Of a stretch of DNA of 64,000 nucleotides, positions 1 to 64,000 are shown piece after piece; within the stretch, counting starts at the first letter, position 1; each line of letters starts with the position of its first letter. This DNA comes from Schizochytrium sp. TIO01. Lineage: Eukaryota; Protista; Bigyra: Labyrinthulomycetes. A program made the translations under genes and the position numbers. The notes under the pieces were generated by a model, which worked only from the letters and a program-made list of their open reading frames with translations, was not told the origin of the DNA and did no database searches. The stretch is from positions 5,060,436 through 5,124,435 of the forward strand of contig SMSO01000031.1 of the NCBI GenBank assembly GCA_004764695.1. Reading direction: 5' to 3'.

Positions 1-270
1 GCAACAGAGTAACATATATCGTGGTTGCTCTATTTGAAACCAGTAAACAATTCATGAAGAGAAATCAGTATTCAGTTCTCCAGAGCGCGCAAGAAGTGGA
101 ATGTTGTTTGATGATTTGAACTTCTCACACGAGAAAACAACCGGAACAAATATATTGAGTGGTACGCGTGTCGTCAAGCAGCTAACTGCACGATTGGTTT
201 TCATACTTCTATCACCAGCCTAAATCGGTCTCGATAATCGTAAAACCGTCTATCAACAAGGTACCGCTCT

Positions 271-372
271 CAAAGGCCGTTCCTTTTTTTAATATTTTAA
301 TATTTTTTTTAACCTACTTGACAAAGGCCGTTCCTTTTTTTAATATTTTAATATTTTTTTTAACCTACTTGA
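271..372. repeat. 51-bp perfect tandem duplication (2 copies)
   Basis: CAAAGGCCGTTCC...AACCTACTTGA at 271-321 is repeated at 322-372. Confidence 0.9.
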
Positions 373-2315
373 GTATAAGTCTCAGTACATAAGAGATATT
401 CATCCTTACTTGGGTTTTAGCCAAGCAACAGCAAAACACTCATACAAATATCTCACACCTGGAGAGATTGAACTCGAGTAAAATTCGGCAGGTTCCATGG
501 TAAGGCCACGATTTTGATCCTCCTGTCCTCGGTCATCTCCAGAAAACAGCTCTTCTTTTCAACCTGCCTTCAATTTTATGATCTTGGATGACCATCATTT
601 TTAATGCTTTTTGAAGTACTTATTACAGAAGATAGAAGGATGTTCTCTCGTTTTGCCCAAGTTAAAAGATTTTATCACAGTACCTCTGACTAGTGAGAGT
701 GAAAGATGCTTGACAGGAGCACGCAATTCTGCAAATGGAGAATGGATTTGCGCATTCTTCGTTTGTAGGTCCTTTGTCGGAAACCCTGTAAGCTTTCAAA
801 AAATGAAGTTTCAACACCATAGAGACTACAAACTCTGCGAGAAAGGACACAGTGGATACCAATAGGTACGAAAGAAAGGAAAAAGAAAGAAAGATGCTTC
901 TTCTAAGTCCCATCTTCAATGTCCTACAGATCCATAACCAACTGCTATTGCACCCTACCCTCTATTTACACTAATCTCGTCTTCTCGTACCTTGTACGGG
1001 TCACTCTTCCTGTGATCCCACCGTGTCCCGTATGTGGCCACCTGCAGGAGGGGTTGCAGAAAGTTCGACCGGCCTCTATGCACAAGCAGGCCCGCTCTCG
1101 GCCTGTCTGGAACGCCTCCGCTGCAGCGCCGATGGCTCCTATCCTCGCATAGTTGACTTCTACTTTTAGGAGTATAATAAACTCTTACTGGCAGCTAGGC
1201 AGAAGTCGTTCTCTGCTGTGACCGCAGAACTTGCAGCGGAGTGGGGGGCTATGCAGTCCGTAGCTAGTCTTACGCGCAGTCCTGAGGAAGTCTTAGCTGG
1301 GCTATACTTTTGACTAGGCGCGAAAGAAAAGAAAAAAGAAACTTAATTAAATAAGGGATCTGTGAAAGAAATTGATTGATAGATTGATAGATTGTGATAG
1401 AAGAAGAAGATGCTTCGACACAGAGCTTAATCAAGTGGTAATAGTCGATTTGGCGGTTCATTGCTGCGGCTGCGGTTAATTTCGCAAAGATTCTCTGCCT
1501 GAAAGATAAAGGCGAACAAGGTCGAGTAGTACGTTCTGAAAACACCTGCAACTTTTCGATGGAGGTTTTCTTTCTTATTTTTGTAAATGACAAAAACTCG
1601 GCTTCCTTTTTCAACAACATTCTTAAAATTTATTCATTGAAGGTGTGTGTCCAAGTGTACTTTCCACTTGCGCAGAGGCTATAACCCACTGGCTCCGCTC
1701 TATAGCCTACTGTGTGGCTCCCTCAATAGCCCACTTGCGGGAGATTCTCTAGCTCTGTTACGCAGCTATCTATCTCTCTATCTATCTGTTGGTGCGTCTG
1801 TTCGTTTGTACTTTCTTTAAAAGCGCTTTCAAGTAAGAAATAACAGCTCACTCATAAAACATCGTTTACTTTACTTTCCTTTCCTTCGCTGCCCGTGCCA
1901 ACCAAGTTTGCCGATGGCGCTCTTCGCGCAGAACGAGCTGTGTGCTTTGCCTGCCGCAGCATGCCACTCTTGAGCAAGAGAAGAAAGACGCCAAGGCCTT
2001 CCTCCTTCAACTCTGGTCCCGGCAAACTAATTCTATGATATGCCTGAGAAAGAAAGAAAGAAAGAAAGAGAGCAAAGTCATCAATAAAATAAAGAATGAA
2101 CGAGTGAGTGAGTGAATCAATGACCGACCAAATCCATTGCCATCGAGCAATTGATCGCACGCAGTCCGCGGCGCGGGTGGGTTTGCGGGTGACGCGGTTC
2201 TTGGTCTGTGGCACTGGCAGGCAGGTCTCCGCTTTTGTGCGCGTGGAGTGAAGAACCAGGCAGCCGTCTCGGCGCCTCTGTCCTCACTTGCCTTCACCCA
2301 TTCTGATTGGCCAAA

Positions 2316-2641
2316 TGAATGAGTGAATGAATGAATGAATGAATGAATGAATGAATGAATGAATGAATGAATGTGATTGAGTGATTGAATGAGCTCATTA
2401 TAATAATAAACACGATCGATACAGTAATGTTATGTAATGCAATGCAATGCAATGCAGTGTAATATAATGATTGATTGATTGATTGACTGAAGAAACTGAA
2501 GAAATTGAAGTGAACTTCTGAAAGGGCAAATCGAAGAGCGAATCGACCAATCTTTCAAGGCAACCAAAGCAGCAGACGAAGCAGAACGAGCCTGAACGAG
2601 AAGGCAAAAACCAGGCAAGTATGCAAGCAAGCAAGCAAGCA

Positions 2642-2672
<31 letters not shown>

Positions 2673-2831
2673 AAACAAACAAACATCAGACACCACCTAA
2701 GACACTCAGAGAAGGGGAAGGAAGGCAGCAAGCAGGCGCTACTCCAGTCCTAGCGTAAATGGTAGTGCAGCGGTGTATACCATGATGTCTAATATTGCAG
2801 CATAGTACAGCTGTTTGTAAGTAAGTAAGTA

Positions 2832-2885
<54 letters not shown>

Positions 2886-3075
2886 GAGAATATTTGTTTA
2901 GTGTTGTTTGTTGATTTGTTGACTTGTTTGATTGATTGTTGATTTGTTTGATTGATTGTTGACTTGTTTGATTGAGTGTTTGATTGAGTGTTTGATTGAT
3001 TGATTGAGTGTTTGATTGATTGTTTGATTGTTGACTGTTCGTTTGTTTGTTTGAGTGTTTGATTGTTTGATTGTT
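2316..3075. repeat. Microsatellite-rich upstream region of NDUFV1: (GAAT)n, (GCAA)n, (TTAG)n, (TTGA/TTTG)n
   Basis: Tetranucleotide runs at about 2316-2372, 2622-2672, 2833-2885 and 2900-3075. GTAAGT at 2817 may open a 5' UTR intron. Confidence 0.85.
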
Positions 3076-3220
3076 TATTAATTAGTATGTTGTGTAGTTA
3101 ACTATATTATAGCATGATCGATTGACTGATGGGTTGATTTATAAGGTTAGAAGTAGTGTATATAGAGATAAGGGCAGGCTGAGCAGAGCCTGAATAGGAT
3201 AAATAGCTTGGGCAGCGACG

Positions 3221-4744
3221 ATGATGATGCTCCAGGCCGGCAGCGTTGCTCGCGCGCGCGCGTCTAGCGTGGCCTCTGGCGTGGTCTCGCGGCACGCTCG
3301 CAGTTTGTCTGGTGCGGCTGATGTTCCTCTTACGCGTACGTACGGCGGCCTGAAGGATGAGGACCGCATCTTTCAGAATCTCTACGGCGAGAACGACTGG
3401 GCCCTCCGCGATGCCCAGAAGCGCGGCGACTGGTACCGCACGAAGGAAATTATGTGGATGGGTCCCGACTGGATCCAGCAGGAGATCAAGGACTCTGGAC
3501 TCCGCGGACGTGGTGGTGCCGGCTTCCCCTCCGGACTCAAGTGGAGCTTCATGCCCAAGGCCACAGATGGCCGCCCCAACTTCTTGCTCATTAACGCCGA
3601 CGAGTCCGAGCCCGGTACCTGCAAGGATCGTGAGATTATGCGTAAGGAGCCCCACAAGCTGATCGAGGGTTGCCTCATCGCTGGTTTTGCCATGCGCGCC
3701 CGTGCCGCCTACATCTACATCCGTGGTGAGTTTTTTAACGAAGCCATCACGCTTGAGAAGGCCATCTTCGAGGCCTACGAGAACGGCCTGCTCGGCAAGA
3801 ACGCCGCCGGATCCGGATATGACTTCGACGTCTACCTCCACCGCGGTGCTGGTGCCTACATTTGCGGTGAGGAGACCGCCACCATTGAGTCGCTCGAGGG
3901 TCGCCAGGGTAAGCCCCGCCTCAAGCCTCCTTTCCCCGCCGACACCGGTCTCTGGGGATGCCCGACCACTGTAACAAATGTCGAGACCATTGCAGTCAGC
4001 CCTACCATCCTCCGCCGAGGAGCATCCTGGTTTAGCGGACTCGGACGCAAGGGCAACCACGGCACCAAGCTCTTCATCATCTCAGGACACGTGAACAACC
4101 CGCTCTGTGTTGAGGAGGAAATGGGTATTCCCTTCAAGGACCTCATCGACATGCACTGCGGTGGTGTGCGTGGAGGCTGGGACAACTTCCAGGCTGTTAT
4201 CCCTGGTGGATCCTCGGTGCCTCTTCTCACCAAGAAGGCTGTTGACGACGCAGGTGACCTTCACATGGACTTCGACGGACTCAAGTCTGTCGGATCCGGT
4301 CTCGGTACGGCAGCAGTGACCGTCTTCGACAAGAGCTTTGACATGGTTGCTGGCATTAGACGCCTGGCTCACTTCTACTCACACGAGTCATGCGGACAGT
4401 GCACACCCTGCAGAGAGGGAACCACTTGGATGGAGGATGTGCTCAAGCGTATGGAGAACGGTAATGCCGACGCACGCGAGATTCCCATGCTTGAGGAGAT
4501 CTCCCGCCAGATCGAAGGACACACCATCTGCGCTCTTGGAGATGCCGCTGCTTGGCCTATTCAGGGTCTCATCAAGAACTACTACGAGCACCTTACGGAG
4601 CGTGCTGAGGCCGGTCCTGAGAACGCTCAGCGCATTGCCCAGAGCACCTACCAGAAGGCATGGACTGGCAAGCCCTTCAGCAACCACGACTGGATCGCCA
4701 AGCACGGTGAGGGCACCACCTACAAGGCCAAGGCCTCTGCGTAA
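3221..4744 (+). CDS. NDUFV1: NADH:ubiquinone oxidoreductase 51-kDa flavoprotein subunit, mitochondrial
   Basis: Motifs [38 protein letters not shown] and Fe-S motif [12 protein letters not shown]...HTICALGD; Arg/Ser/Ala-rich mitochondrial presequence; strong codon bias. Confidence 0.98.
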
Positions 4745-6870
4745 ACTTCCTTACTCTACTCGCTCACCCCAACCCCATCCGTCCATCCGTCAATGAATCA
4801 ATCCATCAATACCATTCATCCATCTAGCATTCCATCACCTACTCACTACCACACCCCGTGACATTCATTCCTTTTTTTGCTCGTTATGCTCGCTACAAAC
4901 AACATGTGCTTTGCCTATATTTTAAAGGCCAATCACATCACCCCAAGCTCTAACATAATGTCATGTTCTTACCCTTGACAACTTTTTGCTATCTTGATTT
5001 ATCTCCTGCACATATACTGTTTTGCATTTTTGATTCTTGCATTCTTGCATTCATCCATCTATCCATCCATCAAATACAATGATCAGTTAGAGCTCGCTGT
5101 AGAGGTACAATCGCGCTTATTGTGGTTGTATCGCAACCATCCATAGTATAGCAACACTCGAATACATATTTTTCTCTTGTCTTGATTTAGCAGTTTCCGG
5201 ATCCAAGGCACTTCTACATTTTGTTTTGGCTTGCAAAGAGCAAAGAGTTAAGCACACCGAACTGGAAAATGTGTTTTATTAGATTGCTGATGTTCATACC
5301 TGACAAAAGTAGAGAACACCAAATAATGCGTATTGCTTTCGAAATCAAGAGTCTAAATATTACAAACAGATCACGTAAAGCGCAGACCTCAGGGATACAT
5401 GCACAACTCATAAAATTTAGACAGCTCCATCGCACAGCTTGCAATAAATTTTGTCTTTTCTTTTTTTTGCGGCTTAAGTGTAGCACACCACATTTAGAAA
5501 GAAGACGAGTCTATCTAAATTTAGCATTGTGGCTTACAATGAATATTACTTTTAAAGCATTTATTTAACTTAAAATAAATACGAGAAAGTTTTTTTTAAA
5601 GTTTTTTTTTTTAATTTTAATTTTATGACAAACTTTAAATAGTTAAAATATATGTATATCATGTAAACCTATATAGTATTTAAAAAAAAAAAAAAGTTTA
5701 CAAACATTTTTAATCAAAAAGATCTCCATATGACTTTAAAACATAGTTTAGGCTGAAAGTACATGTTTTGTTTATCCTTTTTTTTTAATAAAAATTCTTT
5801 TTTAAAATAATATATATAAATTTTTAAAATGTTTTTGTAGAAAAATGAAAAGATGTTAGAATGGGCTTACAAAGATAAAATAGTAAAAATACAAAGTATT
5901 CTTAGAACTCGAAGATCCCATCTCCAAATTTCAAAAGAAACACCAAAAAAGACAAATAACACAAAACAACTCTCCGACCCCATGCATAGCATACTTGAAG
6001 AAAGTTGAGTTCTCAAATGTGCTTAAGACTGCAGCAAGCATGATTACTTGGTAAATGAGTGCAATGATGCGAAATAGATAGCCAGAAGCTTCTTATTAAG
6101 CTGAGATTCATGCAGAATTAGGAAATGGCAGAAGATAATTCGTTTACTTTATCCAGTTACTAAAAAACAACAAGAGAAGGTCAATCTAGTTTTAGTAGGC
6201 AACTAATAAGTGGAGACCTTCCACATGAGCGAGCAAAGTTTCAAGTGGGTCAGCAGGGAAATGTTCTGTAACAGAATTTGGAACGGGCAATCCACGAAGA
6301 TGCATGGCTGTTTAGCGAATAGATTTGAAGCAAAGGAGCGATTATTTTTGACAAATTGAAAGCAACACACTCAAGCAAGGGGTTGGGCGAATCATCTTTT
6401 GAAGAGGATTTGTATGCATATTATTATTTGTATGTTTTTTGTTTTTGTTTTTGTTTTTTTTTGGGGGGGGGGGTCAAGTCAATTTCAACTTCTTACGCTG
6501 CTATCTCCACTAACAAAGCGATCGAAAGCTTATTAGACTGATATTGGTGAATCTTGCTAGCTTCGATTCAAAAACGTATGCAATGAATAAGACAATTTTT
6601 TTTAAATGCACATTGTGTGTCTAGTTCGTTTTCCTTGGAGTTTTACAGGATCTTGAAAATTTTCCACACCTCATGCGACAGTGCTGAAAGCTGCAATATT
6701 TGGTCAGACGCTTTATCGTCAACTACTCAAGCCTACTCAATTCACCCTCCTTCGTCCTTTATGATCATCCTTTTTTCCTACCGGAAAGAATGTGACTGAT
6801 CTTCAAAATAGTCGCAAGAGTGAGGCCTGAGTTCTTGTTTGGTAACAACTCGGACAAATGATCGTGTCAT

Positions 6871-7761
6871 TTAAAGAGTTTTGTACTTTCTGACATACTT
6901 GCCAGGGGCACGACTGTCCGTAGAACTTTCAGGTGCGACCGCCTGGGCACAGAGTGGGTATTCATCGCTGCATTGACAGCGAGGGTCCTCTGCAGTTTGC
7001 CAGATACTAGACGAAGACACTGCATTGGGACTTACAGGAGCACATACCGCGTCCGTGGTGAGTTGAGTCATTTGGCAGCCCATACGAGTTCCTGCAATAT
7101 CATAAGACTTCGTTGACTTACAGTAAGTGCAGTTAAAAATTGGTGGAATGCTAAACGACTCGCATAGTTCATCGGTGATCTTACCCTTGCCCACAGCCTG
7201 TGCATGGCAGCGGTTCTTGTAGCAGCCGTGACCAGCATAAATTTTCTCGCCAAAGTACTTATTTGCCAGAGATACATCTTCAGAAGTCAGCCATACGCAG
7301 CGACCAGCAGTCTCCTGGAGTGTACACTCTCCAGTATTGTACTGGTTGCAAGGGTTACCGACGCAGGTGCGGTTAGAAGAACCTAACATTGTGCAAGCTG
7401 CGTTAAGAGCATCCGTAGACAAATCCGTATAGTTACCACGGGCACTCTTGCTTCGGCACGCCTCGGGGTCATCGGAATAATTGAAGCAGTATGTATCGAG
7501 AACAGTAGTCTGCTCGTCGATAGTAGCATAGTCAATGGTTAGATTTTGGCGACTCTCCCACCAGCCATTCTCTCCGGCGATTTCAGAGCAAACCGGATGG
7601 TTTGGGCGCTTCTGGGCTGCAGTGAGTTTCACCTTGAGATTGCGGCGCTGCTTCGGATTTTCAGCCAGCTTGGCGTCATCTGATAAGCTAGCCTTTTCTG
7701 CCTTGACATTTGCCAAAGTGACAAAGCCCAGAACAAAGATGAGAACCTGTGTAAACTTCAT
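6871..7761 (-). CDS. Secreted cysteine-rich protein of unknown function (296 aa)
   Basis: ATG-started ORF with signal peptide MKFTQVLIFVLGFVTLANVKA, about 20 Cys, and N-glycosylation sequons NLT, NYS, NYT, NRT, NCT. Confidence 0.8.
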   Translation of the reverse strand: MKFTQVLIFVLGFVTLANVKAEKASLSDDAKLAENPKQRRNLKVKLTAAQKRPNHPVCSEIAGENGWWESRQNLTIDYATIDEQTTVLDTYCFNYSDDPEACRSKSARGNYTDLSTDALNAACTMLGSSNRTCVGNPCNQYNTGECTLQETAGRCVWLTSEDVSLANKYFGEKIYAGHGCYKNRCHAQAVGKGKITDELCESFSIPPIFNCTYCKSTKSYDIAGTRMGCQMTQLTTDAVCAPVSPNAVSSSSIWQTAEDPRCQCSDEYPLCAQAVAPESSTDSRAPGKYVRKYKTL

Positions 7762-10700
7762 GATTCAATGCTGCTTTTGACAAGTCAAGTCTGTGCTTTC
7801 TTTGTCTCCGCTTTTTAGCTCTTAGAGATGTTTTGGATTTGCTTGCTCGAGACCGACAAAAGTCAAACTTCGCGGCGAAACTACAGCGCGTTATGAAAGG
7901 TTTTACAGAAGAGCCCTCCTAGGGACAGATAGGTTTTTAATAGTGATCCCACCCAAAAAAATAAATTAATAATATACCTTACTGTATCTCAAACTCCACA
8001 ATCTGTTTGTTGTATTAGGTTGTCTGTACGCATCATGCTTAAAAGCTCTGTATATTATCGTTATTTGAATCTTTTCTTGACTGTCTCTGGTATGATTGTT
8101 TTCGTGGACGTACAATCAAAGTTTCCTTCTGATAGAATTATCTGCTTATGTACAATTGCGATAATACTTGTGTTATGGTATCAAATAGCATATATTATAG
8201 TTGCCTTTGAATTAAAAAATAATAATAATAAAAAAAGCATTACTTTAAAAATAAAAAACAACTTATAAAAACGTATTGGAACAACCTGAATGCAAGCCCA
8301 TGCGCGTACCTCGTACGCAATTTGCTGAATTGATTCGAAACTGACTCATGGCACGCACAAAAGGCCCGTAATGTTGACATGATGATCCCAGTAGGCCCTG
8401 TGTTGCAAGCTCTATCCCATGTCTCGAAGGACAGGCCGAGGGTCAAACCACTATACTCAACGGAAAAATGTGCTACCACCATCACCACCACCACCACCAC
8501 CACTACCATATACAAAATTCGTATTATGGCGTACTAGCTAGCAGAGGGACCACCAAATATTACAGAAAGTTGTTGTAGAATGCTGCATAGTATTTGTAGA
8601 AATACAGCGGATTGTTTACCTCGCTTTACTTGTCATGCCTATCTATGTTGAACAAATTGGTTCTTGTTCCTTTCTAAACTTTCAGAGGATTTCACGGAAA
8701 AGTTTACAGCCTAGCTGTAGCTTCTCAATGGTGAGTAAGACACCGCAAAAATATACCATTTCGACTATTCCATGTTGCCGTTTTATTGCTCGCTTCCATC
8801 GATTCGAGGAAATGATGAATTACCCCCAAGCAAATCCAAAGGTTCGCTTTTCTTCACATCTATCATTTGACATGTTAGTTTCGATTATTATTATATCGAC
8901 TATATCGAATCGCTTCTTTTATTTTTGAAGAATTTATTTTCTTCTAAACTTTAGAAGTGAGCACCAAAGAGGATTTGGGGCTTGAGTGGGACCTTTTGCA
9001 AAGAACAATTAGGCTTTGGAGGGAAGCAAATTTGCAGACTTTAATGAAGCGCAACTGGCCCTACGAAAACATCAGGGGGGTGGCGAGGGGGTTCTGTTTC
9101 TTCGAAGAAGTTTCATGCTGTTTATTCTCGCTTTCTTCCATTCTTTCACTTTCTTTTCTTTCCTATTAATTGCTTTTCTGTAATTAGTATTCTTTTAGGT
9201 TTTCGCACGTGCAGTCATCGATGGCGAGATGAGTGAATGCAAGCTTCGGACCACCTTTCGTCGAAACAAAGTGGTTTGAGTAACTTGAGCTTGAATGCAC
9301 CACTGAGTGTATATCGCTTACTCTTTTTAACGATATACGACCGGGGTTATCGAAAAGTGGAGATGATGTGTAGTTTATGTGTTACATCATGGGACTAGTT
9401 AAAAAGCGAACTTTTTGACTGACGAAATCAATTCTTGCGCCTAAAAAGCTGCTTGGAGGGCCAGCTGAGAATTGGGCTAACTACATTGGTACCGCACGTC
9501 AGCTTACATAATGCAACATTAAGCATTTTAAACTCTTTCGTCTACAGGCAAATTACGAAGGAGGGCTCAAACATGATATTTCAGGTTTGAAAAATAATTA
9601 TCACAATTAAATTTAAAAATTTTGAAAATTTAAAAAAATAAAAAAATCTTTAAAAAAGCGAAATAGGTAAACAGAGTCTCGACTTGGGAGCCGTTTCACG
9701 AATACTCAATCGACAGTTTTTAACATATGAAACCTTCAGTCACAGATAATGAACTCCACATAACTCACCTCACGGCAGGTGTCAAACTCTTTAAGAAACT
9801 CCATGCATCTAGCAATGAATGAAGCTGTTCGGGGCTTCGCCACGACAGGGTGTGTCAATTTGCAAGGTACGAACGAAGCAATCCCACGGACAAGTGAAGA
9901 ATGTCGCGTACAGAAACTTTGGGCCTCGGCCATGAAAGGTTCGCATAAACCAAAATCGGAGGGACGCAACGATGTGCTGGCGAGATGCCAGCTGACCAGG
10001 ATGTTTTATAGTGTCAATTGAACTAAGACGACAGTTTTTTAATATCAAGCACAGTTCACCTGCAAACAAAGAAACAAATAAATGGAAAAGATCAATCGCA
10101 AAATTAGAAGATAAACTCATATTCTATGGTAGATAGAGCTTGTAAATGTATTCTGAATAGAAGACATGAGATATAGTCGACCTCGGGTAGTCAAATAGTC
10201 ACTTGTTGGCTTACAACTGTATCAAGCGCAGACATTGCGCCATCGCTAAGTACTAAGGGCGCGTGTAAAAGGAACAAGTAATGGGAATTAAAGATCGCAC
10301 CAAGACTAGTCGTAAGAAGCAAGGCAACGAGGATTGATCATACTCCACGAAGAAGCTTAAGTGGCGCTATTGATCGGTAAAAGTATTTATCCGAGACGTA
10401 TCTGCAGTAGGCCAGAGACAGAGTAGGTTAATGCAACAATTGCTCGAGTGTTTGTTACAGCTCATTTCAAACAACCCAACACTTGAAGTTGAGATTAGAT
10501 CTGAAGGTCCCAAGCAAGACGGAATTAATGCATAAGATTGTTATGATAGGAATTGCCGTGAAGTCTTGATCGAGTTTCACGAACCTGACCTTTTAAAATG
10601 TGCTTTGTCTATCAAGAAATCTTCCGAGAAAGAGCCAGGTTGAGAATTCCAAGATAGATCTCTATTTGGATGAGTTTTTCATTTTGTTGTTAAAATTCGG

Positions 10701-12462
10701 CGATCCATGCTTGTTGAATACTCAACTTAATGTATACTTGAGTTACAGCGCTGGGCATTAACTTACCTTGCAACGCGCCTCATTCGGTCACTCTAATCAT
10801 TTATGCTAAACATATTTTTGAAAAATTTAGTTAATGAAAGAGCCCGAAATTTGGATCGGACTTCTCTAATAAACTGAATTTAGTACCACACAACTAGACC
10901 ACTTGTGTCATTTGTAAATTCCGTGAAAAAATCCAATTCAATGCTGCAGTTATAATCTGCTAGTGAAACTTTATGGAATATTTTTCAAAACATGAAACCA
11001 GACAGTATATACTACAGAGTCTTACGGCCCAACCAAAAGATAACTCGATGAGCAGCACGTCTCCAGTTCTCCGTAGTTTGCACCGCAAGAAATGAAACAA
11101 GGGTTTGTAGATGGGTAGGGCCGATTGGGATGGAAATTAATCTTGGGTAGTTTAATCAAGTCATTGCAAAAGGCTCTGAGGATTGTGTAGGGAAACAGAG
11201 TCAGTATGCAAAGTAGACGTCACAATTATATATTCTATGGCTCTGCATTTCCAATATTTCATCCCAACGTATAAAAGCACAAGCAGTGTTTGCAAGTAAA
11301 TTTAATCAAATTCCTCGTGCTGAACTTTGAAAGGTATATGTTGCGATGCGCGATCACAAGCTTCTAAACTTGGTTTGATTGTCAAGGGGAATTCGTTTTC
11401 GATGTATTTAGTATTGCACAAGGTGCGCTCGTACAATGATCAACTCGGTGTATCTGATGTTTAAGTCCTTCGTAAGATACTGCTACGCTAAGTTAAACTT
11501 GCCAGGCCTATGGACTGGGCGTAGAGATTGTACGATTTGAACAATCGCAAGTTCCCCAAGAATATAAGCATACAAAACCTGGTTTGCTTATTCCTTTGTG
11601 GTTTTGTAAGAGCGAGACGGAATCCAAGGTTTTTCGTTGCTCTCGACAAAGATAGTACTAAATATCATAATGGCATTGTATACACCAGTGAGGAAGGCAA
11701 GGCCGGCTTTGGTGACACCATATTGAACACCACTGCTACGTGTCTAAAGGCTTGCATTCGAGCATTAAAACCTTGACAAAATCAACAAACTAACCTATTA
11801 GCATCCTGAATTATTTGGCGAGCAGATTGCCGGATCGATTTACCAGAACGGATGTTGTAGCATTGCTTCTAAATGATAGCGAAGGCAAAGGTGTCAAGGA
11901 GTAGATAATAGATACCTTCGAATCTATAACATACGATGTGCTGGTGATGGAAATGTATTTCGCCAAGCTTTGCATTTGCACAGCCGTTAAGTAATTCATA
12001 ACAAAAATAACAAATTCTTCGCTTAGTATTTCCTTGAACGACACAACCAATTCCTCAAAACTACTAGAGCTCGCGTGCTTGAAGTCTATTTGTGTGGTTT
12101 ACCTGCATGTGGGTAAACATGCCCATGTTTGCTCGCAATCATGGAGGCCTGCAGCCCAGCATGTGTTTGGGTTCCAGGCCACCATGGTTATCATAAACTA
12201 TACATTTCACGCGAGTTTTAAGATAAGTCAATGCTCATGTCCATGTCCAGTATTCACTGAGCCTACTGTTTGTCTATTGCACTGACAGAGATCATTGTTG
12301 CCGTTCTGTTTGTTCAAAGTTTAGGATGAATAATAACAATAATAATAGAACGCCACTCTCGTAGTAAGATGTTCTTGAATATTTCTCATCAACCTTGACG
12401 TCTCCCAAACTATTCAACGCAAAGCTTGCTTGCTTGGTCCACGACATTCTGTGCGTACAAAG

Positions 12463-13413
12463 ATGAAGCTTAGTTTGGCCAAACGAAAAAAACGGCAACG
12501 CTCAAACGATAGTGAGGAGGATCCCTTTGGCGCCGAAGTCGACGATGATCAAGAGCTCGATGGCAATGCGCTCGACGAAGACGGGAGAGATAATAACCGC
12601 GACGCTTTAGATAGCCGGGAGCGTGCCAAACGTGATCGTAAAAAAATGAATGCAAGGCTACAGGCAGTGAATGAGATCAATGCACAAGTGGCTAATAATG
12701 ATGCGAAAGCCCAAGGCGTGAGTAGCGAAGAACTTGACAAAGCTTTCAAAGCAGCTCGAGAAAAGCAAAGTAGGGAGGCCGAGGCCGGGGCCTCTGGAAA
12801 CAAGGATGCGAAGAGTAGATATATTAGTAGGCTCCTTGAAACAGCACAGGAACGCGAGTTGAGACATGAACGCGCTAGAGAAAAGCTCATTCGGAAGACT
12901 ATTGAAGAAGAAAGCAAAGACCTTGGCGCTCCCACAGAGATTTTTGTAACAGATTCATACAAGAAGAAACTACAAGAGCGGGAGCTCTGGGAGCAGGAGG
13001 AGGAGCGCAAAGAAAAGGAGTCACAGTCGCAGCGGAGTCTTGGGGCATTCAATCGAGCCTTCCTTATGGGCGATGATCCTGAACTTGGTGGATCAAACTC
13101 AGCAGCATCTTCCTCCTCTTCCTTGGAAAGCTCCGCAGGACTGGCGGTAGTCTCTGGGAGTAGAATTCAATCGAGAGAAGATGTTCCAGCAACTATGGCT
13201 ATTCCAAGTAACACTCAAAGTATAAATGGAACTCCCAAGGCTAGGTCTTTAATTTCAACCTCATTTGATTCAGAAAACAAAGCATTCGCAAGCGACACAG
13301 ACAAACCTACGGCAACTATTTCACGGTGCAGAATTACTGCAGAAGAGCTTGAGGCCGCCCGCCAACGGGCCACTGAGCGCTACGAATTGCGGCGTGCAAG
13401 CCGGATACAGTAA
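12463..13413 (+). CDS. NSRP1: Nuclear speckle splicing regulatory protein 1 / CCDC55 (DUF2040) homolog
   Basis: KSRYISRLLETAQERE...EIFVTDSYKKKLQE matches the DUF2040 core; first ATG at 12463 (the track start is TTG). Confidence 0.85.
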   Translation: MKLSLAKRKKRQRSNDSEEDPFGAEVDDDQELDGNALDEDGRDNNRDALDSRERAKRDRKKMNARLQAVNEINAQVANNDAKAQGVSSEELDKAFKAAREKQSREAEAGASGNKDAKSRYISRLLETAQERELRHERAREKLIRKTIEEESKDLGAPTEIFVTDSYKKKLQERELWEQEEERKEKESQSQRSLGAFNRAFLMGDDPELGGSNSAASSSSSLESSAGLAVVSGSRIQSREDVPATMAIPSNTQSINGTPKARSLISTSFDSENKAFASDTDKPTATISRCRITAEELEAARQRATERYELRRASRIQ

Positions 13414-13526
13414 ATTGATGCTACTCCTCAAGCTAAATTTTCAGATACTGTAGATCTAAATTATCTATTGTTATTTTTACCATTGTTATTTTAGAAATAT
13501 GTATTTCATCATTAGGGGTGAATCAT

Positions 13527-15251
13527 CTAATGTTTTGCTTGATTCATCATACGTAAACCATCTTCACTTGGAAGATTCCAACAAAATACGTTAACTGCGT
13601 ACTTGACACCTTTTACTGGAGGGCACCCGCCGTGCATCGACAGTTGGTCAATCTGACGCCCAGAAGGGTCGAGGTGGTAGAAGATAGCAGCAGCACCCTT
13701 CACAGGCGGGACAAAAAGGCCTCGCGAGCATTCAGACATCCCATCGCGTTTCAGTGACTTTGAATTGCCGAATAACCCCTTCCCGTTTGCCAAGGGGAAA
13801 ACTGTCTCGCCACCTTCTTCTACATCGGTCAGGTATGGAAGCATTGTTACGTGACGATTTCGCTGCAGCGATACAAAATCGACATTTTCTAAAGGAAACA
13901 TCTCGTAGATATTGTCGAACGCCTCAGATACATGAATGATGCATTCTTCCTGTTCCTCGATATCTTTGCAAAAGGCTCCTGAGATCCAAGCAATCTGAGC
14001 GTCAACCAGATCAACCAATGCACTGATTTCTGCTAAGCTTTTCGCGCCATATACATTCATCAACATTTCAGCAAACTCTTCTGATTCTAAACTTGGGTAC
14101 CAATCACTTTGTGGTGAACAGTATAGAGCACGCATATCATTCGCTAATGATGGATCATTGGGAAGAAGAGAAGGGTCGTGGTAAACAAGCCAAAGTAAGT
14201 ATCTTTGCCGTGCACTCCACTCCACTAATGGCAGTCCAATGGATTCCATCTGAACAAGCTCATCTGTTTTTGAAATTGGGGGAAGATTATGAAATACGTC
14301 ATAATGCTCCTTGTACCACTTCCCTGGAGTATACCTCAGTAGCTGCAACGGTTCAACATACTCAAGCTCTCGAAGCCGCAATAATTGCCAAGAGCGAAAT
14401 CGAAGCTTTAATGAAGGAGTGTGGGAATCCCTCAGATTGCCTGTCTCACTCGTACGATAATTTTTGTACTTTGGGTCGTCACTGTAATGCCGTTCTGGTG
14501 ATCGAAAGAGAGATGGAGCCCCATTGCTTATTATGTCTTCAATGTCCTCGTCATTGATTACGTTTTTGGCAAGGAAAATGCGAGGCTGCATAGACACAGT
14601 GACAAGCTCTATACCACTTATATTTCTAGAAAACCCAATCTCAACACCAGGCCACATCCATGATTCGCGATCAAGAAGTACATGGATAACGTTTTTTGTG
14701 TTAGCAATGTCTTCCCAATCTAATATAGGCTGGCCTGTGCTTGTAAGCAAGCTCTTGGGTTCAAAAAGTGAAGACATTGGTCTTTTCTCTTTGTTAGTAG
14801 GTAAAAGCGCGTGTACTGCAGTTTCTGCGAGAGAGCCAAGACAATCGGAGGCTTGAGCTTCTAGTGGAACATAAAGTACAACACCCTCGCTCGCTCCATT
14901 GAGACCAACCCATACAAAGGAAGAGTTTTTAGGGCGAAAATCTTTGACATAGGTGAGGCTAGGGTTTTCCTGTGCTTCGGAAAAGTCAAATGAAATTAGA
15001 TTCAGGCAACTGGCGTCTTCTGGGTCACTTGCCCAGACAAGGTTTAGGTCAAGGTCTTCTGCATCATTATTAACCCACGAACGATCCGAGCTGCTGGAAT
15101 CGCTTAAAGAAGAAACATCATCAAAACAAGCTTCAGTAGTTTGCTCTGCCACTACTGGCACCGCCAGCAACAGTAGCAACCCAGTAGACACAAACCAAAA
15201 CTGAGCCGTCCGGGCCATCGTGGGTCCTGTTTGCGAACTGATCATATACAT
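13527..15251 (-). CDS. Prolyl 4-hydroxylase-like 2OG-Fe(II) dioxygenase with signal peptide
   Basis: Motifs RTSE, EPLQLLRY..G..YKEHYD, TMLPYLTDVEEGGETVFP, HGGCPP.KGVKY; hydrophobic N-terminus; alternative start at 15218. Confidence 0.88.
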   Translation of the reverse strand: MYMISSQTGPTMARTAQFWFVSTGLLLLLAVPVVAEQTTEACFDDVSSLSDSSSSDRSWVNNDAEDLDLNLVWASDPEDASCLNLISFDFSEAQENPSLTYVKDFRPKNSSFVWVGLNGASEGVVLYVPLEAQASDCLGSLAETAVHALLPTNKEKRPMSSLFEPKSLLTSTGQPILDWEDIANTKNVIHVLLDRESWMWPGVEIGFSRNISGIELVTVSMQPRIFLAKNVINDEDIEDIISNGAPSLFRSPERHYSDDPKYKNYRTSETGNLRDSHTPSLKLRFRSWQLLRLRELEYVEPLQLLRYTPGKWYKEHYDVFHNLPPISKTDELVQMESIGLPLVEWSARQRYLLWLVYHDPSLLPNDPSLANDMRALYCSPQSDWYPSLESEEFAEMLMNVYGAKSLAEISALVDLVDAQIAWISGAFCKDIEEQEECIIHVSEAFDNIYEMFPLENVDFVSLQRNRHVTMLPYLTDVEEGGETVFPLANGKGLFGNSKSLKRDGMSECSRGLFVPPVKGAAAIFYHLDPSGRQIDQLSMHGGCPPVKGVKYAVNVFCWNLPSEDGLRMMNQAKH

Positions 15252-15347
15252 ACCTATATACTCTACACCCTACCCATCGTTTAGTTAATAGATTTTTTTT
15301 TGTATGCTATGCTATATATATATCATGAGATGTATTTCAAGCATCAT

Positions 15348-15428
15348 GGGGCGATGCCCGAGCGGTTAAGGGGATTGACTAGAAATCAATTAGCGTCAGC
15401 TGCGTCGGTTCGAGTCCGGCTCGCCTCG
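15348..15428 (+). tRNA. tRNA-Ser(AGA) copy 1
   Basis: Cloverleaf: acceptor GGGGCGA/TCGCCTC with G73, anticodon arm ATTGA-CTAGAAA-TCAAT, long variable arm, T-loop GGTTCGAGTCC; followed by an oligo-T terminator. Confidence 0.97.
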
Positions 15429-16993
15429 ATTTTTTTTGGATTTATTTATTATTCTTATTTTTTATTTAAATCTTTTCCTCTCTCTCAAAGATGTATAAGA
15501 AAGCGAGAAACAGTAAAGTGTTATGATAAGCACCCGTTTTCTTTTACATCAAGTCAAAAGCAGGATAAATAGATCATCCTGTCGTTCGATTGAGCTAAAA
15601 TCAGGAAATATGTGTAATTTTTGAATAAATTTAGGTACAGGGAAATAATGACAGCCTACTTTAGTGCACTGTGGAAGCACGGCATAAGAATTATAGTTCT
15701 TTTCTTCTAATATCATGCCAAGCTACGACTTTTTTAGATGCAAGTATTCAAGCAAGACCTTCAAGATAAAAACAGCATCCACATAATTTTGCCTATTTTT
15801 GTATCCTGGTACGAGGTCTAGTACGAGCAAGCTGTTGGTTTTATGTTTCTTTGGAGCTCAGTGCCTCCCCGAATTTGGGCACAAAGGTCGCTTGGCTTAG
15901 AGGCTTGAGCTTAACTATCCCAAACACCAGCGACTTAGACGAACAATGTTCTCCATTCAAATTTGACCTGGTGGGCGCGTTTGCTTGTATAAACCCCCTC
16001 AGCATACTGCAAATTATGCGAAGCTTACAGAGGAGCAGTGCTTATCACTTTGTTCGCAACATCTCAGTACTCAAGAAAATCCTGAATGTGGAATCAGCGG
16101 TGAAACTCATTCCTTGTTTGGTGTACGAGTTGAATGGTCGCAATTAGGTGCCTTGCACAATACGTTGCTACCTTAAGACAGACGACTTGGCAAGGTCAAA
16201 GAACTATTGAGTAGAGATTCCTTTAATCTAAGGATGTAAAATGTCCGGTCCCGAGAACTCTTTTCTATCTATAACGCGTAACCGCAGAAGTCGTGACAAA
16301 GTCAATCATGATTTGAATATCAATTAAAGAGCATGGCAAACCCATGGTATTGCTCCGAGGCCAACTCTAATGCCGCACCTTGAGATGTCTTAGTTCACGC
16401 TGGAACATCAAGGCCTTTATTTTTCACTACTTTGCTTCCATGTTGAAGAATTCCTACTTGAAAGTGTTGAAAAATTCCTCATTCAAGTAGGAATTCTTTA
16501 TCATTGGAAAATAGATGTGCACTAATTGCTTAAAACAAAGGAACATAGTAATGTGGGGTCTTTGACAAGTAATCGTAAAGATATACAGCCGGTACTGGGA
16601 CTTGAATTGAAGATTCGAAATTTTATGATAGCATCTGCATCCCATATCTTCCATCTTATCTTTACATCATTTATAACATGCTGCACATAGTTTTTGTCAT
16701 GACCCTCTTCATAATATGAAGCAAACTTAGATAAAGTGATACTGAATACACACTATCTTCTCCTTATGTGACAAACAATGTTTAAACTAGGTTTGTAGAA
16801 ACTATTGATGTTCTACTCCGATTTGTTGAGTAGGTAGCACTGTTCTTTGTCCATACAGATTATGTAATCATATAAAAATTAAGTGGTATAGCAAAGCGTC
16901 TTACTTCTCTGCGAAAATTGATCATCGCCAACTGCACCACTATGTGACGAAAACAATAAATTGAAACGCTCGTTTAAAAAAACAGATCTTTCT

Positions 16994-17074
16994 CGAGGCG
17001 AGCCGGACTCGAACCGACGCAGCTGACGCTAATTGATTTCTAGTCAATCCCCTTAACCACTCGGGCATCGCCCC
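16994..17074 (-). tRNA. tRNA-Ser(AGA) copy 2
   Basis: Reverse complement of copy 1; D-loop variant GAGTGG. Confidence 0.97.
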
Positions 17075-17780
17075 TCGATGACAGTCACGGCTGTCAGCAC
17101 ATTCTTCACAAATAGCGCTATTCCATGATACAGCAAGAAGCCGTATAACCATTGATTTTGTAAAGCTTCCCGCACTTTTGGAAGGCTGATCTGAGAACGC
17201 TGAAAGAAAGAGAGAAAGGACTTACCTACTTCTATACCTCTATAAATATACAATCTTCAAGTTTTCTTCAAGACCCAGTTTTTATTGTATCCTTAGTATC
17301 ACTTCAAAAGCGCTCAGTGTATAGAGACTATCGAACAATCCGAAGGGAAAGCCAATAGTTATCTTCGGGTGTGGATGTAACTTTTGTCTCCATTCTTAAC
17401 TTCTTCGTTTTCTTTTTTCTTTTTAATGTTAATCATCATTGCTTTCAATCAATGTTTTTAAAAGAAAGAGATAACTCTGTGATGTTGAGGATCTGTTGGC
17501 TTTGTGCCCAGTGGTTTATTGTTCAATAGTTCATGTACCTTGGTAAGACTCACGAGATATGCATAGTTCTGAGCATTAATGCTGGCGTTGAGAAAAATAT
17601 GAAATATAAAATTTCACAGGTTATGTATCTGCACATACATACAACCAAGTTCATTGATTTATTTTTTTTAATTCAAAATGAAAAACAATTGCTAGGGCAC
17701 CAAACTAACACTATTGTTTGGAAAACACAGGAACAAATTCCAAGTAACAAAAGCAAAAGTGAGTGAAAAAGATAAATAAT

Positions 17781-17861
17781 CGAGGCGAGCCGGACTCGAA
17801 CCGACGCAGCTGACGCTAATTGATTTCTAGTCAATCCCCTTAACCACTCGGGCATCGCCCC
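17781..17861 (-). tRNA. tRNA-Ser(AGA) copy 3
   Basis: Same 81-nt gene, GAGTGG variant. Confidence 0.97.
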
Positions 17862-18038
17862 ACGATGTTAGTCAGCTTTGGTTGCAACCATTTCCATCCT
17901 AACAGCAATACCACCTTCGTTTGCAAGCCCAAGAATATGCATCTCTCAATCAATATCGAAAGTGAAAAAAAACAAAAAAAAAACAAAAAAAACATGAGCA
18001 CTCGAAAGCGACAAGAACCAGCAAAAAGGAATTCATTT

Positions 18039-18119
18039 CGAGGCGAGCCGGACTCGAACCGACGCAGCTGACGCTAATTGATTTCTAGTCAATCCCCTTA
18101 ACCACTCGGGCATCGCCCC
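18039..18119 (-). tRNA. tRNA-Ser(AGA) copy 4
   Basis: Same 81-nt gene, GAGTGG variant. Confidence 0.97.
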
Positions 18120-18305
18120 ACGATGATGGTCTGCTTTGGTTGCATCCATTTCCATCCTAACAGCAATACCACCTTCGTTTGCAAGCTTTGCAAGCCCAAG
18201 AATAAGCATCTCTCAATCGATATCGAAAGTGAAAAAAAAAACAAAAAACATAAGGATGTTTATGGAACTCGAATGCGGCAAAAACCAGCAAAAAGAAATT
18301 CACTT

Positions 18306-18386
18306 CGAGGCGAGCCGGACTCGAACCGACGCAGCTGACGCTAATTGATTTCTAGTCAATCCCCTTAACCGCTCGGGCATCGCCCC
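18306..18386 (-). tRNA. tRNA-Ser(AGA) copy 5
   Basis: Identical to copy 1. Confidence 0.97.
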
Positions 18387-18561
18387 TCGATGTTGCAGCA
18401 TATTGATGGGGTCAATTTCCATTCCATCTACAATACCACCTATGTCTACAAGCCGAAACCAAGAAAAAAGAAAAAAAAAAGCCAAGGATGTGATGTACCG
18501 TAGAGTCCTGAAAAGTAAAACCCAGCAAAAAAAAAACAAAAAAGAAGAAAAAAAATCATTT

Positions 18562-18642
18562 CGAGGCGAGCCGGACTCGAACCGACGCAGCTGACGCTAA
18601 TTGATTTCTAGTCAATCCCCTTAACCGCTCGGGCATCGCCCC
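18562..18642 (-). tRNA. tRNA-Ser(AGA) copy 6
   Basis: Identical to copy 1. Confidence 0.97.
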
Positions 18643-18804
18643 ATGATATCGATTTAGACTGATAGTTTGTATTTTGATCAGAATAGGTGACAAAAACAAA
18701 CAAAAAAACAAAAATTAACCAAATAGGTTGTAACCAAGAAGGCCTCAAGATGAAAAAGGTTGTAAAAAGGACAACCAGCAAAAAAAAAAAAATGAAAAAG
18801 TAAT

Positions 18805-18885
18805 CGAGGCGAGCCGGACTCGAACCGACGCAGCTGACGCTAATTGATTTCTAGTCAATCCCCTTAACCGCTCGGGCATCGCCCC
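18805..18885 (-). tRNA. tRNA-Ser(AGA) copy 7
   Basis: Identical to copy 1. Confidence 0.97.
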
Positions 18886-18962
18886 ACACTGCTTCACGAT
18901 TGAGCTATACAATTTTGTCTAAACCACTCACTTCCTTGTCAGGAAATTCGACAAAAAAATAT

Positions 18963-19043
18963 CGAGGCGAGCCGGACTCGAACCGACGCAGCTGACGCTA
19001 ATTGATTTCTAGTCAATCCCCTTAACCACTCGGGCATCGCCCC
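18963..19043 (-). tRNA. tRNA-Ser(AGA) copy 8
   Basis: Same 81-nt gene, GAGTGG variant. Confidence 0.97.
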
Positions 19044-19134
19044 ACGATGACATAATTGAGATACTTGGTCTACATATACAACTGTTACTTTCATTCAGAA
19101 TATTAAAACATAAAAAAGTCAAAAAAAAAAAAGT

Positions 19135-19215
19135 CGAGGCGAGCCGGACTCGAACCGACGCAGCTGACGCTAATTGATTTCTAGTCAATCCCCTTAACCG
19201 CTCGGGCATCGCCCC
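19135..19215 (-). tRNA. tRNA-Ser(AGA) copy 9
   Basis: Identical to copy 1. Confidence 0.97.
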
Positions 19216-19294
19216 ACAATGATTAGTCTTTGGCTGTAGATCATTTTGTATAATCTCTGCACAATATTCTGCAAAGGAGAAAACGAAAAAATAT

Positions 19295-19375
19295 CGAGGC
19301 GAGCCGGACTCGAACCGACGCAGCTGACGCTAATTGATTTCTAGTCAATCCCCTTAACCGCTCGGGCATCGCCCC
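19295..19375 (-). tRNA. tRNA-Ser(AGA) copy 10
   Basis: Identical to copy 1. Confidence 0.97.
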
Positions 19376-19464
19376 ACGATGAGTGAAAATGTAACACCTG
19401 GTCAATTTGTTTGACATGTTGCTCTGCTCCAGATTTAAAAAATAGAAGAACAAAAAAAGATTAC

Positions 19465-19545
19465 CGAGGCGAGCCGGACTCGAACCGACGCAGCTGACGC
19501 TAATTGATTTCTAGTCAATCCCCTTAACCGCTCGGGCATCGCCCC
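19465..19545 (-). tRNA. tRNA-Ser(AGA) copy 11
   Basis: Identical to copy 1. Confidence 0.97.
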
Positions 19546-20399
19546 AAAAGATGTACAGGACATCATCCTTGGTGGAGGTAGTCTCTTTGACAATAAAATA
19601 TATAAGATAAGAATTTATTTTAATGATTGCTTGAACGAATGTGTTAATCGAAGGTTTCTTGTTTTTATAAGCACTAGGAGGTACAATTGGTTTGCTAGTA
19701 GTATCCTAGAAGGTCTTTCACTTTGAACCTCAAGTGAAAACAAATAGAGAAGTTAGACCTAGTCTCAGAGCATGCATGCATCCTTATTTGTCGAAAACAA
19801 TGAGCAACAATATTACTGGTCATCAATTCAAGAACTACGAACGAAATTAAAACGTGCAAGATTGCAAGATGCAGTCCGAGCAATGACTTAAATGCTTCTT
19901 GATATTTGCAGCGAAGGGATATGGATTACTCCAACACTAGTCGTGTTTAGCTACATTAGGCTGAATGGAGACAAGATAGGAACATACTAGAAATGCAGTG
20001 CAACAAAGCAATATAATTTTGGAACGGCATTTCCGATTGAGCGGTACGCTCTGCTCCTCGCTTTTAGAATTCAATCTCAAATGAGATTTGAGCTGGGTAC
20101 AAATTGTAAACTTCGAATAAATCCAAGATTTTAGATTTTGGAAATTACATCTGAGAATTCCTGATACAACCATCTGCTTTAAGTCCCTCTTTACATTTAC
20201 AAGTCATATGACATCAATTTGGATTCGACTGAGTCGTACGAGTGACACGGTGGACAATGCATTACAGTGGACTCGAGATCTTCGAGATCCAGGTGTTTAC
20301 AATGATTTTGTTATAATCGCAGAGTTGTATTTGGTACTTTGTCAAAGACGGGAAATATTGTTTTGTTCCACACAAATCACTCAAGATAGACGAGGAACA

Positions 20400-23300
20400 A
20401 ACGTGCAAATACCTATTCGCTAGAACCGAGTATAGTGAAATCTGAATTGATGGTTGAGGGGGGGGGGACCAACCTAACATCTTCAATTATGCTTAGTACA
20501 GATTAAGTCCGTTTTAGTTTAGGAATTCTAACATGACCCAGTTTGCCTTGGATTTGGATTCCAAGGACAGCAGATCGCTAACTCGCAAAGCCAAAGTTTA
20601 TTGATTCTTCCTGAGTCTTCCCGAGGTTTCTTTAAGCCTTCATCAAGCCTCGTTTCTTCATCTTTAGAGTCAACCTCTAGCTGACCAAATTGAACGCAAA
20701 AATGTTGCGTACAAATGTCAAATATAAATTAAAGAGGATAGAAGTTTGAAGCCTTTCATGAACCAGGAGTGATCAAAGAGAAACATACAGTACAAGAACG
20801 AGCATGACAAACTGCCACTTTCAAAAGCCTGGTAGGATCAGTACAATCACACTTTAGGCAAGCACAAAACAAAACTAGCACAAAACTAGCACAAAACTAG
20901 CACGAACAACAATTCATGTACGAACATAACACATGTTTCTGATAACCAAATTTATAGAATTACGGCATACTACTCCTAAAAGAAAACACGAAACAGGGGC
21001 GTCATATCCAACTTATTAATACTGTAACAATAATGGGTGATACGAGCACCAGGTGTTTGTAAAATATATTTTACACTTAACCTCCTCTTTAAATTCAGAT
21101 GTAAAAGTGACAACCTTGCAGAATCATCAACAAGATTTTTTTGCAGATGGGGTCCAACCAAAGATATTATTACCTTCAACTTTTCAAACAGAAGTATTTG
21201 CTTAGATTACAGATTGAATGGTGGTGAAAACCAAATCAAAGCTCGAGGACCATTTGAGTCATCCTACTTCACAAATCATGTGAGGTACTAGGTCCTACTT
21301 ACAACTTTAAATATTGGTAAGTGGACGATTAACTAATATAGAAAACGAATGGCAAAGCTAGAGTTCGTCTAACTTCAATAAGGCTTTCAGTAAACTGCGA
21401 CAAAGCATAGTCAAAGCCTTCAGGCATGTTGCATCCGTCTTGTTGGTCAAACTCAAGCAGATTTGCATACGCATGTTGGCCTTGATAAGATAATAGAAAG
21501 GAAAATAAATGCATACAAAATCTGTTATTCAGCATTCAATATGGTGAGTTCTTATTTTCGAAATTTCAAATCGAAGGAACTTGAGGACAAAGTATTGCTA
21601 GAGTCCTTGGCGTCCCCACATAAGTCCTCAAAAACTTTGGACTTTAGGATTAGGACTAGACAATCAAATGCGTGGTTGTGAACTCAAAGTGGCCAAGAAC
21701 TGAATAGGTGGGTGGACATACCCATTGACCAAAGTTTATTACGGCAAAACCTGAGGTGATGGTCGAAAGACAAGCTAACGTATTGTCCACCGTTAGATAT
21801 GGTACAGATCAAGTTTGTCTTGTATTAGTCTCCTAGTAGGAACATGACTCAGTCTGTCCTGGAATTTATTTACAGAGACAGCAGATCGCTCACTCCTACA
21901 GCTAAAGCTTATCGAGCCTTCTTAAGTCTTCTTCAAGCCTCTTGCATTCCAATTCGTAGTTTGCGTTCCACTTCCTAGTCAACCTCTAGCTGATCGATCA
22001 AAATCATTCTTTACACTCGTGCAGCAACGACTGAAACACTTAAATCAGGATAAATAGAATGATAGCTGACTGACAGCCAATATTTCAAGATGGAGGCATG
22101 TACCAGGTTGTCGATACTACAGCATTCAAGCAGACACGCTGATAATCTAAAAAACAAAAAACGCCTTTTCGTTAAAAGCTACATTTTGTGCAACCTGATT
22201 GTACTAGAATGAAAAATCGAGAAGCGGCGCGGACTTAACGTGATCAGAGCCCTTGATAAATTAAATTACACCAAGGCGAATTCGCATATGCATAGAAATG
22301 TCTACATAGAGGCTTGTAATATCCGGAAGAGAAACTGGTGATCGGGTCAGCATGCTGGTCTATCTTCTAAACTCCAAGTCGTATCAAGCTAAAGGTTTAT
22401 CAAGGAAAATGAAGTCAAATGTATTTACTACTGACGAAAAGAGTTTTAAGTACAAAGAGTTGACGCATACGAAATAGCAAATTGATGACCTCAGAATTCA
22501 GTCCCATGGGTACATATGACCTTAACCATATACATGACCGAGTATTAACTTAGTTATCTCCTTTAGTATTCCAAAGCATTATATTCCAATCCTGACTACC
22601 CTGGCTTTGGCAATATGGACTCTAGCAGAACTTCTCGTGTGCATGTGTCAAACACACTGTCTTTTTTCTTGACTTGAATAAGAGTAATATCATGTGTATT
22701 CTCTTATGCGCGCGCGTCCAAGTGTCCTTGAGTTTTATTGAGGATTACACTCAAAGCTTTTGGCCAAAGATTCCAGCATGAATCTATACGAATGGTTCAC
22801 CAAAAGAGTATAACAGCAAGCTGACCTCGAATGACTTGTACTGTTCAACGAAAAGACCATGTTGTAGAGAGTGGCTAAAAAATCAAAACTTGTATACAAA
22901 GATGCTGAATAAATTATTTGGATAGCAGCAAGTCCAGAACAATGTTTTAGACAACAGCCTGTAATCACAAAAATCAACATTGATAAAACAAAAGTATCTA
23001 TAGATACTTTAGAGCTAGAAACATTGCCACTAGTAGTGGAGTTTACTGAGATATTTTTCAGCAGCAGCCGAACTAAAGGGTTGCAGGGGAAACAGCACAA
23101 AATTTGGTCGCGCGAGTATTAATGCTCGAGAGAATAACAGATTGCTAATCCATCATGGTTCAATGAAATTTTAAATGTCTAGATTCTGGTCTTGACCTGC
23201 AGAATAATTGAGAGAGTTATCATTTGATTTAGTAGGGTCATATTTTGTGGCCATACGATGCTTCTCTACATCAAGCATGTTGAATCTGAAGTTCAGCACC

Positions 23301-25940
23301 GATGTCGAACAAACCCGTAATCATACCTGTACATCTTATACAGCATTGCCTACATATATCTCTACACATGTCATAGTTACATGTTACGTGCACGTCAATT
23401 TACAACACTCTACCAATGACTCTGATTTACTATCCTGCAGATCGAATAAACCGAATTATCATAAGCGTTGTAGAATACGTAGTAGGTCGATCAGTTTTTG
23501 TGTATCTTTGTATATCAAAACAAATAAATCATCAGTGCCCTCTTCAAAGGAGTAAGCTGTTTCGAATGAAAGGATTTGAAGAGAGCCAAAATACTGTTTG
23601 GGCAGACAAACACCAGCTCAAAGTAAGCAGCTTTATTGAGACGCTTAGCAGGATTCCCCAAGTAAACGACAAGTTTGGTCTTATGCGAAAACATTACATT
23701 GAATTGAATAGAGTACTCTAGACTTTTCATGGGTGGTGCTAGTTGTCGTTCTGAATTTGTGGTTTCTCATGACTTTACAATTCTAGCAACAAAACGGAAC
23801 AATGCAGTTAAATACTCTATCAATACGTTTTAGGCTTAAAGTGAGACTTTTCAGCTTTCCAAGCACAAAGTTGATATTAGAAAAGTGAAGTGAAGGTTTA
23901 CATATCGAGTGACAGTGTTATGAATTCGAACATGTGATCATTATAAGTTAATGAGCTGCTTTTAGCTTAAATATTGCTGAAAGGTATTTCTGATTAGCGT
24001 GAGGTTGACTGTAAAGATGAAGGCAAGAAGCTTGATGAAGGTTATAAGAAGGTTGATTTAAGTGTTAGCGAACTGCTGTCCTGGGTAATGAATTCTAGGA
24101 CAGATGGATTCATGTAGTAATTAGGGAGATTAAGACATTCTTGAGATAATCGATGGGGCTAGGTTATCTAACTTCTCCAACCATCGATTCAAGCTAAACC
24201 AAGCTTGGGTATCGGTAATGTGTATTCACATTTATAGTTCTTGGCTTCAGCAGCCACATGAGTCTGGCTGCCTATTCTTGTTCTAATGTAAACTATTTCT
24301 ACTGGGTTTTACAAAGGGACACCAAGAACTCTAGCGATGTCTTGTCCACTAGTTCCTTCGATTGGAGATCTCAGCAAATATATAATTTTGGAGGGAGAAC
24401 ATTTCCGATCGGTATGCAGTAAGTAGACCTGATCGTACTACGTCCCCAAAGGTTAAATTTTATACAAATCTTCGTCCAACAATCCTGGTGCTCGCTAGTT
24501 GTAATTTTTCAATGTTTATGCATGTGCCTTGATACCTTTGCTGAGAGACGAATATAGTCAGCCAGAGGTTGACCATGCCGATGAAGACAAGCAGCTTGAG
24601 GAAGGCTTGTTAAGCTCTAGCTTTAAGGGTTAGAGGTATGCTATCTTTGGAGATGAATTGTAAAGCAGACTTACACACAACAGTGTTTCTCCAGTTGCAG
24701 ATCTTAGCAATCATCTAGCTTTGAAAGTCAGCATTGAGATTGCGAATGTATTCTCTATTACATTATTTCTCTACATTGAATCGATAAACTATTTGCACAC
24801 TTCAGCAGTAAAGGAGTTTATGGGGTGGTGTTGTGCCAACAGGCGTTTTGGTGAACGGGGCTGGTGTCATAAGCTTAAAAACTAGAAACGAGCATGGCTA
24901 AATTGATCTGCAGAGAATTCACTTTCAGAGCTATTCGAAGAGGTAATTTTTTGTCTTAAACAAAACACAATTTGTGACTAGAAAATATAGAAATGCAAAG
25001 GCCCAATACTCAGGTATGTGCGTTCGAGGTTCATATTGAGGCTGGATTCATGTCAATGACTTTCGCTTTAATTTGGTCTGGTGGATCCATTATCCAAACA
25101 TGCTCATTCACCAAGTAAATTGGAATTCATATGATGTACTACTACCATCTTGTGACTACAGCCCATAAACTGAAGGCAACCAACTGCAGTCTATAAACCT
25201 CTAAGTATGCTAAAGAGCTGACGTGAATCATAACAAAGTTCTTTCTTTATTTGTGTAGCTACGTCAAACACTTTGATTCACCCGCGCAATGGTGTTGTTT
25301 TTGGTCATATCAGAATTCTGGATGAAGCGTCATCCGGAGCGTTTGAAGTTAAAGTTAAAAATTACGTCGTACCTCTCTGCCCAGAGTTTCTTGTAAAAAT
25401 TCACACTTGAATAGCTGTGCATTGACTGGGTAACCAACAGTAGAGGCGACATTTCTAATAAGTGCTGGAAATTCAGATGTATGTCCAACCTGAATCAATG
25501 ATTGAGTTTCGAATGTCTTCTGTGAAGTGGGCTCAAGAGGTAGGTTGATAGGTTACTAGGTGCATTCCGAGACCTCCAATCAAACAAGCTCATGGGGAAG
25601 GTGCTGCTGGTATACTTTCCAAACCATTGAAAGCTCCAAATAGAATGATTATTGCATAGGAATTAAAGTTACATCTAGATCTATAGCTGTGAACCTAAGA
25701 ACCCCAAGAACCCCAAGAACCCTAAGAACAACCATGATAAACAGATATATTTCCATTATAGAAGGAAGCAGTGAGCTCTACATCTTAATGGAGAGGTGAA
25801 TTCACCTGAAGTTTTCTGTTATGTGTGACACAAATGAGGTCTGTCTTATTCCTAAGATTACACATTAGAAATCCACTCCGCTTCTAAATTGCTAATTGTT
25901 AAGACGTAAACCTTTCTAGTCAACCTCCAGCCAACCAGAT
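20400..25940. pseudogene. Four to five decayed copies of one unknown coding sequence, in both orientations
   Basis: Homologous segments at ~20400-20686(-), ~21710-21995(-), ~24001-24240(+), ~24559-24680(+) and ~25915-25936(-). They translate to variants of QLEVD.KDE...LDEG...L.VSDLLSL..NS..DWVM with stops and frameshifts. Confidence 0.65.
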
Positions 25941-26677
25941 TCGTCATCCAGCAGTATCGACCACCATGGTCAGCATTGATGTTTTCGTTCTATAGCCTAG
26001 GGTTCTGGGGGTTGCAGGTAGGTTACGAAAGGCTTACAGATCTTTGATCTTTCGCTTCGAAATCCCAATTTAAAAAAGCTTTGTATCAAAATTAAACATA
26101 AAGGAAGCGATGTAAGGCGAACTTCACTGTTATACTATAACGCAGAGTTCGGAGACTTGGTTGAAACGACCAACTAAATAAACAAATTTATTCATTCAAG
26201 GATACTCAATGTATACCCCAGATGGTTATTTCGCTACACTCAGCAAAGAAGAAGGAATACAACAAAGCGTTATTCGGTCGCAATACCAGAATGCGATTTA
26301 TTTTCAGCGACGACGAGTCGTCACGAACAACAAAATTTTTGGATTAAGATAAACTTTCTCTTAGTCCTCTTCCACTCTTAAATTTAGTTATTGCAGCCTA
26401 TTTATTAGCAACCGCGATATTAGCAACCGCAAAGCTCTATTATTACTTAAACAAGAAAAGAAAAAAGGAGATGACATAAAGTTCTTTATGTATATCATGT
26501 TTCACAACTCAAACAAAAGATTTTAAAACTTCATACTTGAGGATAAGATAGATCTTTCGAAGATTATAGAAGGATGATAAATGTAGCCATTTGAAAAAAC
26601 AACAAACAAATTAATAATAGAAAAAGAAACGAATTCTGGTGTCCACAAAGCATGAACACAAGAGAAAAAAAAAAAAC

Positions 26678-26758
26678 CGAGGCGAGCCGGACTCGAACCG
26701 ACGCAGCTGACGCTAATTGATTTCTAGTCAATCCCCTTAACCGCTCGGGCATCGCCCC
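26678..26758 (-). tRNA. tRNA-Ser(AGA) copy 12
   Basis: Identical to copy 1. Confidence 0.97.
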
Positions 26759-26838
26759 ACGATAATTCACTCTTGAGCCTGCAACAATTTATTCTCTCCA
26801 TACCAATGTTAGTAGAAAATGAGAAAAATAAAAAATAT

Positions 26839-26919
26839 CGAGGCGAGCCGGACTCGAACCGACGCAGCTGACGCTAATTGATTTCTAGTCAATCCCCTTA
26901 ACCGCTCGGGCATCGCCCC
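26839..26919 (-). tRNA. tRNA-Ser(AGA) copy 13
   Basis: Identical to copy 1. Confidence 0.97.
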
Positions 26920-27206
26920 AGAGATGGCTAGTTGCCATTTCCTTGAAGGTATGTGGGTTACTGGTACAATATAAATACAAACAGTACTGATTTTTCCCGC
27001 CAAACCTGCAAAACCGCCCAACCTCCACTTTTTGTGTACTTCTATGATCAGTAGAGAAAAATCAAAAGGATTACATAGTATTACCTACTACCTACTACAA
27101 ATGATCTCCAGTATCTCCATCAAAAAAGACATTTTGACGCTTGGCTGCACTCACTGCGTCTGCGATTCTTGAGGCAGACATTGATTGGGAACGTGAGGTC
27201 GCCACC

Positions 27207-28670
27207 ATGCCCGGAACTGCTACAGGCGGCAAGAGATGGGTGTGCGAAAGACTTTTGAGGCTTGAGTCGGGTCGCGTGGTTGGATGCTTTCTCTTAGATG
27301 ACGTGCACCTCGTGGTGGTCCTGGAGCCCAGCGGAGGGTCGCTCACGTACAGCTTGGCCGGGGATGGCCAGGTGAGACGAGAGCTTACACGATTCATTAG
27401 CAGGAGGCTGCAGCAACCGGTTCGTGAGCTTGTTTCGTTTCGTAATAGGCTGGCCCAAGAACCTTACGTGTGCCTGGAGCTCACACGGAAAGATGAAGTG
27501 CTTGAGATTGACCAACGTATTAATACTGTGCGCTGGCCAATGGATGCCAACGCTGTGGAAACTGTTGATGGGAATAAAAATCACCGCTGTATTCACTCTA
27601 TCGAGGGCGCCGCAGTACTCTCTGTATCCCTCGAGGCAGAAACTTTCACCGTGGAGACCTTGACTCCGTTACCGCTTGCATATAGTAAGCAGACTCGGCA
27701 ATACACCACCATTCGACAAATGTATTTTATTGATGAAGCACCTCACAAGTATAAGCGCCCTCTTGCTGTTGCACAAGGTAAACTTTTGGACGGTCGTGAC
27801 GATGGAGTTCTACTCTCTTATGTAAGCGAGGATCTTCCGCGTACGCCGATGGATGCACATGAGCCAAGCTGGTCTGACATGGATCGAATTCAAGATATGA
27901 TATTGGAGCTATGTGCTGCCCCTGAAACTGCCTTGCCCTGTATAGAGCGTGTTTGCTTTGAGTGGTCTCCTGCAGCGACATACAGATGGTCTTCAGCACA
28001 GAAAGAAATGCAAGTAAGTATCGTTGCTGATGGATCAATGTTAACTGTCGGTCGTAACGGTTTCTTCAATCATCGATTTATTGAAGGCGAGCGCTGGTAT
28101 GCACCTGATGGTGTGCCACGCGTAATCCGTTGTTTTTCGGATATTGCGCCTTACGAACTTCAACCTATAGCAGATCATGCAGCACGACTGAATGGTCCTC
28201 AGCAGCAAGCGCTAAAGTCGACTGAAGCAGGAGGAAACCCTGCAACATCAACAGTTTCTACCCATTACAGCTACAGCGAACCTTTGCGTGTAGTGGAGGT
28301 TCAGAATGTTCGAGGAATAGGTCGCTTTACATATCTTTCCGATGACAGTGTTAAGGTTGTTTTCCATGACCGTACTATATTATCCTCGGACTCAGGCTTT
28401 CACAAGTGTGAGCTGATCTCTGCAGATGATGCAATGTCTTGTATTGTAAATACTAAAAACCCTTGCTCTGCAAGCAGGTATGTCCGTAAAGCTGAACAGT
28501 TCTTAGCTTGGGCGCGTAAAGCAGGAGAACCGGGTGTGCCGGTGCGTTTTACGGATCCGGATCCTCTTGTGCGGGCTCAATTAGATGGTGCGCTCCACGC
28601 ACTACGAGCGCAGAGACTGCATTTGCATCTTCACCTCCAACGGTTATCGGTACAACTTAATTTCACATGA
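27207..28670 (+). CDS. C5orf34-like protein (DUF4524/DUF4520 domains)
   Basis: RELTRFISRRLQQPVRELVSFRN and VRGIGRFTYLSDDSVKVVFHDRTIL resemble the C5orf34 domains; GCCACCATG start at 27207. Confidence 0.7.
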   Translation: MPGTATGGKRWVCERLLRLESGRVVGCFLLDDVHLVVVLEPSGGSLTYSLAGDGQVRRELTRFISRRLQQPVRELVSFRNRLAQEPYVCLELTRKDEVLEIDQRINTVRWPMDANAVETVDGNKNHRCIHSIEGAAVLSVSLEAETFTVETLTPLPLAYSKQTRQYTTIRQMYFIDEAPHKYKRPLAVAQGKLLDGRDDGVLLSYVSEDLPRTPMDAHEPSWSDMDRIQDMILELCAAPETALPCIERVCFEWSPAATYRWSSAQKEMQVSIVADGSMLTVGRNGFFNHRFIEGERWYAPDGVPRVIRCFSDIAPYELQPIADHAARLNGPQQQALKSTEAGGNPATSTVSTHYSYSEPLRVVEVQNVRGIGRFTYLSDDSVKVVFHDRTILSSDSGFHKCELISADDAMSCIVNTKNPCSASRYVRKAEQFLAWARKAGEPGVPVRFTDPDPLVRAQLDGALHALRAQRLHLHLHLQRLSVQLNFT

Positions 28671-31600
28671 TTCCACCACCCCCATAGTATAAACTGTAAA
28701 TTATATGGTATGGTTAATCTTAATATGAGTCATTAAAAACCTATCTTTCGTACAAGGAAAGCTGTCAATTCTTGGGATTTGCATACATCTGTTTTTGGCC
28801 TTTTTAAATTCTTTTTTAAAATTCAAATTTTAAAATAGAATAAAAAAGAAGATTATAATTTTGTAATTCTGCCATGACTTTGAATCACAAGAGCTTCTGA
28901 GAATGGAAATAACCACTAGAACCTGTGAATTTGAAAGGTCTCTATATAGGTTCACAAATATATGGAGTCTCAATTTGTGATTCGTGTTAGCCCTGCGCTG
29001 GCTACCATTCCAGTTCAAGATTGCGGCCAGATATCGATATCTGGCAGTTAAAAAATGTGTATATAATTGATGCAAATTTCGGAATCTTCACTCTGAGATA
29101 CGACTTGAAGATCAGCAGAACGTTTTCTCACATATCATATGCTTTCATTGGGCCTGTAAATCATGCTCGCCTATTTTTGCAGAGCTTCATCCCAGAGTTA
29201 TAGCTACGATGAGGTCAACCGTCAAAAGGGTCATATTTCGAGCTACCAACTAATACCAATCATACTTGAAAACATGACCCGGACCACCTCAGTCAGCCAG
29301 ACCATTCATTGCAGGTCCATCAGCTTCAACAACTAAAACGGACAGGTTGAAATGTCCATACCAAGCAACTTCAACTTAAAAGAGACTAATCCTTGGGAGA
29401 CTGTCCCGCCTTGGAAAGTAGACGACGTGTAAATCCCCTACGACATCATTTATCACCCTCGGCCTACCGTAGTGTCTGTACCTGTGTCCTCCAAAGACGC
29501 GCCTTCTCCTCATTTATTTCGGGAGAGGGAGAGGCTAAATTGTTAAATGCCAGGTTCGCGTTGTGTGTCGCTGACACTTCGCGTGAAGTCGCTAAATCTG
29601 CCAACTTTGTCATTTTAAAACATTTTTATGGGACCCATTCTGAAGGTTATCTGTTCAAGTTCTCATGGTAAAGTTCCATAACCTTACTGTGCCGCTTGCA
29701 TGTAGGTAGGTAGCTGCTACTACCTAGCCTGAAGTCATAGACAATGACCCAATGAGTGGTGAGGCTGCTAGGTAGTAAGTGTCTAGAATTGGCGCTGAGC
29801 TTTCTGATGCAAGTACCTTCGGTGAAACCTGCCATTACGCACAATCTGGAGGGCCCATATCATTGGAGATAACGTTGGATGATGGGTGATCGACAAGACA
29901 CTGCCAGCCTTTCATTTGAGAGGCACCCCCGAGAATGGGCATTGGAGATTGTTGTTAGTATGTGAAGGGCTTGGATTTATTTTCGCCCACCGATTGATGT
30001 TAGGTCGTTGTTACTGCTACCATTATTATGGTTCTCTGTATTTACGTGCAAACTCTTATGACTTCCCCTTCCTTAGCTTGTATGCCCAGAGGAAATGAGC
30101 ATTCTATTTCTTGCGGCTTGTTTGTATACATTTCTACAAGTTGTACTAGATATATAACATTATAATTTTAGAATGACGATAGAAACGGTTGTTTGACCAG
30201 CTTCAAGCAGCCAAAGTCCCGTCTTTGTCGATGGCAATACACGCAGCTGCAAACAAGCGAGTGAGCGAGCGAACGAGTAGGTACCGCATAATTAAACTTC
30301 GAAAAAAATAAATGCCTTTTCTAGCGCTACCTTGAGCTCTTCGCTCATTTTTGCACTTACTGACAGCAGCCCAGATCACCGTAATCTATTCCTCATGAAA
30401 ATGAAGCAGGCTCATAGACTTCAAGTCAGTTGGCATTGGCATTGGCAACCACCCAAACTCTCTACCTTGTAGGAAATGTTTCTAGGTAGTAAGTAGTCAT
30501 GCCAACTGTTGGCGATGATGAGCAAGCTGCATACAATATAGGGAACAACTGCCATCTGCAGAGAGTAGATATCGAGACCAGTGGCTGCACAGCCGGAGTG
30601 TCGGGTGCTGTAAATAGTAAAATCAGTTGAGGATCATGAAGCACAATCTTTGCACCTTAGGTGCTGGCTCGAGCAGACAATCGCTGCCTCGTGTGTAATA
30701 CTTAGGTGTACCTTCAAGTCGGCATAATAATACTTATGCCAGTCCTTTGTTTCCTAACTTCCATTTAAAATAATGTCTTTTTATCGTATGAATACTTTTC
30801 TATGATTATAAATAACTGCTGCCGCTCTCCTCGTCTATCCATCTTCGTCTCCTCTGCAGAGTCTCGCAACTGAGCACCATGGTCTTCATCGTAGTATTTA
30901 TTCCACAATGTGGCAGGCATGGTATGAACGCAACCACTGCATCGCCAACACGGGCGTACAGGTAGTCCAGCTTTGCGAGTGAGGCAATATCTCAAGCGTG
31001 CGGCAACGCCTCGCACAGCAAGGCTTTGATTGAAGAGTTCAACTTGTAAAGAGGAAGGCTGTCAAAGAGCAGATGACAAAAAATACTAAAAAACAATCTC
31101 TGAAAAAAAAAGAAAAAAAAGAAAAAAAAGAAAGAAACGTTTTTGATTTGAGAAAAAAAGAGTAAATAAAACTGAAAACAAGAGAAGAAAAAGGGTTGAC
31201 GGATCGCTCGTAATCTGTCAGCCCTTAGAGAATTTAACTTCATGCCCTGGAGTCGAGCACCCGCCGATGGTTTTAGAGCATGTTTTGAGTATATAAGGGC
31301 CACTCTAGGCCCTCAGCCTGTTTTCTGGTGGCTGGACGTTTGGGGTGATCATTTTAATTTATAAGTTTTATTCATTAATTAAAATACTGTTATAGTAACA
31401 CTGTGCAAATTGACCGCACATTGGACTATTATAGGGTGGGAAAACACTGCTTTAAATTGAAAAACAAAAACCAAAAAGCACCGCCAAAAAACTAGTGCTA
31501 CTAGGTTAGGTACATCAAACTTAAGTGTGCCTAGCCAGGTACCAGTAAGTGAGGTTTCACCAACAAAATCGAGAATCGTGTGGTCGGAGCTTAAGCTACG

Positions 31601-33547
31601 CTCACCGTCATAACGAGGGTTTCTTCCTTTTAAATAGACCCACCGGGCAATAACATGCTTTCTTTTTTTTTTTGCTATTCACTTGCTAAAGCCCAGTGAG
31701 TGATACCTACCTAGCTATCAGGCCGTATATGCGTGAATTTCTGGCTGCAAGGGTCTCGCGATTGGTCGCTATCTGAGTGGGTAATTAGCTATCTACTCCA
31801 TGTGCTATTGCGGCGCTGCGATCGGTATTCACATCGAAGGGGATATTACTCAGTAACTAATTAACACCGGAAATACTTAATTTTGTCACATTCATAATCA
31901 CTGGCGATGGAGCATTGTGCGATACTATGCTACCCCTTCGGGTCCCTAGTCGAGCTATATGGTTTCAGCTAGTTAGCTAGCTATAGCTAGATGGCGGCTG
32001 GCTGGCAGCCTCGCCTTCACACGGGAAGATTGAAGAATGAATCATGATGTGATACAATTCTTAGGATGAATCAGAGACTCGAGAGCCCGAGATAATCAAT
32101 TGAGCAAGCATTCAATCAGTCGATTGGTAACAATCATGAGTATGCCAATCATAAATTCACTGCATCGTGTTGAAGTACCAAGCTAGCTAGCTACCTGTAG
32201 AGAGATCCAGAGACTCCATGAGCTAGCTAGCTGCCCTTAGATTAGCGCTAGGGGCAGGTAGGTAGATGGTAGCGGGTGCTTATTTGTAGAACAAATTAAT
32301 TAATTGAATGAATGAATGAATGAACTGAGAGATAGCATCTGACTAGACTTATCGCTATGGCTGGGGACTGGCTGACTGAGTAGCGGTGTCGCTGAGCAAT
32401 TTGCGGCGAGGAGAACCACCAGAGCGACGACGATAACGACGGCGGCGACGGCGACGACGATGTGGACGGCGTTGACGACGGTGGCGAGCCGACCACGAGC
32501 ACCGAAAGCCTTGGGGCAAGCAAGCAAGCCTCCTTAGTTAGCAGATAGATACCTGAGGCAGGAGATGTAGCTGTAGTCTAGAACCACCCTCAAAGGAAAT
32601 AAGCTGTGGCTGGGCATTGGCTATGCGTTCTTTAGGATGCCTAAAGGGTTAGTGTTCAAGAGAATATAGTTTCCTCTAGCATAGGTGCTATGAATAAGTC
32701 GCTTTGAACTTGAAATAAAAGTAAATTGTTTAGCCTTTATTGTTAAAAAAGAAAGAAAAAATATGTTTTTATTTGTATATATATTTTTTTTAATTAAAAA
32801 AACATATTTTAAAATATATAAATTAAATCCTAACCTATCCTATTCAATTCTATTCAATTCTATTCTATTTGTTTTCTCCTCGTCGCGCTTACTACCTTTT
32901 CCTCAGGCATTCCTTGTTTTTTAAAGAAACCACTGCTACTGGAGAATACCCTGGGGTGGAGGTAGCAAGTAGTGCGATGCTCTAGCTTGTAATTTTGGAT
33001 ATGATATACATAGATACCTAAATACAGGTACATGCGTGGTTGGTATGTAAGTTTTACAATGTAGGTAGTTCGTGAAAGCTTTTCAACTTCAAAAGAAGCA
33101 GCAAACAATTCGTCGCTCAAAAAGCCCCTTTCTACTTTTTTTCCTCCTCCACATCCATTCGCTTACGAGAAAGAGTTCCAAGGCCCCGATAGCCGAACAA
33201 AACCGGTGTCTCGCTTGCTTGCTGTAACATGCCAGTGGCAGGCCTGGAGGCGTATGCCTGTATGCATGCATGTATGTATGTATGTATGTATGTATGTATG
33301 TGCCTTCGTGGACGAGGCTTCTCCAAAAAAACCGTCATTTGCGGCACGAGATATCAGCGGTGCGCCTCTTTCTTCTTGTCCCGACTGGAGCTGGAAATAG
33401 GTTAGAGAATGAACTAAGTCGGTCCTCAATTGGTAAGAATTAATTCATTCTCTTATCGATGGTTCTTTGGGTTTTATCATTGAAAAAAGAAAAAGAAGAT
33501 GGCTAGTTCCGGGCTTAGGCCGCGTCTAGCGATCAACAAAAAGATCC

Positions 33548-33624
33548 CATTCATTCATTCATTCATTCATTCATTCATTCATTCATTCATTCATTCATTC
33601 ATTCATTCATTCATTCATTCATTC
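33548..33624. repeat. (ATTC)n microsatellite, about 19 units
   Basis: Perfect run; nearby (GTAT)n at ~33271-33300 and (TGAT)n at ~34200-34241. Confidence 0.95.
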
Positions 33625-34199
33625 GATAGCCCTTCAGCAGGCATTGAGGTTGATTCATTTGAAGACCTTGCTCGGGGGCTAGCTGCTCTTCCACCAATAT
33701 CCAGCCATCGTCATCCTCATTTATGGCAAGCCTGTTGAAGTTCCCGACGATTGCTTCTGCCAGAGCTGGCTGGGGTTGCTGGAGTGATTGATTTGCATGG
33801 TCTTCTGCAAACTTGTAACTTTGAGCGAATGAATCGCGAGCGAATTGGAGAAAAAAAGAAAAGAAAAGAAGAAAAGAAAAGAAGAAAAGAAAAGAAATTC
33901 TTTTCCCGAATGAGTGAAGCGAGCGTGAGGACTCTGAGGAGGGTGGCAGGATATCGGCCCTAGCGGACTTGTGTATCCGCAGTAATACCGCTGAGTTCGG
34001 GGTCCCCTCTGTCTCTTATTGTAGGCACGCTCGAGTGCGGATGGATGGATGGATGCCGCGACCAGAGAAGGAGGGAACTCACTCACTCACTCACTCACTC
34101 AGCTAACTAAGTTTTAAGCCTCATCTCTCCCGCGTTCTATGATGCTGCTATGATCAGACAATCAGTTCTATGGAGGCCGGTCATTGTTAAATCAATTGG

Positions 34200-34241
<42 letters not shown>

Positions 34242-35213
34242 AAGGATCGATTGTTTGTCTGTCATTTATTTATAATTGGAGGTGATTGATTGATTGATTG
34301 AATGTGAATGAATGAATGAATGAATATGATTGAATGAATGAGTGATCATGATGGAATGAGCGAATGAATATGGTTGAATACGATTGAATACGATTGAATG
34401 TGAATGAATGATTGAAGGATAGCCACCTTGCAGAGGGAACCAGAGGCAGAGAGCGTGAGAGAGAGAGCTAAGAAGCGAATACGTGAATGGCAATGAGTGG
34501 GTGGGAGGTGGGCTGTCTGTCTGTCTGCCATGCCACTGGCTTAGAACCATGAGGAGACAGGTTTTTAAGGTTATAAAAGAAAATGAAAGGTGCCAGAGGG
34601 ACCGAATGAAAGAAATGGCGAAAGAGAGACAGAGAGGGAGAGAGGCAGAGAGGCAGAGAGGCAGAGAGGGAGGGAGATAACAGGAGAGAGAGGGAGGGAG
34701 GTATATTTTTTAATCTTTAATTTTGTTTTATTTTAATAGTGGGAGGGAGAGAGAAGAAGGGCCGAGAGGGCGACAGAGGGAGAAGAGGGAGAAAAAGAAA
34801 ACAAAAAGAAAATAAAAAAGAAATAAAAAGAAAAGAAAAAAGAAAAGGAAGAAGAGGAGAATGAGTGATCGAGCGACAGAGCAGCAGTCGCTTTAGCAGG
34901 AGTGGAGTCGAGGAGCATCGAGCGTGGGGTCAGAGCTAGGTTGCGTTTGCAGGGCTGAGGATAGAGGAGCGAGGATCAAAGCGTAGCTGGCAGACTCGCT
35001 TGAAGGCGGGTCGTTAGCTGTGCTAGGTAGGCCAACTCGGTTTGCGCGAAGAGCAGGCACGAACTAGGCATCCATCACGTGCTTTCCCTTCAGGGCCCGG
35101 GCCCAACACCACTTCTCGACCACGAGCTGACAAGTTAGAAGGCGCCCCGCGCGGCGGTGCGCGGCGCCGTAGGTTACGCACTGCTTGCGTAGACCATTTG
35201 TTTGCTGGATTAG

Positions 35214-35684
35214 CTACTAAAGTCGTGGCTGGTTGCGGTAAGCGGTTTGCGCAGCGGGTCTCAAGCGGTTCGTCAGGAGCGAGCGAGCGTTGACACAGCG
35301 TATACACTGGGAGCGGATTCCAGGGACTTGCTAGCATATCCCTGTACCTGGATTGAGCGTTTTCGTGAGTACTTTAAGTTACTTTGCTTGCCCTTTCCCT
35401 CGGTTGCCTACTTTATCCGTCTCGTTATTTTTAGTTTGCATATCTGCCTTTGCTTTTGCAAACCTTGTTTTCGAGTCTGTGTCCAGGTAACTACACGAAT
35501 CCACTTGGGATTATTTGTTGAATTGGCCGGACTCCTTGCCCATCACTTATTATCTGTCGTTTCGAGTGTAAGGTTCTCCCTTGCGTGGTTTTTAATAGCC
35601 TACCACCCCGTAAGAAAGCGAGCAACTTTTGCATTCCATCCGTACAACCTACTTTTGAGGGCAGCGAAGAAGAAATACATTTGA
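35214..35684 (+). promoter_or_regulatory. Candidate non-AUG uORF in the ATG-free AdoMetDC leader
   Basis: 156 sense codons without ATG (near-cognate CTG at 35229, TTG at 35247), ending ...AYHPVRKRATFAFHPYNLLLRAAKKKYI-TGA; no ATG anywhere on + from 34864 to 35918. Confidence 0.55.
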
Positions 35685-35918
35685 ACGAAAAGGGTCCGCG
35701 TACCACCTTTTCAACAAGCCACCTTTTTTGAGAACCTTTTATAATACAACCGTCACCACAAACACAAAAACTACCTGTACGAGGCATACTTGCTTATACA
35801 TTCAATATAAAAAAGACAAAAAGCATTAAGCCAACAAGAAAGCACACGTAATCCTTGTACGTTCGTGTTTGTGTGAGTGTGAGCGGAGCTAAATCAGCTC
35901 TTCTTGAACTAGTACTAC

Positions 35919-37091
35919 ATGCAGAAGAGTCTGAGCGGCTATTTGGTCTTGCCACGCGAATCCTCGCCGTCTGCTGAAGCCATGGAGGCCAAGACCGCAG
36001 GAGGAGTCTGCCCGACTATGGAGCAGATCCAGGAGAACACGCAGCAACCTGGAGACGCGGCTGCCGGGGGCCAACTCGTCGGAGGCTTTGAAGGCCCGGA
36101 GAAAATCCTGGAAATCGACTTCAACCCTGAAGTCGGAGAGTCCTTGCGCAAGCTCGATCGTGAGACTTGGGACGCGATTCTCGACCTGGCTAGGTGCCAG
36201 ATCCTGAGTAAGGTGTCCAATGAGTTTCTCGACGCGTACGTGCTCTCTGAGAGTAGTCTATTTGTGTACAGTCACAAGGCCTTTATCAAGACCTGCGGAA
36301 CGACTACGCTGCTGCGATGCCTTCCTCTTCTCCTCGAAGAGGCTGAGAAGCTCGGCATGGAGCTCCAGTGGATCGGCTACACGCGCAAGAACTTCATCTT
36401 CCCTGAAGATCAAGTGTTCCCTCATTCTTCCTTTGCTCAGGAAATTGAGTATACTAAAAAGTGCTTTGGCCCCAAGGGTGAGCCCCTCACTGGTGGAGCT
36501 TACATCCTCGGCGACCTTCTTGCCGACCATTGGTATGTCTACGTGTCCGACTACTGCGATGAAAACCAAAGTTCTGAGCGTAACGTAAACATCATGATGT
36601 ACGACCTCGACCCCGATGTCTGCCAGGGCTTCTACCGCCAGCCCACTCTTGACCTCGAAGCCGATGCCAACCGTGCTGCTTATGAGGTCGCTAAGATTAA
36701 CGAGCTTTGCGGACCCAACGCAATTGTTGATGACCGTATGTTTGAGCCTTGCGGCTACTCCCTCAACGCGATTGAGGGCGAGAGCTTCTACACTCTTCAT
36801 GTGACCCCCGAGCCCGAGTATAGCTATGCTTCCTTTGAGACCAACCTCGAGGTTCCCGACTATACTGATCTCATTGCTAAGACTCTTCGTGCTTTCCGCC
36901 CGAAGCGTTTTGCCATCACCATGTTTGCCGATGAAGCCGCGCTTGAGAAGATCCGCAGTTGCCCAACCCAGCTCACCTCTGTTGCTGCTGGATGCACCTA
37001 CAAGCGCCAGACTCAATCTACCACTTGCATCCGTGCCGACTACGCTTGCCGTATGTCCGTCTACACCATCGAAGGTGAAACCTCTTCTTGA
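35919..37091 (+). CDS. AMD1: S-adenosylmethionine decarboxylase proenzyme (eukaryotic type)
   Basis: Motifs FEGPEK, YVLSE|SS pyruvoyl cleavage site, KTCGTT, FEPCGYS, HVTPE, YASFETN; stronger-context start gccATGg at 35982. Confidence 0.97.
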   Translation: MQKSLSGYLVLPRESSPSAEAMEAKTAGGVCPTMEQIQENTQQPGDAAAGGQLVGGFEGPEKILEIDFNPEVGESLRKLDRETWDAILDLARCQILSKVSNEFLDAYVLSESSLFVYSHKAFIKTCGTTTLLRCLPLLLEEAEKLGMELQWIGYTRKNFIFPEDQVFPHSSFAQEIEYTKKCFGPKGEPLTGGAYILGDLLADHWYVYVSDYCDENQSSERNVNIMMYDLDPDVCQGFYRQPTLDLEADANRAAYEVAKINELCGPNAIVDDRMFEPCGYSLNAIEGESFYTLHVTPEPEYSYASFETNLEVPDYTDLIAKTLRAFRPKRFAITMFADEAALEKIRSCPTQLTSVAAGCTYKRQTQSTTCIRADYACRMSVYTIEGETSS

Positions 37092-37752
37092 CACGAGCAC
37101 TCCAATACTTCGAGCATTCATATTTTAATAATTGCAGCATCGTCTTGTCGTTCTCTAATTCCCCCTTTCCCAATTGACAATCAATATATTCTTTCATATA
37201 TATGTCGCGCCTCACACGTTTAGATTTCCTTGTCTTCCTCTTAGTGCATACATAATTTCCTGCACAAGCTTGTCCATGAAATTCTAATAGATAGGTTCCA
37301 TTTTAGCTCTTTGGTCAAGCAGTACCCAGAGAGGGAAAATACTGATGATCAAATCGTCCTCCTTGCCAGATAGATAGCCATCAAACTTGCCGAAAGCAAG
37401 CAAAGTGCTGTTACAGCACTACTTCGAGGTGGTTCATGCTCTTCTCTGTCACCCTCCAGGCTATTGAAAGAAGCAGCCAAACATATATATTCATGCATTA
37501 CATCCTAGTCTGCATGATTGGTCACCCATTCCACTGACTTTTCTGATGCATGCAAGAAGTTCTGTCCTGTCCTTGCCTTCTCTCGTATGGGAGAGCAAGT
37601 GAAATGAAATAAAAACCTTACTCTAGGAGTACCCTATTTATGTCCTAGCCATCAGCTACGGATAAAGTAAAATAAAACAGAAAGTTGCTCTTTGTCACCA
37701 GTGAGAACATGACCATTAGAAGCAAACCAGAAAGCAAAATCGGTGGACAACC

Positions 37753-38742
37753 ATGAACAAGTCCATGGAGAACACCAACCAGCCAGATGAGGGTGCTCAA
37801 AGCAGCCGCGAGGATGTTTTGATCGCGTTGTCTAGCGCCGCTGCGGCAGATGCGGCGTTGGCTGGCTCTGACGATCATGGCCAAGGTAGTGGTGGAGGCA
37901 GCAATCTGTGCGACATGTGTGGAAAGCTCGAGAGCAAGTATAAGTGCCCTGGCTGCGATACTCGTACGTGTGGCCTTGCATGCGTCAAGTCTCACAAGGA
38001 AAAGTTATCCTGCGATGGAAAGCGAAAGCGTACAGCCTTTGTTGGAATGAAGGAGTTCTCAGATCGCCATTTGCGCAGTGACATGCGGTTTTTGGAGGAT
38101 CTCGGGCGTGAAAGTGGTGCCGCAGCACGAAAACGTCGCGCAGTAGAGGGAGATTCGGGATCAGGTGTTACTACAGGTCCTCCAAGGGCCGGCAAGCGCC
38201 GCCAGAGGGGCCGGAGGGATGAGAGTGAAGGCGACGAAGCTGAATCGGCGCCCGCCTTGCCACGAAATTTAAAAGCACTCGTCGATGCCGCTGCCAAGCG
38301 TGATATTGACCTTCTTGTGATGCCGCAAGGAATGTCAAGGAGGAAAGAGAACTCCTCGCATGTGAACCACCGTAAGAAGGAGATTATTTGGCGTGTGGTG
38401 TGGCACGCGAGAGGCGATTCCTTCACAGATAAAGGGCTTGGTGAATCTGTGTCAATTTTGGAGGGTCTGCGCAGAAAATTGCCGCAGTGCACACCAACAA
38501 AGGTGCTCTTACGCGTCTGGGCAGGGTCCCCTGTCGAAGTGGACACTGCAAAGACACTTAAAGAAGCACTGTCGGGATGTAAGATCCTCGAGTTCCCTGA
38601 GTTTGAAATCATTGAACAAGAATTTTCCCAAAGCAGCCAAACTCAGACTGCAACATCTACCGAAGCCGCTCCAGAGGCCACTTCCGTAGAAGCCGACCAC
38701 GAGACCGACAAGGATGCTAAAGATGCAGTTCAAACCCTATGA
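37753..38742 (+). CDS. ZNHIT6: Box C/D snoRNA biogenesis protein BCD1 (HIT zinc finger)
   Basis: Motifs CDMC...KYKCPGCDTRTCGLACVKSHK...CDGKR, SDMRFLE, MPQGMSRRKENSS, IIWRVVW. Confidence 0.9.
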   Translation: MNKSMENTNQPDEGAQSSREDVLIALSSAAAADAALAGSDDHGQGSGGGSNLCDMCGKLESKYKCPGCDTRTCGLACVKSHKEKLSCDGKRKRTAFVGMKEFSDRHLRSDMRFLEDLGRESGAAARKRRAVEGDSGSGVTTGPPRAGKRRQRGRRDESEGDEAESAPALPRNLKALVDAAAKRDIDLLVMPQGMSRRKENSSHVNHRKKEIIWRVVWHARGDSFTDKGLGESVSILEGLRRKLPQCTPTKVLLRVWAGSPVEVDTAKTLKEALSGCKILEFPEFEIIEQEFSQSSQTQTATSTEAAPEATSVEADHETDKDAKDAVQTL

Positions 38743-40080
38743 AGACCAGTTTTCGTGGTGATGTTTCGAATCTTGGAAACCCCCATATTAAGCGCCTTTG
38801 TCGCCAGCAGGGTTGCCGAAAAATCTGCTTGTGTGAGTGGAACTCGGCCGTAGGACAGCCTGCAATGCAGTAAAACCTCTAGTTGCATGAAACCAGGCGT
38901 GTGTATTTCATGCGGCTTTGTTTCACTCGCTCATACCGATAAGGGTGCGCAATGAGGCGCCCGAGAAGAGTGTCTGTCGCGCACAGGAAAACTCCTGGGA
39001 CTTGGAGTTCCAGTTCTGCTGCTTATTGCTCATAGGAGGTGTTGTTAGTTAACGCTAGCAGAGTCATAACTTGGGTGTTTACTACTGATTCTATTAAGAG
39101 TAGGGCTACGAGGAGAAACGTAGAAAGGTACTAGGTCCTGGATAGGCGAAACTTAGGTCTTTCTTGTGAAATGTAACAGGTACTACGATGAGAACAATCA
39201 AACAATGTGATGTGAGGACACGAATATATCGTGAGATTAGTGCCATTGTGAACGATAGCTTACAAGAAAGCTCTTTACAGGGCGTTGTGAAGTAGATATT
39301 TTGTTAGATATTTAAAAGAATGTTAGTATTGATTTAAAAAGTAAACGTGATTGTCACTGTCAATTTCTGTTGATCTATTCCACTTGCGATTTTACCCTGC
39401 CATGCCATGCCAATGCTTATAAGAAAAATGAAAATATTCGGAGGCACCTTTACAAGTAAATCCGGTTTGATCACCATGAAGCAACTGATCAGTTTATTCT
39501 TCTCACTCGTAAGGCAACCTGAACGCCATGAACAAGGATATAAAGTATCTGGAAACAGTAGGAGAATGCCAACAATTTTCGCGTTCGCATTTCTGAAAAT
39601 CCACTAAGAATCAAAATTAAGCAAAGACTCATAGTTCGCCAGAGTTGTATAAGGTAGGGATTATCAGGGGAAAACTAGTGGATAAGTTTACGACGATTAG
39701 TTTGAGGTATATTCGGCCGAAAAGTGCGCTACAGAAAAGGATCGCTAAGCAAATGAACAAGACAATAAGAATTTGTTTTGATGTTTCTCGCTGTGCTCTG
39801 CTTCTTCTTCTTCTTCTTCTTCTTTTTCTCTTCGAGGGTGAGGAAAAGGGGTTTTTCAGATCTTGTCTGTGTATTGTAGAATCATCTTGACTTGAAAGTA
39901 ATCACCTTGGACGACTTAGAATACTAGACTATCGCCGCCACTTCGATTACCTCGGTGAGTGATGAGCGATACAAATATGTTGCAAAGTGATGAAATTTCT
40001 ACATTTTGCTGAAGAGCAGATCTGGGCAAACTACCTTGTAAACAATGGATCGACGACAAATGTCAATGGCTGAGTGCAGT

Positions 40081-41391
40081 TTACTTCTTGCGTTGGTTGC
40101 TAGAGCTTCCGGAGGAGGGTCCACGCGACGATGTGCTCATAGACACATGCGGGAGGGGAACAAGGAGGCGCCCAGAGCGCGGCTTCTCATTACGGGAGTC
40201 TGAGTTTGCTGCAAAGACTGGTTTAACGGCAAGGTTGACAACATCACTTGCCAACTCTGGCACAATGTCCTCGGGAAAGTCAATAGGAGCACAAACCTCA
40301 ACAAGCCAGGGCTTGAGGTTAGCATCGACGGCAAAATCGAAGGCGAACACCTGGAAGGAGGTAAAGTCAGCATGCTCGACATTCTCGAGCTTATCCTGTG
40401 CAGCAGCAAGGACCTGTGCAATAGTTTCGCGGGCCGGGGCAGCAAGATCTGCCTCAAAATTTGCGCCATGCTCAGATGACAACCACTTGGCAAGTTGCTC
40501 AACTGGCATATCGCTAGAATCGGATTCATTGCGGTGCTGAATGGCTGCCGTACTCAGATGCGCCATCTTATCAGCAAGGTCATCCATCGTGAAAGAGTTT
40601 TTGCAAGTCTTTACGATCACCTGAGAGCTTACATAGCTGTCGAGATCCTTGTCCACAAGTACGAAGAAACGAAGGTCAAACTTACGTTTGCCTGGGAGCA
40701 ACAAAGGCTCAGAAATGTAACGTTGTACGCACCATGGGGAGCTGGCCTTATCTTGTGACTCCAGATGGTTCATGATTTGATCATAATCATCAGAGATAAA
40801 AGTGCGCTCGCCACGGGTTGCATCTGAGGCCTTGCAAATCCAGGTGTTTCCTGCAGCAGCTGCACGCTTGCTACCACTCTCAGAAGCAATCCGGAATTGC
40901 TCGGTCTCATTGTCGTCAGCGGACGACGGGAAGAAGAGGAAGGCGTCCGGAGTTACGTGTTCAAGGTTTGCTTGACGCAAAGTTTGGATAAGCTTGACCT
41001 TTTGAGTGATCCAAACGTGGCCACGGAAATAGTTACAGTGGGGAGTGATACCATAATCCCATTTGAAGAGCTGAGCAAAGCGCTTGAAAGGAATACCAGC
41101 ACCGCGGGCGCCACCCAAGATGAAGTGGAAACGACCAGATGTGTCTTTCCTCTGTTTGTAACCCTCCTGGGTGCTAACAATATCAGCTACGCGGCGGTAC
41201 AGGTTGCCAAGCTTTGACTCAGCCACGCCATTAACGAATGTCGTGGGTCCACTTGCATCCTCTGACTCCTCGAAGCGAGAATCAGCAGCATCAGCAGTCT
41301 TGCACTCGTTTAGAAAGTCGTGAATCGTGAACTCTGAGGGATCGCACTTCTTCATCTTGCTCCTGATGCGGTGGTCGCTAGTCGATGCCAT
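40081..41391 (-). CDS. TTL: Tubulin-tyrosine ligase family protein (divergent active site)
   Basis: Motifs WICK, VQRYISEPLLLPGKRKFDLR, FQVFAFDFAVDANLKPWLVEV. Confidence 0.85.
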   Translation of the reverse strand: MASTSDHRIRSKMKKCDPSEFTIHDFLNECKTADAADSRFEESEDASGPTTFVNGVAESKLGNLYRRVADIVSTQEGYKQRKDTSGRFHFILGGARGAGIPFKRFAQLFKWDYGITPHCNYFRGHVWITQKVKLIQTLRQANLEHVTPDAFLFFPSSADDNETEQFRIASESGSKRAAAAGNTWICKASDATRGERTFISDDYDQIMNHLESQDKASSPWCVQRYISEPLLLPGKRKFDLRFFVLVDKDLDSYVSSQVIVKTCKNSFTMDDLADKMAHLSTAAIQHRNESDSSDMPVEQLAKWLSSEHGANFEADLAAPARETIAQVLAAAQDKLENVEHADFTSFQVFAFDFAVDANLKPWLVEVCAPIDFPEDIVPELASDVVNLAVKPVFAANSDSRNEKPRSGRLLVPLPHVSMSTSSRGPSSGSSSNQRKK

Positions 41392-42529
41392 GGTGCTTAG
41401 TTTTGCAATTAAACAAGAAATGTGTTGGCTACGCTATACCCAGAACCGCTTCTTCAAAAAAGAGGCTTTATATTTTATCACGATCACGCCAAAATCACCG
41501 TGCTTTGCTTCTAGCAAATACAGCCACACCAATCGCGCAGCACTCAAGTAGACTGCACAAGTGATAAATGAGCTTACGGCACGCAAGCTTATTTAAGGTT
41601 CTGCGTCTCGGAACTGAAGCATCTGATATATGTGATAAAGGGCGCTTGCAGCTTTTCCTCTCTCCCTTTCCTCCTTTCATTTTATTGTTACACTTCTAGT
41701 TGATAAGTAATGCTTATGAAGCTTGCAAACGTTTCTTTCTTTATTTCTACTATGCTTATCTATTTATCAAGTAAGAAACATTATGGACCACTGCGACTAG
41801 ACTAGCTGGCTACTTAGGCGAAACAAGGGACCAGAATTGGCGACGAAACGATCATTATCAAAGCTACTACTGCTTTGTAACTCAAACACCAGGATGGCCG
41901 ACGGTTTCGTAGCTGGCCTCCGACAAAGTGTCCCCTCTTTTTGAAACGGGGGCTTTCTGGGCCACCGTCGAGGATATCCTGGATTCTAGTAGCGAGCTAC
42001 TCTAGCACCTCTACTCCAGCTGCCCTCTCTTCAAACGTGCAACTTGCACACAAGCACGCGAAGTCTCAACGGCAATATCCAGAATATTCTAGGTGTTCTA
42101 TATCGTTCCTTTGGAGAGTCATTGTACATGTTGCTCCCTTCGCTGAAAAAGAACGCTTCGTTCTTTTGGAGGTTATTCTATTTGGAACACGGTAGGTAGA
42201 AGCATCAAGTATCAATCCCGAAATCTGGTTTATCATTTGAAACAATGATCCCAGTTCTTCAAGGAACACTGGGTTGACCCTGACGAGAGAGAAAACCATA
42301 CGTGCTTAGTCGCAGGCCTCGCGTTAGGTATCCTTGCACTTTGGCAAGTCTGAATGCCAGTGAGTTGGTTTGGTTGTCTAGAGTTTGCTTATCAGTCATT
42401 CTTTATAAAATGATTGAGAATTGTGCGCAACCGTTTGCAAGAGAATGAATAGCACAACAGCGACTTGAAGAAAGAGAAACCATTCTGGAGACTTTTGGAG
42501 TGTACATCAATTTGGGTCGGGCGAGCAAA

Positions 42530-43444
42530 ATGGACCCCGCCTTCGCAGAGGCTTCCTCCCAGCTGGCACAGACGTGTGCCAAGCTTAAAGCTATTGTCGC
42601 CGCGCAGAGCGGACGACTTCCACAGCTGGATGCCAGGAATGGCGGCACGATGGGCGAGATACCGACCTCTTTGACAGCCTCTTCGCAAATCTCAACAGCA
42701 TTTGTGACAGATGCATACGTGCGCAAAGCACTTTCAGCATATAGAGATGACCTATTGAGGACTCTTCGTGAACAGGTTGCAGCTCTGGACGCGGAGCTCA
42801 CGAAACTTGGAGCAGGTCTTGAAAACTCGGTCTCTGAGGCAGTACAAGAACAAAGGGAGGCGAAAAAACTCCAACAAGAGATTGCGGAAACTCAAGATAA
42901 ATTTGAGATGATTCAGTCAGCTCGCGAGACTGAGGCTGAGTTGGAACACGCTGTGCGCGAAAGTAGCGCGGAGCTACAGCGACTAGGTCGATCTGTGCGA
43001 GAGGAACTCAGATCTTCACAGTTTGGGGTACTTAACAAAGAAAATTCAGTATCTAACCATGCTTGTGTCCGTCAGGCAGAACTTCTCAAATCACTTAGCG
43101 TTCAGGCTGTTCCAGACCATGGAAACCCGATTCAGGCAGTACAGGAGGAATTAACGGCTGCCATGGCAGAGATGGAGGAGATGTTCCGTCATCAAGAACC
43201 AGAGACGCAACGTAGAAGCCAAGAACTTCAGCTTGCAACATCGCGTCTAGATAGCTTGGTTCGCTCATGCTCTCCCTCATTTGATCGTCTCAATGACCCG
43301 GACGTTCTCGCAAATTGGAAGACTGCTTTGCACGATGCCGCAGCTGAGGCATCAACACCAGCGCAAGTAATCAAGATTGCACAAAGTCACCTTCAATTGC
43401 GTGATCTCGAGCGCCTCAAAGTACTCGTTGGAGCTGATCTGTAA
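42530..43444 (+). CDS. Coiled-coil protein of unknown function; true 5' end uncertain
   Basis: About 300 codons rich in A/E/L/Q with a heptad pattern; frame is open back to a TGA at 42446. Confidence 0.65.
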   Translation: MDPAFAEASSQLAQTCAKLKAIVAAQSGRLPQLDARNGGTMGEIPTSLTASSQISTAFVTDAYVRKALSAYRDDLLRTLREQVAALDAELTKLGAGLENSVSEAVQEQREAKKLQQEIAETQDKFEMIQSARETEAELEHAVRESSAELQRLGRSVREELRSSQFGVLNKENSVSNHACVRQAELLKSLSVQAVPDHGNPIQAVQEELTAAMAEMEEMFRHQEPETQRRSQELQLATSRLDSLVRSCSPSFDRLNDPDVLANWKTALHDAAAEASTPAQVIKIAQSHLQLRDLERLKVLVGADL

Positions 43445-43568
43445 CGTATACCTAACTATACTATCAAACTATAAAATATGCACAATCAAATTTTGTTATA
43501 TGTTGTGCCTACTATTCGCACAAGCTATTTTACAAGGAAAGACCTCTTTTCTTATCGAAGAGTGCTTG

Positions 43569-44082
43569 TTATTGCTTTACACCGTTAATACTTAAGCACA
43601 AACTGGTTTTAAACTCGTTCTCAAGTTCATCGATATTGTTGTTCTTTTTGTTGACATTAATCATACTGCGGGGCTTCCGCTTCTGCCTTGGATGTCCACT
43701 CACTATCAAAGCTTCGTTTTGTCGATGTGCAGTACTTTTTCGTTCATAGGGTTTCATCGTGCCAATCTCTTGGGCACATATGCCCCAAGGAAGAGCCTCT
43801 AGGCTTTGATCCTCCACGCGGGCGTCGTCATGAATCTGCCTTTTCATGGGTATCTTTGAGGTTAGATTCAGCGCATTTCTACAATTCTGGTTTTGATTAG
43901 ATTGTTGCCCCCTACGAGACCGTAGTGAGAGTTTTGCACTATGTTTTAGCGCGGATGATGTTGTCAAGCAATTTGCAGCGGATAGCTGCTGCAAAGAGGC
44001 TCCAGGATGAAAAGGCAATTTGCTCTGCCTATCCTGGAGTAAAACCGGGCGAAAGGTTGGCCTGAGTGATGGTTTCTGCAAG

Positions 44083-44123
<41 letters not shown>

Positions 44124-45644
44124 GAGGTTTAAAGTAGATGATATTGGCTGCCCTGTGCAATTTGTACCAGAGAGTGCTATATCTAGGCTGTCCTCCCAGG
44201 TCTGTTTAGACTCCGTATCGGCAGATGACGTTGGCGTAGTAGTATTCCTCCCCCCCGGGTTCTGAGAATCAACGAGGCCCGGGAAAAGAAATTCGTGGCA
44301 TAGTTTACACTGAGCTGATACTTGAGATGCCATTTCACTAGCACAGGGGAGGTGAACAACCTGGTGACAACATGGCAAGATTTTGAGTGGGGTAGAGGAC
44401 ACTCCTGAATCAATCATACAGCTGCAAGCTGGACAGTTGGTGTGAGGAGCGAAATTTGATTGAACAGACTTCATGTGCTTGACGAGTAAATCAGGCAAAG
44501 TTCGGGCTTGGACTTCTTTCTCACTCAAAAAGGGATCATCAAGTGCTAACAAAGTATCATAATCTTGAGCAGTGAACTCTCGTGTTTGCAACTCGACAGC
44601 CCATTGAGGCGTCTCTGAGGAGGCTTTTTGTGGCCTTGGTTCTGCAGAGCGCCACGTTTCCCCTACTGCTGATTTTACTAAAAATGGATGTCTCCGCTGG
44701 AAACACCGAATAGAGTCCTTTTCCAAGTAGCACCGACGGCACAAGTCGATTCCACGCCGACAAAAAAGACAATGAAAGCGATCTTGAACAATTGGGCTCG
44801 CCTGACATCCATGACATCGATGACCATAATGTGTTGTGCGAGGTCTAGTAGATGTTGAAACACGTCGACGGAGATCTTGTCGACGAAGCTCAGCCAGTTC
44901 TAATGCACCCCAGTGAGTGCGGCAAAGAGGACAACTTACGTCGTCCCCAATGCTTGTGCGATGGTCTGCCCACACCTTCATGCATTTCACATGAACTGAA
45001 TTTCCACAACCGAATCTGCAAAATGTTAGGCCAGAGCCATCTGGAGGCATTGCTAGTGGAAGATCCTCTTGACAAATCGGACAAACTTCGCCTTCTCCTA
45101 TGGGTTTTTGCTCCATTGGTTTTCGAGATTCTTCTGGCTCGGCAGAGTACATGAGCCCTCCTCGAGCACGAGACTCCAATCGACGTTCACCACTACGCTT
45201 TCGCAAGAAAGACTTCGCTAGTTTTGCGCCCTGACCTTGTGCTAAGGCTGTTGATAGCGTTGCACCAGCTGTTATTGATGTTGATTCAGCTGATGCACAT
45301 CGAGCACGATTCTGGCGGCAGGCAAGAACTTCATTAACCTCACGTTCGCATAGGGACAACTGCCATGCTAAAGGATTGTCACGGGGCACCCGAAGGACTT
45401 TGATCATGACATACAGCAGATGCATACACATCCGTCCTTTAAGCGGTTCTGCGCATGAGCAGGCGTTTGGGCTTCCAAGCAGAACCTTGAATTTGGTGTC
45501 TTCATTCTCCTCTTTAATTAAATATGAGGTTGGGCCACTTTGCTGTAGAACATAGAGATGGACCTCACCTTGTACAAGTTTTTCAATCTGGGCTGCTACC
45601 TCCTCATCAGGTCCTTGCGAAGCGGCGTTGTTAGATCTCCGCAT
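43569..45644 (-). CDS. ZSWIM2: SWIM-RING-ZZ-RING E3 ubiquitin ligase (MEX/ZSWIM2-like)
   Basis: SWIM CSC...CMH.LYVM.KV; RING CPICQE...C..GCGNSVH..C...CPLCR; ZZ CHGC...CLFC...C..C; a second degenerate RING; poly-Asn tract from the repeat at ~44082-44122. Confidence 0.88.
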
Positions 45645-46144
45645 GCTGTCAAGAAGTCTCCTTCAAACTCAACTCATGATGGTTTACTTTCGACCTAGCT
45701 CACTCAATCATCACTTTAAAGCCTTACAGTGCCATGCCATACTCTTTGGCCTTTTAGTATGCAGGAAAAAGTAGCCGTTCAAAGTATTTTAATCGTAATT
45801 TTATTACTTTATAGAAAATCATTTTGTCATTTGGTAAAAAATTGAGTATGAAACAAATTGCAAGAAATCTAAGCTAATAAGAGACGAATGGAATTATTTG
45901 TCGCGCACACAACACCTGTGTAGAGTAGTGAATAATTAGAGAAACACATTAAAAAGAAAAAACTTTGGGTATGCTAACAAAAAGTTTAAACTAAAAGCAA
46001 AACTCTCTTCTGCTATATTAGAAGGAAAATTTGGATGTCTAAAATATCCTTTTAATTTTAGGCAAAAAAGTTAATCAATATAAGCGTATTAAAGAATAGT
46101 AATCTACGATTCCAACGCAGATTAAACAATAAATCATGAACCTT

Positions 46145-48784
46145 TCATTGGTTTCCTTCGAGGATCGCATGCAAAAGCTTCTTCTCACGAATCATGAAAT
46201 GAATTGCACTTTGAGCGCGATCTGAAAGACCATTTTGTTGGGCATTGGAAAGCTTGTTTTCCTCTTCCTCTAAAGAAGATGGCATGGCCATCAAAGCAGC
46301 TTTGAGTTGAGATGTAATTGGTTCAAGCGCTTGTGGAGATGTGCCAAATACAGTTTTAAGAGCTGGGTTACCCTCTATGAGTGGCGCCTTTACACAAAAG
46401 GGATGCTGATTAAGTCTTATTTGATTCACATCGCCTCCATACTGAAGGTTTGCCAATGTAGTACGTTGCCGCTCATTAAGATGAAGGGTGATGCGGAAGC
46501 AGTCATGCTCATTTCCATCAAGAGAAAACCCATGATACAAGAAGTAGATATGGTTTGGCTGGCCATAGTCTTCAAAAACTTGCTCCCCAGCTTTGTAAGA
46601 ACTTGCGACGTTTGTCACAGCAGTTCCGCGGGTCACATTTGCAAAAGTCTTATGAGGGCGTGATCCTCCAGCCTTGCAATTAACCATGTCGAGCAAAGGA
46701 GCAAGATGGCGCTCATGCTGCCACCAAATGCTGCGTGAGTCTAAAAGGGAATAAACCCAAAAGTAGTTCTCTTCTGTGAATACAGAGTCTTCGAAGAAAA
46801 GCTTCAAACCTGCTTTCTCTAAAACGGCTTGAACACGCTTGAATTTCGACTTGATTTCGTCTCGAGAGCGAATTGCCTCGGCCTGGATTTGGTGACCCTG
46901 AAGATGATCCAACTCATCTTGTGTATAGTAGGTTGGTATCATGAGATCCTCCGATCTTGGGAGGAGCGATAGATAAGGCCACCACTCCGACCGCGGACCC
47001 TCAACGAAATATTCAAACAATACAAAGAGTAACAGTTCGTGAAATTCGTCAGGGCGGCCCAGATTTTCGGAAAGATGATACAAGAAGGGATAGATTTTAC
47101 TTCGCACCGCAGTATGCACATCCATCACGGCGTCTTGAGGGACTTCCAGATAAGGTGTTTCTGTTGCAATGTCCTCTGTCGCAACAGCACCAACGCGATA
47201 GTAAGGCGTGGGAACAGCCTTAATTTTAATTTGAGAAAATCCCTGCTGTTCAACCCAGTTGTTCAACCTTGAAGTCTTATCTTCGAGCGAGAGGTCTTGC
47301 TCGCGAGCAATTAAGCTTGGGTCAGGTTGTCCATAAATTTTCAGGATTTCTCCAGCTTCGTAAATATTCTTGATAAAACCTGTTGAAGGGATACTTTTTT
47401 CTACCAGATATTGGACGAGTTGGTCATACAGCCGATGTTGGCTAACGCGATATTCAGCAAAAAGAGAAGCGAGAATATCCCCTTGAGCCCTTTCCAAAGC
47501 AGTAAGGTCGTCTTCGAAGCTAGTCTTAAACTTTGCTTCCTCCACAAATCTGAGCAAAGAGCTCTCCCGCCCTTCTTTTGTTTCTAAGCAATCCCGTACC
47601 GCCGAAAAAAACTGATTCTGGCCCGATGTGGCATCGAGTTTTTTAATACATTCCTGAGCCTCCTCGTCTGTGAATTGCTCAACACGGTCCAGGTAATTAA
47701 GTTTGCTACGAGGCCATAAACGATCCACATTATTCCAGCTCAAACAAGCTTGAGCTATGCGACCGATGCGAAGTCTGCTGAGCAGCAATTCTTTGATTTC
47801 GCGACTTCTACCCTGGACTCTATCAGAGAGCTCGCCTTGAATGAGGACACAGTCGAACGGATTGTACTGCGGAATGAAACCGTGATGAGCCATATAAACT
47901 TCAGAGGGATTGTCTCCATAGTCCATAAAGAGCTGCTCGTCTGCTTGGACTACGCGGTCGGCAAATACAATAAAGGTGTCTTTAAAGATCTTGTGGTGGC
48001 GAGCGAAAAAATCACCACTACCTGATGATCTAGATCGAGGATGTGGGTGGTAATTAAACATATCCACGAATGGCACAAGATACTTTTCGTTGTTCAGGGT
48101 TTGAGTACGTGACTCCACAATAGCAGACGCCCATAGGAAAGCATCAAGGGAAAGAGACGCTGCCTGCGCTTCTGCTGGCACATCGTCGTCGTTGAGCGCA
48201 AGCTTCAAAGCTTTCGCAACTTGAACGTGTTCCGCCTCCAGAATTCTACGAAAGTTTTTCAGTTCTCCACGGTGCTGTGCACTAGGCATTTGTTCAATGA
48301 GTTCAAAAGGTGCAAGCCATCCTGTTGGAACGAATTCAGGCAGAACTCTGAGGTATGGCGCCCATGGCGAATCAAGACCTTTCGCCTTTTCTAATAGAAG
48401 ATAGCTTGCAATTAGGCTGTTTGACTTCGCTAGAAATGTACCAGCAAGGCGTGCGCCTCCTTTGCTAGATTTGCGAATAGTTTTGTAGCAAAGTATACCG
48501 GAGAGTGGCATCCTAAGAATATTTTGACCCTCCTGGATCTTCTCCATAGCGCGAACGCCTCTTCCATAACCTTCAAAACTAGCCACGCTGACGCCGTTAG
48601 CGATGCCTCCTCGATCAGTAAACCATTGCATAAACGCCTTTGAGTTGGCCTCATCAGGAGTTAAACATGTTTCTCCATCATCGGATGGATCAGAACACAC
48701 ATCAGCTTGCTCTGCAAGCGAGAACAACGCACAGACGCAAAGAACCACCAAGCCAAGTATGAGTTCCAAACGTCTGACTCCCAT
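46145..48784 (-). CDS. Tandem two-SET-domain methyltransferase (Rubisco-LSMT/SETD3-like) with signal peptide
   Basis: SET1 GRGVRA...LVPFVDMFNY...QLFMDYG...HHGF; SET2 RVGAVA...LAPLLDMVNC...QVFEDYG...YHGF; N-terminal LILGLVVLCVCALFSLA. Confidence 0.85.
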   Translation of the reverse strand: MGVRRLELILGLVVLCVCALFSLAEQADVCSDPSDDGETCLTPDEANSKAFMQWFTDRGGIANGVSVASFEGYGRGVRAMEKIQEGQNILRMPLSGILCYKTIRKSSKGGARLAGTFLAKSNSLIASYLLLEKAKGLDSPWAPYLRVLPEFVPTGWLAPFELIEQMPSAQHRGELKNFRRILEAEHVQVAKALKLALNDDDVPAEAQAASLSLDAFLWASAIVESRTQTLNNEKYLVPFVDMFNYHPHPRSRSSGSGDFFARHHKIFKDTFIVFADRVVQADEQLFMDYGDNPSEVYMAHHGFIPQYNPFDCVLIQGELSDRVQGRSREIKELLLSRLRIGRIAQACLSWNNVDRLWPRSKLNYLDRVEQFTDEEAQECIKKLDATSGQNQFFSAVRDCLETKEGRESSLLRFVEEAKFKTSFEDDLTALERAQGDILASLFAEYRVSQHRLYDQLVQYLVEKSIPSTGFIKNIYEAGEILKIYGQPDPSLIAREQDLSLEDKTSRLNNWVEQQGFSQIKIKAVPTPYYRVGAVATEDIATETPYLEVPQDAVMDVHTAVRSKIYPFLYHLSENLGRPDEFHELLLFVLFEYFVEGPRSEWWPYLSLLPRSEDLMIPTYYTQDELDHLQGHQIQAEAIRSRDEIKSKFKRVQAVLEKAGLKLFFEDSVFTEENYFWVYSLLDSRSIWWQHERHLAPLLDMVNCKAGGSRPHKTFANVTRGTAVTNVASSYKAGEQVFEDYGQPNHIYFLYHGFSLDGNEHDCFRITLHLNERQRTTLANLQYGGDVNQIRLNQHPFCVKAPLIEGNPALKTVFGTSPQALEPITSQLKAALMAMPSSLEEEENKLSNAQQNGLSDRAQSAIHFMIREKKLLHAILEGNQ

Positions 48785-49390
48785 TCTCCCTCGCTGCTTC
48801 GACTATGCTTTGATTTTCCTGTTGACAGCGCTAAGGTAAATAGAGAGAGCTTCACGATCCCGGCAATACGCCACGTACCCCTTGACGGGCCCACGATTGC
48901 CTCCTGAAGAAGAAGCACTTGTGACACGAACAAAGTTCTGATTTTGTTTGCGAGGAGCTAACTTTCGCTGTTCTTTATCTCATTTTAATGTTCATTTCTC
49001 AAACAAAAATAAATGTTATCGCTCATAAAATAATAATAACATCAATTGTGCTTTACACATAAAGAATGTCCACATGTATTTCTTCATAGCATTTCCAGCA
49101 TGGAAGGTGGCCTGAGCTTACATTCAGCAGTCGCAATACTATTAATGCGGAACTGTGCTTACCGGTTTACCGTCTTACTCATCTGTTTGAGTTGGCTGAC
49201 GCCCATTCATAGCGTCCCCCTGGAATGTTAGTTATAAAGTACTACTATTACTACTTGAACAACCCCAAATACTCTTAGAAGTGCACTAACTGGAGCTACA
49301 TCACAAATTGCAATGGCGGGCCACTGGCAAACCTGATTCTGCCACTCGAGCGACGTGTTGTGCACTAAAGCTCGAGCCCTTACAGTCAAA

Positions 49391-50662
49391 ATGAGCGATT
49401 CGCAAACATCGACGCTTGTAGAGATGAGTGTGAACCCCGCGGAGGTTGCTACTGGTGTGTCGACTGTAGCTCCATCATCTGGTGGTGCTACGAAGAGTCT
49501 CGACAAGGACACCACAGACGTGGCGAACGCGACAAACGTGGAAATGACACATCGCACTGAGAAGAGCCAATGCGCTGCGAAGAGCAAATGCTCGCAAGAG
49601 GACGGAGAAGAGCAGGTTTTCCGCAAGGTTTGGAAACAGTTTAAAAGAACTAAGCTTGAGGTCACCGCTTACGTCCAAGCTATGGACGCCGACCGCCTCG
49701 ACCCGAGCTTGGATCCTAACTCTGATGCAGGCTCACAGAGCCGTAAACGTAAGCGAGCAGAAGAAGAGGGACAGGAAGCTCAACAACAAAAAGTCGACTT
49801 GCTAGACTTTGAAAACTTGCACAATAGCCCGCAATGGTTGTTGGACCTTGTGACAGAGATCCCAATTCCTCAAGAAAGCAATCATGGTGAAGGGTCTGAA
49901 GAAAACGCCACAAAGAACAATGAGGATGCTAAAGACTTTAGAATCCGCAAAGCGTACGGAATTCAAGGCCGCCCTGGTTTCATCTTTGTACCCAACCCTT
50001 TCGTCTCAGTCGAGGCGGAGGCCAAATGGGCACACCGCCTTGCCGTCGATTACCCTTCTGCGGACTTCAGCGAGAGAAATATGACACAGCAAGGGATGCA
50101 ATCGGCTCTCGACAATAGGTTGAGATGGGCGACGCTTGGTTACCACTATGACTGGGATAACCGCAAGTATACAGAGGAGCGGAAAAGCCCGTTTCCTGAG
50201 GACCTCGCAAACTTGTCCAAGCAACTTATCAAGCCTTTTGGCATGGACCTTGTTCCGGAGACAGCTATTATTAATTATTATCGCTCAAGTACAACCATGG
50301 GTGGCCACAAGGATGATGCTGAATGGACAGATGATGCTCCTGTTGTTTCTATTTCATTTGGTAATGCTGGCGTTTACGTCCTCGGTGGCGATGACCAAAA
50401 GGATGCTGGTCCTCCTCCTCCCGTTCCCTTGATTATTCGTAACGGTGATGTTGTGATCCTCGGTGGGCCATCACGCATGAATATTCACGGTGTCCCATGT
50501 ATGCTTCGCGATACAATGCCATCACGTCTTGCGCAAACCTTACCACGCCCTGTAGCGCAGTACTTGCAGACAGGCAGAATCAATGTTAACGTGCGTCAAG
50601 TGAATCCATCAGCCAAAATCTCAGAGCTTGCTCTCGCAGCTCTACGACGGGTGGCCAAATAA
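49391..50662 (+). CDS. ALKBH1: AlkB homolog 1, 2OG-Fe(II) dioxygenase
   Basis: Motifs LRWATLGYHYDW, AIINYY..TMGGHKD, HGVP, RINVNVRQV; first ATG at 49391. Confidence 0.92.
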   Translation: MSDSQTSTLVEMSVNPAEVATGVSTVAPSSGGATKSLDKDTTDVANATNVEMTHRTEKSQCAAKSKCSQEDGEEQVFRKVWKQFKRTKLEVTAYVQAMDADRLDPSLDPNSDAGSQSRKRKRAEEEGQEAQQQKVDLLDFENLHNSPQWLLDLVTEIPIPQESNHGEGSEENATKNNEDAKDFRIRKAYGIQGRPGFIFVPNPFVSVEAEAKWAHRLAVDYPSADFSERNMTQQGMQSALDNRLRWATLGYHYDWDNRKYTEERKSPFPEDLANLSKQLIKPFGMDLVPETAIINYYRSSTTMGGHKDDAEWTDDAPVVSISFGNAGVYVLGGDDQKDAGPPPPVPLIIRNGDVVILGGPSRMNIHGVPCMLRDTMPSRLAQTLPRPVAQYLQTGRINVNVRQVNPSAKISELALAALRRVAK

Positions 50663-53600
50663 TTTATGAATCAGTGCGTCTCCCCGAATAAAGTGATGGG
50701 GAAATTGGGATGACCTAAATGATTTCAATTTTTGTTATATGTTTCACGTTGTTGGATTTCTATTATGGAGGGCGACGGGCGCGCTTTTCCTTTTGTTGAA
50801 TAGTTTTCGAAGGAGAGCAGCATTTAATTTCCGTAACATTTAAAGCCTATGATCTAATATAAAATTACTCGAGTTTGTATTTGCCTCTACTATGTAGTAT
50901 TTTGTGACCAAAACCAAACACTGCATATAATATTTTCAACACTATCATCTACGCGAAGCTATGTCTATTACAACTGTGTTGGCGATGCTGTGCCCCTTTC
51001 TACTATATTGGAGATGATGGTGACTCTCTCGCTCTCCCATTTGTGTGAGTTTCACGTTGCTTTGGTTTTCTCTATCTACTGCAGCCAGGAGTCTGTCTAG
51101 ATTGTTTTTGCACGCAGCAAGGAAATTGATCATTCAATTGTGCAGATTTTTCAATGTTTATCTCTGTCACGGCTGCCATCATCCCAAAGTTAGACTGATT
51201 CTATTGTGCTATCCTCTAGCACACAGTCTTTCTTTATTGTCATTCTCAACGCATCTATGAAACTCCAAAATGCTCTCAACATTACTGCGGCCCACCATTA
51301 CATGGCCAGCCGCTTGCCCTAGCCTCGCAATCGCTGCGTTTGTTGCACCAAACTCAGTTCGAACCGGAGGGCGCTTGTGGCATGCTCTGCGTACTTTGAT
51401 GTATTGAGAGAACACCTTTTCATTTCCATTTCCCATGTTTAAAGATGTTGCAGCAGAGTTGGCTTCGACAGGTTAAGATTGTAGAAGCTGAGCATGGCCG
51501 AAACTGGATAGTGAATCCATATAGAAAAACGCCATTTATGTTAAGCTGCATCTTTTATAGATTTACATATAATCAACTCGAGGCACTCCCAAGTGTAGTG
51601 CAGGCAAGGCCGCATCGCGTACTAGTTCTCCTTGGACTAGCTGGAAGTAGGTACGAAATAACAAGCTCCACCTTTTAGTAACGTTGCGAATCAGCATAAA
51701 AAGCGCGGACCGGTCTCTGCTCTGGTGTTATGATGAAGACAGCGAGGCGCGCGAAGGAGTGAAGATCGAACGTTTCGAAGAGCTGACCAAAAGATTGCGA
51801 TCTCAATCATACGGCTGGCGTTGCAGTGCTGAGCACTACGTGTGAAAAAGGCTGCGCGTATCAGGAGTAATTCCGAGTCGTTGTTGAGAAGTTGCTCCAG
51901 CGAACGCAAGAATGTGCGAAGAAACAGCCAGAACGATGTAAACCAGTCCAAGTATACACACTCGACTGCATCAGAAGAAAGTATCAAGTCAACAACAGAC
52001 CTGAAGTTCTCCCCAATCCGACAGAGCTCAAGCTGGAATCGCGCCAGAGTCGCACAGGAATAGCTCGAAGACCTGAGGAGCCTCGAAACAACAGCACCTT
52101 TTCAATGGGAAATAAAACGAACTCTGCAATTTACCCAATGTGGATGAAACGAAAACATGAAACCTCCAGAAAAGGGGGTCCACATCGAGGCTGCTGATGA
52201 GAGCTAAGAGATGACTCCGTGGCGCCAGGAAAGCGATCAGCGAGAGCGCAGAACGCCACAACTCTCGTGACAGTAGATGCCCTTGCGCTGCCCTGCATTA
52301 GTGTTGTCGAATTCCCAACGCTTCATAATGGATTGGATGAATTCCACTGCTCGCCACGTTTTTTTGTTTTGTTTTTTACAATTGTTTCATTTTGCTTCCG
52401 CAAGAACAATGTTTTTTCATAATTGAAAGAACACAACAAAAAATTGAAAAATTGAATGGGAAAAAAATAAATAAAATAATAATAATAATAAAACGAAAGG
52501 AGAAAAAGAAAGGAGAAAGAGCGATGATGTCTTGAGAAAGTGGAGGCCAATAAATCACGAAACCAACTAACCCAGATCGACTGTTTTCTCGCCCATACCG
52601 GCTGTTTCCTGAATAGATCCATGCCCATTGCAGCTCACCCTCCTTATCCCCTTGAACTCAGCACTGCTAGACTCAGCCCATGCTCGAACAGAATAGCAAC
52701 ATCTCTTTTTTTGCATGGAATAAGAGCAGAGAGGACATAGTTTTCTTATAATTTTACAAGCGACATTGAACAATCTCGACTCTCCACACTCGTCAGTAGT
52801 ATTCTCTACAGTAAACTGTTACAACCACTTCATAGAAACCCTTTGATGAAACGACCTTTTCAGACGACATCACTCTTTTCAATCAATGTGAAACCAATAA
52901 AATAGTCTCTGTTAGAAAGCATCGAAAATGCTTAGAGTTCACTCTTTAACCGGGTTTGAAGAGAGCAAAGTATCTTTTCATAATAACATGCACCCATTCC
53001 TGTCGAGTACAGCACCTAAAGACCGGCACGAAAGCGGACTCAATCGCCCATCGTTCTTCGTCTATAAATAATACATACGGACGGCAATTTCACAGTTGTT
53101 AGAACTTACTTCGTCTGATTGATTAGAAAATAAAAGAACTGTATAAAAAACAATGACTTATTTATTCATTTCTTTATTTATTATCTATCTATCTACTGAT
53201 GAATGCCAAAGGAAGAGCAGGAATTGACCTTCCCCACGTGTGCATTGAACGAGATCTGAAGCAACTTTGATTGTCCTGTCCTCGAGCGCGATGGCTTCAG
53301 GCTCAGTTTAGGCAGTGGCTCTGGCAGCCCTGGCGACTGTCGCAAGGAGCGACTGCAGTCGAGCACGTCGTCAGCGTCTCCCGGGGAGAGAAACAAACCC
53401 CGGCTCGGTTTCTGGAATTGGAAGCGAGGAAGTAAGTGGACTTTCAAGGCAAAAGATGAAGACCGCGATGGAGACCAAGATGAATGACCTGATCGTGGAG
53501 AATTGCACAGCGAGAGGGCTCGAGAGCGGCGTCAAAGGCTCGAAGAGCAGCAGACAGAGGAGGTCTCCACTTGGAGCCTCTCCAAGCAAGCAATCTCATA

Positions 53601-54629
53601 GGCAGGCAGCCATAAATAGCTGCGCGGAGACTGACATCTTGGGCTGAAGAGGCTCGCTGTAAGGCGATCAAATTACAGGCGTCAGGCAATTGGACAGACA
53701 GCGACGAGGAGCTTGAGGAGATGAGCAGCAGCGGCGATGGCGGCAGAGGCAGGAGAAGACCGAGGTGGCCAGGAAGCGGTGGCGAGGCTGATTCGTTCGT
53801 TACTGCGTGGCGAGCAAGTGAAGTGGAGGTTAGTTACATTGAACAAGAAGGTTTTGTTCCCCAGGCAGCCAGACAGCCAGCCCCTCGTGGTAGACATGCA
53901 TGCTATACAGCGCCCAGATCAGTGAGCAGCCCGTTTCACATCCCCTGGCGCAAAGCTGGTTTCGCAGCGAAAGTCTAAAGCCTAAGCGCCGTTTCTTTGA
54001 TGTATCGATGGGTTTCTTCGGTTGATCGTCCATAATTGTGTCCACGATTTGCAAGATGGCGCCCTCTTTCTGAAATGGGAATAATGAGCGAAGGAGACTA
54101 AAGTTTCCAGAGGTTGGACGTCTCCAAAAGCAAGAGAAGAGCAGAACTGGGTGGGGCTGATGATCTTTGCGAGAACCTTGAGCAAAAGGAGGCATTGGGA
54201 AGGCTGGAACTGTAAACGAACGAGCGATCCTCCGGAAAGAAGAAGAGACTTGTCTTTGGTACTGTATTTGTATTCTCATTCTCGTTCTCACAGCAGAAGT
54301 TTTACAGAGAGACTTTAAACAAAAGCTCTCCTTCTTGGAAGGATGTTTTATTGCACTTTTGATAAAAGAATGAACTGCTAATGGTAAACTGTAGGAGCGA
54401 TTAGCATTTGCTCTTTCCATTTCCAATTATTGCTTTCTACTTTATTTTATTTTTCGATGAATGTTTTTTTAAAGTGATTTGCTTATTTTCAGACCACTAC
54501 AAAAAGCAATAAAAGAATTGCTTCTACTTGAGAGAGTCAGAGAAAAGACACAGAATTGGCCATCATCAGCAGACAGGAATCGAAGAGCGCCATTGCTGCA
54601 GCCGTCGCGAATTGCGCGAAGGCGTTGCA

Positions 54630-57600
54630 ATGGGCGACATCGACGAGCTGGAGGGAATGCCAAGCCCACCCAGAGGACACCCGCCGCCACCTCCTGCGTT
54701 TGAGCCTACCGAGGAGGCCTCCGAGGAGTTGTCCAAGTTCGCGATGGCCTTGGAGGGCGCTGGGCAAAGTGTCGAAAAGACCTTCTTGCTGGACAGCCAC
54801 GACGACGCCCACGATAGTGACCTGCAAGGTGATGGTGAAGACTGCGTAGAAAATGCGATGAATGGAGCTGAAGATAGAGATATTGAAACGGAAGCTTTGG
54901 ACGACGCAAAAGCTGGCTTAGAAGAAATATTGGCAACCACGCCAAAACAAGAGAGCGTGCATACGGAAGAGAAAACACGAGTCCCGCAAGCCTCGTCACC
55001 GAGTAGTACATCAAAAAGATCAAGTATGATGGGAAATGTTAAGACATCAAGTACAGAGAATGTAGAAGATGCACATGCCCGGAATAGCAGTCATTCAACC
55101 TCAACAAATGTACGAGTGTGCTGCAGGTTTAGGCCGGCCAATCGGGTGGAGACAACCCAAGGAGCTGACCGGTGCGTCTCGTTTGGCCAGGATAAGGCCT
55201 CAGTAAAGCTTGAGGAAAACAACTTCACATTTGATCGTGTGTTTCAAGAAGACTCCTGTCAAGAAGACGTTTACAACTATTGCGCTAAGCCGCTCGTTCA
55301 AGACGTGCTGGATGGCTATAACTGCACAATTTTTGCGTACGGCCAAACAGGATCGGGAAAAACTCATACTATGATGGGACCTGAAGGCGGCAAAGCTTCG
55401 GCACATGGTATAGAGGACTTGCGAGGCGTGGTGCCACGCATTGCGGAGGATATTTTTCACAGCATGACCAACGCTGAAATGGGTACTGAGTTTATCATTA
55501 AAGTAAGCTTCGTAGAGATTTACATGGAGAGAATCCGTGACCTATTGAACCCTAGCGCGCGCAATCAAAATCTTCGTGTCCGTGATGTACGTGGGCGCGG
55601 AGTCGTGATTGAAGGTGCGGAAGAAGTATATGTTTCATCAACAAAAGAGTTGCTTAAAGTGGCAGCAAAAGGAAACGCAAGCCGTGCAATAGCTTCAACT
55701 CGTATGAATCAAGACTCTAGCCGTAGCCATTCTGTATTTATGATTACAGTTGCACAGCGGCAAACACAATCCACGCAACTTAGTAGGACGGGCAAACTTT
55801 TCTTAGTCGATCTTGCTGGTAGTGAGATGGTAAAGAAAACTGGGGCTACTAGCGGTGTGCTGGAGGAGGCCAAAACGATCAATCGATCTTTAAGTGCGCT
55901 AGGCAACGTGATCAAAGCTCTTGTGGAAGGCGCTAAACACGTTCCCTACCGTGATAGCAAGCTTACGCGATGTTTGCAAGACTCTCTCGGCGGGAATTCT
56001 AAAACATCACTTATTATTACCTGTTCTGGGTTTTCATATAACTCCACCGAAACTCTCTCAACACTCCGCTTTGGCACCAGGGCTAAGCGTATCAAGAACA
56101 AGCCGAAGGTCAATAGAGAATTCTCGGTAGCTGAGTACAAGACTATGGTCGAGCAAACAAAGGATGCATTGCGACTCGTCGTCGAATATGCGCGTTCCTT
56201 GGAAGCTAATCTGGGCATAGAGGTTAAACAATCCCCAGTACAGCAAACCAAAGATAAGGCGAGTTTCACTGTAACTCCACGGGACGGGAATCAGGATTCT
56301 CATCATCTAATTCCAAGTAATGACGATATGGAGTTGGAAAACCATGATGATGAAGAGGATGAGGAGACCACGAACACGAAGCCATCTAAGCCACCGAGGC
56401 ACTCCCAAGAGAGCCTCGACCGTCAGCAAGCGTCGTGCCCCGAAAACGCAAGATATCCTCCACAACGACTTTCTCAGTCATCGTCGATTGTCCCGTTAGC
56501 AGGATCACCTGATCAACCATTACATGCACAGTCTGCTAGTGAGGAAAACTCTGTGCTGGCACGTGCTGAAGAGGCTCTTACCCGAGCTCTAGCAAATGTC
56601 GATTTGTTACGTGCCAAGCTTGAAGAGGCGCAAACGGAAGCAGAAATCACTAAGGATGCACTGGAGGGCGCGAGGACACGTAATCAAGAACTTGAGGACG
56701 ACCTAGGCAAGTCCTCCAAAGCACAATCTGATCTGGTACAACGTGTTGCTAAACTAGAGCTTTACAAGCAACAAGCTGAATTTAGAGAGAAGGAAATGCA
56801 GCTCACAATGCGCGGGCTTGAAGATGAAAACAAACTTTTGAAGCAACATCTTGGTAGTACAAATGGCGAGATCTTCTATAGTAGCTTTGGCCCACAATCT
56901 ACACAAAAGAAAAAGAAGAAACGCGTTACTGATTCTAATGGACCTGATGTTGGTGCCAAAGCCGACCCGGAAGAGTCAAAAACTCAACAGGAGGATGATA
57001 GTGAGGAAGCTTCCCAGGAAGCACTTCTCAAGAGCGATCTCGTCCATATTACTGAAAAGTACATTCAACTTAGATTGGAGCATCTTGAAGCACAGGAACT
57101 TATTGCTGCACATGAAAATAGGGACCTCAGCGAGATTAATGATATCTTAAAATCTGAGCGCGAGCACAACCGACAATTGAACGCACGCATCCGTACCATG
57201 GAGGCCAAAATTGAACTTCTGAACCATAACGAAGTTCTGTGGAAGCTGAAGTTGGAGAATAGAGAGGAGCAGATCAACTTTCTCGAAGCTGCGTTGCATG
57301 ATTACCAGGGAACTTTCAAGTCTCATGTAGAAGTCTACCAAGCACAAGTAAACAAGCTTTCGGCAGAGCTTACATCGTATCGTTTGGCATTCGACAGATT
57401 GGAAAGTGAGGAGGAAACAACTTGCTCCGAAGCTGTCAATTCGGAAGAATTTATGATGCTTAAGAATAACCAGCAGATTCCTAGAGTTATTAAGCCTGTG
57501 CGTGGAGGTGGAGCTTCAAAACCTCCGTTACCTAAACCTACTCAAAACTACACAGGCAATTCGTTCCATAGTTTTAAGTCTCCATCTGCACGAAAACGGT

Positions 57601-57779
57601 TCAACAGTACCCCGCTGTCAAAGACTCAACGGAGCAACTCCCATGATAGCGACGACCAGCAGCCTTCACCAGCCAAGTGGCTCATGGACTCCATAGACAG
57701 ACTTGCTCCTCCACCAAGATCAGTCAATTCAAGACCACCTTCCAATGAATCGCTCCCGGGCTACACAGCATCAATCTAA
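54630..57779 (+). CDS. Kinesin-1 (conventional kinesin heavy chain)-like motor with acidic N-terminal extension
   Basis: Motifs VRVCCRFRP, GQTGSGKT, SSRSH, DLAGSE, HVPYRDSKLTR; coiled-coil stalk; IAK-type tail VIKPVRGGG. Confidence 0.92.
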   Translation: MGDIDELEGMPSPPRGHPPPPPAFEPTEEASEELSKFAMALEGAGQSVEKTFLLDSHDDAHDSDLQGDGEDCVENAMNGAEDRDIETEALDDAKAGLEEILATTPKQESVHTEEKTRVPQASSPSSTSKRSSMMGNVKTSSTENVEDAHARNSSHSTSTNVRVCCRFRPANRVETTQGADRCVSFGQDKASVKLEENNFTFDRVFQEDSCQEDVYNYCAKPLVQDVLDGYNCTIFAYGQTGSGKTHTMMGPEGGKASAHGIEDLRGVVPRIAEDIFHSMTNAEMGTEFIIKVSFVEIYMERIRDLLNPSARNQNLRVRDVRGRGVVIEGAEEVYVSSTKELLKVAAKGNASRAIASTRMNQDSSRSHSVFMITVAQRQTQSTQLSRTGKLFLVDLAGSEMVKKTGATSGVLEEAKTINRSLSALGNVIKALVEGAKHVPYRDSKLTRCLQDSLGGNSKTSLIITCSGFSYNSTETLSTLRFGTRAKRIKNKPKVNREFSVAEYKTMVEQTKDALRLVVEYARSLEANLGIEVKQSPVQQTKDKASFTVTPRDGNQDSHHLIPSNDDMELENHDDEEDEETTNTKPSKPPRHSQESLDRQQASCPENARYPPQRLSQSSSIVPLAGSPDQPLHAQSASEENSVLARAEEALTRALANVDLLRAKLEEAQTEAEITKDALEGARTRNQELEDDLGKSSKAQSDLVQRVAKLELYKQQAEFREKEMQLTMRGLEDENKLLKQHLGSTNGEIFYSSFGPQSTQKKKKKRVTDSNGPDVGAKADPEESKTQQEDDSEEASQEALLKSDLVHITEKYIQLRLEHLEAQELIAAHENRDLSEINDILKSEREHNRQLNARIRTMEAKIELLNHNEVLWKLKLENREEQINFLEAALHDYQGTFKSHVEVYQAQVNKLSAELTSYRLAFDRLESEEETTCSEAVNSEEFMMLKNNQQIPRVIKPVRGGGASKPPLPKPTQNYTGNSFHSFKSPSARKRFNSTPLSKTQRSNSHDSDDQQPSPAKWLMDSIDRLAPPPRSVNSRPPSNESLPGYTASI

Positions 57780-58023
57780 CAAAAATGCTGTTTACTCAGG
57801 CACTGGCATCTCACAGAGCAACTTAACACAGCTCACTAATCCAAAGCACCACCAAAACAACTGTAACCAAGCAAACTAACCATTAACAATTACAAAAACA
57901 CATCAACTTGTATATTGCAAACTTCGAAACTAACATTAAAAAAAAGAAAAAAAATTAAATTAAAAAAAGAAAAATTAAACCTTGGGATTCTGTTCATCGG
58001 AGAAACACCAAAAGTGAAACAAA

Positions 58024-58115
58024 TTGAATCAGGTGCCAATTAACGTTTGACGTGAAATCACTACGCAGTTCATAAGCAGAGCTGGCGAAATCAAACGGAG
58101 TATCATCATCTTCAA
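58024..58115 (-). ncRNA. Box C/D snoRNA, U38/snR61-like (copy A)
   Basis: TTGAA-g-ATGATGA...CTGA-TTCAA; D' guide GCCAGCTCTGCTT-ATGA pairs with LSU AAGCAGAACUGGC (1 mismatch); +5 nucleotide is the A equivalent to yeast Am1133. Confidence 0.9.
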
Positions 58116-58176
58116 AGTATTTCATTCTCAAGAGTTCATTTAAAAAAAAAAGAAAAAAAGGCACAGGCCAAATACA

Positions 58177-58272
58177 GCATCAGGGATATACAGCAAGCAC
58201 AGTACGTTCACTGACCGCGCAAGGCAGCCTCAAACAAGAGGTGTCAGAAAATTGCTGAGTCTCATCACTTGC
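58177..58272 (-). ncRNA. Box C/D snoRNA, snR48-like
   Basis: GCA-a-GTGATGA...CTGA-TGC; guide TTTTCTGACACCTCTTG is complementary to LSU CAAGAGGUGUCAGAAAA. Confidence 0.85.
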
Positions 58273-58418
58273 AAAATAGTTCAAAACCTCAAACAAACAG
58301 AATGTAGTTCGAATGAAACTTTGTAAACAAACCCCACTCACCCCACCCCAACCACACGAAGATCAATGCACGAACAATAAGATGCAATGCACGACTCCCT
58401 CGTGAGGAACAAAATCAA

Positions 58419-58506
58419 GAATCAGGTGCCAATTAACGTTTGACGTGAAATCACTACGCAGTTCATAAGCAGAGCTGGCGAAATCAAACGGAGTATCATC
58501 ATCTTC
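58419..58506 (-). ncRNA. Box C/D snoRNA, U38/snR61-like (copy B)
   Basis: 89-nt identical duplicate of 58026-58114. Confidence 0.9.
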
Positions 58507-58542
58507 ATCGATTTCTTCTCAATACCCCAACCAATCCGATTT

Positions 58543-58733
58543 GAATGTAACGCTGGAGTTAGTGAACCGCAACCATCTAACCGGCTACGATACGTGGAAA
58601 CAGCGCTTACAGTTTGTCTGCTGCTGCCAAACTACCGAAGTAATCTGACGTTTTATCTATGGCGAATGAAAATTGACCTGGAGAACTTAATTTCAATGAA
58701 GGGAACTCCAAGGCATCAGGTAAAAAATCGCCA
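58543..58733 (-). ncRNA. Candidate H/ACA snoRNA
   Basis: 5' hairpin closed by TGGCGA/TCGCCA; H box AGATAA (58658-58653); 3' hairpin (GCGCTG/CAGCGT); ACA 3 nt from the proposed end. Confidence 0.55.
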
Positions 58734-59267
58734 AGACACAACCCCCTAACCTATAAACCAAAAAAACAACAAAAAGAAAATTTGAATGTCGGCGTTACGG
58801 TTAAGCTCCATCCTCATAGCCACATAGTGACGAAAATAAGTGAAGCTTGTGGATAAACGCGGCAGTGCAAACTCTTGCCCTACTGCTAGATCCTGCATAG
58901 GAATCCCGGAAGGAACTCAACTACACAGGCTCAATAACAACAAAGCAAGCGCACCTGGACAATTAGTCTTGGACCTTTGTCAACACATGTACCTCACGAA
59001 AAAGTAGGCGTGCTTATCGACGTGGCAACCGCTTTCCCCGTGTTGGAGGGCGCCAGAAGCCTTGGTCCGAAAAGCGCTTGTACAGCGCAAATGGTCTTAG
59101 CCCGAAGCTAAGTTTTAAGATGGGCACAAACATCAGTTCCGTAGGAGCCCTATAAAGCCCTCCTGAATTCGCATAGTTCGTTTCACATCGCGTCAATAAC
59201 AGCAATTGGAATTTGAACAGTCACCGGGCAAACACCAACCAACACTACCGTGCCAATTATTACAAAA

Positions 59268-59347
59268 TAGGTCTGAAATATGCATGTTCTCACTCACGGG
59301 TCATCGGATCCGAAAGATGGTTGATTAGCAATTTGTCTTCATTCCTA
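59268..59347 (-). ncRNA. Box C/D snoRNA, snR39B-like
   Basis: TAGG-a-ATGAAGA...CAGA-CCTA; guide ACCATCTTTCGG upstream of CCGA pairs with LSU CCGAAAGAUGGU; +5 is the G equivalent to yeast Gm805. Confidence 0.8.
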
Positions 59348-59409
59348 GATAATAAACTCTCGGAGCACCTCTCCACACAATCACATGACTACCTAGTACA
59401 TAAATAACT

Positions 59410-59505
59410 CGGATCAGTCCATCTAGTAGGTATACTATAGAAACCACACGGTGTTTGAGCACAGACTAATATGCGTTCAGAGTAGCTGGTAAGACATCAC
59501 ATCCG
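59410..59505 (-). ncRNA. Double-guide box C/D snoRNA targeting LSU CCAUCUAGUAGCUGGU
   Basis: CGGA-t-GTGATGT...CTGA...CTGA-TCCG; guides pair with CCAUCUAGUAG (D) and AGUAGCUGGU (D'). Confidence 0.85.
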
Positions 59506-59590
59506 TACTCGACATCAGCGTTAACCGTTCAACACTGAACTCTCCTCACTAATCCGATCCACACCCCAACCATAACATAAAATAATCTCG

Positions 59591-59679
59591 CTCCTCAGAC
59601 TTAAAAAGCTCGGTTTGAATAATTCTTCAAATGGCAGAGCCATAATAAGTGTTGAATTTCAGTTCTCGCATCATAGGAG
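59591..59679 (-). ncRNA. Box C/D snoRNA, U36a/snR47-like
   Basis: CTCC-t-ATGATGC...CTGA-GGAG; D guide pairs with SSU UUAAAAAGCUCG; +5 is the A equivalent to yeast Am619. Confidence 0.85.
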
Positions 59680-59777
59680 TACGAGCTCTTCACCACACTT
59701 TTCCGAAACAGATTTGAGACTAAATCTTAAATCTTAAACACCATTCACAAAAACACCTTCACCCCCTTCACATGGCT

Positions 59778-59889
59778 GCGGTCAGTGTAACTATGACTAT
59801 AATAGGTGCCTCAAAGCCTATGGTTTGCAATAACTGCCTACCAAAGCGGGCTCGGCGATTATGCTCAAAGAGCGTTGTCTTCCTCCCGC
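59778..59889 (-). ncRNA. Box C/D snoRNA, snR63/U46-like
   Basis: GCGG-g-AGGAAGA...CTGA-CCGC; D guide pairs with LSU GUAACUAUGACU; +5 is the A equivalent to yeast Am2256. Confidence 0.8.
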
Positions 59890-60117
59890 GACATAGCCAT
59901 CCGAAGACGAGAGGCTACACCCTACCTATGATTTCTCGGTTGAAATGTACGGGTGCAAAGCGATCAACAAAGACCAAAAAGCTCAGCCGACCGACTCTAA
60001 AGGGCACTTCCATGATTGTAGCGCTGTAAAACTAAAATACAGACCGGAATACTTTACTCCGGAATGCACTATCTCAACGCAAACCTATGTATTAAATAAA
60101 CCAGAGCACATAAATTG

Positions 60118-60217
60118 TAGCATCAGAGAGATTCCCATTTCCGTCTTCTCGGCATAGCTCAAGCCCGATCATGTCGAACCGGCTCACGATGTCCCTATTT
60201 GGAGTACTCTTCATCTA
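60118..60217 (-). ncRNA. Double-guide box C/D snoRNA targeting LSU GAGAUUCCCACUGUCCCUAU
   Basis: Box C ATGAAGA, box D CTGA; guides pair with GAGAUUCCCA and UGUCCCUAU. Confidence 0.8.
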
Positions 60218-60302
60218 TAAGAATTCAAAGTTTCACGAGGAAAGTTAGTCTACTGAACGGAATCAATTAAAACGCAAAAACGAGAGGCTAACTTAAAAAC
60301 GC

Positions 60303-60417
60303 GTTGAATCGGATCCGGCAATCGTATATGAGCTGAGAACGATATTTCTCTTCAACGGACAAAGTCCTCGAAGCGAGCTGGGTTATAAGTAAAACTTATC
60401 GTCATCTCCGTTCCAAC
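60303..60417 (-). ncRNA. Candidate box C/D snoRNA targeting LSU GAGCUGGGUU
   Basis: Box C ATGACGA, box D CCGA, imperfect terminal stem, 10-nt antisense element. Confidence 0.55.
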
Positions 60418-60603
60418 ACATTCTAAGCAGAGCACGATCTCGAGATGAACCAAAAAGTAGACGTACCTGCAATTTTTTTTAAAATGTCAAAGACATTATA
60501 ACAGCTTCACCGGTCACAGCAGCGAGAAAAACTTATCGCGCAGAATATTCAGGTGAAGCAACAGAACACTATAAAACACCCACCCACAACTACAACTTGG
60601 CGA

Positions 60604-60681
60604 AGCGATCAGCCAGTGTGAATACTTTTCGCAGCACGTATATGCTCAGAATAGTTCAGGTTTGTTGAGCATCTTGTCGCT
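60604..60681 (-). ncRNA. Box C/D snoRNA, snR51/U41-like
   Basis: AGCGA-c-AAGATGC...CTGA-TCGCT; D guide pairs with LSU CAGUGUGAAUAC; +5 is the U equivalent to yeast Um2729. Confidence 0.8.
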
Positions 60682-60760
60682 CGCTCATACGTTTTCAGCA
60701 GCAGCATCTATGAATGCGCTCTTATACCCCTTCACCCCTCGTAATACCCATAGATGACAC

Positions 60761-60838
60761 AGCGATCAGCAACAATTGTATTTGACCTCACATGAATATT
60801 AGTGAATGTAGATAAGTTTGTTTGGGCATCCTCTCGCT
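60761..60838 (-). ncRNA. Box C/D snoRNA, snR62/U34-like
   Basis: AGCGA-g-AGGATGC...CTGA-TCGCT; internal guide pairs with LSU AAUGUAGAUAAG; short D guide against SSU AACAAUUG. Confidence 0.75.
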
Positions 60839-61062
60839 TGGACATCGTCATACAGAACGACACCCCAGGAAGCAAGCGGCCAAGTGCTAGCAAAATACTA
60901 CCAGATGCCATGTGACCCCGAACTGCTGTTACAACAACTATCAAGTCGTGGCTGTTTGGATTAAGTAAATCAGTGTCAGTCAACAAATCTCCTATCTTGA
61001 AACAGAGAACAGACGTTTAAACAGTCGAGCCAACATCATAAAAGCATACAGTAAAAGCAGAA

Positions 61063-61168
61063 GGGCTCAGCATATGGGTGGTGATCACAAAGGATCTGGT
61101 GGTCATAGCCAAAAAGTGGGCTGGTGGACCCGAGCTACCCGTCTGATTAATTTTGGAAATCATCGCCC
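61063..61168 (-). ncRNA. Box C/D snoRNA targeting SSU UAUGGGUGGUG
   Basis: GGGC/GCCC terminal stem, box D CTGA, degenerate box C (ATGATTT), 11-nt D guide. Confidence 0.65.
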
Positions 61169-61219
61169 AAGCTTTTAGTTCAGCAATTATAACTGCTTGA
61201 TGGATCTCGGCATTGGTCA

Positions 61220-61307
61220 TGGGTCAGAAAATAGCGGAATCTATCCTCATTTTGAGGCCTTCGTATGAGCCCCATCGGTAGGGGAATCCTAGGTATCCTC
61301 ACTCCCA
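61220..61307 (-). ncRNA. Box C/D snoRNA candidate (possible LSU AGGGGAAUCC guide)
   Basis: TGGG-a-GTGAGGA...CCGA...CTGA-CCCA. Confidence 0.65.
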
Positions 61308-61496
61308 GAGATTTCGACAACACAAAACGTCTGCAAAGTTCTAGAGGTAACTTACACATAGGAGAGTCCGCAAGACAATTCGAACCACCCAGCATTTATC
61401 ACTGAATAGTACAAATTGTTCAATCAAAACACTGTACGAAATAGGAGGAGCGCACAAATACTAGTAAAAGCAGAGACGCGACCACCACTTCCTTAT

Positions 61497-61595
61497 AGCC
61501 GTCATTGAAACCACAGCATAGTTTATCCACATGATTTTATGAGGAGCGACCCTCTTTCGGCCGGGTAAACGGTATATGTGTTGTAATCATAGGCT
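61497..61595 (-). ncRNA. Double-guide box C/D snoRNA (LSU GAAACCACAGC and CGGGUAAACGG)
   Basis: AGCC-t-ATGATTA...CCGA...ATGA-c-GGCT; two 11-nt rRNA-antisense elements each abutting a D or D' box. Confidence 0.82.
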
Positions 61596-61793
61596 TAGGA
61601 GTAAGAAGGGGGTCTGCTAAATCATACTTGTTGACCAGTAGTCGAGACACAATTTCTCATACAGCAGGAAAACAACCAGGGACCAGGAAGGCAAAATTGG
61701 TGCTTCATAAATGGATGTGCAAATAATGACTGTGACAAAATAAATCCCGATGTTAGTTGGTCTTGTCCAAGAATACATACATTAAAAATGAAA

Positions 61794-61875
61794 ACCAATC
61801 AGAGATGTCGCCATTGTAGGAAATATACATATGGCTCAGTTGGTGGTGCATGTAAGTGTATCGTCACAGCGTGGT
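61794..61875 (-). ncRNA. Box C/D snoRNA, U33/snR55-like
   Basis: Box C GTGACGA, D' CTGA, D CTGA, ACCA/TGGT ends; D' guide pairs with SSU UGGUGGUGCAUG; +5 is the U equivalent to yeast Um1269. Confidence 0.82.
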
Positions 61876-62024
61876 GTCCTAAACATGGACGCCATCGGTT
61901 CGAATTATCAACCCGTGGTTTGGGCCTTCCTCATCGCCAATCCGAAATACTACTTGAGCGACATCTGCCAGAGGATTTTTTACATTCTTGGGAATCGTCG
62001 GATTACTCGTAACTAAGACTTACC

Positions 62025-63164
62025 TCAATTCTTTACAAAGTATTCTTCAAAAGTTCTGCGTAAAACAAAGCCACTCGAACTCGTATTGGGGAGTGATAGC
62101 TTGTTCCGCACCTTTTGCCAGAGATGATTTGCGACCACGTAGTCAAAGCCACCGATCGCCTTTACAGCATCATACAATTTGGTCGGGTGAATAAGTTCAC
62201 CCTTCAGACCTGTGAGCTTACTAATGAAGCGTTCACGCTGGCCGGCGAAACGCACAGCACGACCAGTTAACATGGATGAATCAAGATACTCTTGTGGGGA
62301 CATCGCATTTGCATCTCCAGAGTCCATGATGATCTTGTCTCCTTCTTTAAGCTTGGGAAGACTGTTAGATACAACTCGACCTGACGCATCAACCCTGACC
62401 GAAGCCAATTCTGAGGCGTCAACGTCTACATCCACTGTATAAGGGTAATTGCCGACTTTATCCGCAAAAGCAACTGAGTATCGCAGTTGGGAATTGTTGT
62501 TTACATTTGATCGGCGTTTCTTGCGCTTCTTACCCTTTCCACCAGAGGATTTTACCGGAACATCGTCGTCAAGATCGTCGTCGAGATCCACTGACTCGTC
62601 TCCTTCAAAGGAGGCATCATCATCAGGACCATCTCCATTTACCACCATGCGTTTTTTCGTCTGGCGGCCGGATCTGGTTGTATATTCTTCCTCTAGTGCT
62701 TCCATGGCACCTGCCAAGAGATCTGCTTCTGCGACCTCTTGCGTCAGGTTTGCATCCCGCACTGTCCTTGCACCTCTTTTGGTTCTTCTTTGACCTTTAC
62801 CTCCAGAGCTTGCGCTCTTTGAGGCAGTCACGCCAGCGTTAGGGTTTCCATTAGCGGTAGAGCTAGCGTTGGCCGAGGCGGATGCAGCCAGGCTGGCGTT
62901 GGCTGATCCTGATGCACGGCGTCCGCGCGCGGCCTGTGCCTGGTCGGCGGAGGAGGGCGGAAGCGCGTAAACGGGGAGACAGTACGAGTTCACGAACTCA
63001 GAGAGGTTGAGCTCGCGTGCTTGGACAGCATGGTAGGGCAAATAGTCGTCCTGGATGCTGCCGGCCAGAGCCATGGTAAACTCGCGATCTCGCGCAGCCG
63101 CCCCGGACGCAGCGCCTGCGTCGAGGGCGGCGCTGACGGTGGAGAAGACCGTGAGCGCGGTCAT
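62025..63164 (-). CDS. ARID/BRIGHT DNA-binding domain protein; probable snoRNA host gene
   Basis: C-terminal KLYDAVKAIGGFDYVVANHLWQKVRNKLSLP...SSGFVLRRTFEEYF; NLS KGKKRKKRR; first ATG at 63164. Confidence 0.85.
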   Translation of the reverse strand: MTALTVFSTVSAALDAGAASGAAARDREFTMALAGSIQDDYLPYHAVQARELNLSEFVNSYCLPVYALPPSSADQAQAARGRRASGSANASLAASASANASSTANGNPNAGVTASKSASSGGKGQRRTKRGARTVRDANLTQEVAEADLLAGAMEALEEEYTTRSGRQTKKRMVVNGDGPDDDASFEGDESVDLDDDLDDDVPVKSSGGKGKKRKKRRSNVNNNSQLRYSVAFADKVGNYPYTVDVDVDASELASVRVDASGRVVSNSLPKLKEGDKIIMDSGDANAMSPQEYLDSSMLTGRAVRFAGQRERFISKLTGLKGELIHPTKLYDAVKAIGGFDYVVANHLWQKVRNKLSLPNTSSSGFVLRRTFEEYFVKN

Positions 63165-64000
63165 GGGGGCGGCTGGTCGCGCGAGAGAGCGCGACCGATC
63201 CTCGCGGCGGCGGCCGGAGAGATCGGGATTTGAAATTTCATTTCTTTCGAATACGAATTTGAATTTGAATTTCTTCAAAAAATCAGATTTTCAAAAAAAC
63301 TAAAACAAAACAAAACAAATCTTCGAAAAAGAAACCGCAGTAAAGCCTCTTATCTCCCTCTCTTCCCCTATCCCGCCGTAGCAAAGGCGTCTCGAAACAG
63401 AGTTGCTTTCAGAGACAGTGGGCTTCAGAGGGGCGTGTCTCTCCTGAGGGGTATTTCACAAAGCTTGTGAGTGGGGGACATTCTCTCTAGACTCCAAAAA
63501 CAAGGGCCGCTTGTGAGGCAGAGGGGACGAGAGGGCGATTGATTGGCGCTGGCCTATAAGGCGCGGTCGCGTCGCGACGGGCACGGCTAAGGGGCTATAA
63601 AATATGCCGCGGTGAGGGTTTTCTCGTGCTTGCTTGGTCAGGAGGACTCCAACTACGCAGGCTGGGCTGGGGCGGGCTGCTTCGGGGCTGTTTGGGAGCG
63701 GTGCCAGCGGGCTTTGATCAGCTTTAGGCAGCTCTGGGCGCCTTGGCTACCAGCTTCTAACGACCGCGACGAGAACGGGTGGCTCCGAAGCGCCGGCGCC
63801 AGACGGCCTAGCGGAGGGTACACTAAACTGTAGGAGTGCCTGAAATGGATGGTAACGCGTATATCATCGTTCTTTCGAAGTTTTGGTAAGCATGGTTTTA
63901 CTATGATGCTTGAAGGCAGCAGCAGGTAGAGGTTAGTTAGCATTGGTAGGACTAGTGTTGAGGAGTAAGAGGTTAATCTTAGAGAAACAAATGTACTCTG

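Follow-up and report, generated by a model that had tools for sequence, protein, structure and literature searches.

Does a gap of about 4 kb without recognisable protein-coding genes in a thraustochytrid genome encode functional RNA and, if so, how would that RNA be transcribed and released? The gap lies in the window, the 64,000-nucleotide stretch of Schizochytrium sp. TIO01 DNA analysed here, and its ORFs are mechanical only, at most 85 aa long, with no Pfam match among them. A first-pass annotation had proposed a box C/D snoRNA cluster in this ORF-free region. Pairing with the genome's own rRNA under controls, a collinear cluster in a relative (L011) and covarying stems all uphold that proposal, and we conclude with high confidence that the minus strand from ~61940 to 58026 is a cluster of predicted box C/D snoRNA genes. 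The fuller reading, with 16 C/D snoRNAs and two interspersed H/ACA-like RNAs, is in our judgement very probable; that they are transcribed with an ARID-domain gene and released from introns is somewhat more likely than not.

Composition of the cluster

Counted on own-rRNA pairing and on box and stem layout, 16 box C/D units occupy the minus strand at 61940-58026, where about 15 had been claimed; one weak C/D candidate (U6) is not counted, and two conserved H/ACA-like elements are interspersed. The 16 units measure 78-112 nt, in line with the ~78-115 nt originally described, and share the described order of terminal stem, C box, D', D and terminal stem. Throughout the gap the transcribed (minus) strand is U-rich (plus-strand AT skew +0.06 to +0.35). 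Boxes of the predicted units are often degenerate (C boxes AUGAUUA, AGGAAGA and xGAUGC; D and D' boxes CCGA, CAGA, CGGA, AUGA and UUGA), so that a strict consensus scan recovers only 5 units. By the D+5 rule, a C/D RNA directs 2'-O-methylation to the rRNA nucleotide that faces guide position five, counted upstream from D or D'. In the following list, rRNA numbering is the genome's own, and L011 is an environmental contig that derives from a distantly related organism, the one relative used for synteny comparison.

U1, 61832..61940, minus: stem UUGGC/GCCA, C AUGAGGA (61934), D' CCGA (61898), C' GUGACGA, D CUGA (61839); 12-nt D guide to SSU 1229-1240, D+5 U1232; L011 orthologue keeps stem and guide, with a weak SNORD33/Z195 Rfam match
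U3, 61497..61595, minus: C AUGAUUA, D' CCGA (CAGA in L011), C' AUGUGGA, D AUGA, the U at position 6 of the C box with the A at position 1 of the D box preserving the box-C/box-D pair; guides to LSU 2220-2230 (D+5 G2223) and LSU 2338-2348 (D+5 A2341); 77% identity to L011 6531-6434
U4, 61220..61307, minus: stem UGGG/CCCA, C GUGAGGA, D' CCGA, D CUGA; D' guide to LSU 2104-2113, D+5 G2107 (G2106 in the register of L011)
U5, Z43-like, 61063..61168, minus: stem GGGC/GCCC, C AUGAUUU, D CUGA; D guide to SSU 1223-1235, D+5 U1225; Rfam snoZ43 21.2 bits, sub-threshold; no counterpart recognised in L011
U6, weak candidate, 60976..61041, minus: C AUGAUGU and D CUGA but no terminal stem; 12-bp guide (2 of the pairs G-U) to LSU 1855-1866, with a score of 10 that does not rise above background; without an L011 orthologue
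U7, 60761..60838, minus: stem AGCGA/UCGCU, C (GAG)GAUGC, D' CUAA (CUGA in L011), D CUGA; 13-nt D' guide to LSU 1894-1906, D+5 U1897
U8, 60604..60681, minus: 78 nt, sister of U7 with the same stem AGCGA/UCGCU, C (CAA)GAUGC; D' guide to LSU 3005-3017 (G3009), D guide to LSU 2721-2732 (U2724)
U9, 60306..60413, minus: C AUGACGA, D' UCGA (UUGA in L011), short hairpin, C' UGAAGA, D CGGA (CUGA in L011); D' guide of 12 bp including 1 G-U to LSU 2938-2949, D+5 A2941; 79% identity to L011 over 117 nt, the orthologue there with a weak snoR69Y match
U10, snoR44/J54 family, 60117..60221, minus: C AUGAAGA, D' GUGA, D CUGA; guides to LSU 2317-2327 (D+5 U2319, or C2320 if the degenerate D' is shifted by one nt) and LSU 2306-2315 (A2309); Rfam 22.6 bits in the window
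U11, 59778..59889, minus: stem GCGG/CCGC (GUGG/CCAC in L011), C AGGAAGA (AUGACGA in L011), D CUGA; 12-nt D guide to LSU 2236-2247, D+5 A2239
U12, SNORD36-like, 59591..59679, minus: stem CUCC/GGAG, C AUGAUGC, D CUGA; 12-nt D guide to SSU 593-604, D+5 A595; Rfam SNORD36 27.8 bits (threshold 30); absent from L011
U13, double guide, 59410..59505, minus: stem CGGA/UCCG, C GUGAUGU, D' CUGA, D CUGA; guides to LSU 922-931 (G926) and LSU 916-926 (U919); 14 environmental homologues
U14, 59268..59347, minus: stem UAGG/CCUA (AGGG/CCCU in L011), C AUGAAGA, D' CCGA, D CAGA (CUGA in L011); 12-nt D' guide to LSU 791-802, D+5 G793
U15, borders approximate, 59128..59228, minus: C GUGACUG (poor), D' UUGA, D CUGA, no clear terminal stem; exact 13-nt D' guide to LSU 1491-1503, D+5 A1494, with a duplex score of background frequency 0.27% of boxes; absent from L011
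U16, snR61/Z1/Z11 family, 58419..58507, minus: C AUGAUGA, D' AUGA, D CUGA; Rfam 22.4 bits; exact 15-nt D' guide to LSU 1117-1131, D+5 A1121
U17, snoR1 family, 58177..58272, minus: C GUGAUGA, D' UUGA, D CUGA; exact 15-nt D' guide to LSU 2785-2799, D+5 G2786; Rfam snoR1 25.9 bits, 39.6 bits for the L011 orthologue
U18, 58026..58114, minus: tandem duplicate of U16, stem UUGAA/UUCAA; same Rfam score, alignment and guide as U16

A single L011 unit combines the D' guide of U7 with the D guide of U8, which suggests that U7 and U8 are duplicates that arose in the lineage of the window. Rfam profiles, one of the checks recommended at the outset, gave six weak C/D matches in the window, all on the predicted minus strand, aligned chiefly through boxes and guides, and none at or above its gathering score. 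Across the L011 cluster, 14 of 15 weak matches are to C/D families on the same strand, and the U10 orthologue passes the curated threshold of snoR44_J54 (54.3 bits; gathering score 48).

Pairing with the genome's own rRNA

The recommended comparison of guides with own rRNA yielded 21 guide elements that adjoin a D or D' box and pair over 10-15 bp, perfectly or near-perfectly; for roughly half of the second guides (D or D'), no convincing own-rRNA target emerged. On the region's minus strand there are 20 antisense rRNA words of at least 11 nt, compared with 3.65 +/- 1.87 in 300 dinucleotide shuffles of the region, and 11 of at least 12 nt, compared with 0.95 +/- 0.98; at either length, none of the 300 shuffles reaches the observed count. 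The remaining 60 kb of minus strand hold 6 exact antisense words of at least 12 nt, against the 11 in the region. Anchored on boxes, duplex scores of at least 11 occur at 6 of 27 CUGA boxes in the region versus 10 of 429 elsewhere in the window, and scores of at least 13 at 5 of 91 non-CUGA NUGA boxes versus 5 of 1820.

Ten of the 12 rRNA targets first quoted are exact in the own SSU or LSU and lie antisense on the minus strand inside 58024-61875; two had been mis-transcribed. The first of the quoted targets should read AAGCAGAGCUGGC, since the own LSU has a G, matched by the guide, at a position that is A in most eukaryotes. What was quoted as the single target 'CCAUCUAGUAGCUGGU' is in fact two overlapping guides of one double-guide unit.

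In U16 a guide C faces G1124 of the own LSU, where the L011 guide has U, and the guide word AAAUAGGGACA fits own LSU ...CCCUAUUU. All 3 rDNA copies contain the rRNA words for the two sites, and the L011 guides diverge precisely at these positions. On this comparison of sequences, the predicted guides follow lineage-specific substitutions of the genome's own rRNA.

Conservation and covariation

The L011 cluster is collinear with that of the window and lies directly downstream of an ARID homologue (37% identity). Ten guide words recur there in the same order, eight blocks can be aligned at 63-82% identity, and the spacers are unalignable; boxes and guides are kept and spacers have diverged, as had been anticipated for relatives. 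The terminal stems of U9, U11 and U14 differ in sequence between the two genomes with pairing maintained. Among the 15 sequences of the U13 family, compensatory changes affect 4 of 4 terminal-stem pairs, 93% of cells are paired, and the stem covariation score was reached by 0 of 500 shuffles.

H/ACA candidates had also been put forward; a pocket search was unsupportive of them as a class, and conservation brought out two H/ACA-like elements.

HA1, 59943..60080, minus: H/ACA-like; two hairpins, of which the 3' one contains an internal loop and has its ACA (AUA in L011) at a distance of 13 nt below the upper stem; block 60022-59940 aligns with L011 5613-5532
HA2, 58784..59013, minus: H/ACA-like; conserved 230-nt block, 63% identity with L011 over 230 nt; ANANNA motif AGACUA here and AUACUA in L011, terminal ACA-UUC in both genomes
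Conserved element between U16 and U17, 58283..58414, minus: folds as a hairpin

Relative to L011, five predicted pairs of HA1, four of them in the 3' hairpin, have changed on both sides with pairing kept; no canonical pocket target was found for it. By inspection, the 3' hairpin stems of HA2 have likewise changed in sequence and kept their pairing. The element between U16 and U17 has a second copy, at 88% identity, on the same contig (L008) 425 kb from it; it does not fit a textbook H/ACA RNA.

Predicted rRNA methylation

The D+5 rule predicts 2'-O-methylation at 19 positions, 3 in the SSU and 16 in the LSU.

SSU: A595, U1225, U1232
LSU, part 1: G793, U919, G926, A1121, A1494, U1897, G2107, G2223
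LSU, part 2: A2239, A2309, U2319, A2341, U2724, G2786, A2941, G3009

In C/D RNAs generally, the terminal stem and the C and D boxes form a kink-turn that assembles with the fibrillarin methyltransferase complex. Each C/D RNA of the cluster would adopt this fold, join the complex, lay its 10-15 nt guide on the rRNA and direct methylation, and together they would set all 19 sites. The snR61 unit presumably corresponds to yeast LSU A1133, the SNORD36-like unit to SSU A619 and the SNORD33-like orthologue to SSU U1269; the Rfam family names agree for these three. The other yeast equivalents proposed earlier we take to be plausible by local offset.

Transcription and release

Immediately upstream of the cluster lies an ARID-domain gene, followed by candidate splice signals.

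62025..63164, minus: ARID-domain CDS, 379 aa, single exon, from M39 of the mechanical ORF to the TGA stop at 62027-62025; Pfam ARID 1e-06
62018..62023, minus: GTAAGT consensus 5' splice site, starting 1 nt past the ARID stop
61730..61757, minus: candidate 3' end of the first intron, with an ACUAAC branch-site-like motif, then a U-rich tract and CAG
61622..61627, minus: GUAUGA donor-like motif, 27 nt upstream of U3
61350..61355, minus: GTAAGT donor-like motif, ~42 nt upstream of U4

The ARID protein is identical at 377 of 379 residues to the transcriptome-derived MMETSP0959 Aurantiochytrium peptide P0001 and has the same last residue, which indicates that the gene is expressed and ends at that stop. 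At the homologous place L011 reads TAG-C-GTAAGT, the GTAAGT beginning 2 nt after the ARID stop; a donor 1-2 nt past the stop in both genomes argues for intron release within the ARID 3' UTR. GTAAGT also stands just upstream of both the U3 and the U4 orthologues in L011, making 3 within 400 nt, where the frequency over the whole contig would predict ~0.13. From these conserved splice signals it seems that the first units, at least, lie in separate introns of the ARID 3' UTR, and we lean towards that 3' UTR as host of the entire cluster. On this reading the cluster would lack its own promoter and be read through from the ARID-domain gene upstream, forming the long 3' portion of that transcript. 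Splicing would then free the snoRNAs from introns that each contain a single unit near the 5' end of the cluster, whereas further down an intron or precursor would carry several. In L011, units are spaced as closely as 12-25 nt (U9-U10, U11-U13-U14), which makes an own intron for each impossible, and such tight packing of the downstream units leaves only multi-snoRNA precursors or introns. The earlier term "polycistronic" would thus be only half right: it may suit these downstream units but probably not the first ones, which seem to sit in separate introns.

The same snoRNA genes could instead form an independent polycistronic unit, with a promoter downstream of ARID and a long precursor processed by nucleases without splicing, as in plants and yeast, where endonuclease cuts and exonuclease trimming release clustered snoRNAs. 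Exons do not fit between the most closely spaced L011 units; enrichment of splice-like motifs in the window is modest, about twofold, and over the 3' two thirds of the cluster such motifs are few and weak; a clean exon-intron pattern appears in neither genome in the 3' half; and other environmental contigs contain clusters of several snoRNAs on one strand with no ARID gene. Against this, the gap from ARID stop to U1 is ~28 nt in L011 (~80 nt in the window), which leaves a promoter no room there, the post-stop GTAAGT is kept in both genomes amid unalignable non-coding DNA, and the excess of GTAAGT directly before the L011 U3 and U4 orthologues points to splicing. We regard an independent unit as unlikely, though a serious contender. 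Considerably less probable is a separate non-coding, multi-exon host gene of the GAS5/UHG type that merely adjoins ARID: the stretches between putative introns are indeed short, unconserved and without an ORF, but its start site would have to fall within the same 80 nt (window) or 28 nt (L011), and the first donor precedes any such site. Finally, the absence of any functional RNA gene, with complementarity due to chance, decayed snoRNA pseudogenes or rDNA-derived fragments, is strongly disfavoured and highly improbable, for although the window's Rfam matches are sub-threshold, many boxes degenerate and U18 a plain duplicate of U16, it runs against the shuffle and background controls, the box adjacency of the guides, the conserved guides and boxes amid diverged spacers, beside a protein only 37% identical, the compensatory stem changes and the tracking of lineage-specific rRNA substitutions, and rDNA fragments are excluded because the matches are antisense and scattered over the rRNA.

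Implications

The biology of this predicted C/D cluster downstream of ARID is of an ordinary kind, that of rRNA modification guides, in a thraustochytrid protist (Aurantiochytrium). Our literature search found no snoRNA report for this thraustochytrid lineage, in keeping with the first-pass annotation's view that its snoRNAs are probably little catalogued. As that annotation also proposed, a large predicted snoRNA locus, in a lineage without a snoRNA catalogue in the searched literature, escapes annotation that is based on ORFs.

Setting of the cluster and complementarity to the organism's own rRNA

The snoRNA cluster fills a gap (58024-61875) flanked by a plus-strand kinesin gene and a minus-strand ARID gene. 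The first-pass annotation described this gap as free of ORFs, and its mechanical ORFs are indeed all at most 85 aa long and have no Pfam match.

54528-57779, plus strand: kinesin ORF (Pfam Kinesin, 9e-113)
61940-58026, minus strand: snoRNA cluster, units U1 to U18 in transcription order
62025-63164, minus strand: ARID gene, coding sequence

The rDNA of the same genome was located, and its SSU (1785 nt) and LSU (3365 nt) were extracted as guide targets. Ten of the twelve rRNA targets originally quoted for the cluster are exact in these sequences and have their antisense on the minus strand of the region; the remaining two had been mis-transcribed, the first being a motif whose corrected form is AAGCAGAGCUGGC and the second a 16-mer that merges two overlapping guides of one unit. 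Exact antisense rRNA words of at least 12 nt number 11 on the minus strand of the region versus 6 on the same strand of the other 60 kb. Relative to 300 dinucleotide-preserving shuffles of the cluster region itself, both the words of at least 11 nt (20 vs 3.65 +/- 1.87; 0/300 shuffles reach 20) and those of at least 12 nt (11 vs 0.95 +/- 0.98; 0/300 reach 11) are in excess. Box-anchored duplexes score at least 11 at 6 of the 27 CUGA boxes in the region, compared with 10/429 elsewhere in the window, and at least 13 at 5 of 91 other NUGA boxes, compared with 5/1820. The guides had been expected to pair with the organism's own rRNA, and 21 box-adjacent guides do so, enriched over both background and shuffles.

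The plus strand of 57975-61925 also carries antisense-to-rRNA words of at least 11 nt in excess of shuffles (11 vs 4.2 +/- 2.0; 1/300 reaches this count). This excess means that rRNA-sense words occur on the snoRNA strand, several of them within units U4, U5, U7, U9, and U14. One of the plus-strand antisense words (58629-58640) is followed by CUGA on that strand; a plus-strand C/D RNA at 58629-58648, built on this 12-nt word and its CUGA, was rejected for lack of a credible C box or stem.

Unit anatomy and predicted methylation sites

About 15 box C/D units had been claimed, and 16 units of 78-112 nt are recovered through guide anchors and comparison with L011, an environmental contig from a distant relative. 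We looked for a C box (RUGAUGA) near the 5' end and a D box (CUGA) near the 3' end, together capable of forming a kink-turn and with the tandem G-A kept. All 16 units retain the GA core in the C box and have a D box of the form NUGA or CNGA. Because many boxes are degenerate, a strict consensus scan (at most one mismatch plus a 4-bp stem) yields five units only, and the strict scanner was replaced by guide-anchored scans and the L011 comparison. Terminal stems of 3-7 bp are present in 15 of the 16 units, U15 having no clear stem. A kink-turn is compatible with the degenerate boxes (stem, then a 3-nt bulge, then the GA that is kept). U3 combines the C box AUGAUUA with the D box AUGA, and the pair between C-position 6 and D-position 1 would be U-A rather than G-C.

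Guides are at least 10 nt long and end 0-2 nt (3 in U17) 5' of box D or D'. Taking the rRNA nucleotide opposite the fifth guide position upstream of D or D' (D+5) as the methylated one, the 21 confident guides correspond to 19 distinct predicted 2'-O-methylation positions in own rRNA. For roughly half of the second guides, own rRNA offers no convincing partner; C/D snoRNAs commonly lack an rRNA partner for the second guide.

Table. Predicted 2'-O-methylation sites, in the organism's own rRNA numbering
SSU: A595, U1225, U1232
LSU, up to position 2223: G793, U919, G926, A1121 (guided twice), A1494, U1897, G2107, G2223
LSU, from position 2239: A2239, A2309, U2319, A2341, U2724, G2786, A2941, G3009

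Judged from local offsets, LSU A1121 and G793 (offset 12) would be the counterparts of yeast A1133 (snR61) and G805 (snR39b), LSU A2239 that of yeast A2256 (snR63), and LSU U2724 and A2941 (offset 5) those of yeast U2729 (snR51) and A2946 (snR71). Likewise, SSU A595 and U1232 presumably correspond to yeast A619 (snR47) and U1269 (snR55).

Two alternative unit models were discarded. Reading U1 as a C box at 61868 and a D box at 61803 was given up because the L011 alignment makes GUGACGA the C' box, placing the unit at 61940-61832; the C box AUGACGA of U7 at 60853 was dropped in favor of the stem AGCGA plus GAUGC. A further candidate, U6 (61041-60976), is weak, with a guide at background level, no stem, and no L011 orthologue.

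Duplication is seen at one place in the cluster and suggested at another. U18 repeats U16 in tandem, with equal Rfam score, alignment, and guide. U7 and U8 are 78-nt sisters with a common stem (AGCGA/UCGCU), and a single L011 unit combines the D' guide of U7 (LSU U1897) with the D guide of U8 (LSU U2724). This arrangement suggests that one unit was duplicated in the window lineage; each copy would then have kept one ancestral guide, and U8 would have gained the guide to LSU G3009.

Outside the cluster, on the plus strand at about 590-690, an 11-nt exact antisense to LSU 720-730 stops 1 nt short of a CUGA box (686), and an AUGACCA motif lies about 95 nt upstream; this may be a further C/D snoRNA.

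A collinear cluster in a distant relative

A metagenome scan with the double-guide pattern of unit U13 as query returned 14 contigs. Among these is L011 (14.9 kb, 42% GC), where a collinear cluster occupies a single strand, with 10 guide words in common with the window cluster and in identical order, and an ARID homologue directly upstream (37% identity over 155 aa). The two genomes share 8 alignable blocks of 63-82% identity; as had been predicted for relatives, boxes and guides are kept in these blocks, the rest varies, and the spacers are not alignable. No counterpart of U5, U12, or U15 was found in L011.

Terminal stems differ in sequence between the two genomes with pairing kept in U9 (GAACGGA/UCCGAUUC in the window vs UGAAAAUGA/UCAUUUCA in L011), U11 (GCGG/CCGC vs GUGG/CCAC), and U14 (UAGG/CCUA vs AGGG/CCCU). 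In the U13 family (15 members), compensatory changes occur in all 4 terminal-stem pairs, with pairing in 93% of cells; a covariation score of 0.566 compares with 0.244 +/- 0.063 in shuffles, 0/500 of which reach it. The alignment of the window with L011 justifies the box assignments: where one genome has a degenerate box, the other has a canonical one (D' CUAA/CUGA, D CGGA/CUGA, D CAGA/CUGA), and the degenerate window C box AGGAAGA aligns with AUGACGA of L011.

U13-type sequences were also seen elsewhere. L015 and L018, metagenome contigs from other eukaryotes (55-56% GC), have a U13-type double-guide snoRNA in different same-strand clusters, each with 7 box-adjacent rRNA guides and no ARID gene on the contig. 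In the TIO01 genome, a 43-nt, 91% identical copy of the U13 5' flank, stem, C box, and guide start (L009, G000:C31:4502469-4502511) directly precedes GTAAGT and may be a truncated snoRNA copy at the exon-intron border of another gene.

Guides match lineage-specific changes in rRNA

The snR61-type guide reads ...CCAGCUCUGCUU in the window and ...CCAGUUCUGCUU in L011. Own LSU position 1124 is G (AAGCAGAGCUGGCGA) in all three rDNA copies examined (L001-L003), the AAGCAGAACUGGCG form being absent from each, and the window guide carries C opposite this lineage-specific G1124. Similarly, the U10 D' guide AAAUAGGGACA matches own LSU ...CCCUAUUU, and L011 has AGAUAGGGACA. Positions 1124 and 2325-2327 are substitutions in otherwise highly conserved stretches (AAGCAGAGCUGG and CCCUAUUU, respectively), and both are matched by cluster guides. 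Neither chance similarity to rRNA nor a cluster of dead genes would produce such matches. The pairing of the snR61-type guide C with LSU G1124 offers a testable case of guide-target co-evolution.

The rDNA units themselves are dispersed, with 12 full-length SSU matches over 11 contigs, several near contig ends. Subtelomeric rDNAs are reported for Aurantiochytrium, and the dispersed rDNA here fits that pattern.

Relation to Rfam families

At curated thresholds, Rfam detects 13 tRNAs elsewhere in the window and has zero matches in the cluster region, so that guide searches against own rRNA and synteny are needed for such units. An array at 15347-26920 consists of 13 tRNA-Ser(AGA) genes (81-84 nt), 12 of them on the minus strand and many spaced 160-270 nt apart.

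A permissive search of the cluster region gives 8 matches, of which 6 are to box C/D families (SNORD36, snoR1, snoR44/J54, snR61/Z1/Z11 in two identical copies, and Z43), all on the minus strand; the alignments run chiefly through boxes and guide elements. Compared with RF00357 (snoR44_J54), RF00345 (snoR1), RF00476 (snR61/Z1/Z11), RF00049 (SNORD36), and RF00330 (snoZ43), the alignments are full-length and boxes and guides match, whereas the window copies all score below gathering thresholds (21-28 bits vs 30-49) and are unrelated to the families in the stretches between boxes and guides. The SNORD36 match, for instance, is full-length with an identical D guide and scores 27.8 bits against a gathering threshold of 30 (E 0.24). 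U10 scores 22.6 bits against the RF00357 gathering threshold of 48, and its L011 orthologue scores 54.3 bits; because the window copy is below the threshold and the orthologue above it, U10 is treated as a putative divergent member of snoR44_J54 by orthology, not by its own score. The L011 cluster has 15 weak Rfam matches, 14 of which are to C/D families and lie on the cluster strand. The names snR61, SNORD36, and SNORD33 agree with three of the predicted sites under the family-to-site mapping that we assume.

H/ACA-like and other elements within the cluster

H/ACA candidates had also been claimed for the region in general. A pocket scan, whose criteria were bipartite complementarity to rRNA around a uridine, closing stems, and an H or ACA box 13-16 nt downstream, found 14 matches on the minus strand of the region, where the rest of the window predicts about 28-32 per 4150 nt; given this lack of enrichment, the general claim is unsupported. 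Despite the null scan, two elements interspersed among the C/D units are conserved with L011, and two further segments of the cluster deserve mention.

60080-59943, minus strand: HA1, H/ACA-like element
about 59013-58784, minus strand: HA2, H/ACA-like element
58785-58508, minus strand: segment of about 280 nt
58283-58414, minus strand: 132-nt element between two snoRNA units

We looked for the hairpin-hinge-hairpin-tail layout, including an H box (ANANNA) and an ACA placed 3 nt before the 3' end. In the 3' hairpin of HA1, 4 pairs have changed on both sides between the window and L011 with pairing kept; ACA (AUA in L011) lies 13 nt below the upper stem, and there is no clean H box. HA2 has 63% identity over 230 nt with L011, and ANANNA and a terminal ACA-UUC are conserved in both genomes. 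Its 3' hairpin stems differ in sequence with pairing kept (by inspection), and its consensus fold is complex. The pockets of HA1 and HA2 have no canonical conserved target in own rRNA, and we name the two elements H/ACA-like. An apparent m1/m2 resemblance led us to consider HA2 as U17/snR30 RNA, an identification rejected because conservation between the genomes does not extend to the loop strands and no SSU partner is common to both. ACAUUC is not enriched as a recurrent 3'-end motif. Fold-energy z-scores of inter-unit segments are mostly unremarkable, the exceptions being 60116-59889 (-2.1) and 59122-58790 (-2.4).

The segment 58785-58508, which ends ...GCGUUACAUUC, contains no recognizable unit and has no paralogue and no L011 alignment beyond chance. 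The 132-nt element has an 88% identical copy (L008, G000:C30:5546938-5547070) elsewhere on its contig, at a distance of 425 kb and between flanks that have diverged, and a hairpin fold with one compensatory pair; it may be a candidate ncRNA, a small repeat, or a host-gene exon.

Linkage to the ARID gene and a possible host transcript

The ARID coding sequence is a single exon. A peptide derived from the MMETSP0959 transcriptome is identical at 377 of 379 residues and has the same final residue, and the protein is 56% identical to its Hondaea fermentalgiana homologue. The TAXON_ID=87120 in the MMETSP0959 header denotes a fungus, Rhizopogon burlinghamii, in the NCBI taxonomy, and the ORGANISM string begins Aurantio..., an evident header error that calls for caution with such labels. 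On the ORGANISM string and the Hondaea homologue, the genome is assigned to the thraustochytrids, as Aurantiochytrium.

In the window, a single G separates the ARID stop codon TGA (62027-62025) from a downstream GTAAGT; L011 has a single C between its stop TAG and GTAAGT, and the flanking non-coding DNA is otherwise not alignable. Further GTAAGT motifs lie directly upstream of the U3 and U4 orthologues in L011, making 3 within about 400 nt versus about 0.13 expected from the contig-wide frequency. The window has donor-like motifs upstream of U3 (GUAUGA, 61627) and U4 (GTAAGT, 61355), as well as ACUAAC followed by CAG (61757-61730) downstream of U1; the L011 cluster ends with ACUAAC, a U-tract, and UAUAG.

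From these signals, we propose that the cluster is probably hosted in a multi-intron 3' UTR of the ARID pre-mRNA, with one or several snoRNAs per intron. The main rival is an independent polycistronic transcription unit, the arrangement that, alongside an intronic type, is established for snoRNA clusters of Arabidopsis and rice. The window cluster resembles those of plants in its many different C/D units with occasional H/ACA, which follow one another head to tail along a single strand, separated by short U-rich spacers, and its best Rfam matches are to plant-defined families (snoR1, snoR44/J54, Z43, snoR69Y, Z1/Z11). Unlike plant clusters, it belongs to a heterotrophic stramenopile, begins right after a protein-coding stop codon with a splice donor, and has donor motifs before individual units, a one-snoRNA-per-intron trait. 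In L011, only about 28 nt separate the ARID stop from U1, so that U1 at least must be co-transcribed with ARID. Units further down are spaced 12-25 nt apart in L011, and several snoRNAs must therefore share one intron or precursor. Hosting in ARID 3' UTR introns would accordingly take a mixed layout of single- and multi-snoRNA introns.

Such a layout can be set beside two other known systems. The animal hosts GAS5 and UHG/SNHG1 carry one snoRNA per intron and are often targets of nonsense-mediated decay. As in these genes, donor motifs lie a few to a few tens of nt 5' of snoRNAs, short non-conserved "exons" separate the units, and, with its stop far 5' of the last exon junction, the ARID mRNA would be a candidate for nonsense-mediated decay. 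Unlike GAS5 and UHG, the putative host encodes a conserved protein and has all of the snoRNAs 3' of its stop codon, the spacing of several units leaves no room for an intron apiece, and splicing is predicted here from signals. In yeast, the polycistronic snR72-snR78 and snR190-U14 units are processed by RNase III. Several C/D snoRNAs would likewise derive from one precursor in the window, but the cluster is larger (16 units), its linkage to a protein-coding gene is conserved, and no RNase III-type stem-loops were identified between its units.

An extension of this model, which we regard as tentative and rather unlikely, is that ARID is a dual-purpose gene across thraustochytrids, its 3' UTR making about 18 snoRNAs and nonsense-mediated decay coupling ARID level to their output. 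The coding exon would end 1-2 nt before a splice donor, and introns of the 3' UTR would release the snoRNAs; since that splicing leaves exon junctions downstream of the stop, the mRNA would likely be a nonsense-mediated decay substrate.

Significance for labyrinthulomycetes

C/D guides, snoRNA clusters, host genes, and the target sites reported here are already well known. Full-text searches of a paper library found no paper on snoRNAs in Aurantiochytrium or thraustochytrids, the sole co-mention being a diatom genome note. The cluster apparently yields the first concrete set of snoRNAs, together with the first predicted map of rRNA methylation (19 sites), for a labyrinthulomycete, a group of industrial use (DHA production) and ecological importance. 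Within the cluster, U7 and U8 appear to represent a unit duplication in which the two guides of the relative's single unit are divided between the copies.

Finally, the proposed 3' UTR hosting, conserved between the two genomes, is modestly unusual. If ARID hosting is true, the locus would be a clean, unusual case of a conserved snoRNA cluster in the 3' UTR of a protein-coding gene, and, were the dual-purpose model also true, the level of a chromatin/DNA-binding protein would be coupled to snoRNA and ribosome output.
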